A DNA stretch of 64,000 nucleotides from Podarcis vaucheri (taxonomy: Eukaryota), in assembly GCA_965113315.1 (NCBI GenBank), contig OZ220363.1, one strand, 5' to 3'. The translations under genes and the position numbers were made by a program. Of the stretch, positions 1 to 64,000 are shown one piece after another; positions within the stretch are counted from its first letter, which is position 1, and every line of letters begins with the position of its first letter. The notes below the pieces were generated by a model that did no database searches, had not been told where the DNA came from, and was given only the letters and a program-made list of their open reading frames with translations.

Positions 1-502
1 CTTCCCAGCCTATATAGATGTATCCGCCCTGCACTAATCCTTACGAATTTGCTTTGTTCGAATATAAATCTCAAAGAGATGGGAATAGGGCAGGGGGGAT
101 ATCCCTCTGGCAGGTCACTTTCTTACCAGAGTTCCCCCCCCCCCACCTACCCACCCACAACTATCATGCTCGTCCATTGTGCCGGCGCTGGAGATCTTTC
201 CCCTATCCTACATGCGGAGAAGACTGAAAGCGCGACCTCTGAAAAATAAAGAAAGGAGCCAAGATGCGAAGCCCAAGCAATTTTGTCCCGCCCACCCTGG
301 CATAGTCTTTCACCTACAGAGGATCCCTCTCGCTCATCATCCCCGCTCGCCATCCAGCCAGCTCTGCAGCTCCAGACAATGCTCTCCCTTCCCGCTCCCC
401 ACCCGCACACCGCCCTCGCCCTCGCTCCCCTCCCCCTCCAAGCCCCCTGCCCATGCAGATCCCGGGCAACATGACAGTGCAAGGGCGGGCGGGTGTGAAT
501 AC

Positions 503-720
503 CTGGCGGCGGAGGCTGTGGCGCCGACACTGGAGGCGGGCGCAAAGATATTTGGACTCCTGCACGTCCTAAAAGAGGCATTCAGACGAATGGGAGCAGC
601 AGAAGCCTCTAATCCCCGCTGCTGCTCCTGCTGCTGCAATGCATGGCTGATGCTCTTCTCCGCCCCTGTGTTGCCGATAAAGCTGCAGCTTGGGCTTGGT
701 AAGAATGGAACCTCGGCGCG
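503..720 (-). other. Probable first (5'UTR) exon of a gene running out of the window to the left; probably CLASP1 by synteny
   Basis: Minus-strand donor CCAG|GTATTC (GT = plus 'ac' 501-502) directly downstream of a CpG-island promoter. The identity rests only on the recalled vertebrate order CLASP1(-)/NIFK(-)/TSN(+); no CLASP1 coding sequence is in the window. The 5' end is approximate. Confidence 0.4.
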
Positions 721-1200
721 CAAGCGCACTCGCCGCTCGCTAGGAAAGACTGGAGGGGGGGCGGTGCTGCACATGCGCCGTAGACCAAAGCACAGCGGCA
801 TGCGGTGAGCATGCGCCTCTTGGTCCTGGCTCTTCTAGGGACCATCACGCATGTGCTGCCCGAGTCTCTTCCCTGGCCGACGCTCCCGCCGACAGTCATA
901 GAGGTCCGTCAAAGGCTAGATAGAACCGGGGGGGCATCTCTATGGTGACGTGAATCCGATACTGAAAGGCGCGGGGCGGAGGGATGCAAAGTGTGTAGCT
1001 GAGACGATGAGCTCACCGCGCGTTGTACGCATGCGTCGGCCAGCCGTATTCTAGTAATGACGTATGTGCACAAAACGGCTGCTGCATTCCTTGATTAATA
1101 TTAATAAGAGGACGAGAGGGGGCGGAGTTACGGATTGGAGATGAAGGCTGAGAGCGCCGGTCTCGCCTTCCGGGGTCAAAGGTCATAAGAAGGCAATGCA
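700..1200. promoter_or_regulatory. CpG-island housekeeping-type promoter
   Basis: High CpG density. Several NRF1-like GCATGCG sites (about 770-815 and 1028-1036), CRE-like TGACGT at about 947 and 1058, GC boxes GGGGCGGAG at about 973 and 1119, inverted CCAAT (ATTGG) at about 1134. Confidence 0.75.
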
Positions 1201-1920
1201 GTATTATTTCAAAATAATTAGGAAAAGGGGTGGGGGTGGGATTGCGTCCTAAAGACACACACTGTACAGGGAAGCTTCTAAGGAAGTAATATTTCCCTCC
1301 CCGTTATTATTCCTGATTACCTGTTGAATTTTTGCCTGTTGTGTTAAACGCACAGGAGAAAAGAAGGTAGCCCTATTGCAGGAATACTGAGGGAGGCTGC
1401 TCCTCCAGACAAAACTGCATTCAAAGACATTTCAAGTGGTATTGCCTTTAAAAGATTTCTATTTGTGTTTGTTTGTGTGTATTTGGGCAGCGGGAGTAAG
1501 AATCTTATGGCACCTTAAAGATTAACTGCAAAATGTGTATACATGTCTACGCAGAAGCTTCACTGTAAAAAATATGCATTGTTTGTATTTGGTTTGCCGT
1601 TACCATTCTGCAAAAGTGAAGAACAGTTATGGATTGAAGTTTAAATTTATATTTCAATAAGCAGTTAGCCATTTAAATGATATAATAAGGCAGCTGTGAT
1701 TATACTTGGTTGCAATGTGTTCCTTGATGGTAGCCCTTGTCCATCATTTGCCAGGTTAAGAGGTAGCACTGCCGATTGGAACTTACTGAGAGGATTGCTC
1801 ACACAGAGAGGCATCCTAAAATGCTTCCATTTTGCTCTTTGTCTGCTGCCTCTCTGCTGACTCTGCTCCAAGTCATCAAAAAGAACCATCAAGAGGAAAT
1901 CACTGCAATGGCCAAGTCAT

Positions 1921-2287
1921 TGTCCTAACAAAAGACAGAGAGAGAAGCCACCAGCAAGACTAAGACTATGTGCCCCATCCTGCACCCTGCACTCTGGGTA
2001 GTTAGCAATGGAGGATGCCAGAGAGGAGGAGGGAATTTCCAGGTCTGCAGTGGGGAATGATGTAACCAAACAGAGAAAAGTGTCAATTTTGCAAACGGGG
2101 GTGGGGGTGCATGTGAATGCTCTGTACTCTAGGCTCAGGTTGTATGTATGTGTAAATAAACCATATATCATAAAGATGTCATAGTCTCTGCTGTGCCTCA
2201 TTGTCCAAAAAGAAACACAGACCCTGCTAAGTGTACTTGATACCCCTGGAATCTTGCACTGCTCAGAAATTCGGGTGTCGTGTAACA
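1921..2287 (+). mobile_element. LTR-like repeat, copy 1 (same family as 58814-59363)
   Basis: 2148-2290 (ATGTGTAAATAAACCATAT...AAAGAAACACAGACCCTG...ATCTTGCAC...CTCAGA...AACAATAT) aligns by eye with the reverse complement of 58811-58960. Contains AATAAA and ends ...AACA. The left boundary is uncertain. Confidence 0.45.
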
Positions 2288-3983
2288 ATATCCTCTGCCC
2301 AGATCTCTGTAAGTGAGGACTGCATGAATGGGTGGTTAACTTAGAAGGGCCATAACCTTGTGCCTATTGTGTAATTTGCCACCGCAGAAAAAGTAACATT
2401 TAAACAACAGTCCTAATCAGGACTTACTTCTGAGGAGGCATGCATAGGTTTGCAGTGTTCGTTTGTGCAACTTCTGTACGTTGGAGATACGTGAGGAAAA
2501 GGCCAAAAAGATTCCTTGTAGAAATGCAAGTACTGTCTCCCTTGCTAAAAAAACAACAACACACAAAACCTAGAATGACAACAGTATGCTGAATTTTACA
2601 CTTTTCTATCATGGGACTCCTGTTGCTGTGAAGTACACTTTTTCCCTTAAAAGATTTTCACACATCCCTAGCTTTTTTCAACAGTTCGCTACAAAGCACG
2701 GTGTACTGATTATTCACAACTTCCAAGCTCAACAGCATGAAGAAAGCATGGATTCAAATAAATCTTGTTATGCCATATCGTTCATAGTCCACATGTCACT
2801 ATGGTGTGAATGGTGCACCGAGCATCCCCTTTACACACATCCCAATAACCATAGACAGTGCGGTTGAATGATTTCTGAAATTCATTTGTGTCTAAACAAA
2901 AGTATTATCAAGTGCCCCTTGGAAGAGACAATTTCAGCTGCTGTGTCACACTGTCAGATTGTGAAATAACTTCTGTCACTCAGAAGAAGAAGAGATGTTG
3001 GAATCATGGTGGATAATGCCCTAAAAATATCAGTACGGAAGACTGCAGCTATTTAAAAAGCAACAGTGCACTACCATTTTACTTATCAGATATAAACAAC
3101 CCAGAATATAAACATCCTCCATTAACTGTTAATGGAAATGGTCAAAGTGGGGGCAGGCATGGTTGGATATTCCCATTTCAACTCCATTCATGTCTATGGT
3201 GGGATGGAAAAGGCCTGATTCCAATATCCAGTGTGAACAGAGAAGACTTCTGAATAAATACATCTCATTTCCTCTTTCAGGTATACTTAAACCTCACTGT
3301 GCTGAAGAGCATCAAGGGCAGAAGGTCTGTGCAGAAAGACAGCAGTGATGAAAGGGGAATACGAAGAAGCTCCCCCTGACCCTGTAAGGGAAGCAGAGGT
3401 GCCTTTGTGACCGGTGCTTGCTCTGCACAGGGTGAGGCTTTGCTCTCTGCAGTTTGCTATAAACTAATCCTAATGCAAGGACTAGGTATGCATATCTTTG
3501 ACCGACCTTGGGAGGAATAACTTACACATACAAGTCATAATGTAAAAGGCTACTTTGCATATATTTCCAATACACACAAATGGTGCGTTTCCTTTCGCAC
3601 CTCATTTCCTTTCCTTTCACTCCCCCGCTCTTCCTCTTCCTATATTAACATGTTTCTCACCAGTAGTACACAGCAAGCCATCATAATCTCTTCAAGTCCT
3701 ATTCCTACACTTTAAAAGCCTACTTACCATATTAATTCCGCCTAACGGCAAGCCTGCTGTAATATGATGGGAGTTTTAAGGTTGTGAATGAAACAAGCTC
3801 ACATTAAGGGAGATTCGCTAGTTCTGTATGAAAGGCTGTGCAAAATCAATGAAGGTTGCCGTCCTAGCAATATTTACTTGGGAATAAGTCTCACTGAAAA
3901 TGATGGAATTCCACAGGGGAGCAGCAAGAAATGTTATAATATTGCTGACCTGCTCATTTGCAACAAATTGGGGTATTACCTCT

Positions 3984-4660
3984 GGTGGGGGACACATCAT
4001 ACTCCTTCTGGGGTAGTTTGTCCACCTTTGGGCCCTATCCTGCACTCAGCTCTCATCTGTGGCTCCTAAAAGTTGCTGGCATGTGACAGCAGCCACATCC
4101 CAGGAATGGCTTCGACTGGCCAGCTAAACCAGGTGAGGGTAGCCTATGGGTCTCAAACTCTTGGTGAGTTAGGGACTTCCCCTGTTTGCAAAGCCAGGCT
4201 CTGAAGAATTGAGCAGATGAGACCAACATTGGGTCCAAGGGTCAAGAAGACAGTTTCTGCATGTGGAAGTGGGGGGCAGATGGAGATTGTCAACCCTGGG
4301 AAGGAAAACTGATCCTAAACCTCTGCTGCCTTGTGGGATACCTTCAGGAGAAGAAAAGGCTAAGGAGTAAACCCTACACAAATCCCGAGTGGAGTTCCTA
4401 AGATAGTTGGATGGCATCTTGTATGCTTCCTTCCAGCAACTCCTGCAGTCAAGCTGGTGCCAAACATATTGCTCTGCTTTTCTTTGGACCATCAGTGAGG
4501 CCAAAAGTGGGGTCTGCTTGTCTGGGCAGCCTAGGACCTCCATACACACTGCCCAAGCTTGCACCCCAAGAAAGTCACTTTGGTGCTGCTAACAGAGTGG
4601 TTTGACTTCACACCCGAAGGTGCAGTCCATTGTCTCTAGAGACAGACAGATGCAAACAAC
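3984..4660 (+). mobile_element. Unclassified interspersed retroelement-like repeat ending in a short (CAA) tail
   Basis: Resembles a squamate non-autonomous non-LTR repeat from memory; ends ...GACAGACAGATGCAAACAAC. Family not determined. Confidence 0.3.
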
Positions 4661-5359
4661 ATTATGTATAGTCCAATCTGATGCATTTTAACTTGGAAGT
4701 CATATTGAATTCAATGGAACCATACTACCTAAAGGACCATCTTCTCTAATAAGATGGGCAGATGAAGGGGGACTTGTTTATCTACACAGGCGAGTCCCTT
4801 TTCATTTAAACAGGACTAATGAGGCGATTTGTTCTTCTCGGCTGCTGGCTGCCATTTTGTTTCCATTTTTATCTGCTCTTACCCTATTTCTATATGGTTT
4901 TATCATGTTGTTGCTTGTTACGTTACATGGATTGGTTAGTTTCTATTGTGGATTGTATTGTTCTTTCCCACACTGGGAATTTTAAAATGGAACATGTTGA
5001 TGTAAATGTAACAAACAAAAATAAGCAAGTCCCATTGAACTTAATGAGATTTCTGGGTAGAGAGGCATAGACTAGTGATGGAGGCCAATAGGAAGACAAT
5101 AACTGACCATTTTGAGGGGGAAAGTGCTATAGTTTTACAGAATAAAAGCTGGAAAGATGTAACTGAAGTTGCAAAAATGTCCTTTATATGTCAGTATCAT
5201 CTAAACTCCTAGTTGTAGTATAATACACACATTAAGGTTTCATTCCACAGAACTGTGTATCTAGTTATCTGAATCCATGAGGAGTTTTTCTGAGGGGAAT
5301 TTCAAGAGCAGTTTCTGATATGGCATAAGATCAGCCGCTCTATCTCTACTGTCAGAGGA

Positions 5360-5492
5360 GGGAAGAGTGCTGTTGCACCCAGGTCCTGCTTGCAGGTTTC
5401 CCCACAGGCATCTGGTTGGCCACTGTGAGAACAGAATCCTGGACTAGATGGGCCACGGGCCTGAACCAGGTGGCTTTTAAGTTCTTATTCTT
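5360..5492 (+). mobile_element. CR1/LF-SINE-type 3' tail fragment
   Basis: GGCATCTGGTTGGCCACTGTGAGAACAG...GGACTAGATGGGCC...TTCTTATTCTT; related copies at about 26478-26575 and 36470-36655. Confidence 0.55.
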
Positions 5493-6440
5493 AGCCTCCT
5501 AATATTGGCAGCCTCTGTACCTAAGTTCCTAGCTGACCTACTTCTTTTAAAAGAAAGTTAAAAATCAGAAAAGCAGTTTGAAAAAAACAGGAATGAAGAT
5601 ATGCAAAATGGTAAATAAATTGTATATATAAACAAGAGAGATTACCATTAAGCCATTTTTAGTCTAGCATTTTTATTGTGTTTATAAAAAAAACCATCTG
5701 CTTAATTAAAACCCTTATTACTGTTTTCATCTCTCATTAACTTGCAACAGGGGAAAACCCTTACTATCCATGAACATTATTAAACTCATTCGTTTTAAAT
5801 GTACATTTAAACAAAAGCTTTTAGTGTTCATACATCAAAACAGCATGACATTGCAATGAAGGTATAATTAAGGAATTAAATGTTGCACTTTCCTTTACAG
5901 CGTGTATGTTTCGCCCAGACGTATCCTAAGCAATCTTGCTTGTGGTCTAAGGAGCATTTTGAGCTGAGATGTTAAAATCAGAGATGGCCCAAGACTTTTT
6001 TGTGTCTCAGAGAAAAAAACAGCAACATATGGGCTCTTATGGTGGTGTTATATAGTTCTAATAGATAAGGCTCAGTTTTTATGTATCCTTACTTTGGAAT
6101 AAGCTTCTGCAGCAAGATTGCACCCCACCCATCTATTCCACGTGGAAGGTAGATAGTGCTGTTGGCATAGAAAAGTGAGAATTATACAGAATCTTAGCTG
6201 GCAGCTGCATTGTGGCTAGCTGAGTCACGCTCCTCTCCCAACTTCTCAGAGTGCCCACTAGCAAGCCCCCAGCTCCAGTCTTCCCCATCACTGACATTGC
6301 CGTCACTGTTCCCTACCCATTCCTCTATACCACTGAGTATAGAATGGTTTCAGCAAGGCAAAGAAAAGGAGGCAAAATTTGGATTGGCAACTGGAAAGAT
6401 TGCATTTGAACTAGGGGACAGCAGCTACCAGCTTCTAGCA

Positions 6441-6550
6441 CAGAAGTAGGAAACCTATGGCCCTCCAGATGTTGTTGAACTACAACTCCCATTGACCAAT
6501 GGGAGCTGTAGTTCAGCAACATCTGGAGGGCCACAGGTTCCTTATCCCTA
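6441..6550. mobile_element. Short fold-back (hAT-like) MITE
   Basis: About 45-bp near-perfect inverted arms (GGAAACCTATGGCCCTCCAGATGTTGTTGAACTACAACTCCCATT / AATGGGAGCTGTAGTTCAGCAACATCTGGAGGGCCACAGGTTCC) around a 4-nt loop. Related copies at about 28414-28554, 47645-47780, 51049-51183 and a half copy at 53636-53690. Confidence 0.7.
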
Positions 6551-9500
6551 TCGCAGCATGAAGGCTCAAACAGAAGCAGGGTGTGTTTTAACTGATCACA
6601 TGAGAAGACTCTGCAAGTTTTACTGTTTTTATCTTTATCACTTTTGGTACGTTTTAGCTGCTTTAACTTCCACTGTGGAAGTACGTGGAGGGGAAAAATC
6701 CCCACCCTAACAAAGACAACAACTGCTAGACAAAATGTTTTTATTTTCATGCCTCTAAAAGCATTTCCCTTGTGGTTATATGTATGAGTCAGCAACTCAT
6801 CAATTCTGAAGTATTTTTAAAGATTTGCTTAAGGGACAATATGGCAAAGCAAACCTTCTGAAATTAGGATATGCAAAAGCTTCCAGGGCGGGTGGAACTA
6901 TCCAGACTCTGGCTCTACCAATTGATTTTGAACGAGGTGGGGGTGGGATACCAGGATTATTATTAATAGCCTTCTAGCTTTCTGGGAAATGATCTCACCA
7001 AGCTGGACTAATCTTTTAAATTCGCATTATGGAGGCAAAATTTCTTTTTTTAGAGGCAGCTACTTAAATCGATGGGTCATTTCTAACTACATAATACCTT
7101 ATATGTTGCTCTGAATCTTGGAATATCCCCAGAATTCCAACAGCAAAAAGAGCAGGATATCTCAAAAGAGAATGCTGTGCATTTTCTCTCACTGCAGGTA
7201 CACAAAACGCAAATCAACCCAGTCCCAAAACACTAAGCCCCTTCCACGTAAGGGGTCTGCAAGATGCTATTGAGCTTTAAGTGGCCTGCCTCCTTAATTA
7301 ATTACACATGTAATCCTATTTTAAAAAATCCACTGAGAGGATATGCTTTGAATTCTAATTTGTTTATGCCCCGCCTGTGTTCATCTTGAGCTTACTTAAG
7401 GATGCGCTCCACCCCCTTCCAGAGGCTCACTTTTCCAGAGGGAACAGGAGCAACTTCTCCCTTACTGTTATGCTATTTTTGCCTTGGTCCAGCTGCTGTA
7501 TTGATAAGTGCAAAAATGAATTGGGTAGGAGGAGGCAGAGAATAAACAACCGCAGCAGGAACAAGGTCGTATAAATGTTCCCTACTGCAGGTGTCAAACC
7601 ACTTCGGAATCTGCTTTGATGTTGCAGAGGTTTCCAAGGTACTTGCTTGGTGTACATGGAGAGAGCCGGTTAGGCCAAAACAGCACATAAGACTTTACCC
7701 TCCTGGATTTGTAAGTCACCACACGTATCACTAGTTGCCCCTTAAGAGAAAACCCAAATTGCTGGAAAGGAGGCATGCACATCCCTCACGGAGGGATGGG
7801 GAGGTTTTTTTTTACTTAAGGTTCATGGCAGGGCATTGCTGCAAATGAAAGAGCAGCTTTTATCTGCTATCCACTGCTTGTGGCAGTCTATTTATTTATT
7901 TAGTTATTTATGGACTGTCTTACCCGCCCTTCACCATGAGGCTCCAGGGCAGGTTATGGCAACACAAAATCTGTGGAATCTACATCTATCTATCTAAACT
8001 GTCAAAGGCCAGGATGGAAAAGTGTGTCTTCAGCATTTGGTAAAAAAGATGTTGCCAGATGCAGCTCTGTGGAGAGGAAGCTTAGAAGCTATCCCAGGGA
8101 ATGGGCTACCTCAGGGAATATGTCCTTTCCTGGGCTGTCCCCCCACAACCTTCCAAGAGCGATCAAACTACCAAGGGGGCCTTTCTGCTGATCTGAACAC
8201 TTTAAAGGGCCTGTAGGGAAGGGAGTGGCCTTCCATACATTGCAGAGGAACATTAGTGGTTTCCGATATGCAGCTACTTCCCAAAGTGCTATGAATGCAA
8301 TGCGACAGTGAAACGCCTCAATAAATCTGTTAGTCTTTCAGTTGTGCGCGCGCATGTATTCAAAGTAGAATTCCAGTGACGGCGATACAAGGAAAAAAGA
8401 TTATTGTGCATATAATGTGCTCGGGAAAAGAAGGGGTGAAAGCCATTGCATGTCTGTGAAAATCAATCAGCTGCACAACTCTTAGAATTTGAAGCAGGTT
8501 TAGAGACACCTGCTGACTTATTTCTGTATGGCAGTTAAATATTTCTTAGAGCTTTGGAATCGGAATTTAACTGTGTGTCCCAATGCAAAGGATGACAAAA
8601 ACCTGTATTTTTAAATAATGAAGTACGTGGAGAGCTTTTGCAGGGGAAACCAACTTGTCAAGTAGCAGGGAGGAAAGTCTGAGCATGCTGAAATTTCTCC
8701 TTCTGTGCAATAAGGAAATGTTTAGGCACCCACCCCATTTCTGCATCTGATTGCATGATTTGCATGACATTCCTGTTTCTCTTTCATTCTGCCTTTCCAA
8801 AACTCAGCTGGAAGCTTATCCCTTTCTCTCTTCCTTAGCCTCCCCAAACCCAACTCCTCGTACATTATGTCATCTCTCTACTGATACTTATGGGTGAAAT
8901 GAATTGCAACAGGGTATATACAGCAATGTTTGCTGACCTGGTGCCTTCCAGGTTTTTTGCACTACAACTCTCATCACACGCTGGCTGCGGCAGATGGGAG
9001 TTCTGGAAAAGGCTGGCAGACAGAGTGAGTTGAATGTTGAATACAAGGAGCAGAGCAGTACATTTTGACTGGCCTAACTTGTTGTGAGAGTTTAGAAAAG
9101 CTGCACCTTCTAGAATTCTCTCTTCTTTATAATTATGTATTTCTCTGTATCTGGACACATTAATCCAAACAGCAGGTCTCCTGGCTATGTGTTCTTCCTG
9201 AACTTCCTCACTTCTATAGGAACAAGGTTTTGTGGTTTTTGTCAAGAAGAGGATCCTGCATCTTTAAGCATTGTGGAGGGGCAGGAATTTGGGCATGTGA
9301 AGGTTATCATGCAGGGCTTTCACTTAATCTGACTCATTTGGCTGGAACAACAAGAACTAAACAGATTCATCTCTTTTTAATACAACTTGTAGATAAAAGC
9401 ATGTTCTGACTAAAAACCAAATACTGCAACAACCCACTGGTGACTTTTGAGTGCAGTTGTGGCGGAATCAGAGAGGTTATTTTCATTATTTTTATTATTA

Positions 9501-11253
9501 TCTACTATTATTTTTGTTTGTTTGTTTGTTTGAAAACACTGGGAAGTATAGAAGCATGCTGCATTGTGTGGGATGAAGTCAGGGCTTTGATTCCACAAGA
9601 CAAAGCAGGTGTGACAGTAATTCATTCCAGTTCCCAGGGCTAAATGAATAACTGACAGCTCTTGCTCCTTCCACATTCTTATGCTGGCTGCACAGAAGAG
9701 GGGCTCAGCTCAGCATTCTCCAGGCGGGGAAGAGGCTTTGCTGACACTTCACTCTCTTAGGGTTCAATAACAGTTTCCCTTATTACAGCAGCTAACAGAT
9801 TTTGTCAGTAAACTGGATTCTGCAGCATGCTGCAAAGAAAAGAACGATCGGTGCCAACAGAGTCATTTCTGGTCCCTTTCGAAGTTAAATATGGGACACT
9901 GCTGATATGCCTCTTTAACTGCTGTAGATGAGAGACAATTTGGGTTGATTCTGCTTTTTCTACCACGGTGGCACCAAGATGCACAATTTCCCCTTCTACA
10001 TAATCTGCATTTGAAGGCACAGGTAGAAGCCTTAGTCCAATGTTACATGCCTTAGTCTAAAAGTAAATTTTCTGGAGGTCATCAGTTACATTACCCTGAA
10101 GTCTCACTGTAGCTTTTATGAATAATATGATTGAAAATGGCTCAAAAGTTATTCTAACCCATCTGCCCTAATATCTGCCAGTTTTAAACACTCTCGTTCC
10201 TCACACAGCCATGCCTCCTGTTTATATACGGTAATTGCAAAGCTTTCTTTCTATCTTCTCACTTAAGGTCACCAGAGTGTTTCCTGGCGTGGCTGGGTTG
10301 ATTTGTAAGAGCTGCATAATTGGCAGAGATTCATCTGGCGAATCTTTCCTTCCTGCACTGCATCACTATGCCAAAGAAGAATCATCTACTGAATTTTCCG
10401 CCCATCATGCACTGTTAAAGGCAAACGAGATATGCCAGCAAAAGGGTTGCTAACCTTTCTGTCTATAAGTGTGCAAATACAACCAGCAGAGTTGAGAGGT
10501 TTTTATTTATTTCTCTCCCCTGCCCCCCGTAGTAAAAATGATGCAAGCCTGGGAAACCTTATTAATGAATTTTGACATGTCATGCACCTGTTAAGTAACC
10601 ATGATGGAAGACAGTTGACAACCTTATTCTATCTTCCACCATCCCTCTCCAAATCTGAACAAGACTGTGACTTACCCTGATCCTAAACATGTTTCCTTAG
10701 GAAGATAATAAGATTTATTACAAGTAATGGCGCATAGGCTTAGATTCTTGGTGGAAGGGCTTTTATGTGATGAGCAGAGTCCCGAGCATAAAATCTCCCT
10801 ATGAGTGGCTGAAGCAGAAGTCATGACACAGCATGCCTGTTCACTTGCTATGGAAACTATGTTTGGTTAAGTATCAAGTGTCCAGATTTCTGCTCATGTG
10901 CTTAGCAAGGAAGCGCTGCATATTTATAACTTAGGCAGCCTAAAGACTACAACAGCAAAGCAATTCCCTTATGGGCCAGCAAATTCATTCCACAGCTTGA
11001 CCTGAGCAATGTATTAATTATTGTTGTTTTTATATTGCCAAAAGAATGTGGAATCTCTTCTAGACCAAGATAAATTGATACCAGAAGGATTAATGGTCTA
11101 AATTAGCTACAACACAGTAAGGCGTGTGATAAACCAAAGAGTGGGGACCCATATTGAGGCCTGAGGGTTGTATCCAACCAAGTTATACTAGAGCAGAGTC
11201 CATGAAATTAATGGACCCATTAGTCATGTCCATTCTTTTCAATGGGTTTACTC

Positions 11254-11759
11254 CAGGAGTAAGGAAGCTTTGACCTGTGAACCAAACCAGGCCCAGCAAA
11301 CCTCCCCATTTGGCCTGCTAGGCTGCTTTTCTTAAACCAGGCCTACCTGCCCCACACCTGACGTATAAGATGTCAGGTCTGGGGCAGGTACCAATGTGAC
11401 TACAAAGTAACAATCAGGAGTGTAAAGTGAGTGACCGATTGTTCCTTGCTGGAGCATGGTGCACTTCAGACGATGGAATGAAGGGAGTGTACCTTTTTCT
11501 GAGAGCACCAAGCAGTTTGCATTAAAATTTCTGCTAAAACAGGTTTCCCCCTCCACTTCAATGCAACCTGCTGGGCACTACAGGATTAGCAAAGTCCCTT
11601 GTTCTGCGGTTCCCAGTTGCCAACTGGCTGTCAGGCACTTGACATAATGATGCCAAGTGATTGACAAGTGAGTTGTCCAGCCCACCTGTCAAAGCTGGCC
11701 CACAGGTTATGGTCAGATAAGGATCTGGTTCACTGGTCCAAAAAGGTCCCCCATCCCTG
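11254..11759. mobile_element. hAT-type non-autonomous DNA transposon with 8-bp TSD
   Basis: CAGG...CCTG termini flanked by perfect GTTTACTC duplications at 11246-11253 and 11760-11767. Confidence 0.7.
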
Positions 11760-13589
11760 GTTTACTCTGAGTAGTACTAATATTGGTTACAACACTGAGT
11801 AATCCAGAAAACCATTCCGTAGGGGCATGTTGGAGCTGCAAAAAGAACCTGGATGAAGGGTGTGTTTGAGAACATATATGAACACCTTAAATTGGGAGGC
11901 TGCAAAGGTACATTGAATCAATTACCACCTTGTTGGTGAGATCCTGAAGCAACATAACTTTTTATAACATGTCGAGATTGGAAGCTTGGCAGGCTCCCCA
12001 AACAACTTTGTGATCCTCCCACACCCACAATCTGCGCTGTTGTTGAGACGCACACTTCCCTCTAGTACAAAGTGTATTACTTAGGAGAAAATGTGGGAAT
12101 TCTTTTTACCAAAGTTATGTTTGTGCAGAAAACGTGCTGCAAATGAGAAACAGATGTGTACCATTTTCAAAAAAACTGAAATTAAAAATTTGTGCAGAAA
12201 GTATGTAAACTGGTAAACTTGCTGCCCCCTAGTGTATCAATGTATTCATGGATGGAGACTAGCTTTTCTCTCTCCTATTATAAGGACTTAATAATTGGAA
12301 CTTTGCACACTTCATAACATATAGCAAAACACAGATTTGTCATAATTAAAGAAAGCATTGCTTGAGCAACAGCATAGATTTGTGATACTAAAAATAAATT
12401 TTGAAGTACACAGTAGAAAATCAAGGTTTGATCATTAATTTAAATTCCCAAGAGATTGCATGAACATGCTACATACCTAAATGCTCACAGTAAAGAACCT
12501 GATTTTCTGTTTGGCAACAGCTTTCACATAAAAATAGAGTTTTGTTACATGAAACTATCAACCTGGTTTAAATTTGATGATGGTAAACTAGTTTTCTGAT
12601 CACTTCACATAAAATTATCAACACATCCACAACAGACTACTTGTGATTCACATGGGATCTGGGTCTGTGACAGCCTGTTCAGATACTTGGCTCAACACAT
12701 TTAATGTCAAACAGATAACAGAAAAAAACAATGAGTTGTGAAATTGGTATGACATCTTTGGCTATAATAATAGGGTAAGACTTTGAGTAGGACTTATCAG
12801 ATGCAACCCTTTAAATCAGTAGAAATTACTTTCTAGTACTATGAATTGCTTAAAAGCTGCTGAATGCAGTCTGAATTCACTTAAGCTCAGGATCTATATC
12901 TCCATCCTAGGTGGTAACATTACATGACCCCAACATTGGCTAATGGTTAGAAACCAAACAAGCCAGTTCTCTCTAATATGGTATTCATTGTATGAACATG
13001 CTCTGTGTTTTTTGTACTTGAAAGGCAAAGGCATGTGCAGTGTAGCAATTACTATTGGATAGGTAAAAATATTGCCCCAGCTCAACACCAAGCTAAGATG
13101 CCTCAGTGAGATCAGGAGACATCAAAAGAAAATGGTATTTCACATACTAGGGAGTCTACTAACTCAAGAGGTGATAATGCTAAGCATTTACATAGCTTCC
13201 CTAATATTATGTCTTGCAAAACTGTGATAATAATAGTGTAGCTGGATCCAGTACTGCATTCTCATTATAATTTGTGAATTAAGAACTCCTGAATATGTTG
13301 TACAGTCATTGCATGATGCGCAGAAAGTCAGCTCCTAAGACTCTCGGCTTGTAAGAACAAAGCAAGCTTTTAGCTGACATAATCGATATGTGTTCAAATG
13401 TTGGGTGGCCTGATGCAAAAGGAGACAAAGGTTTTGAACCCTTAAGAGCTATGTAGAAAAATGGAATTTCAGGAGGCATGGCTTGTTATGCAAGCTACAT
13501 CTGCTGCAGTGCCCTCTTCTGCAGAGCTATTGATTTTATTTATTAGTTATATTTGTTTCTAGCCAGACTTTCAGCCTACCCACACCACT

Positions 13590-14420
13590 ATCTCCATCCC
13601 CAGTAATTACGGCCGGCATTTTGGCGGTCTTGTAATAACAAAAGGGAGAAAGGGGTACTCCTGAAGAGAGAGCGGCCCTCGCTATCGCCTAACGTCAACC
13701 GTGAGCCCGTGAGCCCCTCTTATTAGAAGAAATCAGAGAGGACGTCGCTTTCGGCCCCGGAGCTCGTCAATTCCACCGATCGCGCAATCCCAAACCTGGA
13801 GCTAAAAACCAGCGTTTTGAAGGATCCGATCTTTGCCAGCCAAGAAAGCAGCGCCTCCTTCCCAAATTCATTATTCTTCTTGCTATTATTGTTGTTGTTA
13901 CATATGTACTGAATTCTGATGGGATGCTGTTTAGGCTGCTGCTGCTGCTAATTTAAGACAAAACATGCGAAAAGGTATTTCATTCAATAAGGCAAAGCGT
14001 ACCCCGCGCCAGCCATGGGAAAGGCCCCCTTCTCTTTCGCTGCGGCTGAGCCTGAACCAGAGACTAAGCAGAAGCTGAACCAAGAGGCGGGGGGAGGGCT
14101 GTTGCTCAATCGATCCAGCGAACGGATTTCATCCGTCAAAGTGGAATTTAACAAGGAGGCGCCATCTCGAGGCAGCAATAAACTCACGTGCAGCCCGAGA
14201 GGCAACTACCCCACAAAAGGGTTAGAGCTGCATAGAGCTGGGGTGGGAAGCGGGGACCCAGCTTGGCTTGTTGTTCTGCAAGCCAGGTTTGGTTTGTCTT
14301 AAAACAGCGTGTCCTAACGTGGTCATTTAGCTTCGGGTTCTTTTCGTGGCAAAGGCGATATATTACCACTAATAACGGAGGCTCAAGCGGCAGCTTAAAC
14401 AGCAAAGTTACTCCCGCTGA
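13590..14420. promoter_or_regulatory. Second CpG-rich promoter-like patch upstream of TSN
   Basis: Local CpG enrichment. The minus strand reads CCCCTTTCTCCCTTTTG...GACCGCCAAAATGCCG...GTGG|GTAGGC (pyrimidine-rich start, Kozak-like ATG, possible donor). Confidence 0.4.
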
Positions 14421-14559
14421 GCTCTATAATACCAGGACAACATGTATAGGAACTGCAGCCTGAAGGGGCTGAACTCAAAAGCTACCCACCCTTGCATCGC
14501 TTTTCCTTTGCAATGGGGAATATTGCAAGCGCCACCCAACACTGGGGGACCTACTTCTA

Positions 14560-15320
14560 TGTAAAGCCGTTACTTCTGTCGAACCGCGGCCTCCTTGCTA
14601 AGAGCCACCCACCTTGCGCGCGCATGGTCCCACGTTCCATTTTTTTAGCACTCCTGCCTGAAATCCTGGAGAGGTGGGCCAAGAGCCTGACTCGACTTAA
14701 GGCAGCGTCTTAAGCCGCCCCGCCCCCCCCCGTAGAACTGCCCTGTTTCTACGGCTCCCCCCAGGTAGAAAGCGATATGTAAAATGTGGCCAAGACGACG
14801 AGTAAGCACCTTGGAGCCGTTTACTCTCTCCACTTAGGCTGTGCAGCTGCCTCTGCCCACGTCTACTTGCCCCTATGGAAGCTAACGGGGGGCTGACTGC
14901 CCTGCGAAGAACGACGCCTAGGGGCCGGGGCTGGGACACGCACGAGAGCGGTGCGTTTTCCTGTCAGGCAGCGAGCGGGGCAGCCCCGCGACGGCAGTGT
15001 GGAAGGACCCGTCCCTTTGGCGGCACGGAGAGTGGTGGGAGTGCCCAGAGCGCTGTGCCCGCAGCCCGTCCGACTCGCAGCTTCTCCTCGGCGGCGTCGC
15101 CATGTCCGTCAGCGAGATGTTCATCGCTTTGCAAGGGGTGCTCACGGCCGACCAGGATATCCGCGAGGTGAGAGAGGGTCGCGCCGGTGCGAGGACCACG
15201 GACTCTTCCCCCGAGCTCGGAAGGGGGATCCCTTTCCTGCCCATCCCTTTCGCTGGTCATCGGATGACGGGGACTAGAGCCTTGGTTTTCCTACCTTCCA
15301 AACCGCGGGAGCCAACCTTT
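14560..15320 (+). promoter_or_regulatory. TSN CpG-island promoter / 5'UTR
   Basis: CpG/GC-rich region surrounding TSN exon 1; Kozak GTCGCCATGT at 15102. Confidence 0.8.
15102..15167 (+). CDS. TSN: Translin coding exon 1 (MSVSEMFIALQGVLTADQDIRE)
   Basis: Recognisable translin N-terminus; donor GAG|GTGAGA; 66 nt, phase 0. Confidence 0.97.
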
Positions 15321-15994
15321 TAACAACTGCATGCCTGAAACATGGGACCCATTTCTATCACGTAAACCCCAAACCGCCCTATGTGTCTCTGTTGTGGCTC
15401 CTGTAAAAACATTTACATAACGGCCCAGGAGAGGGAAATTTAGTTGTTGCTGCTTGTTACGCTAAGTGTGAGAGAAATTGCATCGGCTGAAATTTTCCGT
15501 CCTGCACCACCAGCGTTAAAGATCTTGTTCTCCTTTGCGCCTATTCTTTGTCAAAGCTGAACAAAGAAACAACAACAACAACCAGTGATGATTGCAAGCA
15601 CTGCCACCCATCTTGGGTCAAGGTGTGATCCACTATGGGGTACTGACCCATCACAAGTAGCAGTATGATGAACAGAATCATAGTAGCAACCTAATTGCCT
15701 CATAGATAACCATTAGTTAGCTAAGTAGTGCAGACCCCGTTTTTCAAAAGCCAAGCTATGGACCCACTACTTTTTAAAAGTTTGATATCTCTATGGTAGT
15801 TTTTGTTACGTGAATGGTGCCACAGATCTCCTGAGTGGATTACTGGGGTCCATGGACCCCCCCCCCCCAATTAGGAACCAGAGGTCTAGAAATTTACTAG
15901 AGAGAAAGACGGGCAAAATTGAACAGCAGTTTTGTGCTAACATTGCATATTTTTCTGTACAATCATGTTCTGAGTATTTTATTGTTGTTTACAG

Positions 15995-16088
15995 GAGATC
16001 AGGAAAGTTGTTCAAACTCTGGAGCAAACAGCCCGGGAAATTCTTACAGTGCTACAAGGAGTCCACCAGGGGTCTGGATTTCAGGACA
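15995..16088 (+). CDS. TSN: Translin coding exon 2 (EIRKVVQTLEQTAREILTVLQGVHQGSGFQD)
   Basis: TTTACAG| acceptor and |GTAGGT donor; 94 nt; translin sequence. Confidence 0.97.
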
Positions 16089-17512
16089 GTAGGTCATGCT
16101 TTGTTTGCCTATTGAGGGAAAAAAAAGTCACAAACATGTTTACATGCATAAAGGATGGTTACAGAAGATGAGGATAAAAGATGCCACTCAGTAACGTAAA
16201 AGTGAAATGGTTATGTGTTTTGTGAAAAACATTTTTCTACTCCAGTTTCTTTGTGAATTGGAAATTCAGGAAAGTGAATCATGTACAATACCTGTAGATT
16301 ATAACACTAAATTTGGCTGTTTCATTATTGGGCACTTAACTAGTCAACAAAGACTTATTCAGCTGTGAAATCTTAAAACAAGTCTGGTTTCTATATCCTG
16401 TCACACTGGGCAGGGCAGCTTGTGGGTTCTACTCTGCTTGAGCAGAGCCTGGTACAAAAGACATAATATTAGAATGAAAGAATTCGGAACCTGGAAAATT
16501 TTTAAGGGCCAGAACTAAGCAAAGCACACAGTCTTTCCACACAGTAATCCACTCCCTCCCCATTTCAGCAGTACAATTTAGTGGGTCATTTTGTTGTTGC
16601 AAGTGTTAAACACATCTGCGTAAGAAATCCTTGCTGATCTGCTTCAGATCACCCAGAGAATTACTATTCAGTCACAATTTACCTTCTGTTCACTCCAGGT
16701 GTGGGGAGCCTAAACAAGTAGAAGCAGGCTTCTTGCTTCAAACTGCCACCCTCCAATTCATGGGGATTGGGGGTGGGCAGTGCTAGCACATTTGCTTCCA
16801 CACCTCTACTCATCTGACAGCTTACCCAGTTGCAGGAATGAATCTCCCAGTAGAGCAGAGCGGCTGCAATAACATTCCCACAGCAGAGTCATTGCCATTT
16901 ACTTTGAGGGTGGGAAGGGGGAAGTGGTGTGAAGGTCAGGGCTGTACAGACGAGCTAGCTAGCAGGAGCCCTGGATTGCCTCTGCCAGTGCATCCACAGA
17001 ACCCTAACTCACCCACCCACCTAGTCTTTCCCTGTAAATGACAGTGACGGCTTCCAGGCACCTATTGCTGCAGCTGAACCACTCCTGTCATTATGAACTT
17101 ATTTCAGTGGGACTAAACCATGACTAACTTAGGCTTCAGTCCTGTATCCACTTACCTAGGAATAAGCCCCATTGAACTTAATGGAACTTAGTTTTGATGC
17201 ATAGGATTGTGGTGTCCTATGGATGGATCCAGTGAATCAAACTTAATAGAAATTTAATAAATATATAAATGCTGTTGGGGTTGTTGTTCATTATTATAGT
17301 GCGTACATTTGTGTTTTTATGTTGTAAACAACCCAGTGTTCTTCAGAGGGAGGTATAGATAGCAAATAAATAAGAAACCTGTTTCTTTTAAGTATCACAG
17401 TATTGTCTTTGCTCATGGTTCTATGCCTAAAGGGTGTTTTCTTTAAAGAAACTAAAAAACCAATAACTAGCCTTTGTTTTCGAGGTTAAGTAATGTTTGT
17501 TTTTAATTTCAG

Positions 17513-17609
17513 TACCAAAGAAGTGTCAGAAGGCTCGTGAACACTTTGGTACTGTTAGAACACAGTTGGCCTCTCTGAAAAACAAGTTCCCTGCAGATCA
17601 ATATTACAG
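17513..17609 (+). CDS. TSN: Translin coding exon 3 (IPKKCQKAREHFGTVRTQLASLKNKFPADQYYR)
   Basis: TTTCAG| acceptor and |GTTAGT donor; 97 nt; phase consistent. Confidence 0.97.
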
Positions 17610-17922
17610 GTTAGTAAATGTCCACTTTCCTCCTGCCTTTTGTGGTCTTTTTTATAATATTTTATTCTTTTTTCCATATAGAAAGTTACATTTGTTACTG
17701 AGCAATTTTAAACCAATCATTTTAATATGGATGGCTATGATTTATTTCCACTGTTGGAGGCAGTATGCTTCAGCATACCAGTTACTAGGAATCACAAGCG
17801 GGGCGGATGGTATTGTACCACCACAAGGATAGGATTTAGGTCTAGATGGGCATTTTGTCGGATCCAGCAGGAGTCTTCTGTTTAAAGTGCCAGGAATCAC
17901 TTTTTCTTTCCCCCCCATGCAG

Positions 17923-18038
17923 ATTTAATGAACATTGGAGATTTGTGTTACAACGTTTGGTGTTCTTAGCAGCATTTGTTGTCTACTTGGAGACAGAAAC
18001 CTTAGTGACTCGGGAAGCTGCTACAGAAATACTTGGAA
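17923..18038 (+). CDS. TSN: Translin coding exon 4 (FNEHWRFVLQRLVFLAAFVVYLETETLVTREAATEILG)
   Basis: Polypyrimidine tract plus GCAG| acceptor and |GTAAGG donor; 116 nt. Confidence 0.97.
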
Positions 18039-19155
18039 GTAAGGAATTGCTTTTCCACTTAAATGCAATGACTTTTGGCTTTAGCAAGGCTCCCTGTCTA
18101 AGAAATTCAGTAAAATGTTAACCTAAATTGGCACGTCAGAAAGCTTCTACATGCCACTTTCCTTCTAAAACCTTTTGACGTAGTTTGACGGTGAAATAAA
18201 GACTAGACCTCTGCTTCAGCTCTGCCAAGGTTCCTTTTTTAACTGAAAAAATTAGTAACTGTTAGTAAAAAAAGGAGTCCATATATGCACTGCTCGAGAG
18301 CTATGAGTTGGCAGAGTTGCAGGCTCCCTGGAAATGTAGGAAGTCCACAGTGAAAGACAGGGGAATGTGGGAAGATTAGGTGTACACATTAATTGTATGA
18401 AGCTTCTATACATTCTTACTTACTTTGAAGAAGCCACACTTGTATTCAGTGAGGCTTACTAAATGTTTAGGATTACAGCTCTACTCCAGCAGTGTGGACT
18501 CTAAATAGCAGCTACTCATGAGGATCTTGGGCAGAGGTTTTCCCCATGAGCCCTGCTACCTGAAAATCCTTTTAACTAGAGATGCTAGGGAGTGAACCTG
18601 GGACCTTCTGCATGTAAATAATGTGGTCGGCCACTGTGCTTTGGATTTGGGGCTAAGATATGTAACCCTACAATCCTTCCTAGAGTCTGAGATTAACATC
18701 CAAGGTACTTCTCTGTGTGCACCCACCAAGAGATGTCAGAGAGTGGCAATGAGGGAATGGGCCTTTTCAGTGGTAACCTCAGTTAGAGGATACTCTCCCC
18801 AGGGAAACTCACCTGACACTGGCTTTGTCCTCTTTCAGGCACTAGGTGAAGACATTTTTATTCTCCCAGGCATTTGGACAGCAGCACTGATATTGGAACT
18901 TTTGGTGGCTACCAGGGTATACATCCTGTGTGAAGGGCGTGGATGCTTTGTGCTGTTTCAGATTACTTTTTCTTTGGATGAACACTTTTAGTATTTTATA
19001 TTTGAATTGTTTTTGAATCGATCGGTGTAATTAACTAACCATTAACCTAAAAGGAAGGCCTAACCTGAATTGGCACTCCTTTCATTTTGGAGTCTTCTAA
19101 CCCTGATGATTTGTATTATCAGAGTTGAATCCAAATCCGTTCATTCTTTTTGCAG

Positions 19156-19235
19156 TTGAATCTGAAAGAGAGAAAGGCTTTCACCTGGACATTGAGGATT
19201 ACCTCTCTGGGGTGTTGACTCTGGCTAGTGAGCTG
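19156..19235 (+). CDS. TSN: Translin coding exon 5 (IESEREKGFHLDIEDYLSGVLTLASEL)
   Basis: TTTTTGCAG| acceptor and |GTAAGT donor; 80 nt. Confidence 0.97.
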
Positions 19236-19342
19236 GTAAGTAGAGAGTATTGAGAAGTTTTAGAACTAATGCAGCATTACTTACCTAGTTGGACTGAAAG
19301 TAATATCCAGAGCCTTGCGTGGACAAAACTAGAGGTTACATA

Positions 19343-19620
19343 CAGTGGTACCTCGCAAGACGAATGCCTCGCAAGACAAAAAACGCGCAAGACGAAAGAG
19401 TTTTCCGTTTTTTGAGTTGTTCCGCAAGACGAATTTCCCTATGGGCTTGCTTCGCAAGACGTTTCGTCTTGCGAGTTTGTTAGTTTGTTTCCTTTTTCTT
19501 AAAGCTGCTAAGCCGTTAATAGCCGCTAAGCCGCTAATAGCCGTGCTTCGCAAGACGAAAAAACCGCAAGACGAAGAGACTCGCGGAACGGATTAATTTC
19601 GTCTTGCGAGGCACTACCAT
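19343..19620. mobile_element. Tc1/mariner (Tigger-like) MITE in TSN intron 5
   Basis: TA + CAGTGGTACCTCGCAAGACGAA left TIR; TTCGTCTTGCGAGG... degenerate right TIR; CpG-rich internal repeats. Confidence 0.75.
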
Positions 19621-19895
19621 GGCTCTTTCTTTAATGAAGTTGCTAGTTGCTCTTTTTCTGCAAAGGGAGGCTTATGGTTGCATATGACTCTACTACTAGT
19701 AAAGGTTTGCAAGATTGAGGCTTCTTCATCAAATATGCTCTAAAAGCCAGTATAATTTATTCTCTGGAAGGAAGACAAAGTGCTGAGTACCCTGTTCAGA
19801 TGTTAATACTGTTGTGGGCCTCCAGTAAGGCCTACCTAGCCCAATTTGTTCTGTGCACGTCTGCTTATCTTGCACCATTCTGCTTTCTTCCATAG

Positions 19896-20132
19896 GCTAG
19901 GTTGGCAGTGAACAGTGTCACAGCAGGAGACTACGCCCGTCCCCTCCGCATCTCTGCTTTTATCAACGAGTTGGATTCCGGATTCCGCCTTCTCAACCTG
20001 AAGAATGACTCCCTGAGGAAGCGCTACGATGGCCTCAAGTACGATGTCAAGAAAATAGAGGAGGTGGTTTATGACCTGTCAATCCGAGGGCTCAACAAGG
20101 ACTCAATTGCTAATGCTGGTGGGGAGAAATAG
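19896..20132 (+). CDS. TSN: Translin coding exon 6 (ARLAVNSVTAGDY...LRKRYDGLKYDVKKIEEVVYDLSIRGL...GGEK*)
   Basis: CCATAG| acceptor; 237 nt to TAG. The six exons total 690 nt = 229 aa + stop. Confidence 0.97.
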   Translation, partial: ARLAVNSVTAGDYARPLRISAFINELDSGFRLLNLKNDSLRKRYDGLKYDVKKIEEVVYDLSIRGLNKDSIANAGGEK

Positions 20133-21499
20133 AGGAGGGCTTGTTGAACTGAAGCAATCATTACCTCAGTCTTGCTGCCAATGAAGGAGAAGCTTTAACT
20201 TGAGCTCTCCAGCAGTAGTTTAGAGGAACCACAAAGCTGCATACCACTGTTGTTTTTTCCTAATGGAATGTTTAGTATGTCCAAGCAGAAGCACTCATTC
20301 CCCCCCCCAAGCCCCTCTAGCAGGCACTGCTTGGAGTCCTAAGTCACCCTGGCGTAAGCAAACTGTCATCTCTGAACTACAGCTGTTGCTATCCCATTAT
20401 CCCTGCAGAACCAAGTATGGGGATTATTTCCCCCCTGCGTCACAGCCTTTGTTCAAGCCTCATCCTTTTTGGATCTCCATGTCATTTACATGTAGCACAG
20501 TTTATGCAGACTGCTGCCCTGGGCTCCTTTGTAATAAATAAAAGTTCAGTACTTGGCTGCAGCTGATGTGTAAACAGCTTGTCAAAAAGCATTCATTTTC
20601 TACTCATCTGTGTAAATCAGATAGATTGCTGCATAAAATCAAGAGTTCAGAACTAGGATGATCAGTTCAGTAGACATATTGTTGGGAATGTATGTTTTCA
20701 AATAGTCACCGTTCTATAGTACACATATATTTGTATCCTTAAACATGCTGATTTTTACATTTGGGAAGAGACGTGAAATAGTCATTGAAGCCGAACAGTT
20801 GCTTGTGGGCATTTCCCAAGTATATATATAAGTTTTTAAAAGCAAATCCTGGAACATGTTTTAGGTGATTTTTTTGTGGGGGGAGGAGCACAGATTTCAA
20901 GGAGGTAAGTAGTTACATAACAGGGCAAAGGTGTTTGTGTTCCTTTGAATTCTAAGTGTCCTGTTTCACATTTCCTTCATTTTGTATTGTATCTTTTCTA
21001 TATAACGTTCTTGGTCCATCATGCAGCAAAGAATGCATTTGGCCTTAACAAAAAACGGTGACACTTACCTTGATCCTAAACACACGTACATGGAGGCGAG
21101 TTGCTTTGTGCATAGGAGCACAGCTTTTGTATGTAGGGTGCAGGTGCAAATCACTCTTCTTTCACCTCCATGTGTGTGCTACCTCCACTGTATTAGTATT
21201 TAACATCCATCTTCTGAATCTCATTTATATGTGCAAAATTTGTTTCTGCAATATACTGTGTTATTTTGTCTGAGCATTTTTCATATTGTGTGCTGTATAG
21301 GATCTGTTATCCCCTTGCCCTAAAGTTTTTCCTTTGACAAATATCACCTCCAAAAGATAAGAAAAATATTTGTACTTTACAATATTAGTGGCTGTAAGTA
21401 TCTTTTGTTTGTAAATCTTTGCCTTTTTCTGGTTATGTTTTGGGATGGGTGGGGGAAAAGTTCATTGAAAAGCAAATTCTTCCTTTGTTAACGTGGGTA

Positions 21500-21505
21500 A
21501 ATAAA
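21500..21505 (+). terminator. Likely main TSN polyadenylation signal (alternative overlapping AATAAAs at 20533-20542)
   Basis: AATAAA followed about 20-45 nt later by a GU/U-rich tract (TTGTGCTTCTGTGATTTTGTTTTGTATG). Confidence 0.55.
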
Positions 21506-23669
21506 AGACACTGTTCTTTAATATTGTGCTTCTGTGATTTTGTTTTGTATGTTTCTTACAAGCTTGCACCCTGTAATTCACAATAACTTGTTTAGTATAC
21601 AGGTGTCATATTTTCTTCATTTTAACGAAAACCCCTTCTTTCAAGACACTGCGATTCTACAGCGCCCATTTTGGGAGGAAGGCTATGATAAAGGGCTCAC
21701 AACTGGCACAGAAAATCTTGCTAAACAATATTCTTACAGTTCTTTTCCTGTCGGCTATAGAATAGAAAAGTGCTGCCACATATTTTGTTCTCTAGTATTC
21801 TACAGAGTTCTTTTTTATTATTATTCTCATGTGTCACTAGGATAGGAGTGATCTGGTATGGAAAACAAAAAGAGAAGTTAATTAAAGTGCAAGGAAACAT
21901 AATTATTAAAACATTTTATGTTAATCTACAATAATGTAACGGATTCCTTTTTAATTAAAATTTTGAAATACACTAGATTACATCATTTAAATAATCACAA
22001 ACTAGAAGAGGTAATTGAGCCTTGTTAACAGAAGCGTATTTCAGAACGATTTCTGATGTTAAGACATTCCTTGGATTTCTACAATGGGTTTTTAACCATT
22101 TACAAACAAATCCAGTGATCCGTAAAGGGAGAGAGTATTGCTTATCCACAGGATTATACAGGTATTCTGGAATGTTTGTGAGTGAACTCTGAATATATTT
22201 CGGCTTCCTTTTCCATTTACATGTTACATGCATTCAGTGCAAAGTAAAACTCGGTAAACTGGTTCCTACGTGGGCACGAGGGTAGAAGTAGAAAACTGAT
22301 AAGCTAACAAAAGATGGATGAATTAAATGTTTCCTGGGAGAGCAAGCTGAAATGAGACTAATTATACTGTCTAAACATTCTCCTTTATTGTGTTAATACT
22401 GCTCTAAATTTGACTGGATGTTGCCTAATGCTGTTATAATATATGCACAATGAAACCAGTCTATCATATATGGTCAAAATTCCTTTTTCCCAGCACAATC
22501 ATGCAGTGTCAGACATCTCGCACTCCTATCTGATCCCCACATTATTAACAATATTAGCTCAATATTTTCTCTCTAGAGACCTGCTCCTCATGATCTGGTG
22601 CCAATAACCCCTAATTACCATAGAGGAAGACATCCCAAGTAGGCCACAAATCTGAAGGGCCCGCCCTGCCCCCCCCCCTTGAGCAAGTCTTCACAGGGTA
22701 AAGCCTATTTGCCCTCAGACAGACAACACACATTTTGTTGTCTTCACTGTTATACCTATTTACAAAATGTGCAAAAGATTCCCATTACCCAGAATCTAGA
22801 TCTCACTCCTCTTACCACTTACGAGCCTCCTCTGATTTCTCCTTAGGCCAAGTTGTGCTGAAGTGATTATTTTGGCTAGCCAGATTAACTCCTTATGTTC
22901 CTACAGCTCATGCTTAACTTTCATTCCACACTTAACAGGCAGTCTTCAAACTAACAACACTCTTCCTTTTCGCTACCAGCTCAGTCAGTTACACCAACCT
23001 CCTCTCAAGATGACAGCCTCTTTTTGACAGTTTGTGTTCCATGGGGCCCTCACTTTATCACCTCATCAGGCAATGCCTCTCAAAATGGGGAATGTGGCCT
23101 CCAGAAGGGTTTGTGGGGCACCTACAAGAGAGGGGGCAGCATTTTGTAAGTCTTATTGATAAGTAGGTCTATAAAGATTTCCACAATCTGAGTGTCTACC
23201 TCATGGATTTGCTGACGGAAGGGTGGAATGGTCAGTCACAGACTGCTGTGGGTTACCTGAAGCTAGAGACCATGGACTGTGGGAGCAGCTGAGAAGAGGA
23301 GTAGGGGAGGTAGGGGACCAACTGTGTGTAGGAACCACTCAGTTGGGAGCAAAGCAGACATAAAGGTTGTAGGGGCCAGGTAGCTACACCCAATGAGGTT
23401 TCTAAGTTGGGTTGTATGGAAGATCTAACAAGCTTAAAAACGGGGCACATTTTTTCCTTCAATTTGAGAAACACTTATTTAAGTGGTACTCGTCACAAAT
23501 GAATTCTCAGTAGAAAACGACATCGTTACGGATAGCTCCAATGCTAATTGGCCAGGTGAAGTTCATCCTTGGTGCAATTTTTGTTGAAAAGGAGATCTTC
23601 AACCCAAAGCAGGTCGTGAGGAAATTTCTGAGCTAACTTAGCCAAGTCATTTTGCAGTCAGCGATCCTT

Positions 23670-24465
23670 TCATGGCCTATTGTGCGATGCGCTTATCATG
23701 ATGTTGGGCAAGGCGTTGCGCCGCTTCTTCCAGGAGCCCAGCTCCCGAGAGTACCTCCGTATCTGCCTGAACCAGTGGTGAGTCCGTGCCTTGTCTCCAT
23801 CTCGGAACACAAAAGACTCCCGCCTGATCTCAAGGAGTTCAAACGTGTCGTCGCAGTCGGGATCCACAGAGACCACACAGTTGCTGAGTCTCAAGGGCTC
23901 CCTGAGCAAGCTGAACTTCCCATTATTTTTGTCCCTAATCAGTACCAATACTGCATCTTTCACAGGCCCTGGCTCTCCGGGTTCAAAGCTAGACTCAGAG
24001 GCGCGTCTGATGTTGACCATGAGGAGCACTTGCATGTTCTGGAATTTTAAGGTCTTGCTGCCCTTTTTGACCCACTGCCCATCAGGAGGCTGGGCCAGCT
24101 GCAAGGGGCCTTCCATCACAAAGCGGGTTTCTTCCCGCAGCCAGCCCACAGTCTTGATAGCGGTTTCCCTCATTTCAATGTTAATGACCTCCCTGTTCTT
24201 CTTGCTGTCCTGGCGGAAGGAACGCAAAGTCCACGAGTTTCCTTCCTGCTTGGTCTTCATGTTTATGTGCTCCAGGTGGGACTCAATGCGGCTTTTGGCC
24301 TCCCTCAGGCTGCTGTGATCTGGGTGGTACTCAGTGGTGGCTTTGATGATGCGGCTCAGCAGAAGCGGGTACTTGGTGACTCTCTGTAATGGAGCCATGA
24401 GGAAGGACCGCAGATTCATGCGGCGAAGAGCTGTGTTGTCGTTCTGGGAAACATTGAGGAAAATC
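23670..24465 (-). CDS. Dbl-family RhoGEF, last coding exon (DH C-terminal half + PH-like domain)
   Basis: CCCTGCAG| acceptor. Encodes IFLNVSQNDNTALRRMNLRSFLMAPLQRVTKYPLLLSRIIKAT...LEHIN (DH conserved region 3) and a PH-like domain ending ...THHWFRQIRR; TGA at 23672-23670. Confidence 0.93.
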
Positions 24466-25738
24466 CTGCAGGGAGGTAAAAAAATAATGTATTTTGTAAA
24501 CAGGTACAGGAAAACAGAAAAGCTTACACCGAGGGTCTTGTTCTTACATACACATGAGGCATTGTTATCTTTAATTAATTAACATTTACAAAGTAATTAT
24601 GACTTAAGATCCCAGAATATTATTGATATATACTGCTTTCCTGCAAAACCATTTACTTGATTTGCTAGACTCAGGAACATTCCCCCCCCCCCCTGTTCTC
24701 AGGCTTTGTTTAATGCATCACTAAGGTAAGGTTCAATAGACTTGCTGTTGATATCTTAGCTGTTAAATATTACTAAATTTATGCAAATGTAGACACAGGG
24801 CAGTATCTAGCATATTAGTTGCAATAGTGCAGGGAATGTTTTCACCCTCTCCTTGTCCTATGTGTCCTCTGTACCCTAAATCTGTTCTGAGGGTTCCCCC
24901 AGCCCTCTAGAACGGATTTGGGGAGGAGGCTGGAGGTGCAGGAAGCACTCAGACACTGTACTGGGAATGTCACAGGTGGATGGGCACGGCCTTTCTATCG
25001 TTCTGATAAAGCCCCAGTTGGTGATGTGCCTTTGTTGGTAAACTCCTCAGCTCTAGTTGATGCCATGTATCCTGGTGTAAGTGCCTGGTCATTGATGAAC
25101 CCCCCCTCCCCAAAGCATACTTGCTCCAAGGGGTGTTGCTAAGTACTTAAAAGTATGGGCTCATAGACAAACTTTTTGCATATCTGAATTAATATGTACA
25201 GATGCAAATTCAAAATTTTAATATTACAGACAATAAGCCCATCGGGTTCAATTATCTTGCACCCCACTCCAGATCTGTCCCCTCTTCAATTAATTAACTC
25301 TCATTTTCCCAAAAGATCTTTCTCCAAATCCATTTAATCCCCTTACAATTGCCCCCATTCATTATTATCTCTAGGTACAATCATTTCAAACTCATTTATT
25401 TCCACAAATTTGTATCTTACTAACCCAGATGACACGCCCCTCCAACACACACCCAGTTAATCTCTTGAATACATTACCTACCCAGAAATGCTCAGTACAT
25501 TTAGGAAAAGATATGGAGTCTGTGCCTCAAGGCATATACTCCCTACCAGGCCTGTGCAAGGGGGGGGGGACAGCTGGATACACTTGCCCTGGGCCTTGGA
25601 GGGCTAGGATGACTGGGGGGGCTCCACCAGGGGCCTGCAGGACTTATGGTGTCATGTCAAGAACAAGACTTCCATGCTGGGCTTCATACAAGCTCTGAAT
25701 GGTCCTGCTACCAACCCAAGATTAAGAGGTCTCCTCAC

Positions 25739-25884
25739 CTGAGTAACTCCTTCTCTTTTTCCAGTGCATTGAGCATGTTCACTGAAGATGACTGCTGGAG
25801 GCAGTACGTCTGGAAGGCAGGCAGCATATTGACAAATTCCAGGAATATCTCACCGATGCACACAGTCATGAGGTCATCATCGCC
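25739..25884 (-). CDS. RhoGEF exon (GDDDLMTVCIGEIFLEFVNMLPAFQTYCLQQSSS...KELLR)
   Basis: GGCAG| acceptor and |GTGAGG donor; 146 nt; DH 'IGEIF...F..YC' pattern; phases 0/2 fit the neighbouring exons. Confidence 0.93.
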
Positions 25885-27517
25885 CTGCCGACACACAACA
25901 CACAAGGCAATGCATCAGCCAGAGACGTGGAGGTACCAGAGGCCATTAAAAGCCACCTGCCTAATATTCAATTGTGGCGAATGTGCTGGAGTGGAGCTGG
26001 TGACATTGGTGTCTCTGCAGTTTATGGAGCTGAGGTGTGTCAGGGCAGCAACAAAGGCAGGGCTGTGTGGACATACCAGCAAGAGGAACAGATTGGTGTC
26101 CACACAGCCCTGACCGCATCACCGCCCTGCCCCGTCCCAGCCCTGCCCAGGTAATATGCAGCCCAGACCTACCACCTTGACTGCAACTGCTAATATAATT
26201 ACAAGGTGATCTTGGAGTACACGTTAGCAACACACCTCATGATAGCTGTTTCAACAATGAGTTTATATTGGCCACGTTTCCCATAAACTACAGCTTGAAT
26301 GCATTCTGAATAATTAAGCTCTTTCCGCACTGAAAACAAGCAAAAGTGCTACACGTTTTTTCCTTGAACCTATACCAGGAACTGCTAACTTCTGCACTCT
26401 ATTCTCCAAACAGTGGCCCAAGCCCAGTCACTAGGAATCACAAGGGAGAAAAATGCTGTTATACTCAGCTTCTGTTTGTGAGCTTCCCAAGGGCATCTCA
26501 TTGGCCACTGTGAGGACAAGATGGTAGGTGAGATGGGCCTTTGGTCTGATCTAGCAGGGATCTTTTTATGGTTTTCTACTGACTCTGGTAGAACATTAAA
26601 AGTGTATGCAAACACAATGCAAAAGTGATTAATCTCAGCTTGACAACCATGTTGTTATTCCCTTCCACGTCTTTTAATGATTTACTCTACTGATGTATAT
26701 TTTTAGAATCTGTTACATTTTGATTCCTAATTTAAAAAAGATAAAAGTATTTCACAAAAGACTATTGCAAGACCATTCCCCCTTTTTTGCCAGCATGAGG
26801 TGCTGTAGCACAGAGGCTCAGTTATGACACAGAGTACTACACTATTGCTGAAACAAAAACAAACATTCATAATTAAGGAAACATGCCATCCAACTTAAAT
26901 GGTTTGCTGAAATCCATTAGCAGACAGCATCCTTGTAAGTTAAACTGGATTTCAGTTGAATTTCATGGATTAAATCTGCACTTTTGAGGTTTTGAAACTG
27001 GAGACTGTACCACCCTATTCCCCCCAAAATTTCAACCCCATATATGTCAAAATAGAACGCTCAACATCTGAACCCTTTAAACTTACTGCATTAAAATTTG
27101 CATGCATGCACACAGATTTCTACGAAGTAGTGCAATGCAAATTTTGCATATATGATTTTGAGTTCTAAATTAATTTTAAAAATTGTGACTGGCAGAGCTG
27201 GAAATGGCTCATAGGATCTCTTTTACACCTTTGGTCTTATTCCCCAGCTCTTCTATTATCCTTGATTTCCCTCCTTGGCTCCCCAGCCTCTTAAAAAGTT
27301 CAACTACATCTCTGACGCAGTGGATAGTATTATCACATTTCCCCATTTTGGATGATTATATCTTGGCTTAAAAAGACACAAACCTTTTGCCCGCTTGCAC
27401 CACCAGCATGCAGTCCCTGGAAGGTCAGCTATGAGGAAATACAACCCTTGAACTGAAAAAGGTTCCTTGACCCTCGTCCAGGCTGGCTGGGAGTGACCCC
27501 CAAGGGTTTCACACAAG

Positions 27518-27797
27518 ACTCTTTTCCAACCCTACCTGGGAGATGCCAGAGATCAAACCTTGAACCTTTGTATATAAAACATGACCTCCGACACCAGGAA
27601 TAATCCCTCTCCTGCCTACTTGTCCATATACCCAGTACTGTCTTCTCCGATGGCCCTCTAAGGCAGAGGGTTTTCACTGCACCTGCTATCTGATCCTTCC
27701 CCTTCCCTCCCTTTTAAAAATGGCTAAGTCAGAGACTGAACCTGGAACTTTCTGCATGAAAAGCATGTGTTCTCCTGCTGAGCTCTGGCCCTTCCCC
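27518..27797 (-). mobile_element. tRNA-derived SINE fragments (two partial copies)
   Basis: ...CCCTACCTGGGAGATGCC...GAACCTGGAACTTTCTGCATG...CTGAGCT...GGCCCTTCCC pattern (reverse tRNA-like head); similar at about 18528-18640 and 28826-28980. Confidence 0.5.
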
Positions 27798-29179
27798 AAG
27801 GCGATTATCCGGCCTTCAAAATAATACTCTCTCCCGCATTTGACTTGCAAAGTTCAGCAACAGGGCGCAGAGCCGTGTGCCGTACACAGGGTGCTAGTCT
27901 GTAATAATGAACCATCAAGAACTGCTGTTCCAGCAAATTATAAGTAACCTTGAGTACGTTCAAGAAAGCCAGTTTGGAGCGTGGCTCAAATAACACTTAA
28001 AGGATTTAACTAGCCTTGCGCCTGTTCTTGGCCACCGGCAATTGTTGGCAGCCAAAGCCGCTTTTAATTGCTCTCCTGTGGGCAAGATGGGCTTCTTTGA
28101 ATGCTGCTGTAAAAATTAATTTCATGGTAAAAGGGTGTTTTGTTTCTTTCAGAGCCCTTAATAAAGCACAGGCCATAATATAAATACACAGCGGCGTGTA
28201 AATGCCATTCGCTTTGCTGAGGTGCTAGCGCAACCGTCTGCCTGCCAGCATTGTTTTCCTTCAGCCAATGGAAATGCGGTAATATTTGGAACTGATGGTA
28301 GGCCTCGCTGCGCAGCAAATTGAAAGTGCTAAAGGGGCAATTCCACATGTCATAAAGCTAGCCCCAGACTGGTCTGTTCAGGAGCACATGGGACAAAGGG
28401 ACTCAAGGGGTAAGGCAGCCTTCCCCGGCCTGGTGCCTGCCAGATGTTTTGGACTACAACTCCCATCACCCCTTACCATTGGACATGCTGGCTGGGGCTG
28501 ATGGGAGCTGTAGTCCAACAACACCTAGAGGGCACCAGGCTGGGGGAGGTTGGCATAGGGACGCATGCATTGCAGGGGGCTTTCTTAGGTGATTCTATGA
28601 TTCTACAAGGCACAAAGGATTTTTGAGATGCTTATCCACCAAGTGGTCTTGAATTCACGTAACTTGTCAATCACAAAGAAACACAGGCGACGTATGGTAG
28701 ACTGGGGGGCATCCAATCAGAGCTGAGGCCTTCTTCCCTAATCTAGAGGCAGATGTTTTCTCACACAATTGAAATGACAAAAAAAAAATTAAAAAGTTGG
28801 TACCCTTTGGAACAAGAGCACAGGGAAGCTGCCTTATACCAAGCCAGACCAACTAGCTCAGTACTGTCTTCTTTGACTGGTAGCATCTCTCCCAGCCCTA
28901 CCTGGAGATGGTGGGGATGGAACCTGGGACCTCTTACACGCAGTGCAGATGCTCTTACACTCAGCAATGGCCCCTTCCCTCTTTCAGCAGCTAAAATGAG
29001 TCAGACAGAGGCATACCCATTCTCAATTCCCTTACCTGCTCATTAGGCACTGTGCCTTTCTAATGAGTGGCACAACCTTTGAGTGCCATAGTAACAAAGC
29101 TACAGTGGCAAAAGTAGCTCATTATAACTGCACAGGGAAACGGAGAAGATATCTGAGACCACACACAAGCACACACTAC

Positions 29180-29808
29180 CTGCTCAAAGGCCTGCTCAAT
29201 CTCTTCCTGAAGGTACTCCAGGAAGTTTTCGTTGAGGTCAATGAGCTCCTGTATGTTGCCGAAAACCACCAGCAGCTGGTCCTGTGTTAGCAGGCCAGCA
29301 GCTTGCATGGGGAGGTAGAACTCTTCCTTGATGATGCGCAGGTCCTCCCCGTAGCTGGTTTCAGTGTTGACAAACTCCAGCACCGACTCCTTCCGCTCCG
29401 TCCGGCACTTCAGGCACTTCTCGCAGAGGATGGCCCGCCTCTTGTTCTGGTTCTGGACATCCGTCTCCAGCGGGAAGTGTCTCCCCCCACAGTCGGTGCA
29501 AGGCTGGTGGGCCTCCCAGGCCTGCAGAGATGCCAGCGTCTCCGACGCCTTGCTCCTCCACTTCCTACTCAGCACCTGGCTGATGCCGCTGTCCGCCCGC
29601 TCCATCTCAGCTGACCTCATCTTTGGCACCCCTCCACTGCTGGCATCGGCACTGTCCCTCTCGTCACTCCCGCCCACAATGCCGCTGTCGGCGCTGAGGC
29701 TGCTGACGTTGCTCCAGCGGTGTTTGGAACGAAAGGAGCCGCCCAGAATGCCGTGGTTCTCATCAACGTTGCTGCTGTAGTTGAGGTTGGCTTTCGTCAG
29801 CACTGGGC
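29180..29808 (-). CDS. RhoGEF exon: Ser-rich linker, Cys cluster and DH N-terminal half (ERKESVLEFVNTETSYGEDLRIIKEEFYLP...VFGNIQELIDLNENFL)
   Basis: CTGCTCAG| acceptor and CAG|GTAGTG donor; 629 nt, phases 1/0; DH conserved region 1 'E...TE.SY..DL'. Confidence 0.93.
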
Positions 29809-31014
29809 CTGAGCAGGGGGGGAAATAAAATAAGTCTATTTGTGGAACCTTTCCATTGTTTTGTTCCTCAGCCCTGTTCATCCAACAGTAAAAAGCTTGC
29901 CCTGTTTTGTTGTGTTTTTCTCCTTGTGACCAGGAAGGATTCTGCAAAGTACCTGAATACAGAGACAGGGAGAACCTAGTTCTTACTGATATGTTGCTAC
30001 GTTCTGGCATTTTCATACATACATAAAGATTTTCTTTTTCTTCATGCTAAGAAAAGCTTGACCTGATCGCTAAGCATGCTCTTAAAGGTACAGTAGCAGG
30101 TCATCTTTAAAAAAAATAAATAGACAGAAACCCTCCTTGTATTGTACTGGTTAAATTGTCCATCTAGCCTAATGTTATCTCCAAAGCCTTGGTCAAGGTT
30201 TCCTCAGCCTTGCCTGCTGAGATCCTTTAAATAGACCTAGACAACTCTTGACCCACCAATATATCCCGCTGGCTACATTGCTTGCTGGGTGCTTCTATAT
30301 ATTTGCAACCCCCCCCCCAAAGTAGAGGTTTATCAAATTCCTGCTGGGCCACAATGCACAACTGTGTTTAGTCTCATGGGCCACAAGCTAGCAGGTCTAC
30401 CTGACAATATGCAAAGAACATATTCTGCTTCTGAGTTACACTTCTCTCTTTAATTCAACAGCTAGGGAAGGATGCTCTCATTTAGAATTTGGCTCAGGTG
30501 TGTTGGAAGGAACAAGCCTGTCCTAATGAACTATGCAAAGAACAAGCGGAAGCCACCTATTGACGGCTCCATCTGCTCAGTATACTTGCAGAACAATTGT
30601 TCCAGGTTCTACTCACCTTTTGCTATATCATGCATGAAGTCAAAGAAAGCACTAGATTGAAGCTTAGCTCATGACACTGCCTTACCTTTGCATACCCCTT
30701 TTCCTGCATTTGCCAAGAGCCAGTTTGGTCCTGTATGGGCCCAATCCAGGCTATTGGCTGTTGCTATGAATTGTACAGACAGAAAGCACACTGGAGGAGG
30801 AGCTGCTACTGTATTCCCTCTCCTCTGAAGGGACCCTGGAATAAGAGGCTACAGCCGGCTGAAAACAAAGTCCACGGCAGTTGAGCGGGAGATGTTTGGA
30901 GGCTATCTCTCTGAATGATGGCTGCTAACCTAATGTCAAAACACACCCAGAACGATGAGTGACATGGACAGACCCTGCAAATCACACACAAAGCAAAAGG
31001 CAAGGGGGGCATAC

Positions 31015-31219
31015 TGGAGTCTCTCTCTTGCCGGCGCTTCTGGGCATGCTGCCGTGCTGCTGCAGCAATCTTCAGCTCCAGTTGTTTCCTCTTCACAGCA
31101 TCTGTTGGCATCGGATCACTGAAATGAGGCCGCAGCCGACACTCCCGTTGAGCTTTGGTGCAGTCCGAAGTTTCGTAGGAGATGTCAGAACTTGATCGGC
31201 GGCAGTTGGGGCTGGAGCT
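31015..31219 (-). CDS. RhoGEF exon (SSSPNCRRSSSDISYE...RPHFSDPMPTDAVKRKQLELKIAAAARQHAQKRRQERDS)
   Basis: TTTTCTTCCAG| acceptor and |GTATGC donor; 205 nt, phases 0/1 match the flanking exons. Confidence 0.85.
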
Positions 31220-31287
31220 CTGGAAGAAAAGCAAGGGGTGGTTGTGGGGAGAAGTTTCTACTAAACAATATATGAGATACTTAAATA

Positions 31288-31641
31288 AGGTAAAGGTAAA
31301 GGTACCCCTGACCATTAGGTCCAGTCAGGACCGACTCTAGGGTTGTGGCGCTCATCTCGCTTTATTGGCCGAGGGAGCCAGCATACAGCTTCCGGGTCAT
31401 GTGGCCAGCATGACTAAGCCACTTCTGGCGAACCAGAGCAGTGCATGGAAACACCATTTACCTTCCCACCAGAGTGGTACCTATTTATCTACTTGCACTT
31501 TGACATGCTTTCGAACTGCTAGGTTGGCAGGAGAGGGACCGAGCAACGGGAGCTCACCCCGTCGCGGGGATTCAAACCGCCAACCTTCTGATCGGCAAGT
31601 CCTAGACTCTGTGGTTTAACCCACAGCGCCACCCACATCCC
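31288..31641 (-). mobile_element. Full-length Sauria SINE with 13-bp TSD
   Basis: tRNA-like head at the right end and (ACCTTT)n tail at the left; TSD AGATACTTAAATA at 31275-31287 and 31646-31658; second copy at 60677-61028. Confidence 0.9.
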
Positions 31642-33202
31642 TTGAAGATACTTAAATATACATGGCCAAATCCGATACCCAGCGCCCACTACCTCTAAAA
31701 CCGTTGTTTCTCCTCATACCTTTCTGGGGGGGGGGCAACATCCTCACTCAAGAAAGGAAGCAAAATATGAGCTGTTAGTGTTACATTGAACACATGCTCA
31801 TGAAATCTGTGTGCAGCTGTTTAAATATGCACATAGTTTAATATTGGGGTGTCAGCAAGCAACATGTCTATTTTATCGGGCTGTATGGGAGAGTTGGCAG
31901 GATGGGCAACCATATGTGGACAGTGTATCGCAGCAGCAGCTTTACTCCAATTAAGATGGCAACAGCTCTCTTTCCCCAGCAACCACCGTTTGCAATCCAA
32001 ACCCAATGATTTGGATTTGTAAGTGCTTGACTGAGGATGAAACGGGCATTCCTCCCCATGCCTTTCCTCACACGCTTTCTGAAGGCTGGAACTTTATGTC
32101 TATACTGCATAGTTAAACAACTTTCCAACTGGTTTCATTGTTGTGGGTCATGACCAAGCGATCAATAAACACTTTTCCGTGAAGAATCTACACAGATGAC
32201 TCTGAGCATCCTCACGCAGCTGTTGTTCACCCAAAGCTCCAGTTGGGTGAAGCTAGGATAATAAAACAACTCTCAACCCAATTTTAAAATATTGTGGGCC
32301 CGATCCTGCTAACATCATGTGAACAGGTCCTATTGAAAGCAATGGAGAAAGTTAATCTCCAGTTCCATTGCTTTCAACGGTATTTTGGGCCACTCCAGAT
32401 ATCCTTCTTATTGCGCACATGTGATGATTCATATTCATGCTGGTATCGGGGCGGTTATCCACAATCCCGCTTTCAGTCGTTTGCACCTGTCATCGTTCTG
32501 AGGTGAACATACTTTTCAATTGGTGCATGTCCTGTAGCTTCCTGTTGAAACCCTGTAACTTTTCATATCTCAAATGTCCCAGGATTTTTGTTTTGTCCTG
32601 CATTTGTTTTGCTACAGAGCAAGATTATCCCTCCAGACAGGAATCATGCAGTAACACTGGGGAAACATTTGCAGAACAACTGATAAAGCAGAATAATCAT
32701 AGCTGTCAACTTTTCCCTTTTCTTGCGAGGAATCCTATTCGGAATAAGGGAATTTCCTATTAAAAAAAGGGAAACGTTGACAGCTATGAGAGTAACGTGT
32801 GGACAGTCCAGCGTCAATCCAACACAATTGCACTAATACTGCATGAATTACACACTATGGAATACACCTCCAAAATGCACCAGTCTGGAGGGGCCCTTAG
32901 TCACATGTAACTTTAGCTAGATTTGCACAGTAGTGTTGATGTGCCTTAGGTATCTTCATTCATTAGCTTGTTCCTCGCAGCCACCCAGAAGCAGGAAGGG
33001 TGAGATGGGGTGCGGGAAAACAGGAGAGAGAGGGGGGAAGAGAGGTAGAAGAAGGGAGGGAGGAAAAAGCATGGAGAGGAGAGCCAGAAGAGTATTGGTG
33101 ACAGGGGTGCAGAATAGCTGAGAGCTGTCATAGAAAGTAAAGTTACAGCTCCCTGACCCAACACTTCTGAAACCCCTTTCTGTCCCAGGCCACACAACTC
33201 AC

Positions 33203-33299
33203 GGTGGGTTGATGCGAGTCCTCCACAAAAGTGAGGTCATCCTTCTTAAGTTCACAGAATCCTTTGGAGGGAGGCTCAGGAGTAGCTTCGCCACTGCAG
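33203..33299 (-). CDS. RhoGEF exon (CSGEATPEPPSKGFCELKKDDLTFVEDSHQPT)
   Basis: CCCTTTTTTCACAG| acceptor and |GTGAGT donor; 97 nt, phases 2/0 bridge the neighbouring exons exactly. Confidence 0.8.
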
Positions 33300-36200
33300 C
33301 TGTGAAAAAAGGGACACCACCCCAATTAATGTCCTGCACAAACAGCAGTCCAGAGCCAACTCCATGCGTTGAAAGGAAAATGCATCTTGAAAGCTACAGT
33401 GTATTATTCTACAGGTCTTCTACCTTGCGGAGTCAAAAGCACCTCATATCTTCTTTCTCTTACATATGCCATTCCATAAATGCACTTCTACTGATGCAGT
33501 GGATAATAGGGTTGTGTGTGTGGCTTTTTTAATGAAACATGTTTGTAAATTTAAAGGGTTGCCCCCCCTAATATTTCTGTATAAAAGCAGCATCTAAAGT
33601 GCATGAAATCTTTAAGCTTCTTGACCCTCTTAGTTGTTTTATTTGCACTAAGATAGGAGACAACTTTCTGTTCTGTCATGAGAAAGAAAGTGCTCCCCTA
33701 AATTATCAGATACCATGAATAATTTCTCATTCATAAATAATGAGGAAACTGTATATCCAAGCCCCAAGGGAGGGAAGAGAGAGGACAAAACCTAGTCACA
33801 CCCACATATAGGATTAGCGGTGGCAGAAACAATATTTAGCATTTACGTAGCTCACTTGAAGTGTTCACTATACTCGGCACACAAATATGAATGGGTGAAG
33901 GGGTTTAAGATTTCCAGGTGTCAATCACACACAAAAATGCATGCTTTGCATATTTGATATATTGCATTTGGAGATCTTGTGAATCATCAGGAGACTGCAG
34001 TATCCTTCTGCCTGTGTTAAAGAACTGTATACCATTCTAGATAGTTGCCCTCTAGGCAACCCTTCATACAAAAATGCAAAATACATCTTTTAAAATAAAT
34101 ATTCCCTGTGTGGCCCATCACACATTTTCTCACAAATATACAGTGAATCTTTGGTTACTATGCTGCTTCATATAGCATTTTTAAAATAAAAAAATTACAT
34201 CATCTAACAAAACAACAACAGAGTAACTATACCAACTCTGGATAGTGACATTGAATAATATCTATATACATATTATTCCTGTGGCTTGGCTCACTTTCAT
34301 GAATCGCTTTGTAGTATCTGATATGAAGACAGCTCAGAGGTGTGTGACTTGTTCACTCCTGCTTTCAGCTTGTGGTACAGTGTTCTGAATTGATCTGTAA
34401 GGAGCTGGTGCATGGATAATCCTGCCTTGTGGGGAAGAAAAGGGAGGTTGGAGTCCATGCCAGTTCGGTGTTCTCCAACTCTGTGGCTCTGCCTAACTGG
34501 GATGACAGCGCTTTCTGCCCAACAATGTTATACACACCGTGGACAAAGTCCCAGCTTAGAATGCAGCTAGCTTGTTCTATTTCTCAACTGACGCTGGTTT
34601 AGAAGGAAATGCATCAAAATGCAGTAAAAGTATCTCCCCGCTTACGCATGTTCGACTCTCGCGTGGCCATGTATATGCTCGGTGCAGGAAAACAATTAAA
34701 TAAATAGATTTAAACTTCAAAAAGGCAAGAAAAAGGCAAAAGCAGTCCTAAAAGAGCACAAGAACTGCAAAAATGGTGCGAAAAGAGCAGAAAAAAATGC
34801 TAGCAATCCCAGGAGCCTTTGCAACTGCAATCTCATGAGCCTTTGCACCAACCTTTGAGTTGAGTTTGAGAAAGGAGGTTTGGAGGGAGCTATTGTGGTG
34901 GAGTTTGGCATGTTTTGGGTGGCGCTTGGCGGGGAAGGTGTTTACAAGATTTAGATGTGGCTAATATTCTGTGTGCCCTGCTTCCCAAACCAGCTGTGGA
35001 AGTACATTGGATGCAGAATAAACAGAACTGTGAACACCACCTCACTTTTCCAGAGCAAGAGAGTAGGTAGGCATTTCAGGTGATATGCAAAATGGCAAAT
35101 TATATTAAAACTACTGGGAATTTTCCTTTGTGGGAAGTTATTTCTCTTTATATTCAAGAAATCATATACACACAGTTCCATATTTATTGGATACTGGAGT
35201 GCTCTTATCTGTACATTAGTACTCATTATATATATCCTCTCAACTGCCTCTTAGCCAACTGTTTTTGCATCTATTCTATCTCTTTCTCCCAGGTGAGAGT
35301 AATTCTCCCATATGGTATTAGAGCAAGGAATTAATGTAATGGAAGATTTCTGGATGGGGGAAAATGTACATAATGGTACGGCAACTATTTGTGGCTGAGG
35401 TGGTTCAATCAGAGATGTGCCTAATTCGAATGAAGCTAGGATGATCAGTATATGAGGTGGGTGTTGTTTTTGTTTCTGCTAGACATGGTAACTGGCTTCA
35501 GTTTTTGGAGAAGGGTAGTCCATTTGCCTGCTTCACTGAAAAAATAATTGTTCCCAAGGCTCCACCCTATTTACTACCTCACTGCTGCAGATCCCAAATG
35601 GTCCAACTTCATCTTTGATTTTATTATGGAACCATCTTTATCCACCTCTTAAATCAATGAGCAATACTTCAATCTTGAGGCACCCTGCCATCTGGCATTC
35701 CTTCATCTTCTCTACAAGCTGGGCCTTTCTGTTATGGCTGAATTTTTCCTCTTCTCACTTTCCCCACATCATCCTTGACATTGGCTGCTGTTTTGACCTT
35801 GAAAGAAAACAATATTTTGCCCAGCCCAGCAACTTTACGCACTTTAATATGCTCAAATCCAAATATTTTTATTTTTTATTTTTTTAACCTTGGGAGTTTT
35901 CTTTCCTTAACTGCTTTCTCTGTCATTGTAAAATTTTTGCCTGTCTTTATTTAATTCCTTATATACTGGATGCTCTGATTTCCTGCCCATTCACTGACAT
36001 GGCTATTAATAATGCCCTAGGTTTTCATCTTTCTCTGTCTTCAGAAGTCAGATTCCTCAGAAAGCCTGGTAACACAATTCACAATCAAAAGGTAAAACAG
36101 GTAATAAATCAGGATCTCCTTTCAATCATGCTTTCAACCATTTCTTTTTTGCTCAAGTAAAAAAAAATGCTCTACAATTCATGACAGGCTTTAGATTACT

Positions 36201-38870
36201 CCATGAAGATAAAACACTACAAATTAGAGGCTCAGAATTAAAACATTAAGCTGCTTATAAATGTGCTGAGTAAATTACATTTGGAAGAAAGTTCAGAAAT
36301 AAAGGGCAGATGTGTTGCATGTAATTCAAACACACACACAAAATTCCAGCAGGATCTTAAGAAGCCAATGACAAGAATAACCCAGGAAGTCTTCCACTTC
36401 ACATGAACGAATGCTAACTTAATCTGAAATGATAAAATTGTCATGGGTGAAAAGGGTATCAATGGCCAGTAGTTATGAACGCTATATTAGCTCCAGTATG
36501 CCTTTCACTACCAGTTGCTGGACAGCATAAGTGCTATTGCGCTCATGTCCTGCTTGTGGGCTTCTTGTAGGCATCTGGGTGGCCACTGTGGTAACAGGAT
36601 GCTGGACCAAATGGACCTTTGGTCTGATCCAGCAGTGCTCTTCTTATGATTTTATGTGCTGAAAGGATGCTGCTCCATGTAAACAATTGACTGTATGCAG
36701 CAGCTCACCTTATGGACTGGCCTCACACCAGATCTCCCCATGTTATTCATATTACTGACAGGTTTTCTTACAACAAGCACTCGGTCAAATCATGCGGCAT
36801 GGGGGAAATCCACATGGCAAGGCAAGGCACACCTGGCCCCATGGAACAACTGCCACAAGGACCCAATTTCAAGCAGCCTCAACACCACATGTTGCTGAAG
36901 TGAACCTAAGGCTTGCAACCCTGTCATTTCACTGCCAAATCCTGAGAATATGTTGCCTCTCAAATCTAGTGACACCCCTGCCGCTGAGCCAGAAACTCCC
37001 ATCGTCAAGACCAGATCCTCCATGAGATTGCTAAAGCTCTGGAAGAAAATGACAGCTGGGTTTTGAGCAAATAATGGCTCTCAGTTTTACAATTTCAAAG
37101 GGAAACTGTTTGGTCTCATAAGCTTTTGACTCAAAGTCATGAGAAGCTTGGCAACTGGTTGAAATGACCATTGTGCTTTTCATAGAAATGAATTAATTTC
37201 AGAAAGCTCTGAATGTAAGCAAACTGAGCTTGATAAAGTCCATCTATGGCAAAAGGGATGTTGTGAACAAAAGAAAATAACACTGTGCGATGGATCTCAG
37301 TCCCATACTTAGAGAACCCATGGCTTATAAGAGCAGAGGCTGGCTCACCTGAGCAGGAGGAGGTGTTTTACTGCACTTGGGACAATGGAATCTCTATGTA
37401 AGTCAGACAAGAGAGCATCAATTTTTTTAGACCAAAGGGCTGCATTTTCTCAGTCTCCAAGCTCCTGTGTGGTTTTTAATGTGTGAATACCCCTTTCATT
37501 GACTTTTGCTGCTCTGATGGGTTTCACCAGGCTGTATATTATGTATTTTTTGTTGCGTTTATAGTTTTCTTGTTCTCATTCTTGTTTGTTACTTTTATTT
37601 TCAAATTTTGTATTGCCCCATGTTTGCACATCGATAAATAAGATTTTCTGGTTTATTGTGAAATGCTTCTTTCCCCTCCTAGCTCCAGAAAGAGAAACTA
37701 GGAAGCCTTGGCTTCCTAGTACATCTGAATCAGGGTTCATGGTTTGTTGATCCGTAACAAACAAACAAACAAACAAACCATAATTACAAGCAAACTTTAA
37801 GCCATAGTTGTTGGCCTATGACATGTGGACTTGTTAGGGAACAACAAATCATGATTCCTAGCTTGGATGTAATGGGAAGCCAAGACTTCCTGGTTTGTTC
37901 ATCGTGCCTGGGGGGAATGAGGAGGGAGTGATTGAGCATGCTGCTCATTTACAATAAACCACAATCTGCCAGAAAATCTGACTTATCATGATATGTGGAT
38001 GTATATGTGATAGAGCATAGCATAAATCTTTATATATAAACCAATAAGGGTGCCATTCAGTCACCCCGTATGACCCTAAAATAGTGACTCCTAAGCTTAT
38101 GGTTCCAACAAGGGAATTCAGTCTCTGCCTTGAACTCATCATGGAAACTATCCCTCATAAGATTTGTGTTGTTACGTTGCCCCAAATACACACTGCAGGA
38201 AATCTACCAATATATTAGGTCTCCATAACCATTGATAGCTTACAAAGGGCAGCATTTTTTGAATTATTTGCCCAAGTCACCTGAAAGTCAGTTTTCACAG
38301 ACTTTAATATTATGTTTTGTGTCACCTCCATTCACATGACTGACATTTCCTCCAACCTTCTGCCCAAAGTCAATAATTAACCCACCCTGTGAAGATCTAG
38401 ATGTGTGTCAATGAACAAGGAGGACCAGTCATTTCAGTGGCTCAAGAAACAGAGCAACCCCCCCCCCCGAGGCAGAGGGAGTCCCCACCCTCTCCACAAT
38501 CCCCAAGACTACCCTTCTAGATTGTTAGGCAAACTCCTTCCTGACATCAGATATAGCAGTTAGTTAAAAACCCCAGCTTCATCAGTTCTCCCAAAGTGGC
38601 ATATGGGAAAATGTCTGCACAAATTAACACAGCCCCAACACTGTCTCTTTCCCTACAGCTGCCTGATACCTCAAAGAAAGGAACTCCCCACAGGTCAAAA
38701 GGGGGAAAGCTATTAATGGCGTAAGTGTCTGTGCAAATTATTACACCTCTGCAGCATACTGATTCAGCAAGAAAATTCTATAAATTACTTAATGCAGCTA
38801 AATTTGAAAGTGCATTTCTAAGTACCCTAAAACTGAAATTGCTCTCAAGAACTCTAACAGAGTCGGTTAC

Positions 38871-40423
38871 CTCTTCTTAATGAGGTCCAGTGCAGAGCCT
38901 ATAAATTCATCCTTCATTTTCTGCAGCTTAGCTCCATAGCTGGATATATCTGTCGCTTCTAATAGCAATGGGCAGCAAGAAGACTGGTTTTCAGGCACCA
39001 CTGGCTGTCCAGCATGGTGGAGGACTTCGCTTAGTTGTCTTGCATTCAATCCCTGAGTCTCCCCTTCAGCAAAAGTTTTCCCTCCCTCCTCCCTAAGGGC
39101 TGCAGCAGACTGTAGAGGTGGTCTTGGAATTGGACTCGAACAAATGGGGACCGGGATTCTATCTGAAGTTGGCACCTCATAGCACTTGTCCCTAGCCATA
39201 GGCATGTTCATCAGGCAGAAGCTCCTGTCCCATGTAGATGAATTATCTTGATAGCCAACAAGGCCAGAAGTGCTCTGGGTATTTTCATGAAATACATCAT
39301 CATAATAATCTATCGTTGCAACCGTTTCTTTGGCAAGAACTTGCTGGGCACCTGAACAAGGGTTCTGGTTTCTTTTTTCTTCCAACTTTTGGGTTCCTTC
39401 CTTCACATCTTTTGTTACTTCACCGCTGCCACCGAGAAAACATGTCTCCTTGATTCTCATCCGCTTGAACTCTTCAAAAGTTGGAATGTAGAGTCTCTCT
39501 TTGAAGTCTCCTTTTTTGCTCAGCTCCAAAATCCTTTTGGTGTCTCCTTCCCCCTCATATCCCTTTAAGGATCCAGTCGTTTGGGACTTGACCATGTCCT
39601 GGCCATCACTGGCACAATGGAGAGTCAAGTTGGGCGAGCTGTTCTGTCTCCTGATCTGCAATCTTCTCCGAGCTTCTTGCTTGATGTCTTCTGGGTTTGT
39701 TAGTCGGCGAGAAAAGCAAGGCCGATGACTCCCCAGAGCTGTCCATGGCCCGTGAGTGAGGGTGGCATGCTGCACAAATATGGTGCAACAGTTCACCGAA
39801 CAACCGTTCTTATATTGCTGGCATGCCCGGCATTCAGAGCATTCCCTTGGAACCAGGTCATTCAAGGAAACCTGAGGTCTGAGAGGCTTGCAAATCTCTG
39901 CAGCTTTACTACTGTGAATTCGAAGTTTTTCCTTTAGGGTTTTTTTGGCATCCCCGTCCACGGAGGAGAAAAGCCACGGAGGCACTTTGGCACAAGGAGG
40001 AAGGGTGACGTCTCGCGCTGCAGGTGGAATTCTGTCCAACGCGAGAGGGAAGTGTCGGCAACATTCAGGTGAGCTGGGGGATGGAGTACCTTCTGCAGAA
40101 CACTTTGACCAATGAGCTGTGCCTTTGTAACGGACGACAAATTCTTTGTCTACATTTCCATAGCGGGGATGGCAATGCGGATCAGCACCCGTGGCCCAGT
40201 GTAGATTCTCCACACTTCGATACAGATGTGCCCCTGCAGTGCTGTCTGCTTTGCTCACAGGATTAAAGTCCCCGGTAAAAATGCGAGCGTCCAAGTTCTT
40301 CAGAGGATGCATGCTGCTAACTGAGAAATCCTTTAAGCCATGTTGTGCGTACAGCTGATTATTCTGGCAGCTCAAAATTACCCGACAGTGTTCCTGCCTC
40401 TCATCAACGCTGATGTATGTCAT
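38871..40423 (-). CDS. RhoGEF large N-terminal coding exon (from MTYISVDERQEHC... to ...DEFIGSALDLIKK)
   Basis: Open frame of more than 500 codons ending at AAG AG|GTAACC (phase 2, matching the next exon). The exon acceptor is at 40615; the first ATG after the in-frame TGA (40567-40565) is 40423. The start codon is uncertain. Confidence 0.8.
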
Positions 40424-40752
40424 AGCAAATTGACGCGGACAATCTAACAGGCTGATGCTTTTTGAAGGAAGAGGGCAAGAGGAGGAAGGAGTTGTCGGAC
40501 TGCTCAGATGCTGTTCAGGAGTCCCAGCCACAGACAGCAGGGCTGCGCTATCAGGGCGCTCACATCAACGAGCAGGCACATCTCCACTGTGAGAGCACGT
40601 GCGGATGGAGAACACCTGGTGATGCAAAGAAGAAAAAGGAGCTTACAGAAGAGACACAGCATCCAAAGAGAAGACGGGCAGCCAACGATCACAGAAGTAA
40701 CCAAAAGGAAGCTTACCCACTACTTCCGACTTTGTAGCTGCTCAGCATGCTC

Positions 40753-40895
40753 TGTGTGGTGTGGTGTAGTGGTTAGAGTGTTGGGCTATGACCTTGGAGA
40801 CCACGGTTCAAATCTCCACTTGGTCATAAAGCTCATTGGGTGACCTGAGGCCAATCACTGTCTCTCAGAGTAGCCTATCTCACATAGTTAGTGAA
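40753..40895 (+). mobile_element. tRNA-derived squamate SINE (Squam3-like), partial
   Basis: TGGTGTAGTGGTTAGAGTG A-box, GGTTCAAATC B-box, then AAGCTCATTGGGTGACC...CTCTCAG; related copies at 43866-44055 and 49124-49216. Confidence 0.7.
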
Positions 40896-41262
40896 AAGGT
40901 AGATTGAGTAGTGGGGAAATTATTCTCCCATCACCACCCCAGGAACCTCATGGAAGCAGGCAGAGTATTACTTAACTTTCTACCTTAAAACTTCTCTCTG
41001 TGGAGACACTTCACTGTGGCTAAACATGTGAATGTGCATTTCTTACAGGCAAGCCCACTACATGCACCACTACCCCACATGGGCTCTTTCTGATGTATAT
41101 GGATTTTGTACTAGAGTACTTACACCTGAATATGATTTCCCCCCCCAATAATAATAATAATAATATAATAATGTAAAGCCTTGCAGAGCATCCCCAGTTT
41201 GCATGAATAAGATGTCCATGTTTTCCCCAAGGTTATTTTCTCTTATCCGCTCACAACCTCAC

Positions 41263-41410
41263 CTGGTCCTCTCCGAGCCTAGGAGGGCTTGTTTTGAGAT
41301 GCTTGATTTTCTTCATGCTTTAATTATTTCTCCTCTGCTGTTCTCTCTGGGGAAGGCTGCAGGTAACGGCAAAGAAGCATTTCTTGTGTGATCAAAGGGT
41401 ACAACTTGAT
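41263..41410 (-). other. Probable upstream exon of the RhoGEF (5'UTR or N-terminal extension)
   Basis: Acceptor TCTGTCTTTCCTGGCAG| and donor CAG|GTGAGG; ATG at 41316 is in frame with the main ORF after splicing. Confidence 0.5.
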
Positions 41411-44400
41411 CTGCCAGGAAAGACAGAATAAAGACAGCACGAGAGGTGAACGTTTAGCAGAGAACAAAGATGGCTCACCACAGAGCAGCACTGGCATAGA
41501 GAGAGGTGGGAATCTGTCAGTGAAGAAGTTTCATAGTACGATTCTATAGATTTAATGGAAATTACTCCCAGCAAATTGCAGCTACTGAAGCAGTCGCTGT
41601 GAGTTCTTCTCCCACAGTGTGAACCTGGTGTTATGCAAACTATAGACACACCAGCAAGCCAAGTGCTAGATACGTCAGTGAGTCAGGACGTATGGTCTCT
41701 CTGACTTAAATTTATTTTAAAAAATAATAATAATCAGATACACACTTGCACTTATGCATATGTGTGTTCATCTTTCCCACTACGTTAAAATAATGCTCCT
41801 GGGACTATGTGAATTGGCATGTTGGTGTTGTCACAGTGATTTGCTAATAGATTCTTAACACAGCTGCAACACTATCAGCATTCAGTCTGAAACCAAACAG
41901 AAAATCTACACTCCCCCACCAGACCTTATACCAGGTCTGAAAAACTTTATAAATGTCCAATTTATCCTGCTGTTCTTTGTCTTCAAATAATTTGGCATAT
42001 CACTTTGTGTAAATATAAAAGTAATTTTTAATAAGAAGTCACGCTGATGGCATTTGACTCTGCACCACCTCACAAAAATCTATCCAAATGCCACAAGACA
42101 TGCTGGAAACATAAAGCAGGCTATATGTGTGTGCCTATGTGGAAAGAAAATCAGAAGTTTATGGGGGGAAATTGTTAGTATTATGCAAAATATGATTTTT
42201 ATATAATATACCAGTGAGTCTGTTGCAAATTCTTCTAGGATATCTTAAAAATGTTATACACCCAGAACATTGTAATTGGAAAAGAAATCTGCTAAGTACA
42301 GCAAAAAAAGAAGCTAACAACAACTCAGTGTACTGTGAGTGTATTCAGATAATGCCAACTGAACAAGAGTGGTTTAATAAACATGGCACATTACCTCACT
42401 GAGCTTACTGCAATGCTATGATTAAAAGAAGGAAGACATCAGAAAATAACACTTTGAGAAAACTTGGTTGTTTTTTATCAGTGCTATTTTTCTAGAAAAA
42501 GAGGTACTCACCATGAATGCCTCCCTCCTTCTCTTATAATGGCACTGCCACCCGCCTGAAAGGTGCCGGAACTCAGTTCCGTTGGAAAAAAGCCCTGCTC
42601 TTTACCCATCAAATGGAACAGAAATATAGTTTGGAACTATTTGGGGCGGAGAAAGATTTGGGACGGAAATACTGCTTTGTTCCCAGTCACAGCATGTCCC
42701 AAAATTTTCCTGCTGAAATCCTACAACTTTTTATACAAAAAAATGTCCTGGTTTATTTTATTTTTTGTCCTGCTTTTATTTATTTCTGCTATTTCTACAC
42801 CACTTAATCACCAAGCTTTCGAAGCCGTATACATACACGTTCCAAAAAGCATACAGTAGGTAAAATCAATCAAAATTAATCATGAAACCAGATTGTTGTG
42901 CTACAGTGCCCCTCCAGGCAGCAATAATGCAATAACATTGGGGAAGCATATAGAGCTGGACAGGGGATTGATGTGTGGAAGGTTCAATATAAATCCACTA
43001 CTAATGCACTATTGCTGTGTCAGTGACATGTTGCAGAATACACCTGACCAAAAACCGCACCAGTCTGTCAGATGAATTGCATTTGGAGAGTTTATAATAT
43101 AATGAGCTTGCAAGGGAAAGGCCTTTTTTCTCATCATTGTTGCATTTAGTAGTAAACGCGTACGTTTTATGTTTGTGTGTGTATATAAAATGAAAAACGA
43201 AGAAAAAAAGGACTTTATCCTAAACCAAGCAATGGACAATAGAATTCAGAAGGGGGCTGAGAGCTTAGACACCAGCTAGGAACCCCCATCTAACCAGAAG
43301 GTCCAGAAAAGAACCTTCCTAAGAAGTTGCCTGGATATGTTTAGATGTGGCAAGGTTTGCTGTGTGATTTGTGCTTTGAGTATCAAGGACAGTTGACAAT
43401 AAATTTGTAAAAGCTGCTGAATACCTGCTGTTGCTGTGGTAGAGTTCCAAGGCTAATCACTAATAACTTACAGAGTGTTAAGAATACTACCTAGCTTCTT
43501 ACAAATTGCCTTGCAGACGTCTCTTGCCTATGCACTTTGGAGCTCATGTTCCTCACTGGACCACATTTGGAGCCAATCTCCATGCCTGAATGAGTCATCA
43601 CACAAGAGAACTTTCAGAACACTGTAGATGAAAGGTCACCTCAATTTTCTTTTCGGTTGAATCAGTTCACACATTTAGCTGTGATCCATCAAATGAGGGT
43701 AATTCAAGTGGTGTAGATATATGCATGCAGACCTCTTATGTCACTTCATCTCCCCAGATTTCAGATTTTAAGAACCCTTTCACAGCAGATTATGTCCCAG
43801 TTTCTGTAAGCTTCTCACATGGGATGCAATTGTGCCTGGCTAATTTGCAAGATGGCTGCATCAAGGCCTGAGATAATTGAGGTTCAAATCCCTATCCAGC
43901 CATGAAGCTCATTGGGTGACCTTGGACCAGACACAACCTCTCAGCCTAACTTATCTCACAGGGTTGTTCTGAGAGTAAAATGGGGGAGATGAGAACCATG
44001 TATTTCACTCTGGGCTCCTTGGAACAAAGGTGGGGTATAAATGGAATAATAATATTAAGAAACTGAAGGTTTGAATGAGTCCTATAGCTTAGCCAGAGCT
44101 GATAAGCCTCTGTGGACACCAGTCAGAGTTTTTCAATCCACGTGACTCCTGGGAGAAACAAATCTCATTGCTTACATAACATTTGCTAATTCGCCTGACT
44201 CAAAAATTGTTTAAACACACACACACACACATATCACAAACACACTGTTCTTTGACAAGCACTCGGCAAGCAACAGGACTCCTGCCCCCAGACCATTATT
44301 TCTTCCCCATCTCCCCTTGAACCTAGTACATGACAGATTTGACACCACCAGCACCAAAATCACTGAAACAGGTTTAAATGTCTTCCATTCCAGTGACACT

Positions 44401-47400
44401 GTACTGTACTTAGCTGGCTCATAAAGCTGCTGCCCATCTTCTATTCTATTCAAAATCCCTCCCCACCCACACTACAGCAAAGAATCTGACATATTTAGAG
44501 GATTATGCCTCACTGGAATAAATTATTTCCTCCCAAGTCTGCCTCCTGCTTGCCTGCCTGGCCCAGCTTTATTAGAATTAGTGGGAACATCAGGAGGATG
44601 AAAAGAGACAAACAAGACAGGAAGAGAGAGGTAGGAGGGGAAAGAAAAAGAGAGAGAAATATTTCAGCACAAATTGGAAAGGACTTATAAAAGGAGCAAG
44701 GCAGCCTACAAAATCACCACAGACCTGAGCTGAACTGGTATGTCAGGTGCCCAATGATAATGGGCACATCTTAAAGCAATGGCAAAAATAAAAAACTGCA
44801 GCGCAGATTGTTCACTCTGCTCCTGTAGGGATTAGCTAGCATAGCGTTTTGATTCTGGAGAGCGGGTTCCTTAGATTGTCAAAGAGGAGATGGTTGACTC
44901 CATGCCTGGGAGAAAACTGCTTTGCTTGCATTTTTCCACTTCAGTTGACACCTCTGCCTGCTCCCTTATTGCATTCCACATGGTTAAATGCGGCACTGGC
45001 CGCACTGGGGGGCGGGAGCAGTTCCACGGCACATTACCCTGCACCTCCCTCTATCATCTACTTCCTGGAATAATAGCTCCCAATTAGTAGAGAACAAAGC
45101 ACCTTGTGACATAATGCCAAACATGACTCTGGGGAGCAGAATGTAAGGAGCAGAGGCCAGAGCAGCTGGCTTTGCTGCAGCATTGGCTAGCAGCGGGCAG
45201 ATAAAGTGTGCCTGGTCTCGTACCTCTCTAATTCCCACAATTGATGCTTCTCAAATCTCAGCAGTAAATTGGCAGTGGAACAGCATCACTTAAGAGCATC
45301 CAGCAGGGAGCCCTCAATTTTATGGCCCTTCTCCTAGATATTTAACCTATATATCTAGCAGAGAGAGCACATATGTTTTAAAGTATCTGATATCAAGACA
45401 CAGAAGTTATACAGAGTGAAGCCTATCTCCTAATGCATCTCCCCCTCCTAAGCAGACAACAGCCGCCACCCCAAACTAATTTTGGTCATGTCATCGTATG
45501 ATACACATGGAACTAGTTGACATCAATGATCCAATGTGCATTTGCAAATGCATGCTGTTGAGCCCATTGAATAACACAACTCCATGTGAATCACAGCACA
45601 AGGTGAGCAAAAACATTGCTTCATGGTGGGTTGGTCGATAGATAGATAGATAGGACCACCAGCAATGCAGGCAGGCGGAGGATTGTAAGGAGCCTTATGT
45701 AACCTTTAATGAGATTTTATAAGTAAAGAGCAAGCAACAAAAAGCCAAAAGATGCACACTGAAATTAAAAGGCCTTTGGAGTCCATTTAAGAACCACCTA
45801 ACAGGGGGCTACAAAACATTTTTAAGAAAAGCAATTCCAGAGATGCAGGTGCATCACTAAAAAGGCCCTGTCCATGGTACCCAACAGCCTGATCTTTGTG
45901 AACCAGAACAATAGCACCTCTGAGGCAGATCCTATGGCATGAGCAGGTTCTATATGGGTGCAACCAGTCCTTAAAATAACCTCCAAAGCATTCAGGCTCC
46001 AAACACCAGCCTGGCTCACAGCACTCTTGTGGAGCAACATCGCAGAAGAGTGGTTTCAGGCAGCCTCCATACGGAGGCTGTAACCTTTGGATCAGCACCA
46101 TGAGACTTTCATTTCTCAGACATCACTTTGGGGATAGCTTTTAACTGCAGATAAAGCAGGCAAGATGACTGTGCCATTTGGATAGCAAGTTCTCCAGTAG
46201 TTCCAAGTCTTCACTTCTGGTAAGCACTGCTTCTCGGTTGACATGCAAAGTCTCCAGCATGCTCAACATCAGTAGGAGGGACATTGTCTCAGCTCCAAAA
46301 ACATCCCTGGGTGGTTAGCAGGCAGCAGGGTTCTGGCATCGCCCATATCCAAGCATTGTAACGCCATCTGAATTTTACTTGAGCAGCTTGTTTCTTTGCT
46401 GGGAATGAGGCACCATTTCGGACAGAGGTTTGGCCTGTGCTTTGGTTGTGCCTGACCCCAAAGCTTCTCAGAAAGACAGAATGGGAAAACAAGTCTGCAA
46501 AACAGTTGCATTCTTGCGCCAGGAGGGAGTATTTGGGAGTTTGCTGGGGTGAATCAGGGTAAGGTTTGGATCTGTAGAAACTAGCACCTTCACAGACCCC
46601 CAAAATGCCCCCAAGCTGGCATGGTTAAATCCTCTCCACTTGTTTACAGTGGGAGAGAAATCAAGTTTTTAAAATAAAAACAAAAAACAGAAAACGGCTG
46701 ATGACTGCAAAACTGCTTACTGCCAGTCTGAGTGCCTAGTAGGACACTGGATTACACAGTTTGGTCACATTCAGCCCCTCATCCCACCCTGGCCTTTAGT
46801 ATTTCATTCTAAAGCTGAGACTCATCAGGATTCTGCTGATATACTATCAGTAAAATGGCAATCATGCAGATTTCTAAGTGAGCAAATATAAAATATTTTA
46901 AAATGTCATTTTATTTACTATCATGTATCGATTTTAGTTAACATCCACGGGTATAAGCAAACTGGATATTTATTAATAAACTTCTAATTCTACCATACCT
47001 GCTGATGCAATGCAGTGTGTATGTATACTGTGCCATATACAACTGATTATGTTCAGGAGAAGAAAAGAAATCTAGATCGGAGTCCCTAAGATGAGTGGAT
47101 GGTAGCTTGCACCTCTCTTTCCGGTCAGCAACTGAACAGCAATCCACCCATCACCTATTATTCAGTATAGTTTCCAGTAATCAGATATTTGAGAACATAA
47201 AAGGAGTCTCATAACCAAACTACCAGAAAAGCCATGGATCATTCTACTATATTAGTTTGTCTCTGGGAGTGAGCAAAGAGCATATTAAGCACAATGTCTA
47301 ACTGCCAGACTCACCAGTATACAATTATAAAAGAGCCCAATTCCCAATCCAGTTCCCATTTACTGCGCAGAACCTATATGTTGCCCATAATTTAAGAATT

Positions 47401-48201
47401 AAGCACTGTTCCAAAGAGACACCAACATTGTGGCAGTTATTTTAAAAAAACCCTGTACAGATAGTCAAACTATTCTGGGGTGAATGTGGTCACCTGTACC
47501 ATTCTGTTACAGATTTTTTTTTTTAAAAAAAGCCAATGATAAGTGGCAGATGTGTGGTGAAATATGAGGTAAAGTGGTACCCTATCATCCTTGGGGACAA
47601 CTAAATGTGACATTAAAAGCACAGCTTGGCATAGCACATATAAAGAGTAGCCAATGCGGTGTCCTCCTGATGCTGTTGGACTATAGCTTCCATAATTCCT
47701 AATCACTGTCCATGCTGTCTAAGGCTGATGACAGTTGTGATCCAACAACATCTGGAGGGCTTCAATTCAGCTACCTCTGGTGTATATCTTTTAACAACTG
47801 CGAATAGCAGCTCTCTGCATCTGTGACTCAAGAAAAGGCATATCAGGCATGGGCACATGAACACAGCCAGCTAAGTTTACACTCCCCCCCTCCCCCCGCA
47901 ACCTTGGCAGAAAATCTGACAACCTTAATGCTATGACTGACCCCAGAGCAAGATCCCAGGTCTTCCTCTCAGTGCTTACCTAGGTGCTATCTAAAGACCC
48001 AGCTAGATTTTATGCACAGATGGGTGCATCTTTCTCTATCCACCTTTTTCTAAAAAAATACCCAAAAGTGAGACTGAACGTTTTACTGGAAGAAACTTTT
48101 CTTGGATTTTCCCGAACTAACCCCATCCACCCAACTGCTTTTGGTGGGAATAGATTTTGCTATTACTTAAAGGTGCAAGCTCCAAAGTCTTCAGAAGGAA
48201 G

Positions 48202-48292
48202 AATAAAAAAATTCCTTCCAGTAGCACCTTAAAGACCAACTAAGTTAGTTCTTGGTATGAGCTTTCGTGTGCATGCACACTTCTTCAGATAA
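48202..48292 (-). mobile_element. Short Penelope-like element terminus with 12-bp TSD
   Basis: TTCAGAAGGAAG at 48190-48201 and 48293-48304. The insert contains the Penelope-type end ...TTGGTCTTTAAGGTGCTAC and a hammerhead core. Confidence 0.75.
48256..48291 (-). ncRNA. Minimal type I hammerhead ribozyme
   Basis: Minus strand TAT-CTGAAGA-A-GTGTG-CATG-CACAC-GAAA-GC-TC-ATA: CUGANGA and GAAA boxes, 5-bp stem II, palindromic AGCT stem III, UC cleavage site, 3-bp stem I. Confidence 0.75.
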
Positions 48293-48301
48293 TTCAGAAG
48301 G

Positions 48302-48390
48302 AAGGTTAAGTATCTAGGCATTTGGTTAACATCAAGAAACATAAACTTATATAAAAACAACTATGAAAAAATCTGGCTTGATGATATATT
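48302..48390 (+). mobile_element. L1/Tx1-like ORF2 reverse-transcriptase fragment
   Basis: Translates KVKYLGIWLTSRNINLYKNNYEKIW (KYLG motif of L1-clade RT). Confidence 0.6.
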
Positions 48391-49426
48391 TTTGTTAAAA
48401 TTATTGTGCTGAAATATGTAATTATTTTTTATTTTTTTATTTTTTTATTTTTAAATAAATTCTTCAGAAGGAGAAAAAAATGGGAAAAGATCTATTTTGG
48501 ACATTATCTATGGGTAAAGTTGACCATAACAAAAAATGACAGAAATGCAAGCAAGTGCCAGTTTTTTGTAGAACTAAATTTGCTTTTATTGAAATGTTAT
48601 TCTTTATTTATAATATGTTACCGCATATTTGATTTGATTATTGCAATCAAAATGCTGCTTTTTATTTGGTTAAGGATTGGTTACTGTTGCAAACTGCTTT
48701 AGGCTCAGCTTGGTTGTTAGAAAAAGCAGCACACAAATATTAAGGTAACACAAATCAAGAATTGTGCAAGCCCGTTCCCCTACTGATCTTCACTCCCAAA
48801 GTCTATTAAACACTGGTATGACAGTAAAGATAAGCTTTTAAGGGTTTTGCTGATGCATGAAATTAAAAAGAGTAAATTAGATGCTACTTTAACGGTATTA
48901 TCAGAAACCATGTGTGGTTTTAAAAAAGAAAATGAATAGTAAAAGTTTGTGTATGAGTGAGTGAGCATGCAAGCGCATTTTTATCAAGACTGCAGTGCTG
49001 GGAGATTTTGCTCTTCCCAAGAACTCTCCTCCCTCCACACACACACCAGGCATGGGGAAAATCACACACGCCCTTCAGCTTACTACTAGGGTTCTTCTTT
49101 TGTGGGGAGAGAAGTGTGGTTGCCAGCATGGTGCAGTGGTTAGAGCGCTGGACTAGGAACTGGTCGAAAAGGATCAAATCCCCATTTAGCTATGAAGCCC
49201 ATTGGTTGACTTTGTGGGGCCAGAACTGTGAAATGCACAAGGGGCACAATTCCTAGAACACTGCGTTGCTAGCTAGCTAGTCACTGCCTCTTGACAATGC
49301 GTATTTCCCCATCCACGTGTCTGCTGTACGGATGGCAGGAGAAACCTATTGTTGAAAAAGGAGAGTTGCAATTGGTTAATTTAAATCTATATGTCACTGG
49401 TGTGGCCTGATAAGATTGGTCTAGAA

Positions 49427-49428
<2 letters not shown>

Positions 49429-49468
<40 letters not shown>
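49429..49468. repeat. (GA)20 microsatellite
   Basis: Direct reading. Confidence 0.95.
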
Positions 49469-49474
<6 letters not shown>

Positions 49475-50277
49475 GAAGAGTCCTTCCCCCCTGTTTCCTC
49501 TTCTGCCATTTTTACCATATAAGGAAAGGAAGCTGCTAGCAGGATGCCCCACAGCAACCACCATGCAGTCTTGACTCTCACTGCGAAATCTGCCTCCTGT
49601 CCTGGTGGCTGAGGATGATGCAGGAAGGAAAAAAGCCACGTGCCCTTTGCCTGATCTGGGGTTCCTGGCAGGAGGGCATGCTAGCTGGCAGCCTCCTATG
49701 CCAGATCCTAGGAATCACCCCCAGTAACGTGGCCGGTGAAAACAGCCTTCCCTAATTAAGATCAGGAGCAAGAAGTTAAATGGAGCAGCAAGACATGCAT
49801 TGTAATTTTATTCTGCCATCCTGCCTAACCTTTACAAGTGTTCTGCCTCCTAATTAGAACATAATTTTACTTTTAAACATGAAAACGTTTTGAATGAAAT
49901 TATTCTGGAGGAACCATATTTTGTGGCACATTGCCCAGCTCTGCACTGTTCCGAAAAACTTACAGCTTTTTATCTGCTTTGGCAAGCATTACGTGTAACG
50001 GTGGCTGTGCCTGTTTTGGGAACTGAGCACCCTAAACCTGAGCCTGAACTGAGGAGAGAGAAAGGGGAAAAACAACCCTCAGTTAAGCAGCATGGCTCTG
50101 TGAAATGGCTGCACGGTTACTTTATGACAGCTGATGGACTTTAGGATCTTTTGCTAACTGGGAAGATCACGGAGCAGAAGAGCTCAGGATTTCTGAAACA
50201 GGAGCCCAAGACTTGGCAGAATTGGGTTTCCCCATAGGCAGTGTCCCACTTAATGACTTCTTGTTGCTATGACATTA

Positions 50278-50537
50278 CAGTCATACTTCGGGATAATTAT
50301 GCTTCAGGATAAGTATTTTTGTGTTGGGCTCCACAGCGACCCGGAAGTAACGGAGCGCGTTACTTCCGGGTTTTGCCACTCGCGCATGCGCAGAAGGTCA
50401 AAATGACATCACGCGCATTGGCAGAAGTGGCGAAACGCGACCAGTGCACGCGCAGACGTGCTGTCGCGTCTTACGTTCTGTTTGGGATTTGAATGGGGCT
50501 CCAGAACAGATCCCGTTCGCATCCCGAGGTACCACTG
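50278..50537. mobile_element. Tc1/mariner (Tigger-like) MITE A
   Basis: TA-CAGTCATACTTCGGGA ... TCCCGAGGTACCACTG-TA termini; CpG-rich interior. Confidence 0.75.
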
Positions 50538-50539
50538 TA

Positions 50540-50765
50540 CAGTGGTACCTCGGGTTACAGATGCTTCAGGTTACAGGCTCCGCTAACCCAGAAATAGTAC
50601 CTCAGGTTAAGAACTTCACTTCAGGATGAGAACAGAAATCGTGCTCCGGCGGTGCGGCAGCAGCGGGAGGCCCCATTAGCTAAAGTGGTACCTCAGGTTA
50701 AGAACAGTTTCAGGTTAAGAACAGACCTCCAGAATGAATTAAGTTCTTAACCCAAGGTACCACTG
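50540..50765 (+). mobile_element. Tc1/mariner (Tigger-like) MITE B
   Basis: TA-CAGTGGTACCTCGGGTTA ... TAACCCAAGGTACCACTG-TA; same family as 56905-57139. Confidence 0.85.
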
Positions 50766-51757
50766 TATTGATCCATAGACTTTAGATAGAGGGAAGTTCG
50801 AGGGAAGCCATCATAAAAGCCAGGGACCCTTTGAGAAAGGCCAGTATTTGCACACAGATGGATTGAAAGGACTAACTAAACTCCTTTGATGATACTCTCT
50901 GCCTTTTAGCTTACTTTTGTCATTTTTTAAAAAAGGGTATCACTCAGCAAATGTCCAAACCTGTAGGTATAGAAAAGGGATTGTGACGGGGGCATGAGAA
51001 ACAGTCAGGTAGGCACATGGGGTGTGTGCATGAGCGTACTAGTAAAACAGGTGTGAGGCAATCTATGGCCCTCCAAATATTGCTGAACTACAACTCCCAT
51101 CACAGCTGGCTATCAGCCATGCCTGCAGGGGCTGATGGGAATTGTCATTCAGTAACATCTGGAGGGCCAAAGGTTCCCCCACAGTAGCTATTTACTTATT
51201 TTATTCATTTATTTAATCCACTCTTCTCTAATGCTCTTGCAGTTTATTGCTTATGATGGACAACCGGCGTAAGTTCCACTGGCTGAGCCCAAGATCTGCC
51301 AAATTCAAACTCCCTCATCCCAGCAGATATTGATTTTGGATTGAGCTCTAAGTCTTGAGGGATACTTAAAACACAAGTATCACACAACCTAAGAGCAGCC
51401 AAGTCCCAGGATGAGAGGTATCTGGTTGCCACTTCTGTAGCTGCAACTTTTTTCTTGTCACTTCCTATGCCATGAGGTCTATGGTGAGGATTAAAAGGCT
51501 TGCAAATTTCTGCTGTGCCTTTGCACACACTCATGAGCTGATCAGCAGCGCCTTCAAATTCTGCTTTTGACAGAGAGCCACATCTTTACCCGCCCACAGA
51601 TGCAGTGTGGTGGGTATTGCTTGGGAAGTTGGACAAAATGGCCTGGTGAGCCAGAGATTCCCCATTGCTGCCCAACAGTTATGCTGAAAGAACCCAGCAC
51701 TCAAACTGCCTGATTCAAAAAGAGGTGTGGAACCCAGCCTTAAGCAAACAGTGGATT

Positions 51758-52030
51758 CAGGGCCATCTTACCCATAGGCACTAGGGATGCGGGGCACCCG
51801 GGCGCCAGGCTCTCAGGGGCACCAGGCCGAGAGCCCGTCGGTTGGAGAACTGCAGCAAGCTGTTCTGCTGCAGGTGGCTCTGCGCCGCGAGTTCGGGGGC
51901 AACCAAGCCAATGAGACGCTGAGGCAATCAGCCGGCTCCGCCCTCCTGCACGTCTGGGACTTGGCAGCCGGGGGGGGGGCGCCGGGCAGATCTTTGCACC
52001 CTAGCATCGCATATGCATAAGACAGCCCTG
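51758..52030. mobile_element. hAT-type MITE, GC-rich
   Basis: TIRs CAGGGCCATCTTA / TAAGACAGCCCTG (11/13 match); 8-bp target AGTGGATT at 51750-51757, repeated at 52046-52053 after (AGTGG)3. Confidence 0.75.
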
Positions 52031-55000
52031 AGTGGAGTGGAGTGGAGTGGATTGCATCACACATGCATGCACACATGCACGTGATTTCTCTACACTTGTT
52101 TACTGAATACGTACTAGTTAATAACTGACACCCGAATGTGTGGACCCACTCTAACGTAAAACATTACACTGGATCCAGCGTTCTCACGAACAAGACTCCT
52201 CTGAGGACACACCTGCTGGAAGAAAGGCATTGGGTGGTTTGGCTGGTTTCTCCTTCCCATTGTACCTCCTGTATATTTGCTGTGGAGGGTTGAGGGTTGG
52301 AGGAGACCTGGTGCAATGGGAATCAATGAACACTCTGCCTTCTCCTCTCCTTCCTCCAGCAGGAGCCTCCACTGGACCTCAGCCCCAAGAGATTGATAGG
52401 AACCCTTCTGTTCACAGAAGAGTCACTCAGAAGCTAACACACTGCACTTGTAAAAGTTCTGCTCACGGTATTCAACTTGTGATATGGCCCATGCATGCAT
52501 GCATGCCCATCCCTTCATGCAGCAGTCACTGAGAGATAAATGTGCATTGATGAATGCTTTAAAAGCTCGAGGGTGGGTTGGGTTCCTGACAAAGGGGAGC
52601 ACAAATATACTTGGGCCTGGCCAGGTCTCCTTCAGTACAACCCTTCCCCACGTTTTTGATGCAATTGCATCACATGCTGGCAGGCACAAAGCTAGTTCTG
52701 CAATATTCTTTTCCAATATATGGGGGTTGTTTTATTCCTGTGCTTTCAGCCATGGCAGCAGAATGCTAGAATGCTCCTTTAAAAGAAATCAGAAACAAGG
52801 TTCCATACTTAGAAATGTCCTTCGAGAAAAAGGAAATAAAAGGCTCAGAAAGCTATAAAATCAGCCAGCATGGAAATTAATAAAAAGAGCAGCAATAGAA
52901 CGGGAAGCAATTTATATTGGACACATCTTCCATTTCGCTGTCGCCCTCGTAGCAGTGGCACTCTCTCTGAATGCAAAATCAGAAGCAGTCAGATCCAAGA
53001 GATGGAAAAACCCTGCATCTGAAGAGGACAGGGGAATCCGCTTCGATTCTGCCAAATGCTAAGCCAGTATTGCTTCCCATGCTCGTCCATCAGAGGGCAG
53101 TTATCGTAGCCTTCCAAAGACATGCCACAAAAGAAACTTTTTCAAATTCACAGCACAGAGCCAGGTTATCTCTGAATTCAATGGCTAGGCCTACAGCAGG
53201 TAAAAGAGAATAGAGGCAAAAGCCTATTCTTTTCAGATCCAGCAAGAGAATGGAAAAGAATAGATTTTACACATTTATTGGCAGGGGATGGGGAAGGAAG
53301 TAAGGCCGGCTAGTGAGGATGGAAAGCTGTCTGACAATATCCCTTCACTAGCAAAGCTGCTCATGTCCTACAAAATCAAAGGCTTTTCCTCAGAGGATAT
53401 CATTTCCAAAATCTATGGATGCACTTTTATTGCTGAGATACATGGTGCAGTTGAGTTGCTTTAATATTCCTCCCCCCCCCCAATTGTATGACACTCCAAA
53501 ACCTCATCATCTGCAATTAACTAGTGGAGAAAACTTCATCAATCACAAACAAAGCAAAGGTCCTTATTAAAGTGTTCCTCTGAGACTGATAATGGGAAAC
53601 CAATTTGTCCACTAGTATCTTCTTCTACGGCAGTCAAGGGCTGATGGGAGTCGTAGTCCAAAATTAATGGAGGGTGCCAGGTTGGCACAGGTTGCTGTAC
53701 AATGAGCTGAAGTCTGAGGCACCGCAGAACCTTCTGTGAGATGTGAGGGTTCTGCAGCAGATATTCAAAAGTTCCTTAACGTGCAGATTTATGTGCAAAG
53801 GATCTCCTGGATCAGGACCTATGAAAACATCTGCCTTATAAACGAGAGGCTGCATTGCAGTAACCACACCCACACTGCTTTGTGATGCCATTACATCACA
53901 CAGCAAAGAGTCAAAAATTATTGGCAGCCATAGGATGGAGCAACAAATATTTCGATCAATGGGGTGAGGCTGATTCAGTGCAATCTCCAAGAAAAAGAAA
54001 CTCCTCAATAACATACTGCTTTTTCAATTTCAACAGTCCTTTTCTGACAGGAAAACCTGTGTGTTTGGGCTGTACCTCTTTAGACTGCTGGTAGAGCTCC
54101 CATGACAGAATGTTCCTCAGCACTGTCAATAAATAATAAATAAAACTCCTGCATGCTGAAAATTAGTCTGTCAGGATAAAAGCCAGGCTAGACTCCTCCT
54201 CTCTAACATCTAGTTTTCTATATGCAGAAAACACTCAGCACTCCTCCAGACTACCTGTCGATTGAGCGTTCATCCCAATTTGAAGCTTGCACAGCAGTTA
54301 GAATATGCTCTGTCTTCATTTGAGTGCTCAATTTGAGTGGGGAGATTATGCAACTATGAGCATTCACCATCACTTTGATTTGTTGTGTGGTAGTTACACA
54401 TCTTCCCATTAATCTTCATTCACCACACAGTTTTACTTTCCGAACTGCAAAAAGTCTTGTGTTGTTTTAAGATGGATTTGTTGCACCAGGACGACAGAGC
54501 ACTTTAATCCCCATTAATTGCGCAAACCTATATTTCTAGCCTGTGTTTCAATCTCTCCTGCAAAATATAGTGACAGTCAGCTGGAGGCGATCTCAGTCAT
54601 GGGAGCTCCTACCTACAGGGGTACAACCAAGAACTAAGCTTCCCTCTTGGCACTTGTGAGCACTTACAATAACATTTCTGAAGGATTATAACTCTGCACC
54701 TAGTTCATGTTGTACGAAAAGGTGGAAAACTAGTAGAAAAAATAGAAAGTAGACTTGCTCCTTTTTGCAGTGTCAGAAGCAGCTCTAAACACAGGATCCC
54801 TTTGCTCCAAAACAACAACTGCCTTCTGCTGCAATCAAACTGTAATTTTTGCCTGAATGGTGATGAATGGCATTGTTTGGAATGAGCAAAGGCAATGAAC
54901 TAAACGAGTAATAGGAATTGCAAGAGTCCCTTTGCTCTGCGGCTCTCCTATTATTTTATTTAGCTTCATGATTTAATTAAAAACTCCATGACTCCACTGC

Positions 55001-56904
55001 TGGGTAAGGCGAGAATTGCTCATGTGAGCCAGAACTCAGAAGGCTTGTGATCTTTCTTACTTGGAAACTTAAGCATAATGAGCTACTTACTCATGTAGGG
55101 AACCTTACGATAGATGGCCTAAATCTGCTTTCAGAGTTGACCACAAAGCTAACCAATGTTAAATTGCCCTTCAGTTTTCCAGAGATATCACTGTTTGCGG
55201 TTACATATTCAGACACCCTTTTAATTCAGCAATAAGATTGTGGGAGCTGGCTGTCGACGTTATCTACCATTGTATAGACTGTCTGGCTCCTAAAAAAAAT
55301 CTCCCTGAACCATCAGAGTGAAAAGCTCAAAAATGTTTGGAAAGGTCTCCACTGCAGTTGTCGGTTTCAGTCCACAAACAGTATGTAATGCTACGTAATT
55401 TATGACTTTCCTTCCCCCAATTTACACTGGGTTTCTTCTGAATTGAAATGAATGGTGAGGAATAGCATAATTAATTATGTAACATTTCACCATAATGGAC
55501 AGCAAGACAAATAATGTAGTTTTTGTAGGAAGATGAACTGCAGTGGAACAGAAACAATGGTGCGTGTTACGAGAATACAGGGTGGGATGGAATCTGATGC
55601 CTTCTTACATCACTGGTCAGTATTGGGTAATAGCTGCTAGATGGGCAACCTGGACATACTTTTTACCTTTACCTGATACAATGGGAGATGCAGCTGGTGA
55701 GGTGAGGGGGGAAGTAGGACTTGGCCACAGGGATTTAGGGAAGCAGCATGTTCTTATAGGTGGGGGCTGAGACGTGGCAATAGCAACAGAGAGAGGCTGG
55801 CTCTGAGCTGAATAGGTGCCCACCCAGTAACAGCACAGCAAGATACAGATGTCAGGTATAGGATGTTGCTGGTGCAGCACCTTCCACTTCTGATTGCAAC
55901 TGACCAACCACTCCCTGAATCCACTGCCACTTATCAACATCTCCTCCGACCTTAATGTAGGAACCAATGTAGTTATTGGTGTGGTGGAACAGAGCTGCCC
56001 TTTCAACACCAGCATCGCTAGAGTACACCTGGATCTTCTTTGGCGATCACTCGTAGCCGAGTAAGATTGTCTTCAATAAACACGGTTTTTACATCTGGAT
56101 GGGACCAGAGTGGGTAACCCTGCCCAACCCCATTCCTGTCCAGATACACCGTAGTGGTGCCTGTGTCGGGAAGGAGGCTCTGTCCCACCACACTGACTGC
56201 TACTGTGTGGGTCCCCCTCCTGCTTGGCCTATGCTCAGTGGCTGTTGCAGAGTACCACTGTAGGAGATATAAAAGCAAACATCTCAGGATTGTGGTGTCC
56301 TTCATAGATCCTTGTTCCCCTCTACAGTTGGCAAACACAAAATTGGCAAGTACCCTTATGAATATTAATTTGTGGCACAATTTGTCAGAGAATTCAGCAT
56401 TCCCTAGTGCAAAATACTAGACTGTGGTTTTGTTTTAAAGCACATCTCTGTGCATAGATGCCACAGGCAAATAACTGAGCAGATGAACCCTGTGTATGAA
56501 GCAGCTCCTAACTTAACCTTTATACATCAGAGAGAGATTTTACCTTGTTTGTAAATACCATCCGGCTGTCACCACTACGTGTAGTTATGATGTCTCAGAG
56601 AACTTAATGATCACTTAAGAAAGGCAAGGGGAAAATGAGTTGCATGACCTTTGTGATCCCATATCCTGTAGGTCAGCATTATTTAAGGCAACTGGGACAA
56701 CGAGGAACTGAACATTAGGCCTGCCAGATGAACAGATGGATGGATGAAAGCCAGCGCAATCCATCTTCCAGCTTTCCCCTCCACAGAGCAGAGTGACATT
56801 CAAGCCCATCTATTTCCTCACATACGTGGGGAAAGCACGTGGAATTTCACAGCAGCTCTTTGGCTGATGTGGAGGCTGACTACAATATGCTTTATGGCAC
56901 AATA

Positions 56905-57139
56905 CAGTGGTACCTCTGGTTATGAACTTAATTCATTCCGAGGTCCATTCTTAACCTGAAACCGTTCTTAACCTGAGGTACCACTTTAGCTAATGGGGCC
57001 CCCCGCTGCCGCTGCCCCGCACTATTTCTGTTCTCATCCTTAGGTAAGCTTATTAACCAGAGGTACTACTTCCGGGTTAGTGGAGTCTGTAACCCGAAGT
57101 GTTTGTAACCCAAGGTGTTTGTAAACCGAGGTACCACTG
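56905..57139 (-). mobile_element. Tc1/mariner MITE, inverted copy of the 50540-50765 family
   Basis: TA-CAGTGGTACCTC ... GAGGTACCACTG-TA; the interior is the reverse complement of MITE B (GAGGTACCACTTTAGCTAATGGGGCC). Confidence 0.85.
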
Positions 57140-58813
57140 TACAAGCAACTGTGCAAAATAGGAAGCACAATTTAAGGAGGCAAGCAATATAATGACCACT
57201 AGAGCTTTTCTTGGCAAACAATATAAAAATTGGGTACAATCCATTTGCTTTTATCTTGAAATATTTCAAATGAGTTGACCTTTAAATCATAATGTTGGGA
57301 TCAAATGATGCATTATATGTATCTGTGTATCTTTTTCTTTCTGTTTTAACTGAAACAAGCCTCAAAAATTGTGTGTTTTAGGCAAGGGAACAAGACGTTT
57401 CTTAACTTTTTTGCTCTAGTTGTTTCTGGACTCAAAACTGACAGCAAGATTTCTTTTTCCTTTTTCTGTTTTATAGGGAAGACTATACAAGGCATATCTT
57501 TTCCTCCATGGGGTAAAAAGCAGCTGGGGAAAATTTGGAATAAAACAGCCAGGAGGGAAAGAGTTACAAAGTTACAAAGTCCTTCTGTTCCTGCCCCTAA
57601 ACTCCTATTCTAAGATTTACTGGCATGAAGACTACATTCAATTTTTTTAAAAAAGAAAAACATAGTTAAATAATGGATACACATGGCCGCATGTAATACG
57701 TCATTTGGCCTTTAGAAGTTGCTACCAAATAAGATGCCTAATTGCTTCTTGGCATCAAATATGTTTGGAACAAATATCTTGGAAGGCAAATATGTTCCAA
57801 CTAGGGTTGCACAGGTCTAGGCAGGTTTCCATAGCTCTTGAGTTTGGATCAGGTATGTAGGAGGAGAGACTTGACTGACCCTAAGATGGTACAGCAAAAA
57901 GGGCAAAGATGGTACGACACCTGGTGAGATTAGACTGGCATAGACTCATCTCACACATAACACAGGTACAGACAGCCATCCCTAGCCACACGTAAGCTGC
58001 TTATAAACTCACCACAGGACAATTAAAACCTTGTGGGGAGATGTCTGTGGCGTCCAGCCACGGAATAAGGTATGCTCTCTCACGAAAAGGATGCCCAACA
58101 TCCTAAGCACAATGACATCATGAGGGTAGGTAAAAGTGGAAGCTGGGTTGGAGGGCATCACCCCCCCCCCAGTCATGTTAATTTTATATATCACAGTTGT
58201 TGCTGGAATACAGGTCCCTCCAGGGATGTTGTCCCCACCCACTGGCTGAAGCTGATCTGAGCCCATCAGCATCTAGAGGGCTGCAAGTTGCCCATTCCTG
58301 TATTTTCTTAAAATCCCCATTTAATCTCCAAACCTCTTTCCTTTCAGCACAGTCCTTGTCATTTCAAATCTCTATGAAAGTCTATGGTGTTTTTTTTAAG
58401 AAAATGAGCCAGCTCTTACACATTCAGCTCTCACTCATACCTCTATACAGATGACAAAGATCTAATAAAACAGGCAAGCCTTTTCTAATTAAAGGTTCAG
58501 CCATATGAGCCAGCATCTCCTTCCACCCAACCTCCTCCTCCTCCTGCATTTCCTTTATAAAGATCTACTGATATCACTGATTGCTGAAGACATGACTATA
58601 TTTCACACTGCATGGTAGTCTTCTTCCATGGGCTGCTCCCAGAGGCCAGACTATAAAAACTCCCCTAATGGCAAAGCCCCTTCTGCAAGGTCTGTCTTTG
58701 AGAAATTCATCCAAAAAGATCCCCATTGTCAGGTCTGCAGGTGAGCTGCTCCCCTTGATGACATATTTCCATTGGAATGGAAGCCAGAGACACACCACTG
58801 GTAGGTTAAATAT

Positions 58814-59363
58814 TGTTGCACATCACCCCAATCTCTGAGTGGTGCAAGATCCCAAGGGTTCCAGGTTTGTGGAACAAACCCAGGGTTTGTGTTTCTTTTA
58901 AGAATAAGGCACAGAGGAGACTGTGGTGTCTTTAGGACATATGGTTTATTTACACATATAGGCAGTCTGAGCCTACGATGGAGGGATGCATACCCCCAAA
59001 GGGTCTTGTTTCTCCCATAGCCACAGCCTTGGATTGAAAGAGAAATGAACCATTGCTGCCTCTCTTGCTTTCCAGCTTGCTGCTTTGCTTCTGGCCCATA
59101 TCACTACAAACTCAACTCTAAACGCAGGCTTTGTCCTTCCAACTATCTGTGAGTTAAGGGTGGGCCCCACCCATTAGGGTGGGGCCCCACCCCCCACCAT
59201 TTGTCGTCTCGCACAGAGCCCCCTTTCCTTTGTTCTCTTACTGGCCCGTCACCCAGGCAATCACCTCATCAGGAAGCTAGCCTGGCTTATATTTCAACAC
59301 TTGCTGGGTCCAGGGTTAGAAGGGTCTCAACTTCCTACCCCACCCCACCCCAAACTCCTAACA
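58814..59363 (-). mobile_element. Solo LTR-like repeat, copy 2
   Basis: TGTT...AACA termini, minus-strand AATAAA at about 58946-58951, similarity to 2148-2290; no TSD found. Confidence 0.5.
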
Positions 59364-60676
59364 GTGTTCAGGAGGAAATCACTGACTGGTACTGAAGACT
59401 CACACTCAATGTGGCTACTTATCTAAATGTTTTGCGCCAAATACTTAAATTCTCTCAAGCCCACAACATTCTTCCGGCCTGCCAAGACTTAAGCACAGAT
59501 TTCTGCACTTTCTCTTTCTTTTTATTTATTTTATTTAACAAGATTTATATACTGCTTGATTGTAAGAAAGCCTCTTAAGTGGTCTACAAGAAATATTATC
59601 AATAAAACAGTTAAAAACATTAAAAACAATTAAAATGATCAGCAAAAAAGATTTAAAAACATCAACATATTAAATGTCTGGAAAGCCTAAAAAAAATGCT
59701 TTTAAGTAGGCACCAAAAAGGGTGCTGTACTCTTTCTGCTTCTTATAGTCATCATGCTGAGGCTGTGACTGTAAGAACTCAAGAGCTTGCTGGATTAGAT
59801 CAGGGGTCCATCTATCCCCTGCTGTGGTCACAATCAGAACCAGACCACACACCCCATGCTTGCTACTCACAATGGGAGGAAAGTGGCAGTAAGAGCTTCT
59901 CCTCCTGGGGAATGGAAGGGCTACGGGATGGGATTCCAATTGGGTCCATGGAAAGTAGAAAATCCTGACCCCTCTTCACTAGGGTCCTTTCCCAGCTCAC
60001 CCTCATGCCTCCCATACTAGTTATTTTTTGTTTTGCTTTTATAATGAACCACACACACCAGGGCTAACCATCTGATTAGTATCATGTCTAGTTGGGCCCA
60101 ATTTAGCTCAGTTTTCCCACATGCAATGTGATGGTTTGAAACCACGATTCGAAATGAGAAACAAGAAAACAGCGTGAGCTGCCGAGATCTGCTCCCTGCT
60201 TAATCCCACTCCAGCTGAAACAGAGCTTAATGCTTCCCTCCTGTACACATCAGCCAAGGGATTAAGTCCAGCGGAACACAGGCTACGCACACACTATACC
60301 TTCAAAGCTCATTCTAAGAACAATCCCGACCCCTGCTCAAAGAATTCTGGGCACTGTAATTTGCTACAAGTTGCAATGGTAAGACATAAACTACAGTGCC
60401 CAGAATTCTTTGAAGGGGGAATGCTTTGGGGGTATAGCCTGCACACAGCAACAGTGGCACTTACCCCAAGTAAACATGCAAAGGATTGCCACTACATGCA
60501 GGTGTAACTGCATTTGCCAAGACTCATCTCTTGTTACCTTGCCTCTCCTTTCCCACCCACTCCTCGGCTGCCCCCTGCAAAAATGCAGAATGTAACCTAC
60601 TCAGGGCAGGGACCTGTCTTTTCGTTGGTTGAGAAACTCTGTGAAGAACTATGTGCACAGATGGCATATGGCGGAT

Positions 60677-61028
60677 AAAGGTAAAAGGACCCCTGACCAT
60701 TAGGTCCAGACGTGACCGACTCTGGGGTTGCGGCGCTCATCTCGCTTTATTGGCCGAGGGAGCCGGCGTACAACTTCCGGGTCATGTGGCCAGCATGACT
60801 AAGCCGCTTCTGGTGAAACCAGAGCAGCACACAGAAATGCCGTTTACCTTCCCGCCAGAGTGGTACCTATTTATCTACTTGCACTTTGATGTGCTTTCAG
60901 ACTGCTAGGTTGGCAGGAACAAGGACCGAGCAACGGGAGCTCACCCCGTCACGGGGATTCGAACCGCCAACCTTCTGATCGGTAAGTCCTAGGCTCTGTG
61001 GTTTAACACACAGTGCCACCTGCGTCCC
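60677..61028 (-). mobile_element. Full-length Sauria SINE
   Basis: Colinear with 31288-31641; imperfect TSD CATATGGCGGATA / CATATGGTGGTTA. Confidence 0.9.
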
Positions 61029-62969
61029 ATATGGTGGTTATGGACAGATAAATAAATAAGTAGCTTCAACATCAATTCACAGCTCACATGGTGTATATAA
61101 AGCATGGATAAAGAGCTGCTATATCAACATGAACAGTCTGCTCCTACGTAGGAATTTTGAATAGCAAATCCCATTGACCTAAACAGGATTTAGGGTTCAT
61201 CCATACTTCCGTTCATCCCAATATCCCCTCCCCCATTTGTCCCGTGATTTCTAGGCACAGGTCCAAGAGGTTATTCTTTTGTCCCACTGCTTTCCCTGTG
61301 AAAACCCGCTGTTTACTGCTGAGTTGGAACAAACAACAATCCGCAGAAAACTCAATTGATGTTTCTTCCAATGCAGCAGTAAATATGGGTCCATGAGCCC
61401 TCACTTCCTGGTAAGCATGCTTAGTTTTGCAGCCTTGGGGTGCTGCCAACAATTACGATGCAACCCAAGGCATGTATTTACTCAGAAGTAAACCCCATTT
61501 CTTCCTTGGAATGTGTGTTTAGGATTGCAACCTTAGACTTCTTAACTCTCCTTGGTTTCAACTGACTGTGGGCTCATCCAAACCTTCTCTTGACCCACAT
61601 TTTGATCTTACTGTGTACCAATTCATTTCCCTGGGCCTGAGAGCTTTTCTTCTTCCATCTATGGCTGTGCCATGCAAAAATCTGATCTTACCCACTAAAT
61701 TGAAGCTCGGTTAAGCAAAGTCTCTCTTCGGATTTCCCACACATCTGATAAGATCCAGTTCAGCAGGTAAAATCAGATTTTCTCAAGGTACAGACGCAGA
61801 ACAATGAGAAAAGCTGTTGGGCTCAGGGGAATTAATCAGTACACAATATAATCAATATACTGATCAAGCAAGTGTGCACGAGCCCTGTGCACAGGTTTGC
61901 AGCCTTGGTCTACTGCTTATCATCAACTATTCTGACCTAAAGATGGCTTACTATGTAATATTTTATTTTGAACTGCTATCCGTGGCGGTACCAAATATAG
62001 TCATTGTTTGCCTTGTTTGTCCCCTTGCAATGAACGCCAAGCATTGTTCTCAGTGTATTGTGAAACCTTGCTACAGACATTGCTCTTTTGTCAAATAGTG
62101 TTATCCAGTGGTGAATTTGAACAAAGACTGCCCAAGGGGAAAATCAATGTGAGAGTTTCATCTCTTAGGTATCAGCTTTCAGGTGGTAATTCGAGCTACC
62201 ATGCAGCTTTGAAAGAGTTTATCTTCACACAGTGAAAAGAAAAGGGAAGTTCAGACAAGGCTCCAAGTACATAGACCCCATGCATTGTGTGTAGGATCAG
62301 AATTGTGCCCTCGCTGCCCACTGGGCATGGCAGTCCTGCCTGACATCCACAAGCTGGGTGCAATGTTTGTACAAGTATAAGAACCTACATGCATAGGTAT
62401 CCTTGGCAGCAATTCTGGAAGCCATTTGCAAAACGTAACATATTAAGTGCTTAACATTATTTTTCTGAAGGTTTGTCTCAGCTTAGTTGCAATGTGAACT
62501 TTATTCTCAAGAGTTTGGGGCAGGGGGTCACTGCCCAATTGCATCCATTCAAAGCTTTTTGCAGAACAGTGTTTCCCAAAGTGAGGCATGCATGCACCAT
62601 GCTAAATGTACATGCAGAGGGGCACAGGAGCTTCTTCTCCTCTTGATTCTTGCATTCCTGTTCCCCCATTTTTATGTGTGCCTATTATCCTCTTTCTCCC
62701 ATGTTCTTCTGCTGTGTCACCCAAAGTTGCTCAGGACCCTAAGAGTGCTTTAGTGGTTCTGTAGGAGATTGCCTCCTCTGAAAGACGCCTTAACACAACA
62801 TTGCAATACGTACAAAATATCATCCAGTCTCTATTCTGGCCTAACCTCACATTTTTAGGGTAACTTGCTGAGAAAGCTGCAGCAATACTCCTGCACCAGC
62901 ATCTAGACTGGGATCGGTAACTGATGAAAGGGGTGGGGTGTAAATTAAATAAAAATGAAACAGATTCCA

Positions 62970-63950
62970 AAAACATTTTCCAGTCTGGGCTCCAATCCTC
63001 CTGTGGGATAGATGTGGCACTTGTCAGGTTCGCAAATGATTTATTTGCTAATGATTTCAGACTGAGGACCGATGGCAGCTGTGGTTACAGCAGACCTCAC
63101 AGCACATTCAATACTATTGAGCATGGGTTGCTGTTTCAGCAGATGAGAGACATTGCAGGGTATGACCACAACTGCCAGTGTCATAGGCACAAGATGAGAG
63201 TCAATCAGTGGTGATGGATAGCTATTCATCATCCCAGAGATGCTTAAAATGTAGCATCCCTCAGAGATGCAATCTGCAGCTCACTTTGTGAACAATAAAT
63301 ATAGGTGCCCCTGAGGAATGTCATGCTAAGAGCAGAGATTCAGTTTGCTGATAATATGCAATTGAACGTTACTTGCCCTGTGAGGAACAGCAGCTCTTCC
63401 TGCTCCAGAGGAAGTGCCTGAACTAAGTAGGACTGCCAGCTGCATAAACAGCTAGGGATCAGACCAACTGAAAGTTTGCCTTCCTCTTCATTCATCTACT
63501 TGAACTTTAAAGTCCTCTTCCATGGACCTATTCTGGGTACCCCTGCCAAACAGTGAGGTCAGTAACTCCTAGGGAGTTGGCCTTTGCAGTAATGGCACCT
63601 GATTTTGAATGAATTTACCTTATTACAGTCACAGACCAGCATAAGCAAAGCATCTAAATAAATAGCATAACAGTGAATGGCACCTTTATTATGGAAGAGC
63701 CTTCCCTGGGAGGCTCACCTGAGAAGGCTGTTGTGGTCTGGAGAACCTTCTGTTTGGGCAGACCTTTTAACCAACTTAGATAATCTGGGCTTCCATTTTT
63801 CAAAGTCTGTTTTTACTTTGGGTGGTGTGACGAGTTCTGTTTTGTTGTACTTATGTAGTGTGTGTGTGTGTCCCCCCACACACCTTGTTTTAACGGTTGT
63901 ATGTTTTATTTAATATGCAAAAAGCAAATGCAATATATATTGTGAGCCAC
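62970..63950 (+). mobile_element. Degraded L2-type LINE (RT region and 3' end)
   Basis: FQSG...ALV...NDL...FNTIEHGLL resembles L2 RT 'FQSGFR...TETAL...DL...AFDTIDH.IL'; L2-like 3' end near 63670-63950. Other L2-like 3' fragments at about 18670-18990 (+), 45780-46090 (-) and 7890-8230 (-). Confidence 0.55.
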
Positions 63951-64000
63951 CCAGAGAACACCCAGAGAACATACAAATGCCATAAAGAAATAAAAGTTAT

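Follow-up and report, generated by a model that had tools for sequence, protein, structure and literature searches.

The stretch of Podarcis vaucheri DNA analysed here (64,000 nucleotides of contig OZ220363.1, hereafter the window) carries on its minus strand a RhoGEF gene and, upstream of it, a 91-bp insert (48202..48292) read on the same strand, which abuts an older 158-bp piece of L1 type on the plus strand (48303..48460). The RhoGEF gene (23673..40423), recognized by Pfam PF00621 and resolved by an exon map into six coding exons, is the orthologue of arhgef49, the name given to its fish orthologues, and is considered only as context; its first coding exon is 98% identical to a Podarcis muralis protein and at most 81% identical to the proteins of other lizards, a comparison which by itself makes a lacertid the most likely source of the window. 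On the minus strand its Met1 falls at 40423, which puts 7.8 kb between it and the insert, in keeping with the co-orientation and the distance of about 7 kb given in a preliminary description of this DNA. Comparison with the N-termini of 120 homologues revealed no credible match to a coding exon upstream of 40560; one match with an E-value of 0.021, on the opposite strand and containing a stop, looked spurious and was rejected. The CpG-rich bin at 50001..50500 could be a promoter. The best 120 homologues listed belong to reptiles, birds, amphibians and fishes, with no named mammal among them.

The insert is enclosed by two exact copies of a 12-mer, at 48190..48201 and 48293..48304, in agreement with the coordinates first proposed for this repeat. 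The 12-mer has no other copy in the 64-kb window on either strand and the repeat cannot be extended on either side. Exact 12-bp repeats spaced by 60 to 150 bp occur ten times in the window, and such a repeat is by itself weak evidence of an insertion. Elsewhere, at 19354..19600, a CpG-rich stretch contains a cluster of exact 12-mer repeats with a spacing of 69 to 142 bp, which suggests a short tandem array.

The decisive observation comes from the empty site. Assembled contigs from four of the 24 listed runs were compared with the window: three DNA runs (X1, X5 and X11) and a fourth, X17, guessed to be RNA. In X1 and X5, which bear different organism labels, a single contig per run connects 48189 directly to 48293 and thus skips 103 bases; the 12 letters at the joint fit either side, so that a single copy of the repeat is present and the insert is absent in two of the three DNA runs. 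Over the 381 bp of the left flank, these contigs differ from the window by 3 letters (X1) and 2 letters (X5), plus indels. In X11, which is more distant (10 differing letters over 390 bp), no joint was found, the flank contig ending at 48201 with four unaligned letters. No filled allele was seen among the pieces listed for X1 and X5, it being understood that contigs show presence and not absence; their cover at 48440..48800 is little or none, which proves nothing. X17 contains other copies of the family in longer records that span the cut site, lacks the target locus, and is uninformative on expression there. Since the empty site of two relatives retains one repeat copy, the 12-bp repeat is the true target-site duplication of a young insertion, and both the youth and the mobile nature attributed to the insert in the preliminary description are upheld by the comparison with relatives that it had called for. 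The three DNA runs also share one extra C at 48168, 22 bp from the insert, which points to a 1-bp deletion private to the window or to an error of assembly. At 47809..47812, X1 carries some 470 additional bases (record positions 160 to 631), and the contigs of X5 and X11 break as well, which probably reflects a deletion in the lineage of the window or an insertion in the relatives.

The insert is part of a very high-copy repeat family that extends past both of its ends. The summed depth of two bins lying wholly inside the insert is 1.7 to 4.4 million in the three DNA runs, while the unique left flank has 11, 28 and 107, an excess of four to five orders of magnitude in every one of them; depth is not to be equated with copy number. 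Loose ends in all four runs indicate that other copies of the family continue past 48291 and past 48202, and this copy is thus cut short at both ends. A majority continuation is present on each side, with an agreement of 0.36 to 0.58 at 48291 and 48202. Beyond 48291 the agreement is just 0.36 to 0.44 over 30 letters, and many copies must therefore end there or belong to other subfamilies. A second point at which family copies commonly diverge on the 3' side lies at 48217. The 3' segment of the insert (48202..48255, minus strand), downstream of the ribozyme motif described below, ends inside a U-rich tract beyond which the family continues, the tail being missing here; at the other end, base 48292 differs from the majority letter of the family. 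The alternative first offered, a truncated or a non-autonomous unit, tips towards extreme truncation, a separate non-autonomous unit being conceivable but needless when the members extend past both ends.

The loose ends carry further information on the family. In all four runs the consensus beyond 48291 starts with C on the plus strand, that is, a G on the RNA strand which would provide a fourth pair of stem I. In X11 the upstream consensus, read on the RNA strand, is a pyrimidine tract with CAG at its end, two bases ahead of the UAU of stem I; on its letters this sequence resembles a splice acceptor, and in the Penelope element of D. virilis an intron is described as ending at the 5' end of helix I (PMC4209133). 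Other copies of the family show one opposite-strand joint and, among the joints shown, 12 re-entry joints, most of them 1 to 8 letters from the edge of stem I. These joints resemble the inverted and partial-tandem forms reported for Penelope-like elements (PLEs; PMC8557442); no tandem or inverted partner is present at the insert locus. Variants reaching at least 2% were listed at five places in 48232..48253 and at C17, where a C-to-U change, an admissible exchange at this position, accounts for 19 to 31% of the depth in the three DNA runs; none was listed in 48260..48291, the comparison covering copies at least 85% alike and leaving differences at alignment ends unlisted. Among copies so selected, this distribution would fit a conserved hammerhead core. 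The window contains other repeats: a second high-copy short repeat at 47690..47770, flanked on either side by loose ends in the runs compared and having similar stretches elsewhere in the window; an interspersed pair in direct orientation (31291..31641 and 60676..61028, 90% over 353 bp) and another in inverted orientation (50547..50777 and 56893..57116, 84% over 231 bp); and short palindromic repeats at 6452..6539, 32697..32789 and 60330..60418.

The 5' part of the insert, as read on the minus strand, is a minimal type I hammerhead motif of 36 nt (48256..48291) with the sequence features listed for this class in PMC4209133. From 5' to 3' it reads UAU, CUGAAGA, A, GUGUG-CAUG-CACAC, GAAA, GC, UC and AUA, as the preliminary description had it. 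The UAU (48289..48291) forms the 5' strand of stem I and the AUA (48256..48258) its 3' strand. The core box CUGAAGA (48288 to 48282) is followed by an extra unpaired A (48281) between positions 9 and 10.1, and then by stem II (48267..48280), which comprises 5 bp, where the class calls for at least 4, closed by the pair G10.1-C11.1 and capped by a 4-nt loop; its predicted pair probability ranges from 0.52 to 0.91 according to the flanks, and its 14 nt constitute a perfect palindrome. Next come the core GAAA (48266 to 48263) and the palindromic AGCU (48263 to 48260), which would form an intermolecular stem III: the monomer has no helix III, and positions 15.2 to 16.2 are palindromic as in the published minimal hammerheads. 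The UH box at the cut site is present like the other two, CUGANGA and GAAA, with U16.1 at 48260 and C17 at 48259, so that the predicted cleavage bond is the one between 48259 and 48258, as had been proposed. Loop II contains an ATG whose reading frame, in the insert copy, runs for 9 codons before a stop.

Stem I has 3 bp in the insert because this copy lacks the fourth pair carried by the majority of the family. The preliminary description had taken this short stem as a reason for doubting activity; the length is correct, and it is not unusual in the class, helix I being of 3 bp or less in 29 of the 56 rows of a published figure, counted by hand (PMC4209133). The statement that the insert is essentially just a ribozyme does not hold, the hammerhead occupying 36 of the 91 bases (40%). 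A degenerate minimal-hammerhead pattern found one match in the window and none in 100 shuffles; the pattern was fitted to the motif and the result speaks for its rarity only. A search of Infernal type brought no such confirmation: Rfam gave no match at gathering score in the whole window, and in 48100..48400, with E-values accepted up to 10, four chance-level matches, none to a hammerhead family.

Self-cleavage of the lone insert copy is unlikely, since published monomers are inactive and the stem I of the insert, three A-U pairs and thus the weakest form, is almost never formed in the folding models: its probability is 0.10 in a 47-nt fragment and at most 0.003 with 91 nt or more. The whole 91-bp insert is no more stable than its shuffled versions (z 0.63). 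The palindromic nature of the 14-nt stem II enables two RNAs to pair through it, and in the dimer models the structure built on this palindrome reaches -28.0 kcal/mol, as against -11.0 kcal/mol for two monomers and -7.1 kcal/mol for the double hammerhead. Nearest-neighbour folding ignores the non-canonical contacts of the hammerhead core as well as proteins, and these models consequently lower the odds of activity while cleavage stays conceivable. For published minimal hammerheads, the cleavage of monomers is reported as undetectable and that of dimers as slight (PMC4209133); the work of Lunse et al. on dimer cleavage by PLE hammerheads is treated in a review (PMC6765202). In the case of PAc, a PLE of the anole, the ribozyme is described as cleaving only with protein, and mutants of its core still inserted (PMC11167929). 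As the insert copy spans the cut site, its template was uncut or re-joined. The self-cleaving insert of the preliminary description would thus be better regarded as carrying a lone minimal hammerhead that, on the published assays and the folding models, is not expected to cut and that was copied straight across its cut site.

On its right side the insert borders the older L1-type piece, in which translation and protein matches point to the end of a reverse transcriptase (RT) domain followed by an A/T-rich stretch, with motifs that we take to be of the L1/Tx1 type. Its translation gave four matches at E-values of 0.001 or less, with 61 to 70% identity, and one of the matched proteins has a weak RVT_1 hit (E 0.015) below the cut-off; the clusters of look-alikes of this protein are chordate, one of them being named reverse transcriptase and one having RVT_1 in 31% of its members. 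The position of the insert at the edge of such a fragment is as first described, and the identification of the fragment as an L1-type RT is weakly supported by these matches. The contigs of the empty site include at least the first 40 bp or so of the piece (side=52 at the joint), and its depth is that of a multi-copy sequence. The piece has a candidate 12-bp duplication of its own, an exact 12-mer found in two places only, at 48188..48199 and 48461..48472; no empty site for it was seen in the runs compared. Its left copy overlaps the duplication of the insert by 10 nt, and the younger copy therefore appears to sit at the junction of the older insertion, two insertions with 12-bp duplications having taken place 2 nt apart.

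Among known systems, the insert most resembles the minimal hammerheads of metazoan PLEs (Cervera and De la Pena 2014, PMC4209133), with which it shares the core boxes, a short stem I, U-rich flanks and occurrence as dispersed single motifs. The features given there for the class are an unpaired base between positions 9 and 10.1, the G10.1-C11.1 pair, palindromic positions 15.2 to 16.2 and covarying families, and similar motifs are reported in a turtle and in snakes (PMC4209133). The closest row of the published Fig. S3 is that of the turtle Chrysemys picta, which shares the layout and the AGCU palindrome of the insert and departs from it by a single compensatory change in each of stems I and II; this row bears no mark of a link to a recognized PLE open reading frame (PMC4209133). 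The figure includes no lacertid row, and the insert is set apart by its 14-nt palindromic stem II and the missing fourth pair of stem I (PMC4209133). A close parallel for the anatomy of the whole insertion is PAc, a Poseidon-type PLE of Anolis carolinensis which belongs to a different sequence family (Frangieh et al. 2024, PMC11167929): as in the insert, the 3' end is internal and an intact hammerhead is templated, and the tail is optional, as it may be in the family of the insert. The 3' end of the insert lies in a U-rich tract 57 nt past the cut, whereas that of PAc lies in an AC-rich stem-loop 85 to 92 nt past it, and PAc prefers AT-rich targets, unlike the target of the insert (PMC11167929).

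The unit of the endonuclease-bearing (EN+) PLEs (Craig et al. 2021, PMC8557442; Arkhipova et al. 2013, PMC3846280) has in common with the insert 5' truncation, a hammerhead near the 3' end, a short target-site duplication and landing in other retroelements, and its optional tail of 30 to 40 bp may have a counterpart in the extension of the family past 48202; it is distinguished from it by the open reading frame and the tandem or inverted partner that the insert locus lacks, and by duplications of 8 to 10 bp instead of 12 (PMC8557442, PMC3846280). The non-LTR retrozymes (Cervera and de la Pena 2020, PMC7229834; Li, Clavereau and Pollet 2026, preprint 10.64898/2026.07.22.740005) are, like the insert, non-coding, hammerhead-bearing and PLE-related, with duplications longer than 4 bp; they are described as tandem units with canonical hammerheads and circular RNAs (PMC7229834), whereas the insert is one unit with a minimal hammerhead. 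Retrozymes are defined by at least two consecutive hammerhead units; the window has one motif, and blastn found no second copy in it. The insert is most likely a 5'-truncated, tail-less PLE insertion. In the literature, as covered by titles and abstracts, repeat libraries and most subscription journals being beyond reach, we found no account of its lacertid family or of a clustering of 5' ends at the ribozyme edge.

Metagenome contigs yielded 14 matches to the motif in 13 loci, none of them of the insert's family; one locus was the only one to match the insert by blastn, at 79% over 39 nt confined to the core. Five of the 14 matches, picked by eye for a possible stem I, were aligned with the window and show two-sided changes of stem I in three of its four pairs; in view of this selection, the covariation describes the motif class and not the family of the insert. 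One 1.4-kb metagenome contig contains inverted minimal hammerheads (277..304 and 1357..1384), an RT-like motif and a weak GIY-YIG match (E 0.017, below the cut-off), and is probably an unrelated Penelope-like insertion. The motif had no match in viral contigs, and no locus homologous to the insert was found in either the viral or the metagenome set.

The model we favour, to which we give a probability of about 0.78, is that the 91 bp were inserted recently, with duplication of 12 bp of the target, and are a dead-on-arrival copy of a terminal (pLTR-like) repeat of a Penelope-like element; the hammerhead of such a lone copy is predicted to be silent. Since the parent RT/GIY-YIG reading frame was not seen, membership of the Penelope group rests on the motif and the anatomy and is best called most likely. 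The triggering event would be the nicking of the plus strand after 48201 by the GIY-YIG endonuclease, followed by priming of the RT inside the U-rich tract of the element RNA, which would leave out the tail. The cDNA would then comprise 57 nt and run on through the uncut ribozyme to the outer edge of stem I at 48291 (90 nt in total), leaving one unmatched base, 48292, at the junction, and a second nick 12 nt away would generate the 12-bp duplication. The ribozyme would be a passenger of the terminal repeat, and its cleavage would require a partner copy and probably a protein of the element. The nicking and priming steps are modelled on the anole element, for which it has been described that reverse transcription can start internally, that the tail is optional, that protein assists the ribozyme and that uncleaved RNA is the main template of insertion (PMC11167929). 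An antisense template, as proposed for PLEs (PMC3846280), is possible for the insert as well. PLE motifs are mostly dispersed singles, "probably related to truncated PLEs" (PMC4209133). The Penelope reading has to accommodate a nick site that is not AT-rich, unlike the preference of the anole element (PMC11167929), and a duplication slightly longer than the 8 to 10 bp of the rotifer examples (PMC3846280). The low agreement past 48291 suggests in addition that the ends of many copies lie close to the ribozyme edge, an outcome that random truncation would not predict.

This last observation leads to a tentative extension that we consider rather unlikely: the 5' edge would be programmed, the RT stopping or the template ending at the ribozyme edge, next to the sequence resembling a splice acceptor, thereby producing re-copiable units of 90 to 130 nt throughout the genome, with the hammerhead serving to end cDNA synthesis. 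A related and still less probable explanation is that of a short non-autonomous family of about 90 to 130 nt, bounded by the ribozyme, which would itself be transcribed and would rely on Penelope proteins for its copying in trans, in the manner of a SINE or a monomeric retrozyme. The extreme abundance of exactly the insert segment and the heterogeneity of the sequence past both ends speak for it, as do the reptile retrozyme consensus, which is reported to average 176 bp with monomers being common (preprint 10.64898/2026.07.22.740005), and the rotifer terminal repeats, which are described as able to drive integration in trans on their own (PMC3846280). It has to contend, however, with the majority continuation at both ends, with the further 3' divergence point at 48217 and with a locus made of one unit and no tandem; no promoter is evident in the 91 bp, as judged without a tool, and 5' truncation already predicts abundant short 3' ends (PMC8557442; preprint 10.64898/2026.07.22.740005).

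The overlap of the two duplications raises the question of a route foreign to Penelope, that is, templated break repair or the L1 machinery acting at a site that the older L1-type insertion had rendered fragile. Besides the 10 shared nucleotides, this very improbable route could draw on a 7-nt match between the target (48195..48201) and the 3' part of the element RNA (48212..48218), which forms an inverted repeat across the junction; such a match with the last 25 nt of the RNA, noticed post hoc, is reached by 2.5% of random 12-mers of the window. The insert lacks a poly(A) end, however, its 3' end at 48202 is also the divergence point of many other copies, and the duplication, clean and accompanied by no deletion, is in keeping with staggered nicks. 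A 6-nt match linking the duplication to the 5' junction, reached by 5.9% of random 12-mers and unused at the junction, was discarded. Of all the readings, we give the least credit to one that keeps the Penelope origin and makes the ribozyme active: present in sense orientation in an upstream transcript of arhgef49, it would be cut in trans as a dimer and would lower or reshape this transcript. The position of the insert on the gene strand, 7.8 kb upstream of Met1, the CpG-rich bin upstream of the insert and the stretch 48260..48291, with no listed variant of at least 2% as against five in 48232..48253, would be compatible with such a role. Against it stand the homologue N-termini, devoid of credible matches upstream of 40560, the dimer energies, in which the double hammerhead is outdone by the two monomers and by the palindrome dimer, the poor cleavage of published dimers (PMC4209133) and the youth of an insertion that two relatives lack. 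The silent, truncated Penelope-like copy is the reading that we retain.

In conclusion, the insert provides a clean presence/absence marker, lineage-restricted and backed by a proven empty site; as a single locus it carries little weight, being one among very many short copies of an already described kind. Its interest lies in the hammerheads of PLEs, whose function is called unclear (PMC8557442): the template of this copy ran through an intact cut site, and the copy starts where the ribozyme has its edge. Could the role of the hammerhead be to end cDNA synthesis rather than to cut RNA? This would be its role if the 5' edge were programmed, and if the ribozyme edge proves to be a hotspot throughout the family, lacertid genomes would offer a very large sample of the places where the cDNA ends.
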